A stretch of 64,000 nt of DNA, taken from positions 18,609,880-18,673,879 of the forward strand of contig OZ316895.1 of the NCBI GenBank assembly GCA_973895155.1, read 5' to 3'. Below the pieces are notes generated by a model. The model ran no database searches and was not told the DNA's origin. It saw only the letters and a program-made list of their open reading frames with translations. Below are positions 1-64,000 of the stretch, piece by piece; positions within the stretch are counted from its first letter, which is position 1; each line of letters begins with the position of its first letter. The DNA is from Marsupella aquatica (lineage: Eukaryota; Plantae; Marchantiophyta). The position numbers were made by a program, and so were the translations under genes.

Positions 1-2901
1 AGGAGGTGCAATTACACTTTGCACGAGAAGAGCATCCATGCTTTACGGCTATGCAGACTCGGAAATACCAGGGCTTCATGGCCAGATCCGGCTTGGAAGC
101 CTTCATAAAGTTACCATGGCTAAAACCGGAGGTGTCGGATTCAGACTTACTAGAATTCATGGGATCATGGGAGCCCGAGACCAATTCCACAAGGGTGTAT
201 GGGAAGGATTTCTATCTCACTCCCCGGGTGATTGCCGAAGTATTTGGCTTGCCGATGGGCAATAAGACCAAAGTAGATACCAGGAAGACCTTGCCAGACA
301 AGGAGTTCCGATCGTTTCCAGGGCCATCAACAAATAATGGCTTCTTCTGAAACACCTGCACAAACCCGCACATAGGAGAAATGATCGATTTCTTGCGGGT
401 GACCATGCATTGTAACTTGCCGAGGGCAGAGATTGGCAAGGCACAGGTCTATCTGGGGGAGAGGCCAGACCCAAGCCGAGACTACAACGGGTACCTCCTC
501 ACCCAACTGAAGAAGATCTTGAAGGAGGAACAGCTGGTGATCGGCATGGGAAGCGTGTCCCGGCTTGGTTATCATATGCCGCTGTTATGCCGGTATGTCC
601 AAAGTCAGATATTCACCCCGGTATTGCCCCTGCAGGCAAGAGCACCAGAGGAGGTTCCGGAACCGAGGCCGGCAACACAAAAACCGATCCAGCCCGACAG
701 TCCTACAATCGAGCAAGTGTTTAGGCCGAGGAAGGAGGACTTGCCGATGCAACAACCAGGCATGCAGAATTTGCTGAAATTGCTGGAGAAGGAAAGGAGA
801 ATGGCAACGGCAACGGCAACGGGACCGGTACAGAATACTGCTCCCGAAGTCGGCCTTAGCCAACTTACCAGGGGAAACCCCTTTACCGGGGTCAAGGAGA
901 GAAGGAGGCCGGAACACGAGCCGGGAGTCCGAATGTATGTAGGAGCTTCAAGTCCAGAAGCCGAGGAAAAGTAGCCCGAACCTCCTGGTGGCGACAAGGA
1001 GAAGATGAGATAAACATGGAAGCCGGAGGAAGCAGGACCCGTGATCTATGAGGCCGTGTTCACGGCAAGACCAGGACAGCAGCGGGGGGAGCCGGTAGTC
1101 CAAGCCGAGGAGGAGGCGGTAGAAGGCTACGACAATGATGACTCCGGCTACGGGTCGGACCATCATGTTCCAGGAATAAGGACCTGTGGCAGGTTCATCC
1201 CCACTCTTCCAAGAGTAGTTCGAGGGGACCCGACCTAGTAGAGCAGCCCCAAGTCTCCCCCACCAGATGCTGCTCCCCCTAGCTTTGATGGCATAAAACA
1301 GACGGCACATGAATTTCAGGAACGACTAAGGGAGGAAGAAGAGGCAGCCCTGGCTAGGGAGAAAGATTTACCAGGAGGAGAATGGCCAGAGGACATCACG
1401 CGGCTTGCAGAAAAACAAAGCAACCCTCCAGCCATGATAGAAGAAATTCGCAAGGCGGCTTGGGAACAAAGGCCGCGGTGGATGATGCCGATGACTTCTA
1501 CTCACTCCGCCTATGCTAAAGAAAGAGCCATGGAGTATGGGGAGATGTGTGGGGAACTTGCGCTCGGCATCTTTGGGGAGGAGTTGGAACAGGGACCCTT
1601 TTTCTAGAGGGAAATGTTGGAGAAGCGCCGATTAGAAGAAGCGTCGATTAGAAGAAGCGGTGGCTTTGGAGAGAAGCAAGAAGGATGAGGTCATCCGTCA
1701 GCTTAGGGCAAGGGAAGCCGAGGTAGAAGACCTGAAGGTGGCCAAGAAAGCCCAAGATGAGCTGCAGATTAAGCGGCATGAGCTCAACATCATGCAGGGG
1801 CAATTGGATACCGCGCAGTCTGATAATCAGATTATCAAGGATAAACTGACTCGGACCCAAGGTGAGCTGGCCGATTCGATCAAGGAGAAGGAGAAGTGGA
1901 AGCCAGAGCTGAGAGACGCAGAGGAGGCCCACATAGTAGCCAACAATCGGGCCATGGCGGAAACTCAAAGAAGGGAAAGGGCGCTGAAGGGGGAACTCGA
2001 GGATATCTGCGGAGCCCTTGAGCAGAAGGAAGCCGAGTTAGGAAAATCCTATCAGGCGATCATTGTGCTACGGCACGAGCTTGCATCCATGACGGCCAGC
2101 TTCAAGGCCAATCTCTGCGAGAAAGATGACCAGCTTGACCAGACTTATGCCAAGATGAATAAAATGGAGTCTCAGGTCGTTACGGAGCTCGACAAGGAGC
2201 TGAGAGCAACCCAGGAGGAGAGGGCTACCTTAAAGAAGGAATTGGAGTAAGCCCAGAAGGAGCGGAAGGAGGCGCGCAAGGACCTTGATGAATTGCAGGA
2301 GGAGTTGGAGGAAAGCACGCGGAAGATGGAGAACTTACAGCGGCGAGCCGACAACCAAACGGAGCGACTGAAGAAACAGGCCGGAGTATTTAAGTGCTTG
2401 GCTTCCTCAGGTCCAACTCCAATTGGGGCAACCAAGTTGCCAGGAGTAGTATTGGCCGAAGGACAAGCCAAGACACTCGCACCGGTGCCGGAGGTAAGTG
2501 GCAAGGGGAAGGGGCCAGCTACCAAACCAAAGAAGAAGAAGAAGCGGAAACCTTCTGGGTCAGGGAGTAATACGGCTCCTCAAGCCGTCGTGACCAAGGA
2601 GGTAAACCCAACACCAACCTCAGGCAGTGTCACGGTAGAGGATCCAACTGCCCTAGAAGGCGGGGATGGCAAAGCCGAGGCCAGGATACTCGGTGATGAA
2701 GCCAGGGTACCAGATCCACCACTAGAGCATGTCGGGGAGGCCGTGGCCGATGCTGAGGCTGAAGCCGAGGGTGGACCCAGTCAGGCCGATGGAGAGTTGA
2801 CTTGGTCCGGAGCAGGTAATCTGTCAGAGGAGGGACCTATAGTAGTGGCTGCGGAGGAAGTGTTGGGGGTGTCCATTGAGGACCAGACACCGCTGCCATG
2901 A
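1..2901 (+). pseudogene. LTR-encoded ORF of family 1, copy in A 5' LTR (stops and frameshift)
   Basis: ORF pieces 6-350, 381-974, 1041-1238, 1660-2250 and 2293-2901 align in order to the ~1220-aa ORF in the B and C LTRs; a short duplication near 1630-1660 shifts the frame. Confidence 0.88.
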
Positions 2902-3806
2902 CGGTGGTGGAGGGCCGCTCCTTTTAAGGAGGGCGGACGTGGAGGGAGGAGGCGTGAGTGGGCAAGGCGGGCTCAGATCTCCAAGTTTAGAATTAGGATC
3001 AGGACCAAGGGGCGGCCGTGACACTTAGCTTAGTGGGATTGCGGATCCACTGGTAAGAGCAACACTTGTGCTCCTGCTTTGCTGTACATAGGTAGATTAC
3101 AGTTAGGTAGATTAGGCTTATGCTGCAAGGAATTAGGCGGATCCACTACCAGGATAAGTACCTGGGCAGCGGGGAGTTCAAGGCCTTCTTCTTTAGCAAG
3201 TTTTTAGTGCACCAACAGGGCTGGGATCAAGTAGTTAAAGAAGCTCTTAGTTAGTTATACTGTGACCCTTGTGTATATTCATGTTTCCTCATACCTAAGA
3301 GATTAATAGAGTTGGCCTCATGGCTTAGTTCGCAGATCTTGTATATGAGAAGTACTGTTTGTATGGCAAGTGCATGGTATAACTCAGTCAGAAGGAGTCA
3401 TTTTGCTATTTGTGTGTCGCATTAACCTGTTTGAAGATTGCCCACATTAACCAAGAAGGGAGTAAGGAAGGTAGTAAGAGTTGGATGTGTCGAGCTGAGA
3501 GAGGTCTTAGCGGCTTACCCAAGCTAGTTGGGGATCATTCCGGCGGCGGAATCCAAACATACCTAAAGGAAAACCGAGAGAGGAGGACAAGGGAAGGCCT
3601 AGAATAGGCCGGCTACGTATCTCATGACCCGATGAAGGATCTGTCCAGTATATGTGAGTAAAATGTTAATAGTAATAGTAGTAGAAGGAAGTTAGCAACG
3701 TCCCATGCCGCTAAGCCGCAAAATCGGCCTCACCAAGAGCGAAACCTGCGGGAATCGGCTTGTGCAGAGGGGTTTGTTGGGTTTAGGAGCCATGGGACGC
3801 ACCACA
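1..3806 (+). repeat. 5' LTR of element A (left part outside window)
   Basis: Colinear with the LTRs of B and C; ends CACCACA just before TTTT and the PBS. Confidence 0.9.
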
Positions 3807-3810
3807 TTTT

Positions 3811-3828
3811 TGGCGCTAGATGGAGGGG
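3811..3828 (+). other. Primer binding site, tRNA-Asn type
   Basis: TGGCGCTAGATGGAGGGG 4 nt after the LTR; complementary to the plant tRNA-Asn(GUU) 3' end as recalled (CCCCUCCUUCUAGCGCCA) with one mismatch. Confidence 0.8.
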
Positions 3829-4111
3829 GCATTTCTTAAGCCGTGAGATATGAAGTTAGGGAGGAAACGTAGGTAATGACTGAAACTACATCAAGGGAGG
3901 AAAGAGCGATTCAACGGGAGAGAGCTCGTCTGCAGCAGCTCGTCAAGTGGCATGATACACAGCGACTGAGAGGGGCAAAAGAGCTAGTCACTCCGTAACT
4001 GAAAGTGGCGTCGAAGAAGACATACCAAAAGAAGTGTCGGTAAGGAGGAGTGAGTCCCCAACCGACATGGGGGAACCGGAGGCACGGCCAGAAGAGAGGC
4101 CTGGGACCAGA

Positions 4112-5807
4112 TGTGGGAAGGCATTTTTGTTGAATATTATGAATAAGAGCTTAATCGGGATTTTTTCAAACTTTTTGGAGCAAAGGATGACGCTTTCTGA
4201 AGCGTCCGCATTCTTTTGACGCTTTCTAAAGCGTCCGCCCTCACTACTCTGTTTCAAGCAGCCCAACTCCGGACGCTTTCTGAAGCGTCCACATGAGAAG
4301 TTAGTATACGTTCAACCGCGGCACCAATCCAACGTCTGTGACCGGCACCAAGTACTGGACGCCTTCTGAAGCGTCCACTAGAGCAGTCCAAAACTTGATG
4401 CTACTTGGAAGCGTCCGTTATCAAGTCTTGACCGCCGCGGCGCTCTTAAAAGCGTCCCCATAAGACCCAACGCTTTCTGAAGCGTCCGCCACTCCAAAGG
4501 CGACATCGACACTGACGCTGACTGAAGCGTCGCACCCGAAGACCGGAAGCCAGACGCTGCGACCAAAACCTCAAAATTCAGCCAACGCTTTCGGAAGCGT
4601 CCACAAAAGACCTTTGTAGTTTTGGACGCTTTCTGAAGCGTCCATTATGTTCCCGACACTTAGAAATATTTTCATTTTTTGCACTTTTATAACACCGCGC
4701 CACTTTTACCGATTTATTTGAGGCACTTAGAGATCTCATAAAACTCTGAAACTTTGCGAGCATATAGACTATATGTAGTAGAGTACCCTAGAAAAGTTTC
4801 AACTTCTTCCAACTTTTAGTTTAGAAGTTAAAATTAGATTAAGATCATTGTTTATTAGTTTTACCGGAAAACACCGACGCTTTGCAAAATTTTCACTCAA
4901 ACATTGACGCTTTCTGAAGCGTCCACTGCATTTCCCACACTTTACTTTTTCCATTTTAAGATTACCTTTTAGATATTGAGGTTTGAAAGGTCATGACTCT
5001 TCAGTTGACAGACTACACCTATAAGACCCATTTCCTTACGAGTCGGACAGAGGGGGACAAAATTTTATTCAGATGTTAGAATTCTGAATAGTTTTCCACC
5101 TTCCATTTTAACAAGGGAGTCTTGTATGGAAGTAAAATATATGTTATGATTTGTGAATGAATTCAGGAGATACTTTGTGTGACTGAATTACAATCACCCC
5201 CTTTTGAGATTCATATCAAATTCACTGCTAGACTTACTCAAATGAGATTTGCTAGCCAATTTTAGAATTAATGCTTGATTGAGAGAAACAAAATTCCATT
5301 TTCACAGTAGTTAGTACCATTACTGTACTCTGGTATATTCATTAGTGATTGATTGAAAGTGCGCATCACTGATAATCAATCCATGTTGACGGCATTTTAC
5401 TGAATATCTTAGTACTTGTAATCAGAAATCTACCTTTGGGTTTGGTGAGTAGAAATCTCTCAATCAGTATTCTTATGGATTTAAGGAGAGTTTAGATGAG
5501 TTAAGAGAAATTTTGTTTGTATATAATAAGACCATAGTCCTTTTTGAAGGAGTGGCAATATCAAACTGATAATAATCTCACTCAATTGAAGCTTATCTTT
5601 ATTCATAACTCAAAAGTCTATTTTGTTTGTGTTTTGTTAGTTTACTTATTTTTCCTGTAAGGAAAATTTGAGCTGTATAGAGTAAGAGACTCTAAACCTC
5701 TCAAAATTACTATATCATTCAATCTATTCCAATTCTGTTCCTAAAGGGATTGAATTCTGAGTTTATAAAGATATTTTGTTACTTTTGTGTTCTTACGGCT
5801 TACGACA
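4112..5807. mobile_element. Solo LTR (1696 bp) of an unrelated LTR family inserted in gag of A
   Basis: Starts TGTGGGAAG and ends CTTACGACA (TG...CA, imperfect inverted termini); 5-bp TSD CCAGA at 4107-4111 and 5808-5812; gag reads on across the junction (PGTR|LSQRSR). Confidence 0.88.
4189..4924. repeat. Dispersed array of about 11 palindromic motifs GGACGCTT-TCTG-AAGCGTCC
   Basis: Copies near 4189, 4218, 4271, 4357, 4397, 4439, 4469, 4514, 4584, 4624 and 4906 (half site at 4876), separated by unique spacers. Confidence 0.9.
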
Positions 5808-6153
5808 CCAGACTGAGCCAACGGTCGCGCATTCATTACAAGGCATTTCATGGAAGAGTAGATGAGGATCCGGATGAATGGTTGGATGACTTTGAAGGAA
5901 CCGTTGTAGCAAATGGAGAATCGGCCATCAAGATGCAGATTCTTCCCGGCCTGTTCAAGGGTGAGGCTAGGCCCTGGTATAGAGCATTGGATGTGGAAGA
6001 TCAAGCCATCTGGCATACCTTCAAATCACTATTTGTAAAGGAGTTTTGACCCATTGGAACCTCAGAGCTAGCAATGCTGAAGTTGGGACGACTTCGATTC
6101 AAGGAGAACAAATCCTTCAGAAAGTTCTTGCAACGCTTCCAAAAGCTGGTAAG

Positions 6154-6415
6154 TGTCACGCGATTGACATGGGTCTTAACACCAAAAACGTCACTATGGG
6201 TGCCAAAACCATCTCCTTGTACCTGAGGATCACGAAGGGATGTTACTAATTGTTTGACAAAAAGGTTAAATGGTAGATGACAAGTGAATGAGAAATCGGA
6301 TCAATTGAAGCCGTATGATGTTTAATTGATACAAAGAAGGATAGTGGAGGAGTTTGGAGTTCCGGAGGAGGGTTAACTCCAGGAGTTGGCAACCAGTCAA
6401 CTTAGGCGGTTAACA
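6154..6415. mobile_element. Short foreign fragment (probably a truncated LTR end) replacing about 0.85 kb of gag
   Basis: Begins TGTCACG right after gag ...CTGGTAAG; gag resumes at the third zinc knuckle; the sequence present between these points in copies B and C is missing; no TSD. Confidence 0.55.
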
Positions 6416-7915
6416 GCTATGTATGGGATGCCGACAGGAGGGTCACATGCTAGGACAATGTCCTACTTGGTTGGCAGGACTTGCCGCAAATCATAAGCTC
6501 TTGCCGGTCAAGGTCTTGCCTCCGGGTACTACCCCAGGAGGAGTTCAAATCAACCACATCGAACTCGGATGGCAAGTGGATGTCGAGGCAGAGTTTGGAC
6601 CATCTGATGATGAGGCTGAGGCCCTATCAACATTTTCAGAAGAGGATTTGGATCATGATTGCTACCGGGTCTCTACTTGATCCACCAGAAGGAAGGAAAG
6701 GTGGGATGGGTTGGCCAAAAATAAAGGGAAGGTTTAAGAAGAAAAGATCGACTCTTCGTCAACATCAACAGAAGGAGAAGGAAGGGCGCCGGCAACACAG
6801 GTAAGCCATGAGCCCACCAGTGAGCCCAATCCTTCACAGGACAGCGACTTCAATAGAGACCACCCTAAGTTGTTTTACCCCTCTATTACGGCTAGTGTTA
6901 AGGAACAACTGCGAGAATTGGAAACCTTGGAGAATACCGAAGCCATAGCCAAGGATGTGAAACGAGCAAAAGCGTTGTTTGCTTTGGAGGATCCAAGGGC
7001 TGTGGAAACTAGCATGAAAAAACAGGCCAAAGCCAATATAGAGACACCGGCAGAAGAGAAGCCGATAGTCCCCTATGACTTGGCTAAAGATGTACTAGAA
7101 TCTAGAGTCTCGGCAATAGTAGGTCAACTATTGAAAAATAGCCCATACTTCCGGAAGTAGTTAAGGAAGGCCATTCTTGGCAAGCCGAGATTACCCAAGG
7201 TAGCAACCAGATCCGACGTGCTGATGATAGAAGAAGATCAAGGAGCCCCAACATTACCATTAATGATTCAAGGAGAAATATTACTAAGGGTACCCATCGA
7301 TGGAGGATCAAGGGTATGTATTATGATTGATTCAACAGCAAAAGGATGGGGACTAACGCCGGAGATGACTGGAAGAGTGTTGAACATGGCCAATGGGTAT
7401 CAGGTCATTCCCACGGGAGTGTTAACCGGCATCAAGACTTAGATAGGAGGGATCTTCTTTAGCATTAGCTATGTAGTAATGAAGCCGGTAAACCCTACGT
7501 CATTTCGACTATTGATTGGTAGGCCATGGCTGTATCCAGCCAAGGTAATAGAAGATTGGGGGAAGAAGGAGTTTACTTTTGGAACCCCCGCTATCACGGT
7601 ATCTTGGGACACCAAGGATGACCATAGGAGAAGCATGAGGGAGGTAGACGGGTATGATAGTGGACTGGAGTCAGCAGATGAGGTACGTTGGCTAGAATGC
7701 CTCACTAACCTGACCGAAGAAAGTATCTTTGGACCAGAAGTATCCCCCAGCGGACTATGGCAAGAACCTATGGAGAGTGACTTGGAGGAATATGAAGACG
7801 AAACCGAGGACTGCTTTGCCATTGAGTCCACCTTTTTAGCTTCAATTCCGGAGGAAGCACAAAAAGTGGACCAGTTGAATGAAACGGCTAAGTGGGGAGC
7901 TGCACCCAAGCTAGT

Positions 7916-7980
7916 GGATTTTCCTCAGGCATTGTGGTAGAGCCGGCAGGATCCACAACGCCATCTATCATCGGCAATAA
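7916..7980 (+). other. Candidate -1 programmed ribosomal frameshift signal, copy A
   Basis: G GAT TTT heptamer followed by stem GGCATTGTGG/CCACAACGCC (one mismatch). Confidence 0.55.
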
Positions 7981-9779
7981 ATTAAATACCAAGGAACAGC
8001 ATACAAGCCAATTACGAGGGCAGAACAAATTGAGGCCCTATTAGAAGCCATAAGAGCACAGCAACCTGACCCTCAGGAGGCAAGAATGGATGAGATACAC
8101 AGAAACAAGCCAGAGTCAAGGCCGGAAGGGAAGCCGACCACCAATTCAAAACCGAATAGTCCGGCAAGGGGACACTCTGCAGATAACCAGGGAGAAACCA
8201 ACTCGGCTAGTACGGTCGAGATTCCAGTTTATGGAGGTATGAGACTGGAGAGGCTGGAAGCCGAATTGGACCCAAACTTGAAGAAGCAGATTAATATGAT
8301 CCAAGCACGGCAATACCAAAAGCTCGACTTAGGAGAAGGAAGGGAACTGAACTTAGGATGGGACCTAGCACCTGAGCTTGAGAAAGAAATCAGTGAATTA
8401 CTGATTGAATTTCAGGATGTGTTTGCATGGAGTCACCAAGACCTGAAGGGAGTAGACCCAAAATTAGGAGAACATCGAATTGATCTCATGTTAGGGGCCA
8501 AATCATTTCGACAACCAATTCGAAGGATGAACCCTAAGTATTCCCTAATGGTCAAAACTAAAATCGACAAACTAGTGGAAGCCGGATTCATCACTCCAGT
8601 CCTGCATTCAGACTGGGTGTCTCCAATTGTGATAGTTCCCAAGAAAGTTGGACCGATGGTAAATCCAAGATCCAGGTTTATCAGGATTACAGGAAGTTGA
8701 ATGAGGCTACATTAAAGGAGCATTTTCCTTTACCCTTTACTGATATGGTACTAGACATGGTAGCCAATCATGAATTATATTCATTCATGGATGGGTACTC
8801 TGGTTATAACCAAATCATGATTAGGCAGGAGGACCAAATCAAGACGACCTTCATCACGGAATGGGGGATCTATGTCTTCAATCGTATGCCGTTTGGACTC
8901 TGTAATGCACCAGCTATGTTCCAACAATTAATGGTGAACATTTTCCATGACTACTTAAGAAAGTTCATGGAAATCTTCATTGATGACTTTGCAGTATTTG
9001 GGAAAGCATCGAAACATGCTAAATACCTAAGGAAGACCTTCATGAGATGCAGAGAGGTAGGTCTCAAGTTACACCCAGATAAATGTTTCTTTGGAGTAAC
9101 AGAGGGTGTGCTGCTAGGGCACAAAGTATTGAAGAAGGGCATTGAGATTGACAAGGGTAAGCTAGCAGTATGGCTTGATATCATGCAACCTAAAAACATA
9201 AAGGATGTGAGATCCTTCTTGGGGTGCATTGGGTATTATCGCCGGTTCATCAAGGATTTTGCCAAGCTAGCTTTACCATTAACCAACATGCTCAAGGCAG
9301 GCGTAGACTTTGAACCCACAGTAGAAAGAGTAACAGCTGTGGTGGAATTAAAGCAAAAGTTAGTAGAGGCCCCAGTCATGATAGCACCAGACTGGAACAA
9401 GGATTTTCATGTCTTCGTAGATGTCTCAGGCTTCTGTATCGGCTCATTACTAAGTCAGTTAGATGAGAAAGGAAGGGACCATCCCATATACTTTGCAAGC
9501 CGCCAGCTTGCCGATGCCGAACGGAACTACTCCACCACAGAAAGAGAAGCTTTAGGAGTCATTTATTCATGTAAAAAGTTTAGGCATTATTTGCTAGGGT
9601 ACAAAGTAATCCTTCATACTGATCATGAAAGTTTGAAGTACCTAGTAAATAAGTCGGACCTTACAGGCAGGGTAGCAAGATGGATTTTGTTATTACAAGA
9701 ATTTGACTACGAGCTAAAAATCAAGTCGGGAAAGCTACACGCTAATGCCAACTTCTTTTCAAGGATCATAGGTGAACCT

Positions 9780-12700
9780 TGTGGTGCGTCCCATGGCTCC
9801 CTAAACCCAAGGAACCCCCCAGCTCAAGCCGATTCTCGCAGGTTTCGCGCTTGGCGAGGCCGTTTCCGCGGCTTAGCGGCATGGGACGCTGCTAACTTCC
9901 TTCTACTACTACTATTAACATTTTACACACATATACTGGATAGATCCTTCATCGGGTCATGAGATACGTAGCCGGCCTAATCTAGGCCTTCCCTTGTCTT
10001 CCCCTCCATCTTGTTAGGTATGTTTGGATTCCGCCGCCGGAATGATCCCCAATAGGCTTGGTTAAGCCGCTAAGATCTCTCTCAGCTCGACACATCCAAC
10101 TCTCTCACTCCCTTGCTTACTTTCCTTCCTTCTGGTTGATGTGGGCACTCTTCACACAAGTTAATGCGACACACAAATAGCAAAATGACTCCTTCTGACT
10201 GAGTCATACCATGCACTTGCCATACAAACAGTACATCTCATACACAAGCTCTGCGAACTAAGCCGTGAGGCCAACTCTATTCAGCTCTTAGGCATGAGGA
10301 AACATGAATATACACAAGGTCACGGTATGACTAACCGAGAGCTTCTCTTACTACTTGATCCCAGCCCGGCTGGTGCAAACTAAAAACTTGCTAAAGAAGA
10401 GGCCCTGAGCTCCCCGCTGCCCAGGTATTTATCCTGGCAGTGGATCTGTCCAGAACTTCGCTGCGTAAGCTTAATCTATCCTACCTGTAATCTACCTAAC
10501 TGTACAGCGAGGCAGGAGCACAAGTGTTGCTCCTGCCAGTGGAACCGCAATCCCACTAAGCTAAGTGTCAGGGCCGCCTCCTGGTCCTGATCCTAATCCT
10601 AAACTTGGAGATCAGCGCCCGCCCTGCCCACTCACGCCTCCTACCTCCATGTCCGCCCTTCCTAAAAGGAACGGCGCCCTTGCACCGTCACGACACCGGT
10701 GGTGGATCCTCAATGGACGCCCCCAACGCTTCCTCCTCAGCCACTGTCGTAGGTTCATTCTCTGACAGATTACCTGCCCTTGACTGAGTCAACTCTCCAT
10801 CGGCCTGACTGGGTCTACCATCGGCATTGGCATCGGCTCGGGAATCATTCTTGGCTACGGCCTCAGCCTCGGCTATGGTCTCCCCGGCCTGCTCAAGAGG
10901 CGGATCTGGGATACCGGCCTCATTATTGAGTAGTTCGGCTTGGGCCGCGCCATCCCCACCTTTGGTGATAGCGGGATCTATTGCCGTGTTCATGCCGGAG
11001 GTTGGTGCTGGGTCTACCTCCTTGGTCACCACGGCCAGTGGAGTCGTATTACTTCTTGACCTTGAAGGTTTCCGCTTCTTCTTCTTTTCTGGTTTGGCAA
11101 CTGGTCCCTTCCCCTTCCCACTTACTTCCGTCACTGGTGCAGGTGGCGCGGCTTGTTCTTCGGCTAGTACCACTCCTGGTAACTTGGTTGCCCCAATTGG
11201 AGTTGGGTTTGATGAAGACAAGCACTTAAATACTGCGGCTTGTTTCTTCAGCCGCTCTGTTTGGTTGTCGGCCCGCCGTTGTAGGTTCTCCATCTTCCTC
11301 GTGATTTCCTCCAACTCCTCCTGCACTTCGTCCAGGTCTTTGCGCGCCTCCTCTAGTTCCTTCTGGGCTTCCTCCCATTCCCTGTGGGCTTCCTCCAGTT
11401 CTTTCTTCAAGGTAGCCCTCTCCTCCCGGGTTGCTCTTAGCTCCTTGTCGAGCTCTGCAATGATGACAGACTCCATCTGGTTCATCTTGGCGTAAGTCTG
11501 ATCGAGCATCTCGTCCTTCTCCTTAGGTCGGCCTTGAAGCTGGCCGTCAGGGACGCAAGCTCCTGCTGCAACGCCATAATCCCTTGATAGGATTTCCCTA
11601 ACTCGGCCTCCTTCTGCTCAAGGGCTCCGTGGATTTTCTCGAGCTCCCCCTTCAACGCCCATTCCTTTCTTTGGGTCTCCGCCATGGCCCGGTTGTTGGC
11701 TATTATGTGGGCCTCCTCTGCATTCCTCAACTCTCGCTTCCACTTCTCCCTCTCTTTGATCGTATCGGCCAACTCTCCTTGGGTCCGCGTTAGTAGATTC
11801 TCGATCATCCGATTATCAGATTGTGCGGTATCCAACTGGCCCTGCATGATATTTAGCTCATGCCACTTAATCCGCAGCTCATCTTGGGCTTTCTTGGCCA
11901 CCCTCAAGTCCTTGATTTTGGCTTCCCTTTCCCTAAGCCGACGGATGACCTCGTCCTTCTTGCTTCTTTCCAAGGCCACCGCTTCTTCTAATTGGTGCTT
12001 CTCCAACATCTCCCTCTGGAAAAAGGGTCCCTGCTCCAACTCCTCCCCAAATATGCTGAGCGCCAGTTCTCCACACATCTCCCCGTACTCCATGGCTCTG
12101 TCTTTAGCATAGGTGGAGGAAGTAGAAGTCATCGGCATCATCCACCGCGGCCTCTGCTCCCAAGCCGTCTTGCGGATCTCTTCAATCGTGGCTAGAGGTT
12201 TGCTTCCTTTTTCGGCTAGCCGCTTGATGTCCTCCGGCCAATCTCCTCCTGGCAAATCCTTTTCTCTAGCCAGGGCTGCCTCCTCTTCCTGCCTGATTTG
12301 CCCCTGAAATTCCTGCGCCGTCTGTTTTATGCCGTCAAAGCTCGGGGGAGCAACATCTGGTGGGGGAGACTCAGGGCTACTCTGCTGGTTGGGGTCCCCT
12401 CGTACTACCCTTGGAAGTGTGGGGATAAACCGGCCACAGGTCCTTACTCCTGGAACGTGATGGTCCGACCCATAGCCGGAGTTATCATGGCTATAGTCCT
12501 CCAGTGCCTTCTCTACTTCTTGGACTTCCGGCTTCTCCCTCTCCTCTTCGTCCGTAGGAGCTTCACGCAATTCTGCCTCAGATTCAGAGCTTGAGACTCC
12601 CACGTACATTCGAACACCCGGCTTGGATTCTGGCCTGATTCTCTCCTTGTCTCCAGTAAAGGGGTTTTCCCTTGTAAGCCGGTGTAGGCCTACCTCTGGA

Positions 12701-14438
12701 GCAGTGTCCTGCATTGTTGCCGTTGCCGTTGTCGTTGCCGATGCCGATCTCTTTTCTTTCTCCAGTAGTTTCAGCAGATTCTGCATGCCTGGTTGCTGCA
12801 TCAGCAAGTCCTCCGTCCTTGGCCTAAACACCTACTCGATCGTAGGGCTAACAGGTGGTTGAGGCTTCTCTGCTACCGGCCTCGGTGCTGGAGCTTCCTC
12901 GGGTGCCCTTACCTGCAGGGGAAGTACTGGGGCAAAGGTCCAACCTCTGGCATACCGGCACAATAGCGGCATGTGATAGCCAAGCCGCGACACGCTCCCC
13001 ATGCCGATTACCTGCCGCTCCTCCTTTAAGATCTTCTTCAATTGGTTGAGGAGGTACCCGTTGTAGTCTCGGCTTGGATCTGGCCTCTTTGCCAGATAGA
13101 CCTGTGCCTTGCCGATCTCTGCCCTCGGCAAGTTACAGTGCATGGTCACCCGCAAGAAGTCGATCATCTCTCCTATGTGTGGGTTGGTGCAGGTGTTCCG
13201 GAAGAAGTCATTCTTCGTTGATGGCCCGGGGAACGACCGGAACTCCTTGTCAGGCAAGGTCTTCCTGGTATCAACTTTGGTCTTATTGCCTATCGGCAAG
13301 CCAAACACTTCGGCAATCACCTTGGGAGTAAGATAGAAATCCTTCCCATATATCCTCGTGCAATTGGTCTCGGGTTCCCATGACCCCACGAATTCTAATA
13401 GGTCTGAATCCGGCACCTCCGGCTTCAGCCATGGTAATCTTACAAAGGCCTCTAAGCCGGATCCGGCCATGAAGCCTTGGTACTTCTTGGTCTGCATGGC
13501 CGTAAAGCATGCATCCTCCTCCCGTGCAAAATGTAGTTGCACCTCCATCGGTAGGGTTGCCGCCCAGCCTTTCCAGGTGTCATCCCTGGTTGGAATGGCC
13601 TTGATGGGATCGACCTCCTCCTCTTCGGCTTCTCCCTGCCTCCTGCTCTGCTGCTCGGCTGGCTTCCTTGGTGCCGCCGACCTCGTTCTTTTTGCCGGGG
13701 TGGCTTCATCGTTGACGGCTCCCTTCCTCTTCATCTCTGCTGCCGTGGAGGTTTCTCCTAGCACCGTTGCCGGGGTCCACCTTTCCGTGCTACCCTTCAA
13801 TTCCCAGTGTATGTCGTTGCAGTTCTTGATGGCCTCTCGAATGCCGATGATTCTGTCTTCACAAAACAGAAGATCGTCGAGCTGATTGGAAGTAGGAGTC
13901 CACAAGAACTCGGCGTTGATGAGTTTGCCTCCTAAGAAAGCCGTCTTCTGCAGCTCCCACAATCGAGCAAGCTCCTGCTGTTCTCGAGCGGCCCTTTCTG
14001 ATTCCTCGTCCTCGTAAGTCTTGATGTACTCAGTTGCCCGTTCGAACAAGCATCCCCAGAAATGTGCCGCTTGATTGACGTTGCTCATACCCTCCTTAGG
14101 TCGATCGTCGGTATCTACTCTCTCCCTGAGTGCTTGCCTAAGCAGCTGACAGTAGTTGGCCTCCCGTAGTCGTCTGCCTAGTTTGTGCTCGCAAATGAGC
14201 CACCATCTCCTGCAAGCGCTCCTTACCCCTCTCCTCTTCTGGTCCTTCCTCCCGTTGATCCTTCCTAGCCGCCGACGCTTAACGCGTCCTAACCCTAATC
14301 AAGTTTTCACCCCCAGCGTCCTTACCTCCGGCCTCGGCCCGGGTTCCATGGTTGCCCCTAATTGTTTATATTTTCCTTGTTTTGTCCCTATACTAAGGTG
14401 TTTCTAGGGTGCATTCCTGCTTTACCCACTTAACTGGC
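9780..14438 (-). repeat. 3' LTR of element B (first ~25 bp deleted)
   Basis: Near-identical to 49761-54441; joined directly to integrase at about 14439, without the PPT or the TGTGATG start. Confidence 0.9.
10688..14349 (-). pseudogene. LTR-encoded ORF, copy in B 3' LTR
   Basis: ORF pieces 14088-12832, 12831-11482 and 11509-10688; two nonsense transitions and a 1-bp deletion relative to the B 5' LTR copy. Confidence 0.9.
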
Positions 14439-17400
14439 ATGGTTACTCTAAAGGGTCCTAACCAGCGAGTGTAAAGCTTCCCTGGAAACCTACTATACCT
14501 ACTATCATAAAGTAACACAAGATCACCGGTGTGAATACTAACTACTTTCAACTTTTTATCATACTGCTGCTTCATGATATTTTGTCTATATTCTACTCTC
14601 TCTGCTGAAATCATTCTCGCCTCTTCTAAAGCTTCTAACCTATATTCTCGCTCCTTTAGGCTCTCCTCCGCTGAGGCTCTTTCCTCAATTGTAACTTGAA
14701 ATGTCGGTATCTCAAGTTGCATGGGTACCAGGGCTTCTTGTCCAAAGGTTAAGAAGAAGGGTGTATGACCGGTAGTGGATTTATAGGCTAGATTGTAAGC
14801 AAAAACAGCAGCAAAGAATTTATCATCCCAATCGAGTTTGTTCTGAGCTACTGTCTTGTTCAATATCTTTCCTATAATTCCGTTTGCTCGTTCTGTCAAC
14901 CCATTTGCCTTTGGATGGTAGGGAGTAGTAGGCCTATGTCTAACTAAAATACTGCTCATTTAAACGACTAATTATATCATTCAGAAAATGGGTTCCTCTA
15001 TCACTAACTAATTCTAGGGGTGCTCCATACCTGGTGAAGATCTGCTCATACATGAATCTAGCTGTAGTAATTGCATCATCCTTCGTTGTCGGTCTGGCCT
15101 CTACCCATTTAGTTGCATAATCCGTAGCCAGGATTATGTACTTGTTCCGTCGAGGGTGGGTCAGTGATTTCAGAGGTCCGATGTAATCAATACCCCACTT
15201 CTCAAATGGTGCCAGAGGTAGAATATGGTGCAATGGATGTCTGGTGGACGCCCTTGGTCCTCCCGCTCGTTGACAAGGATCGCATTGTTTGATAAACTGA
15301 TAGACATCCTTGTGCAAGGTGGGCCATCAGTAACCGGCATTTAATATCTTTTTAGACGTGGTTACTGGGGAAAAATGTCCTCCGGCCTCCTCTCCATGCA
15401 TGGCCCGTAGGACTCGTTTTACCTCTCCCTTTTCCAAACACCTTTGAATCGTGCCGTTGATTCCATGCTTGTGCAGTATGCCTTTAATGCACTGATACTG
15501 TCTGACCTTCCGCAAAAAGACTGCGGCTTGTTCTCGGCTTAATCCTAGCTATAATCTGGAAGTGCTGAGAAATTGTAAAATCTCAGGGTACCATGTATCA
15601 GCTATTTCTACAACGAATAGCTCCTCGTCGGGGAATCGATCATCGATGCAATCCGTGGCAGGTTCACCTATGATTCTTGAAAAGAAGTCGGCATTGGCAT
15701 GTAATTTTCCTGGCTTGATCCTCAGCTCATAGTCAAACTCCTGTAATAGCAAAATCCATCTTGCTACTCTGCCTGTAAGGTCCGGCTTATTGACTAGGTA
15801 CTTCAAACTTTCATGATCGGTATGAAAGATTACCTTGTACCCTAGTAAATAATGCCTAAACTTTTTACAGGAATAAATGACTCCTAATGCTTCTCTCTCT
15901 GTGGTGGAGTAGTTCCGTTCGGCATCGGCAAGCTGACGGCTTGCGAAGTATATGGGATGGTCCCTTCCTTTCTCATCCAACTGACTTAGTACTGAGCCGA
16001 TACAGAAGCCCGAGACATCTACAAAAACATGAAAATCTTTGTTCCAGTCCGGTGCTATCATGACTGGGGCCTCTACTAACATCTGTTTCAATTCTACCAC
16101 CGTTGTGACTCGTTCGGGTGTGGGTTCGAAGTCTGCTCCTACCTTGAGCATGTTGGTTAATGGTAAAGCTAGCTTGGCAAAATCCTTGATGAACCGGCGA
16201 TAGTAACCAATGCATCCCAAGAAGGATCTTACATCCTTTATGTTCTTAGGTTGCATGATATCTAGCCATACTGCTAGCTTACCTTTGTCAATCTCAATGC
16301 CCTTCCTTGATACCTTGTGACCTAGTAGCACCCCCTCGGTTACTACAAAGAAACATTTATCTGGGTGTAACTTGAGACCTACCTCTCTGCATCTCATGAA
16401 GGTTTTCCTGAGGTATTTAGCATGTTTCGATGCCTTCCCGAATACTGCAAAGTCATCAATGAAGATTTCCATGAACTTTCTCAAGTAATCATGAAAAATG
16501 TTCACCATTAATCGTTGGAACATAGCTGGTGCGTTGCAGAGTCCAAACGGCATACGATTGAAGACATAGATCCCCCATTCCGTGACGAAGGCCGTCTTGA
16601 TTTGGTCTTCCTGCCGAATCCTGATTTGGTTATAACCAGAGTACCCATCCATGAATGAATATAGTTCATGACTGGCTACCATGTCTAGTACCATATCAGT
16701 AAAGGGTAAGGGAAAATGGTCTTTTAACGTCGCTTCATTCAGTTTCCTGTAATCCTGACAAACCCGGATCTTGGGTTTACCATCGGGTCCAGCTTTCTTG
16801 GGAACTATCACAATTGGAGACACCCAATCTGAATGCAGGACTGGAGTGATGAATCCAGCTTCCACTAGTTTGTCGATTTCCGTTTTGACCAGCAGGGAAT
16901 ACTTCAGGTTCATCCTTCGAATTGGTTGCCGAAATGATTTGGCTCCTAACATGAGATCAATTCAATGTTCCCCTAATGTTGGATCTACTCCCTTTAGATC
17001 TTGGTGACTCCATGCAAACACATCCTGAAATTCAATCAATAAGTCACTGATCTCTTTCTCGAGCTCAGGTGCTAGGTTTCTCCCTAAGTTTAGTTCCCTT
17101 CCCTCTCCTAAGTCGAGCTTCCAATATTGCCGCGCTTGGATCACATTAATCTGCTTCTTCAAATTTGGGTCCAGCTCGGCTTCCAGTCTCTCCAGTCTCA
17201 TACCTCCATAAACTGGAATCTCGGCTGTACTAGCCGAGTCGGTCTCTTCCTTGGTGTCCATAGATTGTCCCCTTGCCGGTTTATCCAGTTTTGAATTGGT
17301 GGTCGGCTTCCCTTCCTGCCTCGGCTCTGGATTCTGTCTGTGCATCTCATCCACCTCTTCCTCCTGAGGGTCAGGCCGTTGTGCTCTCCCGGCTTCTAAT

Positions 17401-17629
17401 AGGGCCTCAATTTGTTCTGCCCTCGTAATCGGCTTGTATGCCGATCCCTTGGTATTTAATTCCTTGCCGATGATCGATGGCGTTGTGAACCCTGCCGGCT
17501 CTGCCACAACGCCTGCAGAAAATCCACTGTCCCTGCTACTGCTCCCCACTTAGCCGTTGCATCCAATTGGTCTACATCCTTTGCTTCCTCCGGAATTGCA
17601 GCTAAAAAGGTGGATTCTATTGTAAAGCA
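14439..17629 (-). pseudogene. pol of element B (RT, RNase H, integrase; C-terminus deleted)
   Basis: RT CQDYRKLN, FMDGYSGYNQI and FIDD; RNase H; integrase H-H-C-C zinc finger, WGIDY, SDRGTHF, ANGLTER and WLGPF; several stops and frameshifts. Confidence 0.93.
17456..17525 (-). other. Candidate -1 programmed ribosomal frameshift signal, copy B
   Basis: G GAT TTT at 17525-17519, 5-nt spacer, stem GGCGTTGTG/CACAACGCC; the zero frame stops at 17456 and the -1 frame continues to RT. Confidence 0.65.
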
Positions 17630-17634
17630 GTCCT

Positions 17635-18100
17635 TGTGGTGCGTCCCATGGCTCCCTAAACCCAAGAAACCCCCCAGCTCAAGCCGATTCCCGCAGGTTT
17701 CATGCTTGGCGAGGCCGTTTCCGCGGCTTAGCGGCATGGGACGCTGCTAACCTTCTACTACTACTATTAACATTTTACACACATATACTGGACAGATCCT
17801 TCATCGGGTCATGAGATACGTAGCCGGCCTAATATAGGCCTTCCCCTGTCTTCCCCTGTCTTCCCCTCCGTCTTGTTAGGTATGTTTGGATTCCGCCGCC
17901 GGAATGATCCCCAATAGGCTTGGTTAAGTCGCTAAGACCTCTCTTAGCTCGACACATCCAACTCTCACTCCCCTGCTTACTTTCCTTCCTTCTGTTGATG
18001 TGGGCACTCTTCACACAAGTTAATGCGACACACAAATAGCAAAATGACTCATTCTGACTGAGTCATACCATGCACTTGCCATACAAACAGTACATCTCAT
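17635..18100 (-). repeat. Remnant (3' end only) of the 3' LTR of element C
   Basis: Matches 23958-24423; fused to the integrase coding region at about 18100 by a >4 kb deletion. Confidence 0.88.
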
Positions 18101-20964
18101 CTCTCCTCCGCTGAGGCTCTTTCCTCAATTGTAACTTGAAATGTCGGTATCTCAAGTTGCATGGGTACCAGGGCTTCTTGTCCAAAGGTTAAGAAGAAGG
18201 GTGTATGACCGGTAGTGGATTTATAGGCAAGATTGTAAGCAAAAACAGCAACAAACAATTTATCATCCCAATCGAGTTTGTTCTGAGCTATTGTCTTGTT
18301 CAATATCTTTCCTATAATTCCGTTTGCTCGTTCTGTCAACCCGTTTGCCTTTGGATGGTAGGGAGTAGTAGGCCTATGTTTAACTAAATACTGCTCATTT
18401 AAACGACTAATTATATCATTCAAAAAATGGGTTCCTCTATCACTAACTAATTCTAGGGGTGCTCCATACCTGGTGAAGATCTGCTCATACATGAATCTAG
18501 CCGTAGTAATTGCATCATCCTTCGTTGTTGGTCTGGCCTCTACCCATTTAGTTGCATAATCCGTAGCCAGGATTATGTACTTGTTCCGTCGAGGGTGGGT
18601 CAGTGGTTTCAGAGGTCCAATGTAATCAATACCCCACTTCTCGAATGGTGCCAGAGGTAGAATAGGGTGTAGTGGATGCCTGGTGGACGCCCTTGGTCCT
18701 CCCGCTCGTTGACAAGGATCGCATTGTTTGATAAACTGATAGACATCTTTGTGCAAGGTGGGCCACCAGTAACCGGCATTTAATATCTTTTTAGACGTGG
18801 TTACTGGGGCAAAATGTCCTCCGGCCTCCTCTCCATGCATGGCCCGTAGGACTCGTTTTACCTCTCTCTTTTCCAAACATCTTTGAATCGTGCCGTTGAT
18901 TCCATGCTTGTGCAGTATGCCTTTAATGCACTGATACTGTCTGACCTTCCGCACAAAGACTGCGGCTTGCTCTCGGCTTAATCCTGGCTGTAATCTGGAA
19001 GTGCTGAGAAATTGTAAAATCTCAGGGTACCATGTATCAGCTATTTCCACAACGAATAGCTCCTCGTCGGGGAATCGATCATCGATGCAATCCGTGGCAG
19101 GTTTACCTGTGATCCTTGAAAAGAAGTCGGCATTGGCATGTAACTTTCCCGGCTTGATCCTCAGCTCATAGTCAAACTCCTGTAATAGCAAAATCCATCT
19201 TGCTACTCTGCCTGTAAGGTCCGGCTTATTGACTAGGTACTTCAAACTTTCGTGATCAGTATGAAAGATTACCTTGTACCCTAGTAAATAATGCCTAAAC
19301 TTTTTACAAGAATAAATGACTCCTAATGCTTCTCTTTCCGTGGTAGAGTAGTTCCGTTCGGCATCGGCAAGCTGACGGCTTGCGAAGTATATGGGATGGT
19401 CCCTTCCTTTCTCATCCAACTGACTTAGTACTGAGCCAATACAGAAGCCCGAGACATCTACAAAAACATGAAAATCTTTGTTCCAGTCCGGTGCTATCAT
19501 GACTGGGGCCTCTACTAACATCTGCTTCAATTCTACCACCGCTGTGACTCGTTCGGGTGTGGGTTCGAAGTCTGCTCCTGCCTTGAGCATATTGGTTAAT
19601 GGTAAAGCTAGCTTGGCAAAATCCTTGATGAACTGGCGATAGTAACCAATGCATCCCAAGAAGGATCTTACATCCTTTATGTTCTTAGGTTGCATGATAT
19701 CTAGCCATACTGCTAGCTTACCTTTGTCAATCTCAATGCCCTTCCTTGATACCTTGTGACCTAGTAGCACCCCCTCGGTTACTGCAAAAAAACATTTATC
19801 TGGGTGTAACTTGAGACCCACCTCTCTACATCTCATGAAGGTTTTCCTGAGGTATTTAGCATGTTTCGATGCCTTCCCGAATACTGCAAAGTCATCAATG
19901 AAGATTTCCATGAACTTTCTCAAGTAATCATGAAAAATGTTCACCATTAATCGTTGGAACATAGCTGGTGCGTTGCAGAGTCCAAACGGCATACGATTGA
20001 AGACATAGATCCCCCATTCCGTGATGAAGGCCGTCTTGATTTGGTCTTCCTGCCGAATCCTGATTTGGTTATAACCAGAGTATCCATCCATGAATGAATA
20101 TAGTTCATGACTGGCTACCATGTCTAGTACCATATCAGTAAACGGTAAAGGAAAATGGTCTTTTAATGTTGCTTCATTCAGCTTCCTGTAATCCTGACAA
20201 ACCCGGATCTTGGGTTTACCATCGGGTCCAGCTTTCTTGGGAACTATCACAATTGGAGACACCCAGTCTGAATGCAGGACTGGAGTGATGAATCCAGCTT
20301 CCACTAGTTTGTCGATTTCTGTTTTGACCAGCAGGGAATACTTCGGGTTCATCCTTCGAATTGGTTGTCGAAATGATTTGGCTCCTAACATGAGATCAAT
20401 TCGATGTTCCCCTAGTGTTGGATCTACTCCCTTTAGATCTTGGTGACTCCATGCAAACACATCTTGAAATTCAATCAATAAGTCACTGATCTCTTTCTCG
20501 AGCTCAGGTGCTAGGTTTCTCCCTAAGTTCAGTTCTCTTCCCTCTCCTTAGTCGAGCTTCCGATATTGCCGTGCTTGGATCATATTAATCTGCTTCTTCA
20601 AATTCGGGTCCAGTTCGGCTTCCAGTCTCTCTAATCTCATACCTCCATAAACTGGGATCTCGGCTGGACTAGCCGAGTCGGTCCCTTCCTTGGTGTCCAT
20701 AGATTGTCCCCTTACCGGTCTATGCGGTTTTGAATTAGTGGTCGGCTCCCCTTCCTGCCTTGGCTCTGGATCGTGTCTGTCCATCTCATCCACCTCTTGC
20801 TCCTGAGAGTTAGGCCGCTGTGCTCTCTCGGCTTCTAATAGGGCCTCAATTTGTTCTGCCCTCGTAATCGGCTTGTATGCCGATCCCTTGGTATTTAATT
20901 CCTTGCCGATGATCGATGGCGTTGTGAACCCTGCCGGCTCTGCCACAACGCCTGCAGAAAATCC
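18097..20964 (-). pseudogene. pol of element C (RT-RNase H-integrase; 793-aa open segment 20478-18097, C-terminus deleted)
   Basis: Gypsy domain order RT-RH-INT with intact catalytic motifs; one premature stop at 20548. Confidence 0.95.
20895..20964 (-). other. Candidate -1 programmed ribosomal frameshift signal, copy C
   Basis: G GAT TTT at 20964-20958; stem arms 20952-20944 and 20926-20918; possible loop pairing with 20909-20905. Confidence 0.65.
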
Positions 20965-23888
20965 ACTGTCCCTGCTACTGCTCCCCACTTAGCTGTTTCA
21001 TCCAATTGGTCTACATCCTTTACTTCCTCCGGAATTGCAGCTAAAAAGGTGGATTCTATTGTAAAGCAGTCCTCGACCTCTTCGTCTTCTTCTTCCAAGT
21101 CACCTTCCATTGGTTCTTGCCATAATCCGCTGGGGGCTACCTCTGGTCCAAAGACTCCTTCTTTGGTTAGGTTAGTGAGGCATTCTAACCAACGTACTTC
21201 ATTGGCTGACTCCAGTCCACTGTCGTACCCATCTACTTCCCTTATGCTTTTCCTACGGTCATCCTTAGTGTCCCAGGATACCGTGATAGAGGGGGTCCCG
21301 AAAGTGAACTGCTTTTTACCCCAATCTTCTATTACCTCGGCTAGGTACAGCCATGGCCTACCAATCAATAGCTGGAATGACGTAGGATTTACCGGCTTCA
21401 TTACTACATAGTTAATGCTAAAGAAGATACCTCCTATCTCTGTCTTGATGCCGGTTAACACTCCCGTGGGAATGACCTGATATCCATTGGCCATGTTCAA
21501 CACTCTTCCAGTCATCTCCGGTGTTAGACCCCACCCTTTTGCTGTTGAATCAATCATAATACATACCCCTGATCCTCCATCGATGGGTACCCGTAGTAAT
21601 AATTCTCCTTGAATCATTAATGGTAATGCTGGGGCTCCTTGATCTTCTTCTATCATTAGTACGTCGGATCTGGTTGCTACCTTGGGTTATCTTGGCTTGC
21701 CGAGAATAGCCTTCCTTAATTGCTTCCGGAAATACGGGCTATTTTTCAATAGTTGACCTACTGTTGCCGAGACTCTAGATTCTAGTACATCTTTAGCCAG
21801 GTCATAGGGAACAATCGGCTTCTCTTCTGGTGGTGTTTCCGTCTTGGATTCGGCCAGTTTTGCCACGCTAGTCTCCACAGCTGTTGGGTCTTCCGAAGCA
21901 AACAATGCTTTTGCTCGTTTTACATCCTTGGCAATGGCTTCGGTATTCTCCAGGGTTTCTAATTCTCTTAGTTGTTCCTTAACACTAGCCGTAACAGAGG
22001 GGTAGAACAACTTAGGATGATCTCGATTGAAGTCGCTATCTTGTGAAGGATTGGTTTCACTGGTGGGCTCATGGCTTACCTGTATTGCCGGAGCTCTCCC
22101 TTCTCCTTCTGTTGATGTTGACGAAGAGTCGATCCTTTCCTCCGTAACCTTCCCTTTATTTTTGGCCAGCCCATCCCACCTTTCCTTCCTTCTGGTAGAT
22201 CGAGTAGAGACCCGGTAGCAATCATGATCTAAATCCTCCTCTGAGAAGGTTGATAGGGCTTCGGCCTCATCAGCAGATGGTACGAACTCTGCCTCGGCAT
22301 CCTCTTGCCATCCTAGTTCGATGTGGTTGATTTGAACTCCTCCGGGGGTAGTACCTGGCGGTAAGATCTTGATCGGCAAAAGCTTATGATTTGCGGCCAG
22401 GCCTGCCAACCAAGTAGGACATTGCCCTAGCATATGACCTTCCTGTCGGCATCCCATACATAGCTGAGCTGGTTGTCCATCACCCTGTTTGCGTGCATTC
22501 GGGCATTCTCTAGCAAAATGGCCAGGTTGACCACAATTATAGCACGCCGCAAATCTTTGCACATTCGGCCTAGGAGGTACTGACGGGTTCTGAATAATCC
22601 GAGGATACATCTCTCCTGGATTGTTCCTTAACCCTGACCACAGAGATGCAGGTCTGTTGGATAGGTCTCGTGCTCCAGTCTCACTGATGCCGAAAACACT
22701 ATCAGCGGCATCTCCTAAAAAGTACTCTACTTCTCCCTGACATGGTCTGATCTCGGCCACATGCCGAACATGATTAGTATTAAGCTTAGGACACGCATCT
22801 TTATGGTGTCCGGTTTTATAACATAAGGCACACCATACAGAGCTATCCTCCTGTACTACCTTCTTCTTTGGTTTTACCTCTGCAATGATAGCCTTAAGTT
22901 GCTCGGTAAGGGCTACGATGTTATCTGGTGGCTTAGCCTCCATCTTGACTTTCGTCTTCCCTCTCCTTCTGCCCTTCCTTTTCCTAGTTTTTTCTTCTTC
23001 AGAACTAGAAGATGACTCACTCTTGCTACTCCCACTATCCGAGCTTGACTTATCACTTCTAGACTTCTTGGGATGTTTCTTCTTCTTATCTTTTCTCTTA
23101 TGGGGTGATCCCTCCTCTGATGAGGAACTCTCAGACTTAAGCTGTTTCTTCCGGCTTGTGATATCTGCATTAATGTATAATTGAATATCCTTAATTGCTT
23201 CGGCTAAAGTCTCCGGGTTCTCCTTCCTAATTGCAAAACTCATCTTCTGTGGCAAAGCATTCACCAACCATTGAAGTTGCATACCTTCAGATGCATTGGT
23301 CTTTGTACGTCTTACCAGTTTCTGAAAGCGTTGCAAGAACTTCCTGAAGGATTTGTTCTCCTTGAACCGAAGTTGTCCCAACTTCAGCACTGCTAGTTCT
23401 GAAGTTCCAATGGGTCGAAACTCCTTAACAAAGAGTGTTTTGAAGATATCCCAGATGGCTTGATCTTCCACATCTAATGCTCTGTACCAAGGCCTAGCCT
23501 CACCCTTGAACAGGTCGGGAAGAATCTGCATCTTGATGGCCGATTCTCCATTTGCTGCAGTGGTTCCCTCGAAATCATCCAACCATTCGTCCGGATCCTC
23601 ATCTCCTCTCCCATGAAATGCCTTGTAATGTATGCGCGACCGCTGGCTCAATCTGGTCCCTGGCCTCTCGTCTGGCCGTGCCTCTGGTTCCCCCATGTCA
23701 GTTGGAGACTCACTTCTCCTTACCGACTCTTCTTCTGGTATGTCTTCTTTGACGCCACTTCCAGTTTCGGAGCTACCAGCTCTTTCTGCCCCTCTCAGTC
23801 GCTGTGTATCATGCCACCCGGCGAGCTGCTGCAGTCGAGCTCTCTCCCGTTGAATCACTCTTTCTTCCCTCGGCGTAAGGTCAGTCAT
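20895..23888 (-). pseudogene. gag-protease ORF of element C (one premature stop at 21687)
   Basis: Retrotransposon gag core, Ser/Lys-rich linker, three CX2CX4HX4C knuckles, protease PIDGGSGV...LLIGRPWL in the same frame. Confidence 0.93.
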
Positions 23889-23935
23889 TACCTACGCTTC
23901 CGTTCTAACTTCATATCTCACGGCTTAAGAAATGC

Positions 23936-23953
23936 CCCCTCCATCTAGCGCCA
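23936..23953 (-). other. Primer binding site (tRNA-Asn type) of element C
   Basis: TGGCGCTAGATGGAGGGG on the - strand, 4 nt from the LTR end at 23958. Confidence 0.8.
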
Positions 23954-23957
23954 AAAA

Positions 23958-25527
23958 TGTGGTGCGTCCCATGGCTCCCTAAACCCAAGAAACCCCCCAG
24001 CTCAAGCCGATTCCCGCAGGTTTCGTGCTTGGCGAGGCCGTTTCCGCGGCTTAGCGGCATGGGACGCTGCTAACCTTCTACTACTACTATTAACATTTTA
24101 CACACATATACTGGACAGATCCTTCATCGGGTCATGAGATACGTAGCCGGCCTAATATAGGCCTTCCCCTGTCTTCCCCTGTCTTCCCCTCCGTCTTGTT
24201 AGGTATGTTTGGATTCCGCCGCCGGAATGATCCCCAATAGGCTTGGTTAAGCTGCTAAGACCTCTCTTAGCTCGACACATCCAACTCTCACTCCCCTGCT
24301 TACTTTCCTTCCTTTTGTTGATGTGGGCACTCTTCACACAAGTTAATGCGACACACAAATAGCAAAATGACTCATTCTGACTGAGTCATACCATGCACTT
24401 GCCATACAAACAGTACATCTCATACACAAGTTCTGCGAACTAAGCCGTGAGGCCAACTCTATTCAGCTCTTAGGCATGAGGAAACATGAATATACACAAG
24501 GGTCACTGTATGACTAACCGAGAGCTTCTCGTACTACTTGATCCCAGCCCGGCTGGTGCAAACTAAAAACTTGCTAAAGAAGAGGCCCTGAGCTCCCCGC
24601 TGCCCAGGTACTTATCCTGGTAGTGGATCCGCCATTCTTTGCATCGTAAGCCTAATCTACTTAACAGTAATCTACTTGCCCGAATCTACCTATGTACAAC
24701 AAGGCAGGAGCACAAGTGTTGCTCCTACCAGTGGGACCGCAATCCCACTAAGCTAAGTGTCAGGGCCGCTCCTGGTTCTGATCCTAATCCTAAACGTGGA
24801 GATCCGCGCCCGCCCTGCCCACTCACGCCTCCTCCCTCCACGTCCGCCCTCCCTAAAAGGAACGGCGCCCTTGCACCGTCACGACACCGGTGGTGGATCC
24901 TTAATGGACGCCCCCAACGCTTCCTCCACAGCCACTGCCGTAGGCTCATTCCCTGACAGATTACCTGCCCTTGACTGAGTCAACTCTCCATCGGCCTGAC
25001 TGGGTCCACCATCGGCGTCGGCATCGGCTCGAGAATCGGTTACGGCCTCAGCCTCGGCTACGGTCTCCCCGGCCTGCTCAAGAGGCGGATCTGGAATACT
25101 GGCCTCCTTACTGAGTAGTTTGGCTTGGGCCGCACCATCCCTACCTGTGATCATAGCGGGATCTATTGCCGTATTCATGTCGGAGGATGGTGCTGGTTCT
25201 ACCTCTTTGGTCACCACGGCTTGTGGAGTCGGATTACTCCTTGACCCTGAAGGTTTCCGCTTTTTCTTCTTTTCTGGTTCGGCAGCTGGTCCCTTCCCCT
25301 TCCCACTTACCTCCGGCGCTGGTGCAGTTGGCGCGGCTTTTTCTTCGGCCAGTACCACTCCTGGTAACTTGGTTGCCCCAATTGGAGTTGGGCCTGATGA
25401 AGACAAGCACCTAAATACTGCGGCTTGTTTCTTCAGCCGCTCCGTTTGGTTGTCGGCCCGCCGCTGGAGGTTCTCCATCTTCCTCGTGATTTCCTCCAAC
25501 TCCTCCTGGGTCTCATCCAGGTCCTTG
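23958..25527 (-). repeat. 5' LTR of element C, distal part (split by the CACTA element); contains the end of the LTR ORF (24879-25527)
   Basis: Colinear with the B LTRs; continues at 43771. Confidence 0.9.
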
Positions 25528-25900
25528 CACTAGAAGAATCCGAGGTGAACTGAGACCGCAATATATGACTCATTTTGGCTCATGTGACTTCATTGTGACT
25601 CAACGTGACTTGACCCACGCTGTGACCCTTGGAGTTGCAAAAGTTGAGACCAAAAAATGGAAGTCACTATTGATACTGGGCTTTGCAACTTGCTTGATAC
25701 CCATTTGTGACTGATCTGTGACTTTATTGTGGAGTCTAGCCTTGTTTCGACGTGACTGCAATATGACTTCAGCGAGTCACATCGTAAGTCACATACATGA
25801 CTTACCCGCATTCAACAACGACTAGCGTGTGACTATTTAGTGTCACAGGAGAGACCAATGGAGACCCTGGCCCGCGTCACACAACAGAACCATTTGGGAC
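25528..25900. repeat. CACTA left TIR and subterminal repeats
   Basis: Dense TGACT/AGTCAC and GAGACC motifs in both orientations next to the TIR. Confidence 0.75.
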
Positions 25901-26382
25901 TCTATATACTCATGTTTATAACTAATAAGGTTCACATGCAAGTTATAACCATGACTAATGAACACAGAGGGACAGTTCATAAGAAGAGAGAGCACTCGAC
26001 ATTACAATACATAGAAACCTGATGTTCTAACTTTAGAAATATAACACATTGAATACAAGAAATGAACATAGCATGAATGACATCCACATGAAACAAAGCA
26101 TCATATAAGCAGATCCTACATAAAACATTCATAAGAATTAAACACAATCACAATCTTGCTAAAAAATGAAGATCATTTGAATTCCAATGGAATAGTTTAC
26201 AATGTGATCAATGTAATTTAGACAAAACAGGAACTCATAATTGATGACTGTAGGATGAGATAACTGAAAGCACATGCATGATACTATGAATCTCCAAGAG
26301 GACATGATTCTTGTACTGTTTCTTGACATCTAAAATCTACATAACATGACTCACACTACAAACAAATAATGGCATGACATTG

Positions 26383-29300
26383 TTATGGATCCTCTATGAA
26401 CTTGCTTGGCCATAATACCAAAGAACCTGCAGCATCTCCAAGTGTCTTTTGAGGAGGATCATCATTTGTGTTTGGAATGGGAAGGACAGCTTTAGGTTTC
26501 ACTAGTAATGTGACTAACACTACTGAATAACCTGGGGGAATCCTCTTGCCATGGAACGTTGTGGAACCAACCTGCACTCTGGCAAATCCTACTCGTGTTC
26601 CACTCTCATCAACAGCTAACAAGCCACTTTGTCCCTCAGCATTAGGTGCTTTCCCCACTTCCACCTTAGATCTTTCTGCCAGCACTGTTCTTGGAGGTTT
26701 GTATGAAACCTTTGACGTGGCTCTGCTCCCACCAGCAGACTTGCTTCGTGTGCGCATGCTTCCTCTCTTCACAGTAGTGAAGCTAGGCTCAGTAGGTTCC
26801 TCTGTTAGGACTGTCACAGTAGCAGGTTCATCACCTGGGAGTGTCATACCAACTAACTCTTTGGTTGGATTTATCTCAACAAGAGGCACACCTGTCATTG
26901 AGAATGATACATTCTGCAAATCATTTATCTCTGCAATGGAGTCAAGATCTACATAGCATGAATCTGGCTCAATGGTATCATTGTCATGCTTGCTGATATC
27001 CTCATTTGCCCCAACATTGATATCATCCACTCCCTTGCCAATGTCATCCTCATCCAAACATGGTTGACTGCCCTCTGTCAAACAAGTTGCTTGTACAGAC
27101 TGCAACTTTGTTGCCTCTAAATTACAGCGAGTATTTGCCAGGTTCTCATACTTCTTCTTTGTAGCACCTGTCTTATTCTCTATGGACACAACAACCACAA
27201 TATATGTTACTGAAAATAACACATTCAACAAACAATGTCAATTCAAACTATACATTTAATAATCATATCCCACACAGTTGTAAAGGCCTTACCTTCAAGC
27301 CTACATGTCGTTGGCATGCCAGAAGAGTGCATCGACTTTGCCACCTCAAGTGGTGATGGTGGAACTCCTGCAGAATTGGAATCAATTTTATCTCTCACCG
27401 ACACAACAGCTTCCATTAATGTCTTGAAGTTCACATGGAACAAGTCAGTCAATGAATTCAAACGTTCATTGATCTCTGGAAGACATGTTTCGACAGCCTT
27501 CAAACGACCACTTATCTCTGTAAGTGAAGATCCACCTCCCTACATGACACAGGGGTATAGGTTCAATCACTCCATATGAAATGTTGGGCAATATATGCAC
27601 AATCAATGTTATATACAGTGTACACCTGAAATTCAACGCAGGTCATTCAATTACCAATCAGAACTCATATAACTTACATGCTTGGAGGATTCAGATGCAC
27701 CCTCTTGAGCCCGGGTGTTCACAATTTCAGCCCTCAACTCTTCTTTTGAAGGGCTTTGCCCCAATTGGGCTTTCTGCACATGCATGGCAAACACAAGTTA
27801 TCGATCAATATTCAGGGAACGTACACTAAAAAACAAAGTTTACATGTAGGGACAGTACACTAAAAAATAGTACATAGTGTAGCATAAATTACATAGCTAG
27901 GCCATTCATTCTTACCAAACGTTTAGCTGTCGGTGCAGTGCCGGTCCTTCCTGTCAGATTAGGGTTCTGAACACTCAACCTGGCCTCGGTCATCTGTGAA
28001 CTCTTCTTTTTTGAAGCATCTGTTACAAAATAAGCTACTAACCTTGCCCACACTTTATCATCACAACTGGCTGGTGGAGGCATATCTGGCTTCTCCCCAC
28101 CTTCCTTCCAAGCCTTATGCATTCTCCACCTCTCTTGCTTGATAATTTTACCTGCTGTACTCTCTAGGCAACCTATGTCCACGCCATCATCACTGCCCAC
28201 ATAATTCCATTTGGCAGCAACATTTTCACATACAGTCTTCCAATCTTTTGGATGCTGTTTTTTAAAATTAATAACACTCACATCTAACCAACGCAATACT
28301 TCAGCTTTCAAATCAGCATGCCATCGGTTCTTGCGAGGACACTCAGCATCCACCCATTGTCTCTCATTCAACTTTACGTTCCCTTTCTTTGTCACCTCCC
28401 CTCGTGCACTGCTCTCGGTAGTACTGGGCGTTGTATTGGCCACCCCTTCATTCACCCTACCTGGGGTTCTGAAGCCACCTGGGAAAATACAATGCCATTC
28501 ATGCTTGAGAACTACATATAGCAGAATGGATGACGACAACATTCAATGCTTCACTTCAAGAAAAATTCTTCAAACATACATACCTGTAGCTCTGCCTGTA
28601 GATGCCTGTGCAGGGACTGCACTCTGAAATTGTTGCGACCCTGGACCACCTGTCCAGCCTAGTACAGGGGCCGGATGATGTCACTTTCTAGGTATGTGTG
28701 TGCAAACATATGTACTGAAAACTAAGTACAAACTGTAGGAAAACAACTGAACATTCACCGACATACCTGTCCCCCTTCCGTGCTGCATCTGCATAGGGGC
28801 ATTAGTGAATACTTGAGTCGATGGTTCGACTGTCCAACCTGCACACATACATTTTCTATCATTATACATGTGCAGAGTCCCCCCCACGTGAATGGACTCC
28901 ACATATAATGAGTTCTTCCATTGCTGACAAGATCAGACATTACCTGCTCCTCTTCCAGCGTTTGTAGGTACTGAATTTTGATATCCCTGCCAATTACCTT
29001 CACCACCTTCCCAACCTTGTTCATTCCACGACCCACCACCATCCTCCCAACCTGGTTCAACCCATGTCTGTCCTTGTGGACATTGGAACTGATCATTACT
29101 AGCATTTGCCCAATCAGGTTGGGCAGAATCTGCATGCAATGGCAGGTGGACAGAATTTCATGTTGTCTGAATCCAATACATCCCAAACAATGTCAAAAAT
29201 TGATATGCAGTCTGAAATTCAGGAGTGCCATGCCTTCACAAAGAACTGGCATATAGATATATACTCACATCCCCACGGTTGAGGTGGACGTCCATACCCA

Positions 29301-30174
29301 CGAGATTGTGGGTTTGGACCTGCTCTGCCTCTACCACGGGCATAACCTAGAGCTTGCCCCCTGCCATAGTATTGGGCACCAGCCTGGGATCTACCACTAC
29401 TACCACCTCGCCAACCTTGATCAGAGGTCAGCCCCCCCTGCTGGTATGGTGCATGCACAGGCTTCGAAGGCAAAACAGAACTGGCAGGACGCTGCATCAC
29501 ATCACCAACTACAATGTCAGGAACTAAGCAAGGTACATATGTGTAGTACTGAACATATGAAACCTCTAAACAAGAGTTTTTAACTCAAAACCTTGTTGGG
29601 AAAACTACTTACATGTTTCTTTTGGGGCTGCTCTGCAATGTATTCATCTTCATAACCCCCATCCTCATCCATTTCCTCTGGAAAATACTCATCATCTGCA
29701 TCTTCTTGTCTAGTGTCTGCACCCACCTGTGCAGCATCAATGTCATCTCCACATTCTGCCATTGTAGGTACGACCTTCTTGCTCAACCTGTCACTCCGAC
29801 GCACAGGCCCAGAGATAGTGCTGGTCACCCTTCTTGCGTACTCCTTTTGTTTCTTTGAAAATGCTGTGGCTCTGCGACATTCCAATATGAGAATACAGTC
29901 ACAATTTCAGTGCCACATTGAACTATTCATGTCACACAAACTCAGCGGAGGGGTGTAGTTGAGAATCGTTCCCTTACAATTCAGCCACATCCTTTTCCAG
30001 ATCCAGTTCTGCGATTTTGGCTTTCACGTATGCTCGTTGTTCCATAGCTTTCCTTTCATACTCACACATCTCTGTGTCACTCTGTTCCATCCTACTGGAC
30101 CACAAAAACATGTCATCTATGGTCACCCCGTATAACACAATGCAACCACAATCACCAGGCATCCATCCATACAT
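26383..30174 (-). CDS. CACTA TnpA/ORF2-like multi-exon gene (exon boundaries approximate)
   Basis: Exon-like ORFs 30174-29974, 29885-29580, 29500-29219, 29139-28933, 28542-27889 (W..L..YF...SSQMTEAR...TGRTG, Ptta/En/Spm-like), 27503-27243 and 27231-26383 (FHGKRIPPGYSVV...LPIP...TLGDAAGSLVLWP, TnpA-type C-terminus); GT/AG sites flank them. Confidence 0.75.
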
Positions 30175-30246
30175 CTGTGTTGCTTCAGAATTACTTTATT
30201 ACACATCCTTCCCCTCACTAATGTCTATGCAAACAATTCACATTAC

Positions 30247-33200
30247 TCATGGCACAGGCACACTGTTGGCATCTGCATCTCTGAATTCGCCTCCTTCAGC
30301 AAATGCATCTACCCTTGTCACAGGAATGAAGTCCCCGCTATCATGAACTACAGGCACTTGGTCTGAACGCCGACGATCAAAGGCACTATGAGAGTGTAAA
30401 TGAAACTCAAGGTTTGATCCTTCCATCCGGCGTTGCCTGGCCTGTTTATGACACACTACACGCCAACCTGGGGAGTCTTCCACATCCAGGAAGAAAGCTT
30501 GCTCCACCTGACTAGGAAACACAAATGGCTCAGACCATTCGGGCAATTTCCCTCTGAAATTGGCCAGCAAGAAACCGTCGTTGTCTCTCTTCATGGTAGC
30601 CCTGTTACCAAGCCAATCCTGCCGCACCCATGAACCTTTCATAAGAATCACAGGACTGGACACCGCCCCATAGTCCAGAGCCCATATGTCAACTAATTCT
30701 CCCACATATCCCATCTCCATCCAGGCCCTGTCGTGATTGTGGCTCTGTTGCTCAAATACAGTGATGAGCCCGCAGTCATTCGTCACCCTGTAGGCACTGT
30801 CACCATCCTTCACTCGGAAGTGATTCCCATATGCTCTCATCCGTTTGTAAGTCTTCACTTTCAGGCTAGGGGCATTAGACAGTAGGTAAACATCTGCATC
30901 CATGTCTGGGTGGGTCTCGTGATGCTCTCTAATTGCCACTCTGATCCACTCCATGAAACCTGGAAAAGTTGTTCCTGCAGTGGGATGGGCCGCCTTCAAT
31001 GACTCATACTCCCTGAACGAACAACCACACAGCATTAGCTTGGGTAAACATGAACAGGCTGAAGGAGAAAACCACACGAACACAACATTTAAGCTCATGA
31101 ACTGGATTATAGCACATGTATGCACTCACTGTATCCAGGGTTCCATCACCACAGTGTTGTGCAATACAAAGTCATGTGCCAAGTCTCTCATAGATATGGT
31201 CAGGTTCTTTGTGGTTGCAGCCCCTTCCAGTACTTCACCTACCACCCCTTCCTCCTCATCAGAATTCCACACCCTGGTCTTCACATGCTCATATTGTGCT
31301 ATGTATTCGGTCAGAAATCCCAGAGTCTCATCCTTGATGTAACCTTTAGCCATGCTTGCTTCAGGTTTGTAATATGTTCTCACGTGACCTTTGAGTAGCT
31401 TCATGTACCGTTCCAAAGGGTACAACCAACGAGCACTCACAGGCCCAAATTGGTGTAGCTCTTCCACAACATGGACAAGTAGGTGGGTCATGACATCAAA
31501 AAATGCGGGAGGAAAATAAATCTCCAGGTCACACAGCACCTGAGCGACATCTTCTGTCAGTTGTGGGAAGTGTGTTTCATCCCAAACCTTCACACAAATA
31601 CGACGAAACACATCACTGAGTCGCATGATCACAGTACGAACAGGCTTCTGCAACAGGCCCCTCAGGCATAAAGGCAACACCTGTTGCATCAACATATGGT
31701 AGTCATGGCTTTTCATACTACCAAGCTTTCTAGTCATGATATGCTTCTTGAAAGCACTGCCATAGTTTGAAGGAACCTTCAAAGAACTCAACCTCTGCAC
31801 AAATAGTTCCCACTCTGTGTCTGTCAGAACATAGGGCGCTTGGTACTTCAAGAGCACATCAGCTCTGTGGGCATGTGGCCTCAACCAAAGATGGGGTTTC
31901 ATTCCCCTCTGTTCAAGATCCAATCTCACTGAACCAGTGTCTTTCTCTCCACACAAGAATCTGAGTAGACTCTCACAAATATTCTTTTCAATGTGCATAA
32001 CATCAATGTTATGTTTGCTTGGCTCAAACTCCTGCATCGTTGCAATGCAAAAGCGTCAGGAAATGCCTCAAGTTTAGTCTCTCTCTTCGAAATGAATGCA
32101 CATGCTCTGAACCAAAACATGTATCCCAATTAGCATCAACTCCAAGAGGCTTACCCTCCAGTACTTGAGCTCCAAGTCCAATATGCTCAGTCTTTTTACA
32201 CCATATCGCTTTATTGGATCACTCACTCCATCTTCCCTGCCCCCTCGTTTGATATAGTCATCCCTCAGTGCTCCCCACTGCCTGATCTCCTCTTTGGTCA
32301 CTCGTGCCGGGGGTCCACGTTGCTCAATCTCATTGCCAAAGTGTGCAATCAGTGCCTGTCTTTCTCTGTAAGGGTGATCTGTCTTCAGAAAACGACGATG
32401 GCCCATGTATATCACTTTCTGCAGGGCTCTGGAGTACTCACTGGTGACATTGCGCCCACAGATAGTACAAGCACAATATCCTTTTGTTGTTTGGCCTGAT
32501 ATCATCCCATGGGCTGGGTAGTCAGCTATAGTCAGAATGACAATGGCTCTAAGGATGAATGGGTTTAACCTCCCAAGCCTCTGTAGGACATCATATGTGA
32601 GAACTCCTTCCTCCCAAAGCTTTCTCAATTCCTCCACTAGGGGAGCCAGAAACACATCTATGTTGGCAGATACAGCACTGTCTGGCCCTGGTATCAGTAG
32701 GACCATCAGAACAAAAAATCGCTTTGTAGTCATCCAAGGAGGAAGGTTATAATTCAAAATAGTTACAGGCCAGCATGAAAATTTGTTGTTCTTGTCTCCA
32801 AATGGGTTTACCCCATCCAATGACAGCCCAAGTCTGACATTCCTCGGCTCAGCAGCAAATTCGGGATACATCTCATCTATGAGTTTCCATTGCCTTGAAT
32901 CTGCAGCATGTCGTTGTAGCCCATCATCACTTTTCTTGTCAGTTGCCCAAGTCATCATCTCCGAGATGGCACGGCTTCTGAACATCCGCTGAAGTCTGGG
33001 AATGAGTGGAAAATGACGAAGTACCTTGGCGGGAACCATAGACTTTCCTGAGTTCCGATACCTGTGCTTCCCACACTTAGGGCATGTCAACGATTCTTTA
33101 TACTCCTTTCTGAAAAGAACATGCCCATCAGGACAGGCATGGATCGAATCATAGTTCAATCCAAGATTAGATATGCATCTTTTTGCCTCGTACATGTTCT

Positions 33201-33978
33201 TGGGCAAAATATTACCATCTGGTAGCACAGTTGTTCGCAAGAATGCCAACAACTCAGAAACCAAAACGTTGGGGACATTGTGGTTGCCGCAAATGTTCAG
33301 GAACATGATGACAAATCCCAGTTTAGAACATTTGCTACCGGGGTACAAAGACTTCCTGCCTTCCTGTATTTGCAGGGGAGAGCCAAACATCCCATCATGC
33401 CCAGGGGTTTCCTGCCCTATCTCAAACTCATCAAGAGGCTCTTCGACAGGGGGCACACTTGCATCTGCAGCCGTATCCTCTTCATTGTCCAGCCCATCAT
33501 GAAATGCATCCAAGTCTTGGAAGATGTCTCTCACCATCTCTTCCACATGAATTCCTTCGTCACGTGGTGCTGCCTGAGCACCATCCCGTTGGAGAGCTGA
33601 CAACCCACAGAGACCAGCTACAACATTTTCAAATGCACCAGGCAGAACCTCACTTGCCCGTCTTGCAGCATTGGCAGCATCAAATTCTAACCTCCACTCC
33701 TCGTCGGAAGAATCTTCCTCTGCAGGATCATTCCAAACTCGATGTCGTGGATCTCTTCCATGAACCGCGATATGCCGCCAAACCTCATTCAGACCCCTGG
33801 TACGGGATCCTTGGCAGATTGCACAAGGACATCTCATCCTACTGGCTCCTGAAAGTCTGGTTCGTAACCTTTCACGCTGCCAAAGCTTATTATCATGGCG
33901 TGATATCCTTGTGGGATGATGCAAAGGCAGTGCCTGTGCCCTGGGCTGGGTCTGGGGAGGGTGGTGACCAGGGTGCAT
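30247..33978 (-). CDS. CACTA transposase TnpD/Tnp2 (three exons; introns about 32154-32032 and 31129-31013)
   Basis: CPC..C transposase-associated motif, IHACP, RNVRLGLSLDGVNPF, YNLPPW, DYPA, DVMHIEKN, KSHDYH, FPPAFFDVMTHLLVH, WLYPLER and EPFVFPSQVEQAF; the predicted GT-AG introns restore one frame. Confidence 0.95.
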
Positions 33979-34411
33979 TGTAACAGGCTGGGAGCTCTGC
34001 AGTCATGGACAGCAGTGAACAAGGATGCCTAATGGTGGTATTTGTGTTCCATATATCCCTGACTGTATCTGCCAAAAGAGTTAACATAACGTGTACTAAA
34101 TTCTCACAAACCCTAAACCACCCCAAAAGAAAAAAACAGGTTCGCAAGTAGTGTACCTATTGTCAAGTGAATGACACAAAATTTCTAAATGTTGGAGGGT
34201 GTCACCACCTCCTCCGCTGTCCTCAAATGTACCGCCTCTGCATGTACGTTTACAGTGACACCCCCAGGCAGTAGGAAACAACAATCCGCCAACAGTAAAA
34301 TAAGCCCAACTGCCACCAACCATAACAAGGTACATTAGTTCAAAGATCACATTTATTTCAATGATCTGATTTATACAAAAAAACTTGTGTCCAAACTGAT
34401 GCTACTACTCC

Positions 34412-35290
34412 TCACTCTGATTCAGAATCGCTAATGACCCATTCCTCACTTGTTGTCTCATAGTCCTCTCTGTAAGGATCCTGACCCTTCCGTGGCCAGG
34501 CCTCAAAAAGATCATAGTCCATTGGGTTTTGACGCTTCCCAGCTGCTACTGATTCCACAAGCCAAGCATATGAAACCACAAACACATTATGGGACATGAC
34601 ATAAAAGCGAATGTCTCCCTTCCCAAACTTGCGGCAGGCTTTGGGATATGACTTAGTAATGACATGAGTGGTGTCCTCTGTTATATTCTCCTCCACTGTC
34701 CCACCTAGGTCAAGCACTGTGGACTTGTACACTTTGCACTTAACCTCTCCAATTCCCGCCTCCACAAATACCATGCTCAGCCCTTTCAGAATGGGGGTTG
34801 GTTGCTTCGTCTCCTCAGCCAACATACTCTTCAGCCTTGTAGAGCTCTGTCCTTTGTTGAGTACAGGTCCATATTGGAGATCAGCAAGCCGTGCCTTTGC
34901 TTCCCAGACTTCTTGTTCAGCCCAAGCTGATGCAGTAGCTTCTTCATCCTCCCACAACTCATATTGCTCAGTATCCTGTACAATCTTATGTGCTATGGAA
35001 TCTGTGATCCAAGAGGCCTCAACTACTTTTAGGCCTTGCTTAGTAATTGCAGAATTCATGTAGGACCATGACCACTTCTTTATCACTGATAGCCATGTCC
35101 CTGCAACAACATGTGTAGTCTCTGGAGTGATGTCCTGAACTACAGTGCCATGGAGCTCAGAGAATCGTTTCTGTACAGTTGGCCAATGCACTTTGGTCAA
35201 CCCATGCTGGCCATGGACCAAAATCGCTCTGACCCCTGTAAACACTGCTGGGTGGTCACACTTTCTACGTTTACCAGGCTCCATGTACAC
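34412..35290 (-). CDS. Tandem BRCT-domain protein (292 aa), CACTA cargo
   Basis: Two repeats with BRCT hallmarks (F/L.G..., GG/HG-TV...TTHVV/I, VV..W..DS/ES...Y.L); basic N-terminus KRRK; intact, intronless ORF. Confidence 0.85.
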   Translation of the reverse strand: MYMEPGKRRKCDHPAVFTGVRAILVHGQHGLTKVHWPTVQKRFSELHGTVVQDITPETTHVVAGTWLSVIKKWSWSYMNSAITKQGLKVVEASWITDSIAHKIVQDTEQYELWEDEEATASAWAEQEVWEAKARLADLQYGPVLNKGQSSTRLKSMLAEETKQPTPILKGLSMVFVEAGIGEVKCKVYKSTVLDLGGTVEENITEDTTHVITKSYPKACRKFGKGDIRFYVMSHNVFVVSYAWLVESVAAGKRQNPMDYDLFEAWPRKGQDPYREDYETTSEEWVISDSESE

Positions 35291-35876
35291 ACACCCTACG
35301 TGATGACAGTGAATTTTGGAAGAATGGGTTCACCTGACAATACAAGGACAACAAAATTCCTGCTTTTTGAGTTGATCTGGCCCACTGGTGCTCAGGTCCG
35401 ATTTTGATAGGTACAAGGGATATGTGAACAATACGTACTAGGCACCTGCACGGATGCAGGACATTGTTTGAATATATACTACAAAATCCATATCCGTGGT
35501 GAAATGAAGTGCAACCAACTTGTCATGGCACATACATATTTTGTTGTAAAGGAGGATACATTCAATGACAAACTTATAGGGCAATTTGATTAATTGCATG
35601 CCTGATAATTTATACGCTTACAACTTAGAAGTCCTGTTTTAATTTAGCAGTGTGATGAAAGTGTTTATGAAAATGACCACTCAGCCTAAATACTTCCAAG
35701 AAGGCTTGTAAGGATAAGTTTGTATAGGCATGTACCCAGCCACTGACGCCAGAGCACAAGATAAGTGCTGCCTATATAAACTCGCCTACCCAACTCCTTT
35801 TCAAAATTGGAATCTCTGCAATCTCAAAAAATAGTACATCCACATCAGGTGCACTGTGCATGTACAATGTTCAGCT

Positions 35877-36557
35877 TCACAGCCAAGATATGTGATCTCT
35901 CACAGGAGTGCGCGAGGTAGGATCAATGGCATGGCGATGACAATAAAATATCCATCGATCAACACCATGTGCAGAGTGATCATAGATTTCTCTGTCACAA
36001 GCATAACCCTCTGCTTGATGATCTTTCAGACAATGATAGTGCCACATAGTGGGACACCTAGCACAGTGGACTATGTCAGTCCAGTAGTCATCATCATGCT
36101 CACCACATGCCTTGCACCTATGAAGTGGGCAAGCTGTGGCATGAGCAGGCAAACACTCAAAACAGAAAAATCTCACACAAAAACGGTCTGGACATTTCCT
36201 AACATTTGCTGCAGCATCAACAGAGCCCTCATAGGACCCCAACTTCCCACACTGTGCACACTTAGCCTGCTTCTCCAAACAATCAGTGCACATCCAGTCT
36301 CCCTGGTGTGTTGACGGGAGGCCCACCCCTGGACAGTTGTTTTCTGCAGCAAGGTCAGACTCCGGGTTGAGGTGGAAATGCCTCATGCAAGGGCCCTCAC
36401 AAATGACCAGGCCCCCACCATCGTCACAAATGGCACAACAATGAGCTGCCTTCTGGAAAATCTGACTTGCAGAGAAGTTAGTAGCATCTGCCCCAAGTAC
36501 ACCTGTGTTTCTCACCTCTGTCACACGCTTTTTGGCTTGAATTTTAGGCCGTGCCAT
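35877..36557 (-). CDS. EDM2-like PHD finger cluster protein (226 aa), CACTA cargo
   Basis: CAICDDGG...CEGPCMRHFH...C..C.....C..CGKLGS...CPLHRC..C...C.RCP..WH..CL...YC..H.ID....TPVRDH matches the PHD region of plant EDM2 as recalled; no other EDM2 domains. Confidence 0.88.
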   Translation of the reverse strand: MARPKIQAKKRVTEVRNTGVLGADATNFSASQIFQKAAHCCAICDDGGGLVICEGPCMRHFHLNPESDLAAENNCPGVGLPSTHQGDWMCTDCLEKQAKCAQCGKLGSYEGSVDAAANVRKCPDRFCVRFFCFECLPAHATACPLHRCKACGEHDDDYWTDIVHCARCPTMWHYHCLKDHQAEGYACDREIYDHSAHGVDRWIFYCHRHAIDPTSRTPVRDHISWL

Positions 36558-36568
36558 GCCTGCGCATG

Positions 36569-36712
36569 AGATAGACTCTACAATTTAGCAGACTGCACAG
36601 AAAGTAATATATATTTAGCATTTAAGGTACAAAGGCATTTAGATAGACTCTACAATTTAGCAGACTGCACAGAAAGTAAAATATATTTAGCATTTAAGGT
36701 ACAAAGGCATTT
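36569..36712. repeat. 72-bp tandem duplication (2 copies, 1 mismatch)
   Basis: AGATAGACTCTACAATTTAGCAG...AAAGGCATTT at 36569-36640 and 36641-36712. Confidence 0.92.
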
Positions 36713-37327
36713 GCTACTGCAATGAATTGGAATGGCCACACAAGGATGCAGAGCACACATACTTTTGGTATGTTGAGCCCACACACAAAACTGATCCCCT
36801 AATACAATTTCTCCACCAACACCTCAATTTTAATTGTGGCTATGATTCACCAAAGGAGATCTGCAACAACATTTCATGCATTTGAATCACATACAATAGT
36901 CGTGACATGTAAAACAGGCATTCTTCGAAGAGGATTGGTATGAAGCAGTGTCATAAGGGTTGAAATTTATACATCCTAAATAGGTTATGATAGTGGCTGA
37001 GACAAATAAGTGAGGCATAAATCATTTTGCATATTATCACATGGCCCATTAATTCATTCAACGTTGCAATGTTCACCAGGTTAAAGCAGTCATGAAAGCA
37101 GTCTTTCAATAGAGACTTTTATGCGAGTTTGCTAGCCTCTTAAATTAGGATATTTTGCTTAGTGCAGGCATAATAGGATATAAGTTATATACTGTTGACC
37201 CTAAACCCTGGACCCAAAATTGCTCATACATCAAAATTTTAAGTAAATATCCTCTGTGTTGAAGTCAGAGTGTTAAGCTATAGGTCAATGGTATCTGGTC
37301 TGTGCATGCGGTGTGACAAGTGGTCCT

Positions 37328-37777
37328 CTAGAGCATGTGATCCAAACATGTGTAGACACCAAAGTCACCGGTGGTGGGGTCTGGGAGGGCAGGACAAGTG
37401 ACATCACCAGGCACACTGCAGGATGGCGAGTGGTTCCAAATGATACATTGTGCTCTATGCAAAAATCGGCATCCAAGAGAACGGTCATCCAATTCTGGGC
37501 CAGAAGCCCTACAGGCAGGACAGTCATATTGGCAACTGTGTACACACCCTTGGCACCTAATTTGTGGCGGGTCATGTACAAGAGACACAAATACCAAGGA
37601 TGTCGGGAAGGGTACTGAAGCAAGTAGAGGCCGGCTGTAGTTGTTCCTGGAAACAACAGGGTACTCAAAGTACCATGCAGACTGGGCTGGAAGGATCCCA
37701 AGTCTGACATACTCAAGGCGCAACATCTCTGCCTTGCGTGCAAGTCGCACATGTTCAGCGTTGCGGGTCCTCACCAT
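37328..37777 (-). CDS. Hypothetical Cys/His-rich protein (149 aa), possible CACTA cargo
   Basis: ATG-initiated open frame in a GC-richer island, co-oriented with the other cargo ORFs; CQGC-x3-C-x3-CPAC cluster; no family recognised. Confidence 0.4.
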   Translation of the reverse strand: MVRTRNAEHVRLARKAEMLRLEYVRLGILPAQSAWYFEYPVVSRNNYSRPLLASVPFPTSLVFVSLVHDPPQIRCQGCVHSCQYDCPACRASGPELDDRSLGCRFLHRAQCIIWNHSPSCSVPGDVTCPALPDPTTGDFGVYTCLDHML

Positions 37778-38772
37778 AAGTGTTGCTTTTGTTGTGATGT
37801 CCTCTGTTCACGTCCTTTGATGAGCAAGGTGAGCAGGAGGTCGACTTGCCTCGCCAACAGCAACCACCTAAACTAATCAGTTCCCACTCAACTACAGGTC
37901 ATAGTATACACATAGCATGAAACGTGCATAGTACATATTTGATTCTGAGTTTATGAGTTTCCTAAGACAAAGAGCTTGGTGATAAACCCATATTCTCGAT
38001 GGACATGTATATCAATCGTATTAAAATCCTGTTTTTTCATCCAGAAAGACCGAAAGTCTCACCTTGCAGGTTGCAGCAGAGAGAAAATTCACTGGTTGTC
38101 GTGTTGTGCAAGTGAACCTCCACTGATGCCCCCGGTGTAGCCCCTCAGATGCAGGTGACACTTACCAACTCCCAAGTTGCCTGGTCTAACAGAAAATGCT
38201 TATATCTTCAGAACTTTATAGAGCAAGTACATGATCACATACTTCTGGATCTATTCATATTTGGAACTCTTGCCAACTACAACTCCCATTATGCACAAGC
38301 TCACATCAACAGAGAAAAATACAGAATGCATACTTACTATGGCTCTAAGCACCTTCACTACCTTGTTGAACCCAGTCCTGAAGTCTTTTCAGCGTGTTTG
38401 TTGTGCTGTCTCCTTTGGCACCCAACACCTTAGTCCTTGATGTAACAGAATGCGATTTTACAAGTTAGATGCTTTGGAACCTTCTATGGTCTTAGCTGAA
38501 TTGATGTCATCGTAAGTGGTGAAAGACAAGGAAGACGAAAGCTGGTTGAAGAGCTGTGGACAACACACTAGCATGAAGTGCTTCAACCAATCCACTGCCA
38601 AACGGAACTCTTACACAGTCACATTCTTTCAGTAAACAGAAACTCAATCAAACTTCATAATCAAAGTACAGACTCTGAAGGACCAAAGGAGGATGTTGTG
38701 AGTTTCTCTGTTGTTTAATGTGTTACCCTTCTAGTTTCGAAGTTAGCAAATGCTGAATAATGTGTCTACCAG

Positions 38773-39112
38773 ATCTTCGAAAAGAAGCCCACCACAATTA
38801 AGAACTTTGGTATCTGGGTGAGGTATCAGAGTTGTACAGGTTATCCCAACATGTACAAGAAATATTGTGATACCACATTAAACAACCACACAGCAGATGT
38901 ATGATGAGATGGCTTCTTGTCATAGAGTTCGGTTCCCTTGCATCCAGATCATCAAGACTACGACAGTCCCTGTCTCTCTGTGCAAGCGAGAAAGTACCAA
39001 GCAGTTCCATGATTCAAAGATCAAGTTCCCCTTGACGTACCGCAAGATTCAACCTCCATCGCGAAAGCTAAAGACGACTTACAAGGCCACCAAGCCCAAC
39101 ACATTTGTTTGA
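38773..39112 (+). pseudogene. RPL18A: Captured last exon of 60S ribosomal protein L18a (eL20), frameshifted
   Basis: [27 protein letters not shown]...DTTLN / [20 protein letters not shown]...[18 protein letters not shown]...[15 protein letters not shown]; preceded by an AG acceptor. Confidence 0.93.
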
Positions 39113-40951
39113 GTAGTGCGGGTGTAGGTTCCCAATTTTGAAACAATTTGGCTCATTTTATGTCCCGAGGGACTCCAGGAGTTTATGTATTGAGTTTCTA
39201 GGTCAAGATGCTTAATATAAGGAAATTCAATTATCACCTCGTTCCCAACTTCTATTAATTGAATATACACAAGCTGGAAGCAAGAAGACAAGCCACAATC
39301 TAGCATCTTAGCCAAACACAATCGTCCCGACAAAGCAAAACTCAGCTGGACAGAAGTCACTCGGATCCACAAAAAATTGAAGATTCACCTCCAAGCCGGA
39401 GGCCGATCACTTCAGTACAGCAGCTTCTGGACGGAACAAACTCTGCTCAGCCCCACAAAAACACAAATGTTAAGGCTCCAAGTCAGAGCTCACAAACAGA
39501 AACTCAGATAAATAACATTCAAAATCTGTCCAGGTTTGTGCAAAGTGTACATATTCATTCTTCTGGAATGAACACGCAATGCATACATCGCCTAGACACA
39601 GTCATTATAAATCATTGGGCAATTGGGGACCACTAAGCAGGTGTGTTCCTATTTCGAGGCTACAAGAAAGGATAGAGTGACACCAAACTGAAGAGTACAC
39701 CAAAAGAAAAACAGCAAGAACCAAAGTCAATCATGTGTGGATATTTTGCACATGGGAAGTTCCCCTGAAGAAGCACCAGTTGCTAACATTGTCACCCGAA
39801 CCACACCCAGTTTATTACCTCAATGTCTTCAGCCTCAATATCCAATCCTCAGCCCCCTGGTGCTTCCGTGTTTGTTCTGAAAATTTCTGTGATGAAATAA
39901 TTATTCAATACATTCAATAGCAAAGAGAACTCAATCACAAAAGAAAAATAGTTAGTGTGAATGCTAATTTCTCAACACTTAACTAAATTCAAACCACCAA
40001 TTCAAGTAGTAAGTTTCAAAAACTTGCCTTTACATGAAGAGAAACCAATTGGCCATGCATGTTACTAAAGCAATAAACAAATAATTAGGCTCAACCCCGG
40101 GCTCAACACACAGGCAAACTACTCGAAACATGCTGCTGAGAAGTAACATTTTTTGAATGTCAGACTATGTGTAAGTGCCATGATCGTGCTCCTACGTTTC
40201 ACAAGGAGGGCTGGCCCGAAAGGGAGAAGCAACAATGTGGAGTCTATACACGTAGCACAAATCCCAGTTTAGAAGGGTGGATGAAGTTCAGACAAGAGTT
40301 CAGAACTTGCCATTTGAGATTGCCAATCTGAACTTCACATTCAGACAGGACTTCATCCAGTTCAGGAGTTCAGATAGGAGTTCAGACAATCTGAAGAGGA
40401 CTTTGGACTTGAATGAGGGACAGCGTGGCCATATAGTTATCCTTGTGGCCTTCAGCTGCGTGTCTCAGGCTGAATTTCACTTTCCAGTTTCGAGAGTTCT
40501 GAAGGTCTAGTTTTAGTAACTTCCTCCTGACTCGACTTGGGAGCATTCTCCCTATTTGCTAGCTTGTAGTTAGCTTTGACTCCTGTGAGCTTAGTTGACG
40601 ACCCTCTTGAGATATTAACAATTAGAACAAACACAAGTTGTCAAGACAGATTCCACCGGAGCAAAAAGTCCAAAATCAGGTGAAAGAAAACCTAAGGAAA
40701 GTCCATAAGAACGAAAGTAGGAAGGCAGGTGCACGGGCCACCGAGAAAAGTAAAGGATGCATGTGATTAGTGGGGAGGGATCTTAGCAAAAATAGGGGAA
40801 AGCAAGGGAACTTGCTGCTAAAATCAGCTGAACGATTGCACGGTTCCTATAAATTTAGTGGACCTTAAGGCCGTCTGTTCAGCCCCCCACCCCATTGCCA
40901 GAGCACGGGGCACAAGGCATGTTCTGATACAGGGAGGAGCAAAACAGTCAT

Positions 40952-41997
40952 GTCAAGCAAGAAATGTGGAGAGACCAATCAGTAAGCAAAAATAGGGGAG
41001 AACATACATACATGATCAGCAGCAGCAGGAAACAAGAAAGATGATTTTGGGTGGCATCTTAGGGTCGGGGACACCACTGCAACACCGGGACTTAGGATAT
41101 GAGTTGTTCTTAATCTGCTAGTAGCATCCGGCAGGCCGGCGACCCATGGCAAAAGGGCAGAGCAACAATCCGCTAAAACTACCGAGTCTCACCTTTGCGC
41201 TACTGACTGTCACCTTTGTCCAAGGTAGCTAGTAATAGCAAGTTGAAGTCCCGCTCCAAGTTGTCGGCTTCCACTCCAAGCTCCCTAAAAGATTGTGGCC
41301 TCAGGTCCAAGTCGTTAGCTCGCACGCGCAACTCCCTAAACCTACACACAGCGGAAGCTTAGCTCACCAACAACTTGCAGAAACAATGACCTCCCCTCTG
41401 AAACTGATAAAAACACCTGAATACAAATAGTGAAGCACGAGGACAGAACAGGGAGAAGCGTTTTGCAGTTTGGGACGACAATGCTAGGAGTGTATACACT
41501 TCGGGCAACAGGGAGGTCCAATAATAGTTTGAATCTGACGGATGAAGCTCTAGGCGAATGAGCTCCAGGAGATTGGGTGCATGATTGAGTAGGCAATTGT
41601 AACAGCAGGCACCTGGCGATTGAAGGAAGCAGCATTCGGCAATGGACCTAGGCAGCTCGCGAATTTTGCTCAGCAGCGATGTCACCTAGACCCTAAACAC
41701 GCAATGCATACATCACCTAGACAACTATACTTGCAGCCACGAGGTGAGTCCGCGATAGGGGATTGAAGGAAGCAGCAAGTCAAGCAAGAAGCGTGGAGAG
41801 ACCAATCAGTAAGCAAAAATAGGGGAGAATAGACATACATCAGCAGCAGCAGGAAACAAGAAAGATGATACTCTGTTCCATCTTAGAGTCGGGGACACTA
41901 CTGCAACACCGGGACTTAGGATATGACTTGTTTTTAAACTGGAGATAGCATCCAGCAGGCCGGCGACCCATGCCAAAAGGGCAGAGCAGCAATCCGC
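40952..41997 (+). repeat. Diverged ~220-bp direct repeat (40952-41173 and 41778-41997)
   Basis: Shared GTGGAGAGACCAATCAGTAAGCAAAAATAGGGGAGAA...GCAGGCCGGCGACCCATG...AAAAGGGCAGAGCA.CAATCCGC. Confidence 0.88.
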
Positions 41998-43539
41998 CAT
42001 GTAGCGATAGGCGAGAGCAGCGATTACGACGATGAAAGATGGTCAAAGCTGAAGCAAAACCCCTAAAGATGCAGCTTGGCCATACTCTCTTTCCTCACCT
42101 CATAGCGCTAGGCATTCAACCTCCCTCTTCAATGAACCTCACAACAGCTTGAAGGTCGATAGATTTTACCTCGTCTCCTGAGCAGAAACGTCTGCATTAG
42201 CTGAACAGAGCCCGGAACAGAGCTATCGCATTTAGCCTCCCGACTCCAAAATTGAACGCAACACAACCTCCAACTCCCAATGGCAGCTCAGTAGGTTGAT
42301 CAGCTCGGTCAATGCAGGTCAGTCGACCTCAATAGCCACACTAGAAGCTCACCGCAAGTCACTCAAAGGTCAGACTAGAAGCTCCGCCGCCTTCACACCG
42401 TAGCAAAAAACAATGAGACCAATATCGAGCAAGGCGACCCTGTTTGAATATTTGGCGACCATCAGGCTCCACCCCTCCTTTCTCGCTACCGTTCCCCCAT
42501 GTGATGGTTAAGCTTCTGAGGACACAATCAATCGCACAAATGTAGCTTAAAGCAGGACCTCACTAAGCAGACTATCGGTTAGGACCTTATAGACATAGAG
42601 ATAGATAGGTCAATGCAACCTTACTTGGGCCGATGCAGCATGTCTCTTCACAATGTGAAGCAGCGCAGCATTCCTCCACCTAGCTCGCAGTGATCCTCCG
42701 CCTTGCTTGCAGTAACCAGCCTCCGCCTAGCTAGTTTGCACTGTCACGGCTGCAACTTTTTGTGCAATGACTTGGCCCTCCTACCAACTACGAGCTCCCA
42801 AAAGTATGTCGAGCAGATGTACACTCAGGCACCACCTCGTAGAGCTCAACTCCAAGTCGGCAGCTCTCACTTGAAACTCAATAGCAGCTTAGCTCACCAG
42901 CAGGTTGAAAAGCGACAATGGACTCCCCTCAAAACTGATTGGCAGACCTCCACACTGACGCTCGTAGCAGGCCCAATCCTAAACACATTTGCACCCTAAA
43001 GTCCAGTCGCGCTCAAACACTTTCAAACGACCCTGCAGGAAGTTCGCGAAGAGTGCAGCTGGAATGAAGGTCGTCGACTCCCAATTTCCCTCGCAAAACC
43101 AACCTCTGCGGCACACTGACCCTGAACACTTAGGGCAAGTAGTACCCCCAAAATCTCTCGCAAAACCAACCTCCAAGGTACACTGACCCTGAGGGAAAGT
43201 AGTACCCCTCACATGTGGGCAGCCATCGAGTGACTTAGCAAACAGGTTGGTTTGGACATAAAAGAACCAATGCAAATGACTTAGCAAAAAGTTCAATGTG
43301 GGGAGAGTGCACTTTGGTCAAGAACAAGGCCAAATATAGTCAGGTATGAATCCACATTATAAGTGAAAGTACCCACCATTCTGATGAAAACCCCCATATT
43401 TATACCCATTATATTTGGACTTATTGAACCATGAGTGTGCAATATGTAGTTGCACCGGGAGTTGCATATTAGGGATTGGCATCCGAAATTGGCTAATGGG
43501 GTATGCATGCTGACGGAATTTTAAAAAATGATGTCCAAT

Positions 43540-43770
43540 TCATATTGCACTATTGTGGAGTAACTAACATAACTTACCTATTTCTTACTTACTAGTGTTA
43601 CAATAGCGACATTGGATAAAGTTGTAAGCATGACTTCCCACAACCTCACCAAAACTTAGTTGGTATGATGTAACTAACATGACACCCACAAACTTGGAGT
43701 CGCATATTTATGAAGGTCTCGCACAAGTCACATAGGGGAGGGTCTCAGAATGGGTGGTTTTCTTCTAGTG
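43540..43770. repeat. CACTA right subterminal region and TIR
   Basis: TAACTAACAT twice, AGTCAC/GGTCTC motifs, ends TTCTTCTAGTG. Confidence 0.7.
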
Positions 43771-46757
43771 TTGCGTGCCTCCTCTAGTTCCTTCTGGGCT
43801 TCCTCCCGTTCTTGTTTCAAGGTAGTCCTCTCCTCCTGGGTTGCTTTTAGCTCCTTGTCGAGCTCTGCAATGATGACAGACTCCATCTGGTTCATCTTGG
43901 CGTAAGTCTGTTCGAGCATCTCGTCCTTCTCCCTTAGGTCGGCCTTGAAGCTGGCCGTCAGGGACGCAAGCTCCTGCTGCAGCACCATAATCCCTTGATA
44001 GGATTTCCCTAACTCGGCCTCCTTCTGCTCAAGGGCTCCGCGGATTTTCTCGAGCTCCCCTTTCAACGCCCATTCCTTTCTTTGGGTCTCCGCCATGGCC
44101 CGGCTGTTGGCTGTTATGTGGGCCTCCTTTGTATTCTTCAGCTCTTGCTTCCACTTCTCCCTCTCTTTGATCGTGTCGGCCAACTCTTCCTGCGTCTGAG
44201 TCAGTTTATCCTTGATATTCTGATTATCAGCCTGCGCGGTGTCCAACTGCCCCTGCATGATGTTCAGCTCATGTCGTTTAATCCGCAGTTCATCTTGGGC
44301 TTTCTTGGCCGCCCTTAGATCTTCAATCTCGGCTTCCATCCTCCTAAGCCGCCGAATGACCTCGTCCTTCTTGCTTCTCTCTAAAGCCACCGCTTCTTCT
44401 AATTGGTGCTTCTCCAACTGCTCCCTATGGAAAAAGGGTCCTACCTCCAACTCCTCTCCAAAGATGCCGAGCGCAAGTTCCCCACACATCTCACCATACT
44501 CCATGGCTCTATTCTTAGCGTAGGTGGAGTAAGTAGAAGTGATCGGCATCGCCCATCGCGGCCTCTGCTCCCAAGCCGTCCTGCGGATCTCTTCAATCGT
44601 GGCTAGAGGTTTGCTTCCTTTTTTGGCTAGCCGCCTGATGTCCTCCGGCCAATCTCCTCCTGGTAAATCCTTTTCCTTAGCCAGGGCGGCCTCCTCCTCC
44701 TGCTTGATTCGCTCCTGAAATTCCTGCACCGTCTATTTTATGCCGTCGAAGCTCGGGGGAGCAACATCTGGTGGGGGAGACTCAGGGCTACTCTGCTGGT
44801 TGGGGTCCCCTCGCACTACCCTTGGAAGTGTGGGGACAAACCGGCCACAGGTCCTTACTCCTGGAACGTGATGGTCCGACCCATAGCCAGAATTATCATG
44901 GCTGCAGTCCTCCACTGCCTCCTCTACCTCTTGGACGTCCGGCTTCTCCCTCTCCTCTTCGTCGGTAGGAGCTTCAGGCAATTCTGCCTCAAATTCGGAG
45001 CTTGAGGTTCCCACGTACATTCGAACACCTGGCTTGGATTCCGGCCTGATTCTCTCCTTGTCTCCAGCAAAGGGGTTTTCTCTTGTGAGCCGGTGTAGGC
45101 CTACCTCTGTAGTAGTGTCCTGCATTGTTGCCGTTGCCGTTGTTGTTGCCGATGCCGATTTCTTTTCTTTCTCCAGTAGTTTCAGCAGACTCTGCATGCC
45201 TGGTTGCTGCATCGGCAAGTCTTCCTTCTTGGGCCTAAACACCTGCTCGATCGTAGGACTAACAGGTGGTTGAGGCTTCTCAGCCAACGGCCTCGGCGTT
45301 GGAGCTTCCTCGGCTGCCCTTACCTGCAGGGGAAGTACCGGGGCAAAAGTCTGACCTCTGGCATACCGGCACAACAGCGGCATGTGATAGCCCAGCCGCG
45401 ACACGCTCCCCATGCCGATTACCTGCTGCTCCTCCTTTAAGATCTTCTTCAATTGGTTGAGGAGGTACCCGTTGTAGTCCCGGCTTGGGTCTGGCCTTTC
45501 TGCCAGATAGACCTGTGCCTTGCCGATCTCTGCCCTCGGCAAGTTACAATGCATGGTCACCCGCAAGAAGTCGATCATCTCTCCTATGTGCGGGTTGGTG
45601 CAGGTGTTCCGGAAGAAGCCATTCTTCGTTGATGGCCCGGGGAATGACCGGAACTCCTTGTCAGGCAAGGTCTTCCTGGTATCAACTTTGGTCTTATTGC
45701 CTATCGGCAGGCCAAACACTTCGGCAATTACCTTGGGAGTAAGATAGAAATCCTTCCCATATATCCTCGTGCAATTGGTCTCGGGTTCCCATGACCCCAC
45801 GAATTCTAATAGGTCTGACTCCGGTACCTCCGGGTTCAGCCATGGTAATCTTACAAAGGCCTCCAAGCCGGATCCGGCCATGAAGCCTTGGTACTTCTTG
45901 GTCTGCATGGCCGTAAAGCATGCATCCTCCTCCCGTGCAAAATGTAGTTGCACCTCCACCGGTAGGGTTGCCGCCCAGCCCTTCCAGGTGTCATCCCTGG
46001 TTGGAATGGCCTTGATGGGATCGACCTCCTCCTCTTCGGCTTCTCCCTGCCTCCTGCTCTGCTGCTCGGCTGGCTTCTTTGGTGCCGCCGACCTCATTCT
46101 TTTTGCCGGGGTGGCTTCATCGTTGACGGCTCCCTTCCTCTTCATCTCTGCTGCCGTGGAGGTTTCTCCTAGCACCATTGCCTGGGTCCACCTTTCCGTG
46201 CTACCCTTTAATTCCCAATGTATGTCGTTGCAGTTCTTGATGGCCTCTCGGATGCCGACGACGCTTTCGTTGCAAAACAGAAGATCGTCGAGTTGATTGG
46301 AAGTAGGCGTCCACAGGAACTCGTCCTTGATGAGTTCGCCTCCTAAGAAAGCCGTCTTCTGCAGCTCCCACAATCGAGCGAGCTCCTGTCGTTCTCGAGC
46401 TGCCCTTTCTGATTCCTCGTCCTTGTAAGTCTTGATGTACTCAGTTGCCCGTTCGAACAGGCATCCCCAGAAATGTGCCGCTTGATTGACGTTGCTCATA
46501 CCCTCCTTAGGTCGATCGTCGGTATCTACTCTCTCCCCGAGTGCTTGCCTAAGCAGCTGACAGTAGTTGGCCTCCCGTAGTCGTCTGCCTAGTTCGTGCT
46601 CGCAAATGAGCCACCATCTCCTGCAAGCGCTCCTTACCCCTCTCCTCTGCCGGTCCTTCTTCCCGTTGATCCTTCCTAGCCGCCGACGCTTAATGCGCCC
46701 TAACCCTAATCGGGTTTTCACCCTCAGCCTTACCTCCGGCCTCGGCCCGGGTTCCAT
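43771..46757 (-). pseudogene. LTR-encoded ORF, copy in C 5' LTR (one stop at 44733; split by CACTA, ends at 24879)
   Basis: 674-aa and following in-frame segments; the frame continues on the other side of the CACTA element. Confidence 0.9.
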
Positions 46758-46872
46758 GGTTGCCCCTAATTGTTTATATTTTCCTTGTTTTGTCCCTATA
46801 CTAAGGTGTTCCTAGGGTGCCTTCCTGCTTTACCCACTTAACCGGCCGAGTGATTCCTGTCTAGGCATCACA
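43771..46872 (-). repeat. 5' LTR of element C, proximal part
   Basis: Starts TGTGATGCCTAG at 46872; colinear with the B 5' LTR. Confidence 0.92.
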
Positions 46873-49691
46873 GTCCTTGACCTCTTCGTCTTCTTCTTCC
46901 AAGTCACCTTCCATTGGTTCTTGCCATAATCCGCTGGGGGGTACCTCTGGTCCCAAGACACTTTCTTTGGTTAGATCAGTGAGGCATTCTAACCAACGTA
47001 CTTCATCGGCTGACTCCAGTCCACTGTCGTACCCATCTACTTCCCTTATGCTTTTCCTACGGTCATCCTTAGTGTCCCAGGATACCGTGATAGATGGGGT
47101 CCTGAAAGTGAACTGCTTTTTACCCCAATCTTCTATTACCTCGGCTAGGTACAGCCATGGCCTACCAATCAATAGCCGGAATGACGTAGGATTTACCGGC
47201 TTCATTACTACATAGTTAATGCTAAAGAAAATACCTCCTATCTCTGTCTTGATGCCGGTTAACACTCCCGTGGGAATGACCTGATACCCATTGGCCATGT
47301 TTAGCACTCTTCCAGTCATCTCTGGTGTTAGACCCCACCCTTTTGCTGTTGAATCAATCATAATACATACCCCTGATCCTCCATCGATGGGTACCCGTAG
47401 TAATAATTCTCCTTGAATCATTAATGGTAATGCTGGGGCTCCTTGATCTTCTTCTATCATTAGTACGTCGGATCTGGTCGCTACCTTGGGTAATCTCGGC
47501 TTGCTGAGAATAGCCTTCCTTAATTGCTTCCGGAAGTACGGGCTATTTTTCAATAGTTGCCCAACTGTTGCCGAGACTCTAGACTCTAGTACATCTTTAG
47601 CCAGGTCATAGGGAACAATCGGCTTCTCCTCTGGTGGTGTCTCCATCTTGGATTCGGCCTGTTTTGCCATGCTAGTCTCCACAGCTGTTGGATCCTCCAA
47701 AGCGAACAATGCTTTTGCTCGTTTCACATCCTTGGCAATGGCTTCGGTATTCTCCAGGGTTTCTAATTCTCTCAGTTGTTCCTTAACACTAGCCGTAACA
47801 GAGGGGTAGAACAACTTAGGATGATCTCGATTGAAGTCGCTATCTTGTGAAGGATTGGGTTCACTGGTGGGCTCATGGCTTACCTGTATTGCCGGAGCCC
47901 TCCCTTCTCCTTCCGTTGATGTTGACGAAGAGTCGATCTTTTCCTCCGTAACCTTCCCTTTATTTTTGGCCAGCCCATCCCACCTTTCCTTCCTTCTGGT
48001 AGATCGAGTAGAGACCCGGTAGCAATCATGATCTAAATCTTCTTCTGAGAAGGTTGATAGGGCCTCGGCCTCATCATCAGATGGTACGAACTCTACCTCG
48101 GCATCCTCTTGCCATCCTAGTTTGATGTGGTTGATTTGAACTCCTCCGGGGGTAGTACCTGGCGGTAAGACCTTTATTGGCAAGAGCTTATGATTTGCGG
48201 CCAGGCCTGCCACCCAAGTAGGACATTGCCCTAGCATATGACCTTCCTGTCGGCATCCCATACATAGTTGAGCTGGTTGTCCATCACCCTGTTTGCGAGC
48301 ATTCGGGCATTCTCTAGCAAAATGGCCAGGTTGACCACAATTATAGCATGCCGCAAATCTTTGCACATTCGGCCTAGGAGGTACTGACGGGTTCTGAATA
48401 ATCCGAGGATACATCTCTCCTGGATTGTTCCTTAATCCTGACCACAGGGATGCAGGTCTGTTGGATAGGTCTCGTGCTCCAGTCTCACTGATGCCGAAAA
48501 CACTATCAGTGGCATCCCCTAAAAAGTACTCTACTTCTCCCTGACATGGTCTGATCTCGGCCACATGCCGAACATGATTAGTATTAAGTTTAGGACACGC
48601 ATCTTTATGGTGTCCGGTTTTATAACATAAGGCACACCATACAGAGCTATCCTCCTGTACTACCTTCTTCTACGACTTTACCTCTGCAATTATAGCCTTA
48701 AGTTGCTCGGTAAGGGCTACGATGTTATCTGGTGGCTTAGCCTCCAACTTGACTTTCGTCTTCCCTCTCCTTCTGCCCTTCCTTTTCCTAGTTTTTTCTT
48801 CTTCAGAACTAGAAGATGACTCACTCTTGCTACTTCCACTATCCGAGCTTGAGTTATCACTTCTTGACTTCTTAGAATGTTTCTTCTTCTTATCTTTTTT
48901 CTTATGGGGTGATCCCTCCTCTGATGAGGAACTCTCAGACTTAAGCTGTTTCTTCCGGCTTGTGATATCTGCATTAATGTATAATTGAATATCCTTAATT
49001 GCATCGGCTAAAGTCTCCGGGTTCTCCTTCCTAATTGCAAAACTCATCTTCTGTGGCAAAGCATTCACCAACCATTGAAGTTGCATACCTTCAGATGCAT
49101 TGGTCTTTGTACGTCTTACTAGTTTCTGAAAGCGTTGCAAGAACTTCCTGAAGGATTTGTTCTCCTTGAACCGAAGTCGTCCCAACTTCAGCACTGCTAG
49201 TTCTGAAGTTCCAATGGGTCGAAACTCCTTAACAAAGAGTGTTTTGAAGATATCCCAGATGGCTTGATCTTCCACATCTAATGCTCTGTACCAAGGCCTA
49301 CCCTCACCCTTGAACAGGCCAGGAAGAATCTGCATCTTGATGGCCGATTCTCCATTTGCTGCAACGGTTCCCTCGAAATCATCCAACCATTCGTCCGGAT
49401 CCTCATCTCCTCTCCCATGAAATGCCTTGTAATGTATGCGCGACTGTTGGCTCAGTCTGGTCCCTGGCCTCTCGTCTGGCCGTGCCTCTGGTTCCCCCAT
49501 GTCGGTTGGAGACTCACTTCTCCTTACCGACTCTTCTTCTAGTATGTCTTCTTTGACGCCACTTCCAGCTTCGGAGCTACCAGCTCTTTCTGCCCCTCTC
49601 AGTCGCTGTGTATCATGCCACCCGGCGAGCTGCTGCAGTCGAGCTCTCTCCCGTTGAATCACTCTTTCTTCCTCGGCGTAAGGTCAGTCAT
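46873..49691 (-). pseudogene. gag-protease of element B
   Basis: ORFs 49662-48670 and 48564-46861, near-identical to gag-PR of C; interrupted by element C. Confidence 0.93.
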
Positions 49692-49738
49692 TCCCTACGC
49701 TTCCTTTCTAACTTCATATCTCACGGCTTAAGAAATGC

Positions 49739-49756
49739 CCCCTCCATCTAGCGCCA
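49739..49756 (-). other. Primer binding site (tRNA-Asn type) of element B
   Basis: TGGCGCTAGATGGAGGGG, 4 nt from the LTR end at 49761. Confidence 0.8.
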
Positions 49757-49760
49757 AAAA

Positions 49761-52700
49761 TGTGGTGCATCCCATGGCTCCCTAAACCCAAGGAACCCCC
49801 CAGCTCAAGCCGATTCCCGTAGGTTTCGCGCTTGGCGAGGCCGTTTCCGTGGCTTAGCGGCATGGGACGCTGCTAACTTCCTTCTACTATTAACATTTTA
49901 CACACATATACTGGACAGATCCTTCATCGGGTCATGAGATACGTAGCCGGCCTAATCTAGGCCTTCCCTTGTCTTCCCCTCCATCTTGTTAGGTATGTTT
50001 GGATTCCGCCGCCGGAATGATCCCCAATAGGCTTGGTTAAGCCGCTAAGACCACTCTCAGCTCGACACATCCAACTCTCTCACTCCCTTGCTTACTTTCC
50101 TTCCTTCTGGTTGATGTGGGCACTCTTCACACAAGTTAATTCGACACAAATAGCAAAATGACTCCTTCTGACTGAGTCATACCATGCACTTGCCATACAA
50201 ACAGTACATCTCATACACAAGCTCTGCAAACTAAGCCGTGAGGCCAACTCTATTCAGCTCTTAGGCATGAGGAAACATGAATATACACAAGGTCACGGTA
50301 TGACTAACCGAGAGCTTCTCTTACTACTTGATCCCAGCCCGGCTGGTGCAAACTAAAAACTTGCTAAAGAAGAGGCCCTGAGCTCCCCGCTGCCCAGGTA
50401 TTTATCCTGGCAGTGGATCTGTCCAGAACTTTGCTGCGTAAGCTTAATCTATCCTACCTGTAATCTACCTAACTGTACAGCGAGGCAGGAGCACAAGTGT
50501 TGCTCCTGCCAGTGGAACCGCAATCCCACTAAGCTAAGTGTTAGGGCCGCCTCCTGGTCCTGATCCTAATCCTAAACTTGGAGATCAGCGCCCGCCCTGC
50601 CCACTCACGCCTCCTACCTCCACGTCCGCCCTTCCTAAAAGGAACGGCGCCCTTGCACCGTCACGACACCGGTGGTGGATCCTCAATGGACGCCCCCAAC
50701 GCTTCCTCCTCAGCCACTGTCGTAGGTTCATTCTCTGACAGATTACCTGCCCTTGACTGAGTCAACTCTCCATTGGCCTGACTGGGTCTACCATCGGCAT
50801 CAGCGTCGGCTCGGGAATCATTCTCGGCTACGGCCTCAGCCTCGGCTATGGTCTCCCCGGCCTGCTCAAGAGGCGGATCTGGGATACCAGCCTCATTATT
50901 GAGTAGTTCGGCTTGGGCCGCGCCATCCCCACCTTTGGTGATAGCGGGATCTATTGCCGTGTTCATGCCGGAGGTTGGTGCTGGGTCTACCTCCTTGGTC
51001 ACCACGGCCAGTGGAGTCGTATTACTTCTTGACCCTGAAGGTTTCCGCTTCTTCTTCTTCTTTTCTGGTTCGGCAGCTGGTCCCTTCCCCTTCCCACTTA
51101 CTTCCGTCACTGGTGCAGGTGGCGCGGCTTGTTCTTCGGCCAGTACCACTCTTGGTAACTTGGTTGCCCCAATTGGAGTTGGGCCTGATGAAGACAAGCA
51201 CTTAAATACTGCGGCTTGTTTCTTCAGCCGCTCTGTTTGGTTGTCAGCCCGCCGTTGTAGGTTCTCCATCTTCCTCGTGATTTCCTCCAACTCCTCCTGC
51301 ACTTCGTCCAGGTCTTTGCGCGCCTCCTCTAGTTCCTTCTGGGCTTCCTCCCATTCCCTGTGGGCTTCCTCCAGTTCTTTCTTCAAGGTAGCCCTCTCCT
51401 CCCGGGTTGCTCTTAGCTCCTTGTCGAGCTCTGCAATGATGACAGACTCCATCTGGTTCATCTTGGCGTAAGTCTGATTGAGCATCTCGTCCTTCTCCCT
51501 TAGGTCGGCCTTGAAGCTGGCCGTCAGGGACGCAAGCTCCTGCTACAGCGCCATAATCCCTTGATAGGATTTCCCTAACTTGGCCTCCTTCTGCTCAAGG
51601 GCTCCGCGGATTTTCTCGAGCTCCCCCCTCAACGCCCATTCCTTTCTTTGGGTCTCCGCCATGGCCCGACTGTTGGCTATTATGTGGGCCTCCTCTGCAT
51701 TCCTCAGCTCTCGCTTCCACTTCTCCCTCTCTTTGATCGTATCGGCCAACTCTCCTTGGGTCCGCGTTAGTAGATTCTCGATCATCCGATTATCAGATTG
51801 TGCGGTATCCAACTGGTCCTGCATGATATTTAGCTCATGCCGCTTAATCCGCAGCTCATCTTGGGCTTTCTTGGCCACCCTCAGGTCCTTGATTTCGGCT
51901 TCCCTTTCCCTAAGCCGACAGATGACCTCGTCCTTCTTGCTTCTTTCCAAGGCCACCGCTTCTTCTAATTGGCGCTTCTCCAACATCTCCCTCTGGAAAA
52001 AGGGTCCCTGCTCCAACTCCTCCCCAAATATGCCGAGCGCCAGTTCTCCACACATCTCCCCGTACTCCATGGCTCTGTCTTTAGCATAGGTGGAGGAAGC
52101 AGAAGTCATCGGCATCATCCACCGCGGCCTCTGCTCCCAAGCTATCTTGCGGATCTTTTCAATCGTGGCTAGAGGTTTGCTTCCTTTTTCGGCTAGCCGC
52201 TTGATGTCCTCCGGCCAATCTCCTCCTGGCAAATCCTTTTCTCTAGCCAGGGCTGCCTCCTCTTCCTGCCTGATTCGCTCCTGAAATTCCTGCGCCGTCT
52301 GTTTTATGCCGTCAAAGCTCGGGGGAGCAACATCTGGTGGGGGAGACTCAGGGCTACTCTGCTGGTTGGGGTCCCCTCGTACTACCCTTGGAAGTGTGGG
52401 GATAAACCGACCACAGGTCCTTACTCCTGGAACGTGATGGTCCGACCCATAGCCGGAGTTATCATGGCTACAGTCCTCCAGTGCCTTCTCTACTTCTTGG
52501 ACTTCCGGCTTCTCCCTCTCCTCTTCGTCCGTAGGAGCTTCACGCAATTCTGCCTCAGATTCAGAGCTTGAGACTCCCACGTACATTCGAACACCCGGCT
52601 TGGATTCTGGCCTGATTCTCTCCTTGTCTCCAGTAAAGGGGTTTTCCCTTGTAAGCCGGTGTAGGCCTACCTCTGGAGCAGTGTCCTGCATTGTTGCCGT

Positions 52701-54441
52701 TGCCGTTGTCGTTGCCGATGCCGATCTCTTTTCTTTCTCCAGTAGTTTCAGCAGATTCTGCATGCCTGGTTGCTGCATCGGCAAGTCCTCCGTCCTTGGC
52801 CTAAACACCTGCTCGATCGTAGGGCTAACAGGTGGTTGAGGCTTCTCTGCTACCGGCCTTGGTGCTAGAGCTTCCTCGGGTGCCCTTACCTACAGGGGAA
52901 GTACTGGGGCAAAGGTCTGACCTCTGGCATACCGGCACAACAGCGGCATGTGATAGCCAAGCCGCGACACGCTCCCCATGCCGATTACCTGTTGCTCCTC
53001 CTTTAAGATCTTCTTCAATTGGTTGAGGAGGTACCCGTTGTAGTCCCGGCTTGGATCTGGCCTCTTTGCCAGATAGACCTGTGCCTTGCCGATCTCTGCC
53101 CTCGGCAAGTTACAGTGCATGGTCACCCGCAAGAAGTCGATCATCTCTCCTATGTGTGGGTTGGTGCAGGTGTTCCGGAAGAAGCCATTCTTCGTTGATG
53201 GCCCGGGGAACGACCGGAACTCCTTGTCAGGCAAGGTCTTCCTGGTATCAACTTTGGTCTTATTGCCTATCGGCAAGCCAAACACTTCGGCAATCACCTT
53301 GGGAGTAAGATAGAAATCCTTCCCATATATCCTCGTGCAATTGGTCTCGGGTTCCCATGACCCCACGAATTCTAATAGGTCTGAATCCGGCACCTCCGGC
53401 TTCAGCCATGGTAATCTTACAAAGGCCTCTAAGCCGGATCCGGCCATGAAGCCTTGGTACTTCTTGGTCTGCATGGCCGTAAAGCATGCATCCTCCTCCC
53501 GTGCAAAATGTAGTTGCACCTCCACCGGTAGGGTTGCCGCCCAGCCTTTCCAGGTGTCATCCCTGGTTGGAATGGCATTGATGGGATCGACCTCCTCCTC
53601 TTCGGCTTCTCCCTGCCTCCTGCTCTGCTGCTCGGCTGGCTTCCTTGGTGTCGCTGACCTCGTTCTTTTTGCCGGGGTGGCTTCATCGTTGACGGCTCCC
53701 TTCCTCTTCATCTCTGCTGCCGTGGAGGTTTCTCCTAGCACCGTTGCCGGGGTCCACCTTTCCATGCTACCCTTCAATTCCCAGTGTATGTCGTTGCAGT
53801 TCTTGATGGCCTCTCGAATGCCGATGATTCTATCTTCACAAAACAGAAGATCGTCGAGCTGATTGGAAGTAGGAGTCCACAAGAACTCGACGTTGATGAG
53901 TTTGCCTCCTAAGAAAGCCGTCTTCTGCAGCTCCCACAATCGAGCGAGCTCCTGCCATTCTCGAGCGGCCCTTTCTGATTCCTCGTCCTCGTAAGTCTTG
54001 ATGTACTCAGTTGCCTGTTCGAACAGGCATCCCCAGAAATGTGCCGCTTGATTGACGTTGCTCATACCCTCCTTAGGTCGATCGTCGGTATCTACTCTCT
54101 CCCCGAGTGCTTGCCTAAGCAGCTGACAGTAGTTGGCCTCCCGTAGTCGTCTGCCTATTTCGTGCTCGCAAATGAGCCACCATCTCCTACAAGCGCTCCT
54201 TACCCCTCTCCTCTGCCGGTCCTTCTTCCCGTTGATCCTTCCTAGCCGTCGACGCTTAACGCGCCCTAACCCTAATCGAGTTTTCACCCCCAGCGTCCTT
54301 ACCTCCGGCCTCGGCCCGGGTTCCATGGTCGCCCCTAATTGTTTATATTTTCCTTGTTTTGTCCCTATACTAAGGTGTTTCTAGGGTGCATTCCTGCTTT
54401 ACCCACTTAATTGGCCGAGTGATTCCTGGCTAGGCATCACA
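49761..54441 (-). repeat. Complete 5' LTR of element B (4681 bp)
   Basis: TGTGATGC...GCACCACA inverted termini, bounded by the TSD on one side and the PBS on the other. Confidence 0.95.
50661..54326 (-). pseudogene. LTR-encoded ORF (~1220 codons, two CAG>TAG stops): plant-transposon-protein-like domain plus long coiled coil
   Basis: Segments 54326-52890, 52808-51543 and 51485-50661 are all in one frame; the motif LLEFVGSW...IYGKDFYLTPKVIAEVFGLP is followed by an E/K/L/Q heptad-rich region. Confidence 0.9.
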
Positions 54442-54446
54442 AACCT

Positions 54447-55822
54447 GCCATAGATTGCATCGAGACCGATTTCCCGACAAAGAGCTATTCGTTGTGGAAA
54501 TAGCTGATACATGGTACCCTGAGATTTTGCAATTTCTCAGCACGTCCAGATTATAGCCAGGGCCAACCCGAGAACAAGCCGCAGTCTTTCTGCGGAAGGT
54601 CAGACAGTATCAGTACATTAAGGGTGTGCTACACAGGTATGGAATCAGCGGCATGATTCAAACGTGTTTGGAGAAGGGAGAGGTAAAATGAGTCTTACGG
54701 GCTATGCATGGGGAGGAGGCCGGCAGACATTTTGCTCCAGTAACCACGTCTAAAAAAATATTAAATACCGGTTACTGGTGGCCCACCTTGCACAAAGATG
54801 TCTATCAGTTTATCAAACAATGCGATCCTTGTCAACGAGCGGGAGGACCAAGGGCGTCCACAAGACATCCTATGCACCCTATTCTACCTATGGCACCATT
54901 CGAGAAGTGGGGTATTGATTTCATGGGACCTCTGAAACCATTGACCCATCCTCGGAGAAACAAGTACATAATCCTGGCCACGGATTATGCAACTAAGTGG
55001 GTAGAGGCCAGGCCAACGACGAAGGATGATGCAATTACTACGGCTCGATTCATGTATGAGCAGATCTTCACCACGTATGGAGCACCCGTAGAATTAGTTA
55101 GTGATAGAGGAACCCATTTTCTGAATCATATAATTAGTCGTTTAAATGAGCAGTATTTAGTTAGACATAGACCTACTACTCCTTACCACCCAAAGGCAAA
55201 TGGGTTGACAGAACGAGCCAATGGGATTATAGGAAAAATATTAAACAAGACTGTAGCTCAAAACAAACTCGATTGGGATGATAAATTGTTTGTTGCTGTT
55301 TTTTATTACAATTTAGCCTATAAATCCACTACCGATCATACACCCTTTTTCTTAACCTTTGGACAGGAAGCTCTGTTACCCATGCAACTTGAGATACCTA
55401 CATTTCAAATTACAATTGAGGAAAGAGTCTTTGAGGAGGAAAGCCTAAAGGAGCGAGAATATAGATTAGAAGCTTTAGAAGAAGCAAGAATGATTTCAGG
55501 CAAGAGAGTAGAATATAGACAGAATACCATGAAGCAGCAGTATGATAAAAGATTGAAACCAGTTAGTATCCACACAGGAGATCTTGTATTACTTTATGAT
55601 AGTAGGTATAGTAGGTTCCCAGGTAAACTTTACACTCGCTGGTTAGGACCCTTCAGGGTAAACATGAAGTTCTCCAATGGCTCCGTGCAATTGGCCAACA
55701 TTACTGGAGAAATATACCCAGTTCGCATTCATTACGACCGCCTCAAGAAATACTATATGGACGAAGATAAAGTTGTTCGCGAGGATGCTTCACAATTAAG
55801 TGGGGAGCTATGTGATGCCTAG
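54447..55822 (+). pseudogene. Integrase region of element A
   Basis: ORF 54704-55822 with HHCC finger, WGIDF, SDRG, NGLTER and WLGPF; stop codon lies inside the 3' LTR. Confidence 0.93.
55798..55807 (+). other. Polypurine tract of element A
   Basis: AAGTGGGGAG, 3 nt before the LTR start TGTGATG. Confidence 0.6.
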
Positions 55823-56127
55823 CCAGGAATCATTAGGCCAGTTTAAATAGTAAAATCAGGAGTGTACCCTAGGAAACACCTTAGTATAGTAACAAAAATA
55901 GGGAAATATAAATAATTAAGGTGACTATGGAACCCAAGCCGAGGCCGAAAGTAAGAACGCCGGGGGAGGGAACACGATTAGGGTTAGGGCGCGCTAAGTA
56001 CCGACGGCTATGGGTAACCAACGGGAAGGAAGACCAGCCAGGGGGGTAAGGACCGATCGCAAGGAATGGCGGCTCATTTGCAAGCACGAGCCAAGCGAAT
56101 GACTACGGGAGGCCAACTACTGTCTGC
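55811..56127 (+). repeat. Start of the 3' LTR of element A (interrupted by element F)
   Basis: Homologous to the first ~315 bp of the B and C 5' LTRs; similarity ends abruptly at TGTGACGCC. Confidence 0.88.
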
Positions 56128-56485
56128 TGTGACGCCACCGGTATGGCGGTTAATGAGTGATTCAGTCTAACTGCGCTCTGCATGCGCGTTAGGTGGGTCT
56201 TAGGCCGCTATTATTAGCATAACGACAGTATTTAGGTAATCATTAGGGGTAGGACATCATTAGGCAATAAGGGGGACTTCAGGTTCGGACTGGCGGCGGG
56301 TCGCTATTCGCACACCCGGGTTACAAGCGTGGAAGGACCCCTCCCTCGGGTCCGTATAACGAACTTAAGGAAGCGGCCACTGACGCACGCTGACTCAGAC
56401 CGGCGGAGTGGCCGGTACACCACAAGCGTGAGCGGTTCAGCCTATGGGCGTCGAGGAGACGTCGGGGATCGACAAGCCCTCAAAG

Positions 56486-56491
56486 TATAAA
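56486..56491 (+). promoter_or_regulatory. Putative TATA box of the family-2 LTR
   Basis: TATAAA-GGGGAGCCAACCCTTTGTA followed by a CT-rich tract, about 100 bp upstream of the LTR ORF ATG. Confidence 0.55.
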
Positions 56492-56592
56492 GGGGAGCCA
56501 ACCCTTTGTAGTGCACCAGTCCATCAGTCCGCGCGCCAGCTTCGACCCCAGTTCTCTCGTTCTCTCTAGGTCGCCACTACTATCTCCTTTGA

Positions 56593-59238
56593 ATGTCGCA
56601 CACGATCCTCTCCAGCTCGGCCATTCAATTCTGGACGCAGTTCCTATCTACCGAAAGGCACTTGGCCGATTCATTGAAACACGCCAACCCGCGCCGATAC
56701 GAAATTGAACGCGAATACGAGAGAGCCATCCGCCTAGCAGGACGACACCACTACGTCCTTAACTTTGACTACCCGTCTCAGAGCGAGCTTTACCGACCAG
56801 CAGAGGTATCTGGGTACTTCTTCAACGGAGACAAATATATCGGGTTCTGGGAAGCATTGCTTCGGCTTCCGGACGAGGTCTTCAATATCCCGGGTACAAT
56901 CGACCTGCAGCGATATCACTTCGACCACATCCCTGCCCGGGTTCGGGCTGTCATTGACGGCGAGTCCAGTACCAACCGTTCGACAAGGGCGTCCGCACTC
57001 GCTTCGGAGAACTTCTACCAGCACCTGCAGAGCTTCATGGGAACTCGGCCATCAACCAACATGACCAACTCAGCCGTGCCCGTACCCGTACCCGTGCCCA
57101 TGCAACCCCAGCCTCAACCTCAGGCTCAGCTTCAGCTTCAGCCTCAGCTGCAGCCTAGCCAAACCCCACCACCTATCACCCAGCCAACACAGGTACGCTC
57201 CATCATCAACGCTGTGGATCTTAGCGATGACGACGAGGCTACCCCACCCTTGACCAGGCGGCCTAGAGGAACAAGCGCTCGGGGGGCCGACACTATATCG
57301 TCCCCACCCCCTGCTCTGACCCCAGGAGCGGCCCCAGCAGACAACATGGTGACCGTGGCCGCCCCGGACCCGTTACCAACGGCAATGGCACTCCCCAGGC
57401 CCGATCGGGAGGATGGGGAAGTATCACCTTCCCCGAGTCAGTCACGGGGAAAGAAGAGGAAGGAATCCGCCACTGCATCCGGGTTACCGTTGGCCACGGT
57501 AGCCGTAGCCAAGGTGACGATGCACCGCATGGGGGAAAACGTTCACAGCAACATCCTCCATCCCAAGCATGCGGTGTACCTGAAGACTCAGGGATTTGAG
57601 CACCTCACCTCTCTCCCCTGGAATACTTGCAGGTACTACGGGGAGGACATGACAAAATTCGTCAAGAATTATGACGACGTACGTCAACAGACTCAGCTGC
57701 GGGGAAGGAATATGTCCCTCACAGAAGAACGGCTCAAGATGATCTTTGGGTTACCCGAAGGTGACCATCGAGTCGAATCACGGGCTCCCGGGGGCAAGGG
57801 GGCCAAGTACCAATCTTCAAGTTTTCCCTCAAAGGGAGCAGTAGACAACGGGTTCGTGATGAGGACCTGCCTCATGCCCGAGATAGCTGAGCGGCTGGAG
57901 TTCCAAAGGTACGCTCTCCACATGATGGAACCCTGGGGGGAGATCTCCGCCGCCCAGGTTATCTAGGTCGAGAACTATTGACCTAGGAAATGGGCATCGT
58001 ACTTCGCTAAGAAATTCCATGAAGAGATGGAGCGGCGAAGGAAGACGCTGTACATTGGCGGGAAGGCGTATTTCGCTAGCCACATCAAAATCATTCTTGA
58101 GTGGTACGCCCGGTTTGATCGACGAACCCTTCCCCGCATCAACGTTACAAAGCTGGTCCCAGCTAGGTGGGTTTTTCCGGCATTGGAGAGACGGCCCCAA
58201 CCCGAGGCCCGAAGTCCAGTGGACACGCCAGCTTCACCCACCCCACCTCCACAAATAGCTGTAATCGTAACCGAGGAGGCGCCGAAGGGGTCGGTCGTCG
58301 CAACCGTTGATGCAACCCAACTAGCCGGGCTAAGTACAGAAGTTGGTACGGCAGAGGTCTTACCCAAACCCGGGTCTCCCAAGGACCCACCGGTGGCAAT
58401 TCCGGAGAACCGGACATTGCTGCAGGAGGACACTCCAGCCCCTTCCTCCCCAGGGCTGGACGTCACTGCCCCAGCCCCTGCGCGTGTTGACGTCTGCCCG
58501 TGCCCAAATCCGGACAGGCACAACTTGGACCACCCGAAACTCTTCGTACAGGGTACGTTTCTGAACGGGCTTCTGGGAGATTTCTCTCATCAAATTGCCC
58601 GGGATACCGGGGAGTTCATGGCCCGGAAGGTAGCCTGTTTCTTCAATCAGGAGTTGGTTGCCGCTATAAAGGCAGGTCGGGCCCAGTCGGAGGCCCTTCA
58701 GAGGATAGAGCGGTACCGGGTGGAGTCCGTGTACCTAAAGAACGAAGTGGCGGCTCAAGAGGCTGAGCTTCTACAACTACGACCCAAGGTTGCAGCCGCC
58801 AATGAGTTGTTAGCAAAGGCGCACGCTCTTACCGCCCTAGCCGAACAGGCCAAAGCTGGGAACGAGGCCGAGATTACACGACTCCGGAACCAGATTGACA
58901 GTTTGAAGAAACAAGCTGTCACCTGGCAGAAAGACCTAGAGGAGGCCGAGGAGCGAGCCCAGCGAGACACGGCGGAGATAGCCACGCTGCAGGCCGAGAT
59001 AGCGCGGCTCCAAACCGAGGCCGAGAAGCAAGACCAGCTGGCGGGTAAACTGACAAGCGACGCCCAGCAGCTGGAGGAGGCATGTCAGGAGGCAGCAGAG
59101 GAGACGGACGCGGCGAGGCGAGAGAACGAATCTCTGCTGGACCAGGTCCAGCTCCTCAAAGCGGACAATGATAGGCTTCAAAGGCAGCGGGATGGCCGTT
59201 CCCATTCGGGTGGCTCTGGCAAGCGTGCCAGGCATTAG
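56593..59238 (+). CDS. LTR-encoded ORF of family 2 (~880 codons, one in-frame TAG at 57964-57966), coiled-coil C-terminus
   Basis: 457-aa and 403-aa ORFs in the same frame; block GFEHLTSLPW...LRGRNMSLTEERLKMIFGLP...DNGF..TC..P.I.E..EF.R aligns to the family-1 LTR ORF. Confidence 0.82.
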
Positions 59239-60128
59239 CGGCGGAGTAGGAATAGATTAGGATTAGGATTGGCTTAGTCAGGCTCTTGGGACAGGCACCT
59301 GCCTTAGGTACAGCAGCGCTGCCCTGCTGTCCAGCCTGCGTAGATTAGGATCTTCTAATAAGACATAGCCGTTTTTCGGCCTGACTGTCAGCTTAGTTAG
59401 GACCTTAGTCAGCGAATCTTTGGCGAGAGGACACCCCGTCCCTCGGTTCTTAGTATTTAGTGCACCCCTCGGTAGAGGCAGGGGGGGTTTTTAGTTTCAG
59501 AGTCGGACATCCACGGGATATGCGGGGAGTCCCGACCTCTGGGAATGAAAGAGTACCAAGGGGAGGGGGTAGGACTAAGCTCGCCGGGCGAGTGCGGAGC
59601 CGGGCTCCGTTGTAGTGTGCACCCTCGGCCTTGAACCTGTTCATTCCAGGGCTGTCGGGTCAACTAAGTGTACGCATATGTTCCCTTTGTAGTAAAATCC
59701 TTTCCCATCATTTTCCTTCGTGTAAATCGAGATATGTGTGTGGGTTTCTCGTATATGGTGGGCAGCGCCAGGCCGAACGCACTACCTGAGACGTGCACAG
59801 GGTGCAGCCTGCGGGTAAGTGGTTGCGAGCACGGGTTGAGGACCTGTATCATCGAATCCGGATCGAAGGCGGACAGCACGAAGGCTTAGAAGCCCTTAAG
59901 CCGGGGTTGATCCTGCTATCGACTAAGGTATGTTCCGGCGGCGGAACACAAACTATACCTAGGAGGTGTCCGTATTTAGCAGTATGCGCACTTAGCGCTA
60001 GTTTACGAGAATAAGGTGCATTACGTGCTTCCCTTCCTGCCCGAACCCTCAGATTTACGAGGGATGTGCCCGTCTAAGCTGAAGTCTGAGTTAAGGCCGA
60101 AGCCTACGACGTGACATAGCCTTTGTTT

Positions 60129-60146
60129 TGGCGCTAGATGGAGGGG
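60129..60146 (+). other. Primer binding site (tRNA-Asn type) of element F
   Basis: TGGCGCTAGATGGAGGGG, identical to family 1, 12 nt after the presumed LTR end. Confidence 0.78.
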
Positions 60147-60239
60147 GCACTCTACATATCGTAGAGGGGAGACATGTGCGTATTCACCTAGGCAGGATAC
60201 ATCAGGACGTAGTACTAACCATTGCATTTATATGAGTAA

Positions 60240-63200
60240 ATGCCCATCACTCGTTCTCAAGCAGCTTACTTGAGGAGATTGACCAGCGAACGAGAAAGTG
60301 CAACCACAACAAGCTCCGACTCGTCGGGCTCGGAGGACTCGCAATCGTCCCGACGTATAAACATACCCCCAGGACCTTCGGGGTCCGGTTCGACCGGCCC
60401 TGCTGCGGTTCCACCACCACCACCACCACCACCTATGGCAGCCGCTCCACTGGTGGCCCGCGCTGCTCAAGCGCCTCCACAAATATCGCAACGATCGCGA
60501 TTTCATTATCGACCTTTCAAAGGGCGTCATGGGGATGATCCGGATGAATGGTTGGATGAGTTTGAAGCCACTACTAAAGCTAATGGGGAAGACGCCATTA
60601 AGCTAACTGTCCTCCCGGGAGTGATGCGGGGAGAAGCTCGTCCATGGTACAACTCGTTACCACCCGGGACTACTTGGGCACAATTCCAAGCTGCATTGCT
60701 GGAGGAGTTTTGTGCCATTGGATCAGAACAGCGTTCTCTATTAAAGATTGGCCAGCTTTGCATGGGAAAAAAAGAGTCCCTGCGGAAGTTCATTCAGAAG
60801 TTTCAGAAACTTGCGGCCAAGATCCGGCCCAGGCCAGGAGACGCGCTCCAGCTTACATGGTTCCTTCATGGTTTGCCCATGACTATGCAATTCTGGGTAC
60901 GCCAGAATAATCCAATTTCAATGCAGGCGGCCATAGCGTGCGCCGAAACTTACCAGGAGTCCACCTATAACTCCCGGCAGAGCCAGCGAGCACGCCGTAG
61001 GAAGGGTAAGTACGAAACCTTCAGTGACAATGACTCCGAATCGGACGACGAGAGGAAGAAGAAACGCAAGAAGAAGAAGAAACATCGTTTGACCTCGTCC
61101 AGCTCCGAGACGGAATCCAGTTCGGATTCAGCTTCAAGCATCGGATCCTCTACCTCCAGTTCATCAGGAAGTGACTCGGAGAGCGAAAGCCGGAGCAAAA
61201 AGAAGAAGAAACGAGTGAAGAAGGAGGGGAAGATTAAACCCCGGGCACGAAGAACGATACCAGATCCAAAGGCTGCCGAAGCAGACAAGCTGAACGAAAT
61301 CACGGATCGACTCAAAGCACTGTCAGTACATCTTGCGGAAAAGCCGGTGGAGAAGAAGAAGCCATCTGAGATTCGAGCCCATGCGTGGTGTTCAAAGTGC
61401 TTCCAATCCGGCCATGTGGTGCAGGAATGCCCAAGGTGGAAGAACCGAGTTCACCAAGTAGAGCTGGATGATGTTGACAACCCGGGCCCCGAATCGGAGT
61501 CCACGGAGTATTTCTTTGAGGACCCTCCTGATTCCGTGTACCAAATTTCAATGGTAGGTCCGCGTAATTTAGCGGGTAGAACTGCGTACCCCTACCCAAG
61601 TAATGGCCGGAGTTTCCAGGTTATCAGTAACCCGAGCATCCCTCCTAAGCCAGGGATTTGGCGGTCCCCGGTTTGTTACAACTGTGAAAAGCCAGGACAC
61701 TTTGCGAGGGAATGCACCGAACCAAGACGTCAGGGAGATGGCCGAGGCACCCCACTATGTCAAGTTTGCAAAACGGAGGCTCATTCCACGGCCAACTGTC
61801 CGTTGGTAATCGCTGCTCGAACGAGCGCGGCTAGACCGGCCCAGGCTGGACCAGTCATGAGCGATGCAGTCGTCCAAATGATTGCTGTAGAATGGCAAGA
61901 TGACAACACCGAGTGGGTGAATCTGGTGGACGTGGCGGAACATCCTAATCCATTGGATGAGGCCGAGTGCTACCAAGTGTCGACAAGGGCCGAACGGAAG
62001 GAAGAAAAGACAGAGGAGAAACGAAGGAAAAAGCAAGATACTACTCCGGTGCAGCCAGCGATAAATACACCCCCGGAAAAGGACGATGACTACCGACGGG
62101 ACGACCCGAAGCTGTTCTTCCCCCGCATCGAAGAATTGGTAAAGAAACAGCTGGAGGCTTACGAAGCTCGGGAATACCAGAAGGCAATCGATAAGGACAT
62201 CAAAGCAGCCGAGACAGCCCGGCGACAGGAGCAAGAAAAGCAAGATAAACAAGAGGAAGCCAAGCAGCAGCCAACGAAAGAAACAAAGGAGGACTATGAT
62301 ATTAAGGAGGACGTGAAGAGTTGCCCGGTTACAGCGACGGTGGGGCAACTGCTGCAGAACAACCCACAGTACAGACGACAACTGAGGGAGTTGCTCATGG
62401 GTCGCCGAAGGAGGAGACTACCCCGAGTTGGGAGTGCGGACTGCAACATGATATGCGAGGACCTTGGAGCGCCGGACATCTCGATCAAAATTAATAACTG
62501 TACCATCAAGATGGTTCTTGTAGACGGAGGAGCGGGAGTCAACATCATGACTGAAGAAACGTCAATCAAGTTAGGATACCTCACGTATCAACCCACGGTC
62601 CGAGCTATCAGATTAGCAAACGGGGCAAGGGTCCTCCCATTAGGCACGCTCACACGAGTGCTCACTCTGGTGGGAGGGGTAGAGTTCTATCTCAACTTCT
62701 TAGTCATGAGGCCGGTTCGTCCCTCCTCTTACCCGGTTCTTCTGGGCAGGCCGTGGTTGTACGGTGGCTGCGTAGTCACGGATTGGGGAAAGAAGGAGCT
62801 ACGGTTCGGGGAACCCACCGTACGGGTATCCTGGGCAATGGACGATTATCAGGGAGAAACCCCACAAGGACCCGAGGAATATGATTCGGAGACCTCGGAG
62901 GAAGAGGAACTCAATATGATCGAACTCATCTCGTCCCTATCCGAGGAAGATGTCTTCGGAGTTGAAGCAACCCGAGAAACACATCTCCTAAATTACCCGA
63001 GGGCTGCCATTGTGTCCACCCCAAGCACATCTACTGTCGGGGATGAGGAAACACACGAACAACTCGTCAAGACGGAGGACACGGCTCCAGCTAAGCAGGG
63101 AGCCGAGGCTACTCCTTCCATTTCAGAGCCACGTAACCATGAACCAGCCCAACAACTGCCTGAGGCCGAAAACTCGAGACCGAGACATAAAAAGCGAGTC

Positions 63201-64000
63201 TCATGGGATCCGTCCATTCCGCAATTGGAGGAAGTAAACCCCATCCCGAGACCAATCCCGGCCCCACCCATGTACGGAGGAGTTCGGTTAGCTGAGCTTG
63301 ACGCGAGCCTGGACCCGAGTCTGCGAAACCAGGTTGAAGTCATCAGGAAGGAGCACTACCGGAAGTACACTATTGGGATGGACAAATCTTTTAACCTGGG
63401 CCACGCTCTGATGGGGAAGGCTGAAAAATCCATCCAAGCTTTGCTCAAGGAATATGAAGATGTGTTTGCATGGAGTCATCATGATTTAACAGGCGTCTCC
63501 CCCGAGTTGGGAGAACACACGATCGATCTGAACCTAGGAGCCCATGCGGTACGACAGCAACAACGTCACATGAATCCGAGGTACTCCATCTTAGTGAAGG
63601 AGGAAATTGATCGTCTCCTCGCCGCCGATATCATTTACCCGGTAATGGCCAGCGACTCGGTCTCTCCCATTGTCATTGTACCAAAGAAGGGAGGTACGGA
63701 TGGAAAACCTAAGATTCGTATCTGTCAGGACTACCGTAAGCTGAATGACGCAACCCGAAAAGACCATTACCCATTACCATTCACGGATATGGTTCTAGAT
63801 ATGGTGGCCCGAAATGAAATCTATACATTTCTTGACGGGTATTCAGGTTATAACCAAATCTGGATTCGTCTCGCGGATCAGCTCAAAACAACTTTCACTA
63901 CGGAGTGGGGGACGTTCGCATTTCGGAGGATGCCTTTTGGTCTGTGTAACGCCCCGGCCATGTTTCAGCGCCTTATGATGAATATCTTCCACGATTTCCT
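60240..64000 (+). CDS. gag-pol polyprotein of element F (single frame, runs off the window, so absent from the ORF track)
   Basis: ATG at 60240; DDPDEWLDEF, three CCHC knuckles, protease LVDGGAGVN and RT CQDYRKLN, FLDGYSGYNQI, MPFGLCNAPA all fall in one frame at the points checked. Confidence 0.88.
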   Translation, partial: MPITRSQAAYLRRLTSERESATTTSSDSSGSEDSQSSRRINIPPGPSGSGSTGPAAVPPPPPPPPMAAAPLVARAAQAPPQISQRSRFHYRPFKGRHGDDPDEWLDEFEATTKANGEDAIKLTVLPGVMRGEARPWYNSLPPGTTWAQFQAALLEEFCAIGSEQRSLLKIGQLCMGKKESLRKFIQKFQKLAAKIRPRPGDALQLTWFLHGLPMTMQFWVRQNNPISMQAAIACAETYQESTYNSRQSQRARRRKGKYETFSDNDSESDDERKKKRKKKKKHRLTSSSSETESSSDSASSIGSSTSSSSGSDSESESRSKKKKKRVKKEGKIKPRARRTIPDPKAAEADKLNEITDRLKALSVHLAEKPVEKKKPSEIRAHAWCSKCFQSGHVVQECPRWKNRVHQVELDDVDNPGPESESTEYFFEDPPDSVYQISMVGPRNLAGRTAYPYPSNGRSFQVISNPSIPPKPGIWRSPVCYNCEKPGHFARECTEPRRQGDGRGTPLCQVCKTEAHSTANCPLVIAARTSAARPAQAGPVMSDAVVQMIAVEWQDDNTEWVNLVDVAEHPNPLDEAECYQVSTRAERKEEKTEEKRRKKQDTTPVQPAINTPPEKDDDYRRDDPKLFFPRIEELVKKQLEAYEAREYQKAIDKDIKAAETARRQEQEKQDKQEEAKQQPTKETKEDYDIKEDVKSCPVTATVGQLLQNNPQYRRQLRELLMGRRRRRLPRVGSADCNMICEDLGAPDISIKINNCTIKMVLVDGGAGVNIMTEETSIKLGYLTYQPTVRAIRLANGARVLPLGTLTRVLTLVGGVEFYLNFLVMRPVRPSSYPVLLGRPWLYGGCVVTDWGKKELRFGEPTVRVSWAMDDYQGETPQGPEEYDSETSEEEELNMIELISSLSEEDVFGVEATRETHLLNYPRAAIVSTPSTSTVGDEETHEQLVKTEDTAPAKQGAEATPSISEPRNHEPAQQLPEAENSRPRHKKRVSWDPSIPQLEEVNPIPRPIPAPPMYGGVRLAELDASLDPSLRNQVEVIRKEHYRKYTIGMDKSFNLGHALMGKAEKSIQALLKEYEDVFAWSHHDLTGVSPELGEHTIDLNLGAHAVRQQQRHMNPRYSILVKEEIDRLLAADIIYPVMASDSVSPIVIVPKKGGTDGKPKIRICQDYRKLNDATRKDHYPLPFTDMVLDMVARNEIYTFLDGYSGYNQIWIRLADQLKTTFTTEWGTFAFRRMPFGLCNAPAMFQRLMMNIFHDF

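Follow-up and report, generated by a model that had tools for sequence, protein, structure and literature searches.

We found that an 18,243-bp CACTA element, located in the 64,000-nucleotide stretch of Marsupella aquatica DNA that we analysed (the window), carries three ORFs that are probably selected accessory genes of the element. One encodes a stand-alone EDM2-type PHD cassette with a putative histone H3-like N-terminus, another a protein with two BRCT repeats and the last a Cys/His-rich orphan protein.

The element occupies positions 25528..43770 on the minus strand and displays the CACTA/En-Spm hallmarks, that is CACTA...TAGTG terminal inverted repeats and a 3-bp target-site duplication. 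Its termini are CACTAGAAGA at 25528 and the inverse ending at 43770, with 12 of 15 bases of the repeat at the element's 3' end (25528..25542) matching the CACTA-type terminus at the 5' end (43756..43770), and TTG is found on both sides (25525..25527 on the left, mirrored at 43771..43773 on the right). We screened the window for CACTA pairs whose terminal 15 bases match at 11 positions or more and that are flanked by a 3-bp duplication, and found only this one. The element sits within a Ty3/Gypsy-type retrotransposon ORF, in a window rich in retrotransposon repeats, and both flanks align to another copy of that ORF that is free of the insertion, in which the left flank stops at 51318 and the right flank begins at 51316. 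Since the flanks overlap by exactly 3 bases on that copy, TTG is a genuine target-site duplication.

As in maize Spm and Arabidopsis Spm1 (KAKUSEI), the CACTA termini and the 3-bp duplication come with a TnpD gene and subterminal repeats, here alongside a candidate TnpA-like gene. TnpD (30247..33978, minus strand) has at least three open exons, with its first ATG at 33978 and splice sites that preserve the frame at 32154/32031 and 31129/31013, and its Pfam domains are Transpos_assoc, Transposase_21 (E 2e-70), DUF4218 (E 5e-28) and DUF4216. The TnpA-like exons (26383..28542, minus strand), whose structure is putative, match Transposase_24 weakly (E 1.5e-4, 22.3 bits against a cut-off of 28.7). 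TGTGACT repeats (25560..26000) are clear at one element end only, with seven occurrences in the terminal 473 bp and one at the other end. CpG observed/expected is low in the element coding regions (0.23-0.43), which suggests past methylation; CHG depletion was uninformative, the retrotransposon around the element likewise giving about 1.0. Rfam returned no match across 25400-43900. In contrast to Spm, this element adds three conserved ORFs (chromatin-reader, BRCT and orphan), and PHD, BRCT and EDM2 are unmentioned in the main text of the Spm preprint (bioRxiv 10.64898/2026.08.24.746577).

All three ORFs lie on the minus strand, co-oriented with and upstream of TnpD, and run from ATG to stop without internal stop: the twin-BRCT ORF (34412..35284, 290 aa), the PHD ORF (35877..36557, 226 aa) and the Cys/His-rich ORF (37328..37777, 149 aa). 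This arrangement, inside an element bounded by inverted repeats and a target-site duplication, had been proposed in a sequence-only reading, and the ORFs, the termini and TTG were all confirmed. The same reading described the ORFs as intronless, which is right for the coding parts and wrong upstream of each ATG, where splice-site-like motifs (motifs only) occur; directly upstream of the PHD ATG, a 72-bp tandem duplication (36569..36712) spans a splice-acceptor-like site. Each ORF has relatives of equal length with aligning starts and ends, namely five for PHD (82, 75, 53, 37 and 38% identity), two for BRCT (60 and 54%) and two for the Cys-rich ORF (56 and 54%), the distant ones being protein sequences whose conservation may not be transposon-borne. 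Homology searches with the three ORFs found no near-identical host gene. The ORFs look selected rather than recently captured. Pfam gave no match to a VANC/MAIN-related domain in the three ORFs or four relatives. In pattern searches with the locus, 11 of 221 metagenome matches were relatives, all of them host EDM2-type or generic PHD genes (26-46% identity) and none from the short PHD family, while no relatives were found among matches in viral contigs (0/52, 0/128 and 0/42) or prokaryote genomes (0/50).

Constraint is visible between copies of the element itself. In four public runs, all 30 bins of the region 33900-39300 were covered in every run. The three ORFs make up 37% of this region, yet none of the 12 listed indels (out of 46) falls inside them (P 0.004), and they contain six of the 40 listed substitutions (out of 490; P 0.002), five of which are synonymous, variants common to a subfamily being not independent in these counts. 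Run X1 additionally contains another PHD piece, diverged by 32 differences over 240 bases, free of gaps and sequenced to a depth equal to that of the main piece. Of the 15 deletions listed, 8 run into an ORF of the three, all at low depth (16-279), and several low-depth pieces carry gaps within ORFs. The captured last exon of RPL18a (38773..39112, plus strand, upstream splice acceptor included) was likewise covered in all four runs, without any difference over 206 bases in X5, so that retention alone cannot tell cargo from junk. This exon has indeed decayed, as first proposed: it is frameshifted (net -2 nt), since it measures 340 nt instead of the 342 expected. It is about 80% identical to flowering-plant proteins, against 28-32% between the PHD protein and host EDM2-type proteins. 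The cargo is thus neither near-identical to host exons nor, given its relatives and its copies in four runs, confined to this copy of the element, and the view of old element-borne accessory ORFs under constraint, in contrast to the decaying RPL18a capture, held up.

The PHD ORF is under the Pfam cut-offs and aligns with EDM2 along the whole cassette (E 1.6e-27 against Arabidopsis EDM2), which bears out its initial assignment to the EDM2 type. The entire cassette, including a C-terminal motif ending RDHI, is common to EDM2 and EDM2-like proteins of Arabidopsis and Selaginella, to liverwort paralogues and to short grass proteins. Among nine relatives, 215 of 219 filled positions in the 25 Cys/His columns common with host proteins stay Cys or His, while non-ligand positions are 31-80% identical. 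Trees were built from 60, then 36, of 139 cut-out cassettes, the latter with four NSD-type rows, and the outgroup did not fall on one side of a branch; in the latter tree, the 10 short PHD proteins included grouped together (100/99) with a long stem, and neither tree resolved the host paralogue that donated the cassette. Of the 18 short-family PHD hits, 16 were looked up (P0106 and P0147 being left out), and every one of them lies on a Logan, JGI or ENA contig. Annotated genomes contributed none of these, in contrast to the liverwort, lycophyte and Arabidopsis host EDM2 genes. The AlphaFold2 model of the PHD protein was unusable (mean pLDDT 45).

Compared with EDM2, the 226-aa protein matches only residues 225-432 and lacks the N-terminal domain, the methyltransferase-like ELP domain and the acidic run before PHD1; it also shows a His-to-Cys ligand change and the loss of an insert of about 20 residues. 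Acidic regions, a methyltransferase-like ELP domain and other domains are described for EDM2/ELP proteins in PMC7529245, and none of these traits beyond the PHD repeat cassette was found here. With no acidic run left ahead of PHD1, the mark specificity of EDM2 need not carry over, and with the other domains missing the PHD protein is probably unable to do EDM2's job alone. The proposals that it reads H3K9me2 and acts like EDM2 in ASI1-AIPP1-EDM2 polyadenylation are unsupported: the cassette alone was kept, and the acidic run and the remaining EDM2 were lost.

The N-terminus of the PHD protein (MARPKIQAKK, 36528..36557, minus strand) matches the histone-H3-mimic motif M-Z-R-X-K, presuming that translation starts at the ATG at 36557, in line with the starts of its homologs. 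This motif occurs in 48 of 20,996 human proteins according to PMC8166343. We found it at the start of 9 of 19 family members (10 when one internal Met is allowed), compared with 3 among 136 other relatives and 1 among the 140 ORFs of the window, and a lysine at position 9 is also kept in 6 of the 10 motif-bearing members. The K4 motif is absent from 9 of the 19 members, some of which are cut or frameshifted. The motif may be inherited in part, as 14 of these 136 relatives outside the family, EDM2-like proteins of liverworts and lycophytes among them, also begin with M-small-R. Alternatively, a basic M-A-R-x-K start could be a mere nuclear-localisation signal. Short PHD-only EDM2 relatives of grasses bear the same N-terminal motif, and this separate origin of a tail-plus-reader protein hints that the design is functional. 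The N-terminus is like that of the H3-mimicry proteins covered in PMC8166343 and of viral histone mimics; here, the putative mimic is on a transposon protein with its own PHD reader. The fit of this N-terminus to the H3-mimic motif is new here and had escaped the sequence-only reading.

The twin-BRCT protein has two repeats with 25% mutual identity, 149 residues apart, and its assignment, also made at first sight, is firm (PF00533, E 2.6e-13, two stretches). These repeats may resemble those of plant DNA polymerase lambda. Set against phosphopeptide-binding tandem BRCTs of the BRCA1 type, which have two packed repeats with a phosphoserine pocket, the protein has two repeats, and its matches to solved structures were weak and mixed (Rtt107, BRCA1 and LIG4; E 1e-3 or worse), with no Pol X chain among the 35 found; the AlphaFold2 model was unusable (pLDDT 34), and in the ESM Atlas BRCT2 hit generic BRCT clusters only, under 0.9. 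The domain name points to a putative repair-adaptor role. The Cys/His-rich ORF has 10 Cys and 6 His, without Pfam match or usable match in the ESM Atlas, and its product likely binds zinc. We discarded an overlapping frame (37285-37770), because three of the listed variants that are silent in 37328-37777 would alter the residue there.

The reading of these data that we favour, tentatively and with less than even confidence, is that the PHD protein binds H3 tails and, with its H3-like N-terminus, acts as a competitor or decoy easing silencing of the element. The PHD cassette would be an ancient acquisition by an ancestor of the family, later trimmed to a bare reader. The protein may occupy H3 tails on element chromatin; alternatively, the tail, with its K4- and K9-like lysines, may lure away host readers and methyltransferases, or it may fold back on its own PHD1 as a switch. 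The twin-BRCT protein might serve as an adaptor on which break-repair proteins dock where the element excises or inserts. For the Cys-rich protein, predicted to bind zinc, a role as sequence-specific tether would be the weakest guess. Anti-silencing by transposon-encoded proteins has precedents in VANC (PMC13317346) and in Spm TnpA, which activates Spm while H3K9 methylation persists (bioRxiv 10.64898/2026.08.24.746577). Against an anti-silencing role of the PHD protein, the TnpA-like gene of the element could itself provide this activity.

The conservation of the ORFs also fits with a PHD protein that would guide the transposase complex to gene-poor heterochromatin while the BRCT protein brings end repair, silencing being left uncountered. 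Reader-guided integration has precedents in chromodomain integrases and RAG2, and this copy does lie in a retrotransposon ORF amid many retrotransposon repeats. In plants, Pol lambda contacts both Lig4 and XRCC4 by way of a BRCT domain, and the enzyme is implicated in excision-site repair (PMC4444747). However, a single insertion site is uninformative on preference, and the H3-like tail is left unexplained unless it is a self-inhibitory switch. We regard such targeting as rather unlikely. It is distinctly unlikely that the ORFs come from small host families of a poorly sequenced plant lineage and were taken up entire, promoters included, in the fairly recent past, their deep conservation reflecting host function. 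The lack of genomic context for the distant relatives, the uptake of host DNA attested by the RPL18a exon, and the short PHD-only EDM2-like proteins of grasses, of separate origin and annotated as ordinary genes, would agree with host families, but the absence of the 16 short-family sequences from annotated genomes, the constraint among element copies and the diverged PHD piece that equals the main one in depth in X1 argue against them.

Conservation reveals selection, not its cause, and the two domain types, BRCT and PHD, are at work in numerous pathways; the ORFs could be selected for another benefit to element or host, such as interference with DNA-damage signalling or development. Having no positive evidence in its favour, and given that a heterochromatin-associated reader and a break-repair domain match both problems of a cut-and-paste element, this explanation is very unlikely. 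The most improbable, and largely refuted already, is neutral Pack-type capture of gene fragments that have not decayed so far. The RPL18a exon exemplifies such capture and some low-depth cargo copies are broken, but even at 37% identity the frames stay open and their starts and stops align, the zinc ligands are kept at 215 of 219 positions, indels avoid the ORFs and the searches revealed no near-identical host gene. Pack-CACTA elements are non-autonomous and hold recent host fragments, whereas this element has its own transposase, TnpD, and three old, constrained ORFs; only the RPL18a exon fits.

With regard to the decoy reading, VANC and KIU of the VANDAL Mutator-like elements are likewise transposon accessory genes from host chromatin proteins: VANC, a transposon-encoded anti-silencing protein, derives from MAIN-like proteins (PMC13547354), and KIU carries a captured Ulp1 (PMC13317346). 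They belong to another superfamily and share no domain with the ORFs described here; VANC reads DNA motifs, whereas we propose a candidate histone-tail reader or mimic. The full version of this idea is unlikely as it stands: the CACTA family would encode a histone mimic, its tail absorbing or being modified by silencing writers and readers, joined to a captured EDM2 reader, with the twin-BRCT repair adaptor and the orphan zinc protein as co-inherited partners. It is testable with three small genes, and the bare EDM2-type cassette would be a convenient tool for finding out which marks such PHD fingers recognise. If true, it would represent a virus-style chromatin counter-defence kit within a plant DNA transposon. 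In the papers cited here, the anti-silencing proteins VANC and TnpA act via DNA recognition; co-option of a host heterochromatin-associated reader, equipped with a histone-like tail, by a CACTA family would, if true, be a different route of silencing evasion.

The window consists of nested Ty3/Gypsy-type repeats and holds one element, at 25528-43770 (18,243 bp), that was classed as CACTA by its termini, duplication and TnpD. The termini agree with each other at 12 of 15 bases, with TTG on either side. The retrotransposon ORF that the element interrupts has an uninterrupted copy in another part of the window; placed on that copy, the two flanks overlap by exactly three bases, so the TTG duplication is real and the element proposed in the sequence-only reading is borne out. 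In minus-strand order, the element opens at its 5' end with about 4.6 kb in which no gene is recognisable, followed by an RPL18a exon, three ORFs, TnpD and TnpA-like exons. The three ORFs encode, all on the minus strand and as first described, a Cys-rich protein (37777-37328, 149 aa), an EDM2-type PHD protein (36557-35877, 226 aa) and a twin-BRCT protein (35284-34412, 290 aa). CpG is depleted in the coding regions of the element (0.23-0.43 versus 0.64 in the flanks). Upstream of each cargo ORF (35336-35778, 36590-37191 and 37871-38064) we noticed TATA-like and splice-site-like motifs, which suggest that each is a small gene of its own, with introns in the 5' untranslated part. The non-coding 5' part contains a 225-bp direct repeat (88%; 40949-41173 and 41776-41997) and a shorter 72-bp repeat (43077-43208); these may stem from a nested insertion, now decayed, or from duplication within the element. 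Beside gag, the retrotransposon around the element has additional long ORFs (44733-46811 and 51543-54380) that measure 692, 496 and 448 aa between stops, in a region repeated several times within the window; the 692- and 448-aa ORFs had no match in Pfam.

The PHD protein aligns with the whole EDM2 cassette (residues 225-432 in Arabidopsis, at 30% identity, E = 1.6e-27), confirming its EDM2-type identity, and is 32% identical to Marchantia, Calypogeia, Riccia and Selaginella proteins, with only E = 4e-10 for an NSD-type protein. Unlike EDM2, it lacks all parts outside the cassette (further EDM2 domains are listed in an excerpt of PMC7529245), the acidic run before PHD1 and an insert of about 20 residues, and one His ligand is replaced by Cys. 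Ten short proteins were placed in the tree, where they make up a single group (100/99) that has a long stem and no resolved sister. The PHD protein descends from EDM2 but does not itself qualify as an EDM2. P0014, an EDM2-type protein of 487 aa, has internally duplicated PHD segments, perhaps through an error of assembly or gene modelling.

The two repeats of the BRCT protein are 25% identical without gaps (E = 1e-11), and because they are alike we suggest that it arose by internal duplication. It may resemble plant Pol lambda. Its domain and the Pol lambda precedent (PMC4444747, in part) make it a putative repair adaptor. The Cys-rich protein had no match in Pfam or Atlas, and its C-x-H-x-C-x3-C-x2-C cluster is kept in relatives. 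Its N-terminus MVRTR (37763-37777), invariant in relatives, has H3-like spacing, but Arg at position 4 places it outside the published H3-mimic motif.

The RPL18a piece, on the plus strand, is the gene's final exon plus the splice acceptor in front of it and spans residues 66-178 of plant RPL18a; plant proteins are the closest matches (E = 7e-36, versus 4e-14 for animals), which marks the host as a plant. The exon falls into two frames, with 2 nt missing, which upholds its reported decay. Three Arg-to-Cys-type changes relative to plant proteins (38773-38920) fit the pattern expected from decay of methylated CpG.

Same-length relatives with aligned ends, in searches limited to 0.55-1.75 times query length, numbered 5 of 123 candidates for the PHD protein (82, 75, 53, 37 and 38% identity), 2 of 1261 for BRCT (60 and 54%) and 2 of 23 for Cys-rich (56 and 54%); the distant ones are known as sequences without genomic context. 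A PHD profile search of the full library gave 564 proteins with E no higher than 0.001, and among the best 150 more short proteins came on top, ahead of EDM2-type host proteins. Nine short relatives were compared at 25 Cys/His columns that host proteins share: 215 of the 219 filled positions hold Cys or His, and elsewhere the relatives are 31-80% identical. The stretch 33900-39300 is present whole or in part in 10 public runs from 8 studies (half or more in 5), one possibly the window's source. Variants were analysed in 4 of 12 listed runs, each covering all 30 bins. The cargo ORFs make up 37% of the stretch, yet contain none of the 12 best-supported indels of 46 (binomial P = 0.004) and 6 of the 40 best-supported substitutions of 490, five of them synonymous (binomial P = 0.002); these P values are only indicative because they come from best-supported subsets and non-independent events. 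In run X1, pieces over BRCT, spacers and the RPL18a side are near-identical (depths 1291-1799), and one PHD piece without gaps diverges at 32 of 240 bases (depth 1978); this suggests two repeated subfamilies, depth not being copy number. We consider it probable that the three are old, constrained accessory ORFs.

The PHD protein begins with MARPKIQAKK, a feature overlooked in the sequence-only reading; this tail is the same as H3 at positions 1, 2, 4, 7 and 9. H3 N-terminal mimics are described as iM-Z-R-X-K, found in 48 of 20,996 human proteins (PMC8166343, in part). Such a start occurs in 9 of 19 proteins of the short family, the window's PHD protein and its short relatives (10 if a start at an internal Met is counted); these proteins share descent, and 9 of them were assigned by eye rather than by tree. 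It also occurs in 3 of 136 other relatives, all short grass proteins, and in 1 of 140 window ORFs. Lysine is at position 9 in 6 of the 10 motif-bearing proteins, and the following ~25 residues are not conserved. The basic start may instead be a nuclear signal. M-small-R starts occur in 14 of the 136, including liverwort and lycophyte EDM2-like proteins; most flowering-plant-type EDM2s start with an acidic run. The M-A-R-T/V start of EDM2-like proteins from liverworts, from Selaginella and from a Mesen1-labelled record (P0016, P0018, P0019, P0022, P0028, P0093) is possibly an ancestral H3-like tip. Short grass-type proteins (P0035, P0043, P0060; metagenome loci L004:679-1431 and L005:254-1006), of ~320-390 aa and hardly more than the PHD cassette, also begin M-A-R-x-K; they fall apart from the short family, within seed-plant-type EDM2s, and the tree points to a separate origin.

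The tail of H3 is a known ligand of PHD fingers (PMC3632883). EDM2 attaches to chromatin marked with H3K9me2 and brings in ASI1 and AIPP1 (PMC7529245), transposons encode anti-silencing proteins (PMC13317346, PMC13547354), and Spm TnpA activates its own element while H3K9 methylation persists (bioRxiv 10.64898/2026.08.24.746577). Here, a bare EDM2-type cassette and an H3-like tail sit on a transposon with CpG-depleted coding regions. On the reading we favour, at somewhat less than even odds, the PHD protein, lacking effector domains, would act as a competitor at H3 tails or as a decoy, and expression of the element would be eased. The specific claim of H3K9me2 reading in the ASI1-AIPP1 pathway found no support here, and marks on transposons vary among plant lineages (PMC11982613, in part).

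The main rival, that the cargo steers the targeting of insertions, is rather unlikely, and we give still less weight to host genes in transit. Selection for some other role is slightly less likely again. Neutral capture is improbable. Against constraint stand 8 of 15 listed deletions (of 25) that interrupt an ORF and have depths of 16-279, versus bin depths of thousands or more, gaps inside cargo ORFs in some low-depth pieces, and the RPL18a exon, likewise present in all four runs.

No description of PHD/BRCT/Cys-rich cargo in a CACTA element was found in the literature searched, mostly titles and abstract starts, with Repbase, supplements and most subscription papers outside that scope and a buried annotation possible. 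The sequences argue for CACTA cargo that is real and constrained; the mechanism is a proposal only, in which the PHD protein may, we tentatively suggest, be an H3-tail competitor or decoy easing expression of its element.

What the first reader, a model, noticed from the sequence alone, without database searches (positions are those of the whole stretch)
35877..36557. Stand-alone EDM2 PHD cluster inside a DNA transposon
The 226-aa ORF has only the Cys/His PHD cluster and stops right after TPVRDHISWL, where the EDM2 PHD region ends (TPVRDHVKFP in Arabidopsis, from memory). It lacks introns and the EDM2 methyltransferase-like domain. It keeps the metal ligands despite strong divergence elsewhere, which suggests long-term selection. 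It could act as a dominant-negative or a targeting reader.
Basis: partly seen in the sequence, partly recalled or inferred. Interest (0 to 1): 0.8.

Follow-up and report, generated by a model that had tools for sequence, protein, structure and literature searches.

The report
Transposon-borne EDM2-type histone-reader mini-protein
An intact plant CACTA transposon carries a small gene made only of the zinc-finger cluster of the plant chromatin protein EDM2 behind a short basic tail that resembles the start of histone H3; it belongs to a conserved family of such mini-proteins and likely helps the transposon against host silencing, although expression and binding are untested.

Summary
Observation confirmed. 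The 226-aa ORF (minus strand) is an uninterrupted EDM2/NSD-type PHD cluster. It lies inside an 18.2-kb CACTA element (25528-43770; 11-bp TIRs, TTG duplication, open TnpD), next to a two-BRCT ORF. It is not a one-off fragment: 17 relatives (34-86% identical) form one clade (100/100); in 11 of the 14 members with the end motif the stop follows within two residues. It keeps 24 of 26 host-conserved Cys/His columns. Differences between element copies lean synonymous (13 of 27; p 0.001-0.013). New points: the family is remodelled (His-to-Cys swap, ~20-residue deletion, loss of the acidic residues before finger 1), and 21 of 26 members carry an N-terminal [AST]-R-x-K-x-x-[AS]-K/R motif in register with H3 residues 1-9. 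Corrections: methyltransferase-less and stand-alone EDM2-like host genes exist in liverworts and grasses, so the loss may predate capture. Transposon context is shown only for this subfamily. No RNA or binding data. Best reading: a transposon-kept chromatin adaptor or decoy (0.45). New variant of a known kind; interest 0.62.

The parts
25528..43770 (-). CACTA/EnSpm element, 18,243 bp, inserted in a Ty3/gypsy-type retroelement copy
   Evidence: 11-bp TIRs, TTG target duplication, empty sites in paralogous copies; joints skipping 18,246 nt in runs X1 and X3
35877..36557 (-). 226-aa stand-alone EDM2-type PHD cluster (P0001)
36528..36554 (-). N-terminal basic motif, residues 2-10 (ARPKIQAKK), in register with histone H3 1-9 (H3 pattern recalled); could equally be a nuclear localisation signal
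   Evidence: motif in 21 of 26 family members, directly after Met in 11; local shuffles mean 0.6, max 5
36569..36712 (-). 72-bp tandem duplication holding acceptor-like sites just upstream of the PHD ATG
34412..35284 (-). 290-aa ORF with two BRCT domains, between the PHD ORF and TnpD
   Evidence: Pfam BRCT E 2e-13, two stretches
30247..33978 (-). TnpD-type transposase; predicted three exons (33978-32155, 32031-31130, 31012-30247) give an open 1163-aa frame
   Evidence: Transposase_21 E 2e-70, DUF4218 E 5e-28, DUF4216 below cut-off; one of many open splice solutions, chosen by site consensus
26383..28542 (-). probable exons of a TnpA-like gene (further exons likely up to about 29950; not modelled)
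   Evidence: Transposase_24 E 1.5e-4 at 27889-28542, below cut-off; no Pfam hit at 26383-26898
37328..37777 (-). 149-aa Cys/His-rich ORF upstream of the PHD ORF, unidentified
   Evidence: listed; no usable Pfam or Atlas hit
38761..39112 (+). broken, intronless ribosomal protein L18a fragment (passive cargo)
   Evidence: Ribosomal_L18A E 1.3e-5; split over two frames

Best explanation
The ORF is an intact EDM2-type PHD-cluster gene inside an intact CACTA transposon, likely captured long ago from an EDM2-like host gene and kept by selection as an accessory protein that likely acts on chromatin to blunt host silencing of the element. Shown: position in the element, open frame, a family of same-sized relatives, conserved ligands, synonymous bias among copies, conserved basic N-terminal motif. 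Inferred: it is made from a spliced transcript with a non-coding leader; the basic tail takes it to the nucleus; the three zinc fingers dock on nucleosomes or a chromatin protein. Without the RFD and methyltransferase-like parts it would occupy or divert the H3K9me2-linked machinery rather than carry out EDM2's job. The H3-like tail may add a decoy or self-binding switch (least certain step).
For: Clade of 17 stand-alone proteins, 100/100, pairwise identity 34-86%. Stop within two residues of the end motif in 11 of 14 members that have it. Conservation begins at a Met with unrelated sequence upstream; in L001 in-frame stops lie upstream of the ATG. Among the 40 best-supported of 76 copy differences, the PHD part has 13 synonymous of 27 (expected 0.21-0.27; p 0.001-0.013), none at a conserved Cys/His column, and no indel reaches 20%. 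The L18a fragment in the same element is broken, whereas PHD, BRCT and TnpD frames are open. Near-identical contigs at similar depth lie on TnpD and on the PHD ORF in run X1, consistent with a standard part of a multi-copy element. Precedent: EDM2 binds H3K9me2 and affects over 2,000 TE loci (PMC7529245, passages); plant transposons encode anti-silencing accessory proteins VANC and TnpA (bioRxiv 10.64898/2026.08.24.746577, passages and section 6).
Against: No functional data. Transposon context is shown only for the window's own subfamily; the distant members (34-55% identical) have no context here and could be host genes. Stand-alone or methyltransferase-less EDM2-like host genes exist (Marchantia MPTK1_4g03050, 280 aa, with a similar RPKMKASK motif; Setaria, Eleusine, Leersia, Miscanthus proteins of 287-386 aa). 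Finger 1 lost the acidic residues before its first Cys (0 of 16 against 106 of 111), so H3 reading may be changed or lost. EDM2 lowers silencing marks at some loci and raises them at others (PMC7529245, passages), so the direction of a competitor's effect is not predictable. The selection count rests on a selected half of the variants and mixes subfamilies. Two acceptor-like sites, 2 and 20 nt before the ATG, leave an in-frame upstream exon possible.
Confidence: 0.45

Rival explanations
1. It is a targeting adaptor of the transposition complex: the PHD cluster tethers TnpA/TnpD to a chosen chromatin state and the BRCT protein calls in repair factors, much as chromodomains steer chromovirus integration (recalled).
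For: It sits in one array with a BRCT ORF, TnpD and TnpA-like exons. This copy landed inside a retroelement in a window full of retroelements.
Against: One insertion site in a repeat-rich window shows no preference. No link to TnpA or TnpD was tested. The nearest predicted splice sites do not give an in-frame PHD-BRCT fusion (read).
Confidence: 0.2
2. It copies EDM2's RNA-processing role for the element's own benefit: it helps transcription read through the methylated, multi-ORF interior so that the distal TnpD and TnpA exons are made.
For: EDM2 promotes full-length transcripts across H3K9me2-marked TE sequence (PMC7529245, PMC9910501, passages). The PHD, BRCT and TnpD ORFs each have acceptor-like sites just upstream, as if fed from one leader.
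Against: The protein has only the fingers; the RFD and methyltransferase-like regions are missing. YAG sites of this quality are common and no chance control was run.
Confidence: 0.13
3. It is passive cargo: a small host gene picked up recently and amplified with the element, its conservation reflecting selection in the host.
For: The element does carry junk cargo (L18a fragment). Host stand-alone EDM2-like genes exist. Distant members lack context.
Against: No family member is a named gene of an annotated genome among those looked up. Many members are broken or partial, L001 by a frameshift. The synonymous bias is seen among multi-copy variants about 13% apart.
Confidence: 0.12
4. It is the last exon of a longer spliced protein, for example joined to the upstream 149-aa Cys-rich ORF.
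For: Acceptor-like sites 2 and 20 nt upstream of the ATG are in open frame.
Against: The strongest acceptor-like sites (35 and 107 nt upstream) are followed by an in-frame stop. The family conserves a Met at or near the motif, and L001 has in-frame stops upstream.
Confidence: 0.1

Closest known systems
EDM2 / ELP1 (Arabidopsis ENHANCED DOWNY MILDEW 2; AAE complex)
   Same: Same atypical PHD repeat and end motif; 61 of 181 aligned residues identical to the EDM2-like hit P0046; 24 of 26 conserved Cys/His columns kept.
   Different: No RFD, acidic regions or methyltransferase-like domain; His-to-Cys swap at 132 in 17 of 17; finger-2 spacer 7 residues against a host median of 27; no acidic residues before finger 1; transposon-borne.
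Methyltransferase-less EDM2-like genes of liverworts (Marchantia MPTK1_1g03210 and MPTK1_4g03050, Calypogeia CAM6087769.1) and short EDM2-like genes of grasses
   Same: PHD cluster at or near the C-terminus; the best full-cluster outside hits (P0024-P0026); P0068 and P0024 hold an RxKxxA-K motif upstream of the fingers.
   Different: They keep the FYH ligand and the finger-2 insert and form their own clade (98/100); a union with the stand-alone family is neither shown nor rejected.
NSD1-3 PHD1-3 cluster
   Same: Best solved relatives by profile (NSD2 E 2e-10, NSD3 E 9e-10); Pfam models of this cluster hit in order.
   Different: No SET or PWWP domain; the NSD alignment has a 12-residue gap in finger 1 and stops before the EDM2-type end motif.
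Transposon anti-silencing and accessory proteins (VANC of VANDAL, TnpA of Spm)
   Same: A separate accessory gene inside an autonomous DNA transposon, proposed to act on chromatin.
   Different: Those are sequence-specific regulators, and TnpA derives from the transposase (bioRxiv 10.64898/2026.08.24.746577); this one is a host-derived zinc-finger reader with no DNA-binding domain recognised.
Pack-CACTA gene capture (PMC13317346, passages)
   Same: Host-derived sequence inside CACTA ends; the L18a fragment fits this.
   Different: Here the element has an open transposase and the captured gene is whole-domain, remodelled and under apparent purifying selection.
Histone-mimic motifs (G9a/GLP automethylation sites, PMC9768651 passage; influenza NS1, recalled)
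   Same: A short Lys/Arg motif patterned like the H3 tail in a chromatin protein.
   Different: Only a sequence pattern here; no modification or binding shown; none found on a plant transposon protein in my searches.

Membership tests
CACTA/EnSpm transposon (host element) | terminal inverted repeats beginning CACTA | tested here: met
   11-bp TIR at 25528 and 43770
CACTA/EnSpm transposon (host element) | 3-bp target site duplication | tested here: met
   TTG on both sides; single TTG in two paralogous empty sites
CACTA/EnSpm transposon (host element) | TnpD transposase (Transposase_21) | tested here: met
   E 2e-70; open spliced frame possible
CACTA/EnSpm transposon (host element) | TnpA-like gene and subterminal repeats | tested here: inconclusive
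   Transposase_24 below cut-off; only short imperfect repeats near the ends
EDM2/ELP protein family | repeat of atypical PHD fingers | tested here: met
EDM2/ELP protein family | N-terminal RFD region and methyltransferase-like ELP domain | tested here: not met
   226 aa, PHD models only; NPPF motif absent. So EDM2-derived, not an EDM2
EDM2/ELP protein family | nested in the EDM2 clade of a PHD tree | tested here: inconclusive
   inside the plant EDM2-like group in both trees (99/96; 87/85), but AU does not reject a place with the NSD-like outgroup, p 0.32
EDM2/ELP protein family | binds H3K9me2-bearing tails and joins the AAE complex | not testable with these tools
   needs binding assays
NSD methyltransferases | SET and PWWP domains beside the PHD cluster | tested here: not met
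VANC/TnpA-type anti-silencing factor | sequence-specific binding to cognate elements with loss of methylation | not testable with these tools
   needs expression and methylome data
Pack-CACTA cargo | non-autonomous element carrying gene fragments | tested here: not met
   element has an open TnpD; the PHD gene is a whole open domain cluster
Histone H3-tail mimic | H3-like residue pattern in register | tested here: met
   21 of 26 members; consensus A-R-x-K-x-x-A-K-K; pattern chosen after seeing the alignment, H3 pattern recalled
Histone H3-tail mimic | free N-terminal Ala after Met removal | tested here: inconclusive
   directly after Met in 11 of 21, including the window's protein; 2 residues in for 6, 6-7 residues in for 4
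Histone H3-tail mimic | modified or bound by H3 writers or readers | not testable with these tools
   needs peptide assays

The most novel reading that the evidence does not exclude
A CACTA lineage of non-seed plants has built a chromatin countermeasure from a host silencing-pathway gene: a histone-H3-mimic tail fused to a remodelled EDM2 reader. The tail soaks up or is gated by the host's H3K4/H3K9 writers and readers while the fingers hold it on chromatin, and a captured BRCT pair sits beside it as part of one host-derived toolkit. This would be a transposon-encoded histone mimic.
Probability: 0.2. Interest if true: 0.88.

Novelty: new variant of a known kind. Interest (0 to 1): 0.62.

Why it matters
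The plant anti-silencing factors I read about (VANC, TnpA) are sequence-specific regulators, and TnpA came from the transposase. A transposon that keeps a stripped-down copy of a reader from the host's own H3K9me2 pathway would be a different strategy. It also gives a small, soluble, naturally minimised EDM2 PHD module, for which no solved sequence relative closer than NSD2/3 turned up. The H3-like tail can be tested with a few peptides. If it proves to be only a nuclear localisation signal, the finding remains an undescribed family of transposon accessory proteins.

Tried and rejected
No whole genome is held, so copies and syntenic host genes could not be counted. Sequencing runs: no RNA holder listed; this says nothing on expression. 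Complex prediction of residues 2-31 against 28-226: no answer, score 0.01; not evidence either way. The monomer model (mean pLDDT 69; residues 1-27 under 50) gave only generic PHD matches (Foldseek best E 1e-4, JADE1 PZP; VIA best Z 4.6). Search for longer relatives with P0001 alone: none, weak evidence. Context for distant members: one 1.5-kb metagenome contig (L001), none in viral contigs, one weak bacterial match that I set aside as chance (L002, 32% over 71 residues). phmmer of P0001 against PDB: 0 hits. The apparent stop at codon 134 is an artefact of scoring singly three changes carried by one contig. Contig depth was not used as a copy number. Rows left out of the trees: partial or frameshifted members (P0015, P0016, P0023, P0032, P0045, P0127, P0133, P0151, P0154, P0159), near-copy P0018, and several partial host rows; 22 of 86 ordinary host rows were sampled. 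Those fragments were counted as family by profile score and eye in the 26-member motif count. Literature: nine searches listed no paper on an EDM2-type PHD gene in a transposon; one search gave one paper, on edm2 mutants. PMC4203584 is not held (title seen in a reference list only). Earlier findings: none.

Full report
Observation. The minus strand of 35877-36557 is one open frame of 226 residues ending TPVRDHISWL. Pfam finds three NSD-type PHD models in order, each under its curated cut-off. The ESM Atlas places it nearest a plant cluster of such proteins (score 0.92). A profile of 15 relatives finds 736 proteins at E up to 0.001; beyond the family the best 150 are mostly EDM2-like (domains; names for 20 looked-up hits).

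The element. The ORF lies in a CACTA element at 25528-43770 with an 11-bp terminal inverted repeat and a TTG duplication; two paralogous copies of the interrupted retroelement in the window show the empty site, and contigs of runs X1 and X3 join across it. On the minus strand the order is: about 5 kb without long ORFs, a broken L18a fragment on the plus strand, a 149-aa Cys/His-rich ORF with no identification, the PHD ORF, a 290-aa two-BRCT ORF, TnpD (E 2e-70) and TnpA-like exons. With consensus splice sites TnpD reads open for 1163 residues (one of many open solutions). Five runs from three studies and three coded organisms hold the PHD stretch. In X1, contigs of about 1,500-1,950 depth with 0-2 differences lie on TnpD and on the PHD ORF alike. 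That fits a standard part of a young multi-copy family; it is not a copy count, and no listed contig bridges PHD and TnpD.

A family, not a fragment. Searches gave 5, then 15, same-sized relatives and more fragments. Seventeen form one clade at 100/100 (10 of them again under a mixture model), 34-86% identical. Of 14 members with the end motif, 11 stop within two residues. Conservation starts at a Met, upstream extensions are unrelated, and L001 has in-frame stops before its ATG. A stand-alone protein is therefore likely, although two acceptor-like sites 2 and 20 nt before the window's ATG are in open frame. None of the seven members looked up besides P0001 is a named gene of an annotated genome, and several are broken, L001 by a frameshift. 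The limit: only the window's subfamily has a known transposon context.

Selection. Of 26 Cys/His columns conserved in at least 85% of 116 host rows, P0001 keeps 24, swaps one His for Cys (17 of 17 members) and has Ala at one. Among copies, 40 of 76 differences were listed; 27 fall in the fingers, 13 synonymous against an expected share of 0.21-0.27 (p 0.001-0.013). None touches a conserved column and no indel reaches 20%. Two single contigs carry internal deletions, so dead copies exist. The sample is selected and mixes subfamilies.

Remodelling. The spacer in finger 2 is 7 residues in 15 of 15 scorable members against a host median of 27; acidic residues precede finger 1 in 106 of 111 host rows and 0 of 16 members. 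By general PHD knowledge (recalled) that patch helps bind unmodified H3K4, so the family may not read what EDM2 reads.

The tail. The first 30 residues are otherwise unalignable, yet 21 of 26 members carry [AST]-R-x-K-x-x-[AS] with K/R at position 8 or 9. With a near-identical pattern the count was 20 of 26 against a mean of 0.6 and a maximum of 5 in local shuffles, and 0 of 122 host rows had it in the same window. The consensus A-R-x-K-x-x-A-K-K lines up with H3 residues 1-9 (recalled). It follows Met directly in 11 of 21, including the window's protein. Against over-reading: the shuffles show conservation in one family, not mimicry; the pattern was chosen after seeing the alignment; a localisation signal would also be basic; in 10 of 21 the Ala/Ser is not N-terminal; two liverwort host proteins carry a similar motif internally (P0024, P0068); and many algal, liverwort and lycophyte EDM2-like proteins themselves begin M-A-R, so part of it may be inherited.

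Origin. The best full-cluster outside hits are liverwort EDM2-like proteins without the methyltransferase-like domain (P0024-P0026); three of this group end 2-3 residues after the same motif, and Marchantia MPTK1_4g03050 is itself a 280-aa stand-alone cluster. Grasses have short EDM2-like genes too. So the missing domain may have been lost before capture. The tree cannot decide: AU p is 0.49 for a union with the liverwort clade, 0.13 with P0068 alone and 0.32 with the NSD-like outgroup. That the host is a non-seed plant, perhaps a bryophyte, is a weak inference from these hits. Host intron positions were not tested, so capture through RNA is unproven.

Mechanism. EDM2 has two and a half atypical PHD repeats and a methyltransferase-like domain, binds H3K9me2, promotes full-length transcripts across TE sequence and affects over 2,000 TE loci in both directions (PMC7529245, PMC9910501, PMC3632883; passages). 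Plant DNA transposons encode accessory anti-silencing proteins (bioRxiv 10.64898/2026.08.24.746577; passages and section 6). I commit to a nuclear chromatin adaptor or decoy that blunts silencing of the element (0.45). Rivals: targeting of the transposition complex (0.2), help with read-through of the element's own transcript (0.13), passive cargo (0.12), exon of a longer protein (0.1). Every step beyond sequence conservation is inferred.

Novelty. Gene capture by CACTA elements and transposon accessory proteins are known (PMC13317346, passages). Nine literature searches listed no EDM2-type PHD gene in a transposon and no transposon-encoded histone mimic; the library lacks most subscription papers, and one relevant preprint's supplements are closed. 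Other papers seen as passages: PMC9768651, PMC4788410 (references only), bioRxiv 10.1101/2022.09.21.507229. Verdict: real, a new variant of a known kind, interest 0.62; the histone-mimic reading has probability about 0.2 and would deserve 0.88.

Noticed in passing
window 34412-35284 (-): Two-BRCT ORF inside the CACTA element. By recall both repeats resemble the N-terminal BRCT of plant DNA polymerase lambda; not tested. PDB gave only weak BRCA1 matches (E 0.007).
   Followed up: partly
window 37328-37777 (-): 149-aa Cys/His-rich ORF with an overlapping 155-aa frame; no Pfam or Atlas identification. Its bin has the highest summed contig depth inside the element in X1-X3 apart from the ends, a hint only.
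   Followed up: partly
window 38761-39112 (+): Intronless, frameshifted ribosomal protein L18a fragment in the element's leader region.
   Followed up: partly
window 36569-36712: 72-bp tandem duplication of the acceptor-like region upstream of the PHD start.
   Followed up: partly
run X1 on window 25651-38019: A second subfamily about 13% diverged in the PHD ORF has contigs of the same depth as the first; summed depth is higher over 25651-27603 and 35416-38019 than over TnpD, hinting at a derivative or distant element that keeps the PHD region.
   Followed up: no
proteins P0024-P0026, P0029, P0035, P0040, P0081, P0095, P0107: Full-length EDM2-like proteins of liverworts, Selaginella and an alga begin M-A-R-(T/V/A), whereas the common long type begins M-A-S-S-D-D: an H3-like start in host EDM2 itself is possible.
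   Followed up: no
proteins P0055, P0064, P0065, P0033, P0017: Grasses have short EDM2-like proteins (287-386 aa) of basic N-terminus plus PHD cluster, apparently a separate origin of a similar architecture.
   Followed up: partly
window 40949-41173 and 41776-41997: 225-bp direct repeat, 88% identical, in the element's leader region.
   Followed up: no
window 381-25478 and 43771-59238: Several copies of Ty3/gypsy-type retroelements with long extra coiled-coil-like ORFs besides gag-pol.
   Followed up: no

Follow-up and report, generated by a model that had tools for sequence, protein, structure and literature searches.

The window, by which we mean the whole stretch of 64,000 nucleotides that was analysed, carries a full-length CACTA transposon on its minus strand, and one of the cargo genes of this element encodes a stand-alone EDM2/NSD-type triple PHD protein of 226 aa. 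The features to which the following analysis refers are listed here.

25528..43770, minus strand: whole CACTA element of 18,243 bp, with TIR, TSD and Tnp2 transposase
26383..28542, minus strand: TnpA-like exons (Transposase_24, Ptta/En/Spm; weak match)
30247..34002, minus strand: CACTA transposase gene, with the Pfam exons Transpos_assoc, Transposase_21/Tnp2, DUF4218 and DUF4216
34412..35284, minus strand: downstream cargo ORF with tandem BRCT (Pfam BRCT, E=2.6e-13, two stretches)
35877..36557, minus strand: PHD ORF, single exon, 226 aa, with a disordered tail (residues 1 to ~28), a short helix and an EDM2/NSD-type triple PHD
36525..36557, minus strand: Met and H3(1-10)-like tail ARPKIQAKKR, seen in the translation and by its conservation in relatives
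36558..36570, minus strand: candidate splice acceptor (...GCAG/GC ATG), with the AG at 36561-36560, 2 nt ahead of the ATG
36569..36712, no strand assigned: 72-bp tandem duplication, 99% identical, in what is presumably an intron ahead of the ATG
37328..37777, minus strand: upstream cargo ORF, 149 aa, Cys-rich, starting MVRTRN, with no Pfam match

The element belongs to the CACTA (En/Spm) transposons, as evidenced by its CACTA termini, a 3-bp target-site duplication (TTG/TTG) and the Tnp2 transposase. Its TIR starts with CACTA and has 11 perfect bases and 21 of 30 matching positions. It is inserted in a Ty3 ORF, and the ORFs on its two sides, 24879-25529 and 43728-44732, share one Ty3 reading frame. 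The element is flanked (1-25527 and 43771-64000) by Ty3 LTR retrotransposons that are nested in one another and have a long additional coiled-coil ORF, and almost the whole window appears to be made of repeats. Read along the minus strand, the element begins with ~6 kb that lack a long ORF on that strand, and then come the 149-aa Cys-rich ORF, the PHD gene, the tandem-BRCT ORF, the Tnp2 exons and the TnpA-like exons. Direct repeats of 159, 94 and 49 nt are found at 40949-41997 and 43077-43192 in the long non-coding 5' part. The stretch with the PHD gene is also present in six DNA runs, which stem from four studies and as many organisms, and as one run (X3) gave 5893 matching contigs with identities from 99+ to <90%, it belongs to a multi-copy family. 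A search for the loci of relatives yielded one weak locus (L001) in metagenomes and none in viral or prokaryote genomes; the location of the gene within a CACTA element is thus known for the copy in the window, and the relatives are known as proteins.

The 226-aa protein has Pfam matches to PHD-1st_NSD, PHD_NSD and PHDvar_NSD, all below the curated cut-offs, and further profile matches to NSD2, NSD3 and AIRE; the Atlas assigned it to a Streptophyta PHD_NSD cluster at 0.92. It thus has the NSD-type triple PHD module of EDM2, and the N-terminal RFD and the long C-terminal part of EDM2 are missing. An AlphaFold model based on 85 alignment rows reached a mean pLDDT of 87.6, with residues 1-6 and 8-24 below 50. 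Foldseek matched this model to PZP, NSD and AIRE PHD structures, with low query TM-scores of 0.15-0.27. A total of 249 related proteins were found at E<=0.001, and among the best 150 of them a short stand-alone family can be told apart from long plant proteins. The best host matches come from liverworts, ferns, algae and angiosperms. Judged by the named relatives, the host of the element is probably a non-seed plant. Three of nine scanned host proteins have the layout DNMT1-RFD plus PHD_NSD (P0028, P0024 and, weakly, P0023), and we take the host relatives to be EDM2 from this domain layout, their records being named hypothetical or PHD-type. In a FastTree analysis of 45 modules, the short family forms one long-branch clade with a support of 1.0; P0011, P0009, P0010, P0086 and P0016, with module cover <60%, were left out of this tree, which does not place the donor of the short family.

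On either side of the PHD gene lies a further cargo ORF. The downstream BRCT ORF has its own acceptor-like AG ~50 nt ahead of its ATG, and with it a phosphopeptide reader lies beside a histone reader within one CACTA element. The upstream 149-aa ORF gave no match with Pfam and no usable one with the Atlas, and the two relatives that were found both share its MVRTR start. This start resembles the VRTK of PAF15, which binds the UHRF1 PHD in the way H3 ARTK does, with only a small effect of a K5A exchange (PMC7060239), and the 149-aa protein could act as another H3 mimic, or it could be bound by the PHD protein.

The sequence-only reading of this locus had pointed to a likeness between the start of the PHD protein and the histone H3 tail, in register from the free N-terminus, and the translation confirms this: A1, R2, K4, A7 and K9 match the H3 string at 5 of 9 positions, and M-A-R-P-K contains the Met, the small residue, R2 and K4 of the iM-Z-R-x-K motif. 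Shuffling of the first 15 residues gave five matches at P=0.0036, and with Ala1 fixed because of the Kozak bias, P was 0.024, 0.016 and 0.008 for residues 2-10, 2-15 and 2-20, respectively, all of these values being post-hoc and uncorrected. Over all six reading frames of the window, M-small-R-x-K occurs in 7 of 1587 Met-started 11-mers. The PHD ORF is one of the seven, and two others of them read MARPK out of frame within Ty3 ORFs, so that a single MARPK start is weak evidence. Taken alone, this sequence is thus no more than suggestive, and it is the conservation in relatives that carries the case.

This conservation was analysed with 21 tails, 13 from clade A and 8 from clade B, omitting P0156, which has the same N-terminus as P0008, and P0012, P0025, P0108 and P0141, whose N-terminal part is absent. 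As R2 served as the anchor, its presence in 20/21 tails is partly circular. K4 is found in 18 of the 21 tails and is never replaced by Arg, A7 in 12 (Ala or Ser in 16), and K9 in 11 (Lys or Arg in 17, with Arg in 6). The other positions mostly differ from H3, with T3 in two, Q5 in three, T6 in none and R8 in four tails; S10 is found in 0/21, and positions 10-15 vary freely, the top residue reaching at most 5/21. In clade A, M-[AT]-R is present in all 13 rows that include the N-terminal part, in ten of them at residue 1, and examples are ARCKRPAKK (82% identical to the window protein), ARPKVKSSK (37%) and ARPKKKAFK (38%); relatives at 37-38% identity thus still begin with ARPK and have K9. P0009 reads ARTKVQSSK and P0014 TRTKQKSKM. 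In the eight rows of clade B, the register S-R-x-K-x-x-A-x-K/R lies internally, after at least 7 called residues (as in SRPKVVARK and SRPKQMAKK), so that the register does not always need a free Ala1. The expected positional conservation is borne out for K4 and K9. Between the tail and PHD1 lies an unalignable linker of 28-48 residues. The tails are related by descent, and the counts are not independent. Seven variants were listed among copies of the gene in four DNA runs, with contig ends masked. Those at A7 and K9 are silent, those at Q6 and R10 change the residue, and none of the seven falls into the segment from I5 up to and including the ATG and the AG.

From these data, we consider it about an even chance (roughly 0.5) that the tail is a mimic of H3(1-9) that would dock host readers of R2 and K4 in trans, with the PHD module on chromatin, to the benefit of the element. 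The earlier proposal of an H3 mimic is upheld insofar as the H3 register holds in the relatives, while the two consequences that had been drawn from it, autoinhibition and a decoy for H3K9 methyltransferases, turned out weaker. Against a mimic we count the mismatches at T3, Q5, T6 and R8, the loss of K4 in three clade-A members (P0003, which is 75% identical to the window protein, P0004 and P0007), and the chance occurrence of MARPK.

The caveat that a MARPK start can be a simple NLS stands as the main rival. According to this explanation, the tail would be a basic NLS or a binder of DNA or of an acidic surface, its Met-Ala would stem from ATG-GC or from a host MAR start, and the likeness to H3 would be incidental and retained through common descent; we regard this as doubtful, though it deserves serious attention. 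The tail is indeed rich in Lys and Arg and disordered, K6 and K8 are common as well (8/21 each), and the chance MARPK starts in the window and the three family members without K4 also fit. Host relatives likewise start with MART or MARV and lack K4: among the 16 host-type proteins with an M-small-R start, 12 have no K4, named liverwort and algal proteins included. This suggests that A1-R2 may be inherited and that K4, A7 and K9 would be the addition of the lineage. However, an NLS has no known need for the preference for Lys over Arg of 18:0 at position 4; in the 137 host-type proteins, small-R-x-[KR] ends with Lys in 75 and with Arg in 72 cases, and the K:R usage at tail positions 5-15 is about even (38:28). 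Nor do we know of a need of an NLS for Ala or Ser at position 7, where A7 follows in 8 of the 75 host small-R-x-K sites (K9 in 5), or for a fixed distance from Met.

Among the host-type proteins, only 4 of the 137 start with M-small-R-x-K (P0032, P0044, P0093 and P0158), all of them short grass EDM2-like PHD proteins, from Eleusine where named, that begin with MARKK, MARMK or MARRK. They lie on a separate branch of the tree (three are included), a weak hint of convergence. A MAR start, mostly MART or MARV, is also seen in the EDM2-like host proteins P0015, P0019, P0020, P0021, P0026, P0039, P0046 and P0066, and the conserved A1-R2 start of the hosts may itself be an H3-like end, or it may be the first strand of a domain. 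In P0019 (Riccia sorocarpa), the linker ahead of PHD1 contains KKQPRKSTEPAPKR, which resembles H3 from K9 to K18, perhaps by chance.

Autoinhibition, in which the tail would gate nucleosome binding by folding onto the PHD module of the same or of a second molecule, is improbable in our estimation. In AIRE PHD1, D312 binds R2 of H3 and D297 binds K4 (PMC2261226). The R2-binding acid is kept in PHD1 of the window protein (E54) and is Asp in 19/21 family rows, which speaks for self-binding, as does the linker, which is long enough. At the position of D297, however, the K4-binding acid is lost and replaced by His39, with His in 19/21 family rows. In PHD domains that read H3K4me3, a Trp of the aromatic cage is located two residues ahead of a zinc-binding His; this position is His or Gln in 21/21 family rows, and an aromatic cage is thus absent. 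The pocket pattern underlying these counts matched 85/137 host rows and 21/23 family rows. The family has a His at -2 before Cys1 in 19/21 rows and has lost the Asp or Glu that 69/85 of the matched host rows have at -3, and these changes ahead of Cys1 could be a co-adaptation to the tail, a point in favour of self-binding. The AlphaFold model leaves the tail undocked, with most of its residues 1-24 at pLDDT <50, though most of the 85 alignment rows lack the tail. A complex prediction of the tail (residues 1-30) with the PHD module (31-225) scored 0.01 against a mark of 0.34, in an alignment-free mode that is unbenchmarked for peptides, and was given no weight either way. In clade B, the seven or more residues ahead of the motif would block a canonical Ala1 pocket. 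Together with the model, in which the tail is undocked, and with the N-terminal extensions of clade B, the pocket changes of PHD1 make canonical self-binding the weaker reading.

A free Ala1 depends on the start codon, and there is a slim chance that the Ala is internal, with an upstream coding exon joined by splicing, for instance from the GT at 37368, to the AG that lies 2 nt ahead of the ATG. The AG/GC-ATG context favours such an exon, and clade B shows that the motif can be carried internally. Between 39500 and the acceptor, 10 donors score >=6/9, and 4 of the 10 add an in-frame upstream ATG; the GT at 37368, within the 149-aa ORF, is among these four and would join in frame. A Gly directly precedes Met in P0004 and P0009, as in the frame of the window, which would fit a conserved AG-GC-ATG as far as this can be deduced from protein. 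A contig of run X5 skips 36608-36695, a part of the 72-bp duplication. Several observations argue against the upstream exon. Met directly precedes [AT]-R in 13/13 clade-A rows, including three ORFs that were called from further upstream. The 149-aa ORF and its two relatives run exactly 12 residues beyond the position of 37368, with a conserved Cys-Leu, so that the GT there is probably coding sequence. A profile search among products of 51-450 aa gave 8 matches, the longest of 257 aa, and none of the fused form. The ATG at 36557 is the probable start, with Met presumably being removed, and the intron upstream of it would be a 5' UTR intron.

Least likely is the proposal that the tail ties up SUVH/KYP H3K9 methyltransferases as a decoy substrate. 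Enzymes of the G9a/SUV39/SUVH type need Arg8 next to the target Lys. The window protein reads A-K-K-R and not the substrate motif A-R-K-S/T, R8 is found in only 4 of the 21 tails, S10 in none, and position 9, unlike position 4, accepts Arg, so that a decoy is unlikely despite the frequency of A7 and K9, the A-R-K or A-R-R at positions 7-9 of four clade-B tails, and the cooperation of EDM2 with SUVH6 through ASI1 (PMC9910501).

For the H3 mimic that acts in trans, we propose the following mechanism. The PHD module would bind nucleosomes, as would be expected from its homology to EDM2, which binds H3K9me2, and the tail would bind host readers of unmodified R2 and K4 in trans, sparing its own PHD1. 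In the AIRE complex, backbone hydrogen bonds are formed by R2, K4 and T6 of H3 (PMC2261226), and a Pro at position 3 therefore need not block binding. Likely partners would be surfaces that accept both a free and an extended N-terminus, and for clade A a UHRF1-type PHD would also be suited. WD40 readers of the RBBP4/MSI1 or WDR5 type would be such surfaces, fitting a small-R-x-K core that works at the N-terminus as well as internally. Acting in this way at the chromatin of its own element, the PHD protein would recruit or titrate a complex for silencing or RNA processing, and as a presumed outcome the formation of the long multi-intron element transcript would be helped. In addition, the basic tail may serve as an NLS. 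The PHD protein may thus help the element to handle host silencing.

A wider and more tentative idea, which we think could be true but would not presume, is that a CACTA lineage has assembled a histone-code toolkit from captured parts (the PHD reader with its H3(1-9) mimic, the VRTR protein and the tandem BRCT) that hijacks host readers of the H3 tail at the heterochromatin of the element. If so, histone mimicry, which has so far been reported from viruses and host proteins, would be an anti-silencing strategy of transposons. Anti-silencing proteins encoded by plant transposons are established, and so is the mimicry of histone tails by viruses. A transposon-encoded H3 mimic or a CACTA-borne EDM2-type PHD was not found in the full-text literature searched, in which most subscription journals are missing, and PHD does not occur in the main text of two transposon papers (PMC13547354, PMC13317346). 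If the tail binds H3 readers, this would represent a compact and testable attack of a DNA transposon on the histone-reading layer of silencing. The PHD protein is also a natural minimal PHD module of EDM2 from which it can be learned what the EDM2 reader binds.

Two components of our model are already known: the class of H3TM motifs, and anti-silencing cargo of transposons (VANC). VANCs of the VANDAL (Mutator-like) transposons are described as sequence-specific anti-silencing accessory proteins (PMC10398659). The PHD protein resembles them as a transposon-encoded accessory protein with a presumed anti-silencing function, and it differs in belonging to another transposon superfamily. To our knowledge, no VANC has a PHD or a histone mimic. 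EDM2 of the ASI1-AIPP1-EDM2 complex binds H3K9me2, and where introns contain heterochromatin it helps full-length transcripts to form (PMC7529245, PMC9910501, PMC3632883). With it, the PHD protein shares the NSD-type triple PHD, but it lacks the RFD and the C-terminal part, has lost the acid before Cys1, and belongs to a long-branch clade. The closest counterpart of the tail is the H3TM (iMet-small-R-x-K), which occurs in 48 of 20,996 human proteins; with a methylated K4, H3TMs bind readers of the PHD or Tudor type, and with an unmethylated K4 they bind NuRD (Chen et al., 2021, PMC8166343). As in the H3TM proteins VRK1 and PCLAF/PAF15, iMet-small-R-x-K starts a disordered tail of a chromatin-type protein, a likeness at the level of sequence from which the binding of readers is predicted. 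Unlike these proteins, the PHD protein is cargo of a plant transposon, its likeness to H3 extends to A7 and K9, the tail is fused to a PHD of its own, and in one clade the motif is internal. The viral histone mimic of influenza NS1 and the internal ARKT of G9a are likewise H3-like strings that engage readers (PMC8166343), but these motifs are not N-terminal, and the carrier in our case is a plant DNA transposon.

Follow-up and report, generated by a model that had tools for sequence, protein, structure and literature searches.

A gene under purifying selection within the long terminal repeat of a liverwort Ty3/gypsy retrotransposon

Protein genes lying within or overlapping a long terminal repeat (LTR) are known from retroviruses, as MMTV sag, HIV nef and foamy-virus bel/tas. 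The extra open reading frames (ORFs) of plant retrotransposons are placed in the internal region in review literature (PMC7264820), and narrow literature searches found no published plant precedent for an LTR-resident gene. In Athila, a sense 3' extra ORF (eORF; PF03078 ATHILA ORF-1, PF20167, 'env-like') lies just downstream of pol and, as described for Arabidopsis in PMC7197481, is produced from a spliced subgenomic RNA. Ogre and Retand (Tat) are long elements that also carry accessory ORFs; PMC6317226 gives the plant mobile domain (PMD) for 57% of Ogre elements, and PMC11963269 describes the Retand ORFs as internal and in antisense orientation, the LTRs measuring 315-1,194 bp. Among bryophytes, Phygy is a moss non-chromovirus gypsy lineage with a 4-bp NCGN target site duplication (TSD), as tabulated in PMC6317226 supplement file 3, and with mostly tRNA-Trp priming, a length of 7.7-10 kb and no eORF recorded in its description.

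The sequence analysed here, referred to as the window, is a 64-kb stretch of DNA from Marsupella aquatica. It contains a retrotransposon family of about 15.4 kb element length whose LTR measures 4.7 kb; LTRs of up to about 5 kb are found among non-chromoviruses. About three quarters of this LTR is filled by a gene several times larger than the ORFs of sag, nef or bel/tas.

Limits of the LTR and the elements that carry it

The 4,681-bp unit at 54441-49761 (minus strand) was confirmed to be a true LTR, with TG...CA ends, two TSD-bearing insertions, a primer-binding site (PBS) and, in element A, a polypurine tract (PPT). It forms the 5' LTR of element B, with the PBS at 49741..49756 (minus) and an internal region at 14439..49760 (minus) whose gag-pol of about 6.1 kb is split by element C. 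The 3' LTR of B, carrying a second gene copy, lies at 9780..14438 (minus); both the PPT and the initial ~27 bp of the repeat are missing from it. The two LTRs are 97.9% identical across 4,663 columns (K2P 0.0188; 81 transitions, 5 transversions). Element C (17635..46872, minus) belongs to the same family; its 5' LTR (46872-43777 plus 25528-23958, minus) is split by a CACTA transposon, and its 3' LTR has been cut down to exactly the last 466 bp (18100-17635, minus). The TSDs, AACCT for B (9775-9779 / 54442-54446) and AGGAC for C, were both verified against uninterrupted paralogous pol. Element A is cut by the window edge, its 5' LTR (1..3806, plus) retaining the gene's last ~930 codons with a PBS at 3811; its PPT and 3' LTR start (55795..56127, plus) are interrupted by element E. 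A purine tract stands directly before this 3' LTR start at 55811, and the pol frame of A terminates 12 bp within the LTR. The exact PBS motif occurs four times in the window (3811, 23953, 49756, 60129), each copy directly following an LTR end and none lying upstream of an ORF.

Element E represents a second, divergent family (identity 69% in RT, 43% in Gag and 26% in the core domain described below, E 3e-17). Its probable 5' LTR of about 4.0 kb (56128..60128, plus) carries a homologous gene at the equivalent place, an ORF of 881 codons with two stops (56593-59238, plus), with a TATA at +359, the PBS at 60129, downstream of the ORF, and gag-pol from 60240 (plus).

It was also considered that the real LTR might be short, with the ORF as a normal 3' eORF of the internal region and the long repeat as a tandem, permuted or recombinant structure. 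Such a trap exists: in L001, an Athila-type control locus, pol, eORF, PPT and LTR follow one another in the usual order, and its repeats are 6.19 kb long and contain a 1,267-codon ORF apiece, yet the LTR measures only about 1.4 kb. L001 was itself rejected as a second element with an LTR gene, the PPT coming after its ORF. Element B moreover has a purine tract followed by TG 40-55 bp past the ORF stop, and the normal PPT junction is missing from both B and C. Against this stand the exact 5-bp TSDs that flank the 4.68-kb unit on its outer sides in two independent insertions, and the PPT of A, which directly adjoins the same LTR 5' end, so that a short LTR is very improbable. The limits that the original prediction had derived from the TSD, the PBS and the PPT-adjacent start in A thus proved right, and where it had named short LTRs with an internal ORF as contrary evidence, three elements of the window and family E were found to have the PBS after the ORF. 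Within the 64-kb window there are no solo LTRs of the family of A, B and C and no intact gene copies, and an Rfam scan of 49500-60300 gave 0 matches.

Reading frame and selection

The longest frame runs from an ATG at 54326 to a stop at 50661, comprising 1,221 codons or 78.3% of the LTR, as had been predicted; the protein of about 1,220 amino acids expected from it did not hold up equally well. Translation probably starts at Met88 (54065), giving a gene at 50661..54065 (minus) of 1,134 codons, or 72.7% of the LTR, with two in-frame stops in this copy. This start is favoured because codons 1-87 are without coding constraint in comparison with A, because the sole TATA-type motif of the LTR (54341..54347, minus; kept in the 5' LTRs of B and C and the 3' LTR of A) lies at LTR +95, and because homology begins at this methionine; a 1,221-residue protein is accordingly unlikely. 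The 87 open codons upstream (54066..54326, minus), with an out-of-frame ATG at LTR +259, are probably promoter and 5' leader. Codons 88-260 alone gave a dN/dS of 0.44 (0.2-1.15), a constraint that is not significant.

The lesions of the two B copies agree in position with those first reported, and none is common to both: the 5' copy has in-frame stops at 52890-92 and 51543-45, and the 3' copy is interrupted by one stop near 14300, another near 12832 and a 1-bp deletion at about 11522. Given the likely start at Met88, the stop near 14300 probably lies upstream of the gene. As the lesions are private to each LTR, the gene was open when B inserted, which bears out the earlier view of an ORF intact at transposition. 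Three antisense ORFs within the gene were dismissed as shadows, two of the three being broken in the 5' LTR of A or in C; the third is open in both LTRs of B and in C, and is partially covered in the 5' LTR of A.

The gene inside the LTR evolves under purifying selection. Between the 5' copies of B and A, dN/dS was 0.23 (95% bootstrap 0.18-0.29; 922 codons), and between the 5' copy of B and C it was 0.31 (0.23-0.40; 1,119 codons), with values of 0.10 and 0.06 for the core domain, 0.89 and 1.37 for shifted frames and 0.11 for pol. All three indels in C and four of five in the 5' LTR of A are in frame, and differences show a third-position excess (237 vs 129 and 94). The outcome that had been named in advance as contrary, a dN/dS near 1 with frame-breaking indels, was not observed between elements, where the ratio is far below 1. 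The two LTRs of B differ from each other at a dN/dS of 0.63 (0.38-1.15), which fits neutral decay after insertion and, like the broken state of every copy in the window, would be compatible with an ORF that was captured as a passenger, or that purine-rich sequence produced as a by-product, and that is useless to the element. With the between-element ratios, the third-position excess and the homologues in family E and in Calypogeia, where they include the genes CAM6090539 and CAM6122807, all opposing it, such an ORF without a role is scarcely credible.

Protein domains, predicted fold and possible function

The protein begins with an N-terminal helical domain (codons 88-200; 53727..54065, minus) common to E and to the Calypogeia protein P0138, followed by the core domain (codons 261-475; 52902..53546, minus) and by a charged region that lacks proline and shows heptad periodicity (codons 781-1045; 51192..51986, minus), which is predicted to form a coiled coil of ~265 residues and is followed by a basic cluster near codon 1089. 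Both the N-terminal domain and the predicted coiled coil are kept in B and E. No membrane segment was present, the highest 19-residue hydropathy being 0.78 in B, 1.13 in E and 0.84 in the metagenome locus L057, and an envelope role was ruled out on these grounds.

Pfam contained no family for the core domain, and neither P0001 nor the 23 homologue and domain queries matched DUF1985 or PMD there, both of which had been the first Atlas leads, at sub-0.9 values, before the better structure model was available. Length-limited word-based homologue searches for the ORF gave nothing, sequence searches of the PDB gave chance rows only, and IMG/VR gave no match for pol or the L057 ORF; one of 80 metagenome pol loci (L057) had a weak domain match, and another, L054, was dropped as a domain carrier (iE 1.2). 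Three of 21 representative matches (P0128, P0132 and P0142) were repeat or unrelated proteins and were excluded from all alignments. With a first, poorer structure model (pLDDT 57), the fold searches found nothing similar. A better model, built with 27 sequences and mostly at pLDDT 70-90 in the core, ranked VANC21 first in three fold searches (Z 7.4-7.5), matching 9LNJ/9LNK across about 200 residues. With Foldseek, VANC21-DNA came first at a probability of 0.51 and an E of 1.0, the next match reaching at most 0.03; with VIA-align, VANC21 was first of 48,161 chains at a middling Z of 7.4, below 8 (203 residues, rmsd 4.6), and was the only one of the 50 matches listed to fall on the core domain. 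Sequence identity between the core and VANC21 is 8-9%. No sequence or fold relation to the retroviral LTR genes was detected, the BFVD search with the better model being empty.

VANC21 (DUF1985, from VANDAL DNA transposons) and the related PMD are likewise transposon-encoded and combine a conserved domain with variable regions; unlike VANC21, the present gene sits in a retrotransposon LTR and has a long coiled-coil-like region in addition to its low identity. VANC is described in PMC5735166 as binding DNA motifs and removing methylation. Since the predicted fold resembles this anti-silencing factor, the protein would likely help the element to escape being switched off, and we rate at about even chances the full proposal that it is a nuclear, DNA-binding accessory protein, of Athila-type origin and sharing the VANC21 fold, that keeps the element unsilenced. 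The core domain would then bind the element's own DNA and prevent silencing, acting in trans on every copy of the family. The fold does not settle the function, since PMD proteins, reported with the same fold, oppose Polycomb and also indirectly support silencing, according to bioRxiv 2024.09.27.615353.

The same selected gene could instead serve nuclear import or integration tethering, act as a coiled-coil particle scaffold, or simply activate transcription. Foamy-virus Tas, a transcriptional activator, is an analogue for the last of these. This range of functions, which together we consider a real though lesser possibility, gains from the predicted coiled coil and the N-terminal helical domain, neither of which is explained by the VANC21 match, and from the LTR having no long VANC-style tandem arrays of target motifs (its commonest 6-mer has 7 copies, a count also reached, uncorrected, by 7 of 200 shuffles). 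What plant extra ORFs do is left open in the reviews (PMC7264820). An anti-silencing role is favoured over these alternatives in that the match to a DNA-bound anti-silencing factor falls where the protein is most constrained.

Relationship to Athila, expression and implications

Gag, protease, RT, RNase H and integrase lie in this order between LTRs accompanied by TSD, PBS and PPT, and the family is a non-chromovirus Ty3/gypsy retrotransposon. Pfam finds one RNase H, the linker between protease and RT is of low complexity, and pol ends at the LTR; a chromodomain and the additional archaeal-type RNase H of Tat elements such as Ogre and Retand are absent from the elements. With Phygy the family shares a bryophyte host, a gag-pol filling nearly all of the internal region and the lack of the additional RNase H, and differs from it in its 5-bp TSD and greater length; no named Phygy sequences occurred among 120 pol matches. 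In a midpoint-rooted tree with no curated reference sequences, the window pol groups with elements of the liverwort Calypogeia (support 100/99) in what appears to be a separate bryophyte clade, 20 rows including all 11 named angiosperm proteins falling apart from it. The window PBS differs from that of L001 and may match tRNA-Asn; Athila is primed by tRNA-Asp or tRNA-Asn. A 5-bp TSD and the absence of an extra RNase H are given for Athila in PMC6317226 supplement file 3 and are found here also. In Athila, as in L001, the sense eORF is internal, between pol and the PPT, whereas the related ORF here is downstream of the PPT, and the gene is therefore duplicated in both LTRs.

A profile of the core domain matched a 7-row alignment of Athila eORFs (PF20167/PF03078 members) at an hhalign E of 6.7e-5 and a score of 36, none of 30 column shuffles exceeding 11.7; the match spans only 62 columns, with a probability of 64%, and against the L001-type eORF the E of 0.065 was not significant. 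Given this remote relation, the best reading of the sequences is that the gene would be no orphan but a known kind of accessory gene, of Athila type, relocated and absorbed into the LTR. Its ancestor would have been a sense eORF between pol and the PPT, and a shift of plus-strand priming to a purine tract right where pol ends may have brought this eORF into the LTR.

The layout of signals leads us to lean slightly towards placing the gene in the transcribed (R) part of the LTR. Transcription would start near +125, directed by the TATA at +95, with translation from Met88; the 900-bp non-coding LTR tail (49761..50660, minus), which has a small hairpin in common with E, would hold poly(A) and packaging signals, and each LTR would form a promoter-gene-terminator cassette. 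Only somewhat less probable is a gene in U3, with the head TATA driving a subgenomic mRNA alone and a TATA-less promoter in the tail driving the genomic RNA, a two-promoter layout for which MMTV sag and foamy viruses are precedents. Minus-strand strong-stop DNA would then stay short, and there would be no need to read past a poly(A) site lying 4 kb inside the 5' LTR. Conservation of the tail is unusually high, exceeding that of synonymous sites (JC 0.11 vs dS 0.49), and the C 3' remnant corresponds to its end. The Grande accessory gene, as reviewed in PMC7264820, has its own promoter. A U3 location is opposed by the tail itself, which in B and E has no TATA-type motif and whose U-rich, TGTA-containing stretches resemble a plant 3' end (judged by eye).

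Because it lies in the LTR, the gene is present twice in each element and would be present once in every solo LTR, and annotation that masks LTRs would overlook such genes. If solo LTRs formed by recombination kept supplying the factor, host deletion of retrotransposons would spread a counter-defence gene. We would entertain only tentatively, as rather unlikely, the wider proposal of a bryophyte-wide gypsy lineage whose LTR is an anti-silencing cassette of promoter, VANC-like gene and target DNA, with solo LTRs supplying the factor, and of the Athila 'env-like' ORF, VANC and PMD as one ancient family of chromatin factors rather than envelope relics. A mostly coding 4.7-kb LTR also raises the questions of what length R or U3 can reach and of how the poly(A) site is chosen, and the link between the core domain, the Athila 3' ORF and VANC21 provides a concrete hypothesis for the role of plant 'env-like' ORFs.

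Limits of the LTR in a set of nested elements

Nesting was read from a self-comparison of the 64-kb window, in which Gag, RT, RNase H and integrase were found in Ty3/gypsy order by Pfam. Element A (+) runs from the window edge to 9779 and resumes at 54442, with a 5' LTR at 1-3806, a primer-binding site (PBS) at 3811, a polypurine tract (PPT) and a 3' LTR from 55811. Two members of the same family, B (54441-9780, -) and C (46872-17635, -), were inserted in the pol of A and the pol of B, respectively, and E (from 56128, +), judged from its identity to C (RT 69%, Gag 43%) to be a separate family, was inserted in the 3' LTR of A. The 5' LTR of C is split by an 18-kb CACTA/En-Spm transposon (25529-43776, -; Transposase_21, DUF4218, DUF4216 and Transposase_24) with a 3-bp TSD within the LTR gene, and BRCT domains in tandem are encoded by ORFs at 34412-35329, and NSD-like PHD fingers at 35877-36584, within the span of this transposon. 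Within the gag of A lies a solo LTR of 1.7 kb (4112-5807, +; TG...CA, 5-bp TSD) that belongs to a different family and whose stop-free frames do not exceed 88 codons.

The original prediction had fixed the LTR limits from the TSD, the PBS and the PPT-adjacent start, and these were borne out. The 4.68-kb unit, represented by the 5' LTR of B (54441-49761, -), starts with TG and ends with CA; it is flanked by AACCT in B and AGGAC in C, each TSD being exactly 5 bases extra in the host pol relative to an uninterrupted paralogue. Exactly four occurrences of the PBS motif were found in the window, all directly after LTR ends, while a fifth PBS-like match carries three mismatches, which is chance level. 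The same LTR 5' end comes immediately after a purine tract in A, where the pol frame stops 12 bp inside the LTR. An arrangement as at metagenome locus L001, where 6.19-kb repeats each contain an open 1,267-codon ORF, with the PPT 3' of the ORF and an LTR of only about 1.4 kb, was ruled out for the window elements because the TSDs enclose the whole unit. The 4.68-kb unit is a true LTR. L001 itself (1-18746) is an apparently intact Athila-type element with a gag-pol of 2,014 codons, assembled as eORF-LTR-gag-pol-eORF-LTR (eORF, extra ORF), and its internal 3' ORF matched no Pfam family.

Divergence of the LTR pair was greater in B (K2P 0.0188) than in C (0.0087 over 466 bp), in agreement with the nesting order. 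The 3' LTR of B lacks about 27 bp, together with about 145 bp of internal sequence including the PPT. At the corresponding junction of C about 4.6 kb is gone, and exactly the last 466 bp of its 3' LTR remain. Both deletions (junctions 14438/14439 in B and 18100/18101 in C, the latter with no clear microhomology) span the PPT and the 3' LTR start, and could have arisen through a later loss of sequence or through errors in reverse-transcribing an LTR of such length.

Selection on the LTR gene, and its probable start codon

The reading frame in the 5' LTR of B extends from an ATG at 54326 to a stop at 50661. Between the 5' LTRs of B and A, dN/dS was 0.23 (bootstrap 0.18-0.29; 922 codons), with 129, 94 and 237 differences at the three codon positions, and between B and C it was 0.31 (0.23-0.40). 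These ratios are far below 1 and bear out the claimed coding gene. The core domain (codons 261-475) gave 0.10 and 0.06, pol 0.11, the C-terminal tail of the protein 0.59 (0.38-0.90) and two shifted frames 0.89 and 1.37. Indels kept the frame in 3/3 cases in C, 4/5 in the 5' LTR of A and 1/2 in the 3' LTR of B, a 75-bp stretch of A (1003-1077) without alignment being skipped. The LTR-resident gene has thus been maintained by selection. It is broken in all copies within the window, every premature stop being private to a single copy, and the different disabling mutations described for the two LTRs of B were confirmed; the ratio between these two LTRs, 0.63 (0.38-1.15), is as expected for post-insertion decay.

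A protein of about 1,220 residues had been proposed, which is probably too long. Between the 5' LTR of B and the 3' LTR of A, codons 1-87 behaved as non-coding sequence (dN/dS 0.99, 0.48-2.36; 66 codons), with 15, 16 and 11 differences by codon position and a 4-bp deletion in A; B and C differ there by 3 and 3 changes, too few to inform. The sole TATA-type motif of the LTR, at +95, is kept in the 5' LTRs of B and C and the 3' LTR of A. As it lies just 21 bases upstream of the first ATG, that codon would fall at or before the transcription start site, given the generally known TATA-to-start-site spacing. The N-terminal 110 residues of a Calypogeia homologue, P0138, aligned in their entirety to the protein from Met88 onward (pairwise E 0.002-0.003), and P0138 also matches the N-terminus of the E protein (E 2e-6). 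The start is likely to be Met88 at 54065, giving 1,134 aa, although codons 88-260, which alone showed no significant constraint (0.44, 0.2-1.15), speak against it. An out-of-frame ATG at 54183 (-; LTR +259), upstream of Met88 in both LTRs of B and the 5' LTR of C, possibly opens a short upstream ORF.

The non-coding LTR tail (49761-50660, -) diverged between the 5' LTRs of B and A by JC 0.11, compared with dS values of 0.49 for the gene and 0.33 for pol, and is about four times as conserved as the synonymous sites of the gene. It shares a 14-base hairpin (near 50010) with E (near 59935), one outer pair being swapped. This strong constraint and the hairpin are as expected for RNA signals; the tail had no match in Rfam. 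Telomere-like TTAGG(G/A) words, clustered at both LTR ends, number 10 sense and 1 antisense in the LTR (49761-54441) and 5 and 0 in E, a bias that may reflect the composition of a purine-skewed LTR.

Relatives of the gene and its predicted fold

Element E, seen in part as its 3' LTR and TSD lie beyond the window, begins with TG at the end of the A homology and has a TATA box and pyrimidine-rich leader at +359, a homologous ORF of 881 codons (core 26% identical, E 3e-17) and a sole PBS 3' of that ORF. A pol query brought up 80 metagenome loci, of which L057 (55% identical) presents, at 2378-4978, a pol stop, a purine tract, TG, a TATA box at +458 and an ORF of 606 codons that carries the same motifs (iE 0.16; hhalign E 0.002). 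L057 may represent another lineage whose LTR contains the gene; as its contig stops 215 bp past the ORF, with no PBS in that stretch, it agrees with this layout but does not prove it. Short repeats lie upstream of its TATA box. The core query returned 21 matches in a full HMMER search, and of the ten looked up, two bore a species name, in both cases Calypogeia fissa. In a tree of 53 rows chosen from 120 pol matches, plus L057, the window pol and two Calypogeia proteins formed one group (100/99) adjoining the L057 clade, within a liverwort-containing group separate from the angiosperm rows, which makes a liverwort the likely host.

The protein comprises an N-terminal helical domain, a disordered linker, the core, a second linker, about 265 charged residues (proline-free, with heptad periodicity), a basic cluster and an acidic tail; no membrane segment was found, and Pfam returned generic coiled-coil matches only. 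The core profile matched a profile of seven Athila-type 3' eORFs from fetched loci (PF20167, PF03078) with E 6.7e-5 over 62 columns and a score of 36, where 30 shuffles reached no more than 11.7 and the reversed control 9.7; no significant match was obtained with the L001-type eORF profile (E 0.065). Atlas clusters pointed to DUF1985 (0.87) and the plant mobile domain, PMD (0.86), as leads only. A model of residues 88-478 had a mean pLDDT of 65 (core mostly 70-90). Foldseek against 350,542 chains placed DNA-bound VANC21, a VANDAL anti-silencing factor, at the top (E 1.0, probability 0.51; other rows ≤0.03). With VIA-align, where Z under 8 denotes a possibly common arrangement, the VANC21 pair gave Z 7.5 over 197 residues, and VANC21 ranked first among 48,161 representatives (Z 7.4 over 203 residues), the remaining 49 listed rows covering the N-terminal hairpin only. 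The modelled resemblance of the core to VANC21 is suggestive, and gains weight because the whole domain is covered and the earlier Atlas lead agrees, though both derive from the same sequence.

Proposed origin and function

The LTR would have absorbed a 3' accessory gene of Athila type, complete with its promoter, when plus-strand priming shifted to the pol end; the former PPT may survive as a purine tract that lies, just ahead of a TG, 40-55 bp past the ORF stop. The head TATA would drive the LTR gene and, because the tails of B and E contain no TATA, probably the genomic RNA too. Alternatively, a TATA-less promoter in the tail would place the gene in U3. The product would be nuclear, bind element DNA and oppose silencing, as the available part of PMC5735166 describes for VANC; no VANC-style motif arrays were found in the LTR. 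The layout, with the gene in the LTR, is held with near certainty, while for an anti-silencing function of the modelled protein the chances appear even.

Athila ORF2 subgenomic RNA has been described (PMC7197481, in part), and PMD-C is reported to be structurally similar to VANC DUF1985 (bioRxiv 2024.09.27.615353, in part). Available parts of PMC7264820 and PMC11963269 place extra ORFs in the internal region, and PMC6317226, whose per-element tables could hide LTR-located ORFs, sorts them by their position relative to the polyprotein, 5' or 3', and lists no such ORF in Phygy or Selgy. An LTR-encoded gene is not mentioned in the available portions of PMC12885004, PMC7466625, PMC7497039 and PMC1142308, and no plant precedent for an LTR-encoded accessory gene was found in narrow searches of the open-access literature. 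Plant retrotransposon accessory genes are a known kind of gene, and on these searches what is unreported is a location in the LTR. The predicted LTR-encoded gene proved real, with stronger support than reading the sequence alone had given, and it offers a testable link between an LTR-resident gene and VANC-type anti-silencing.
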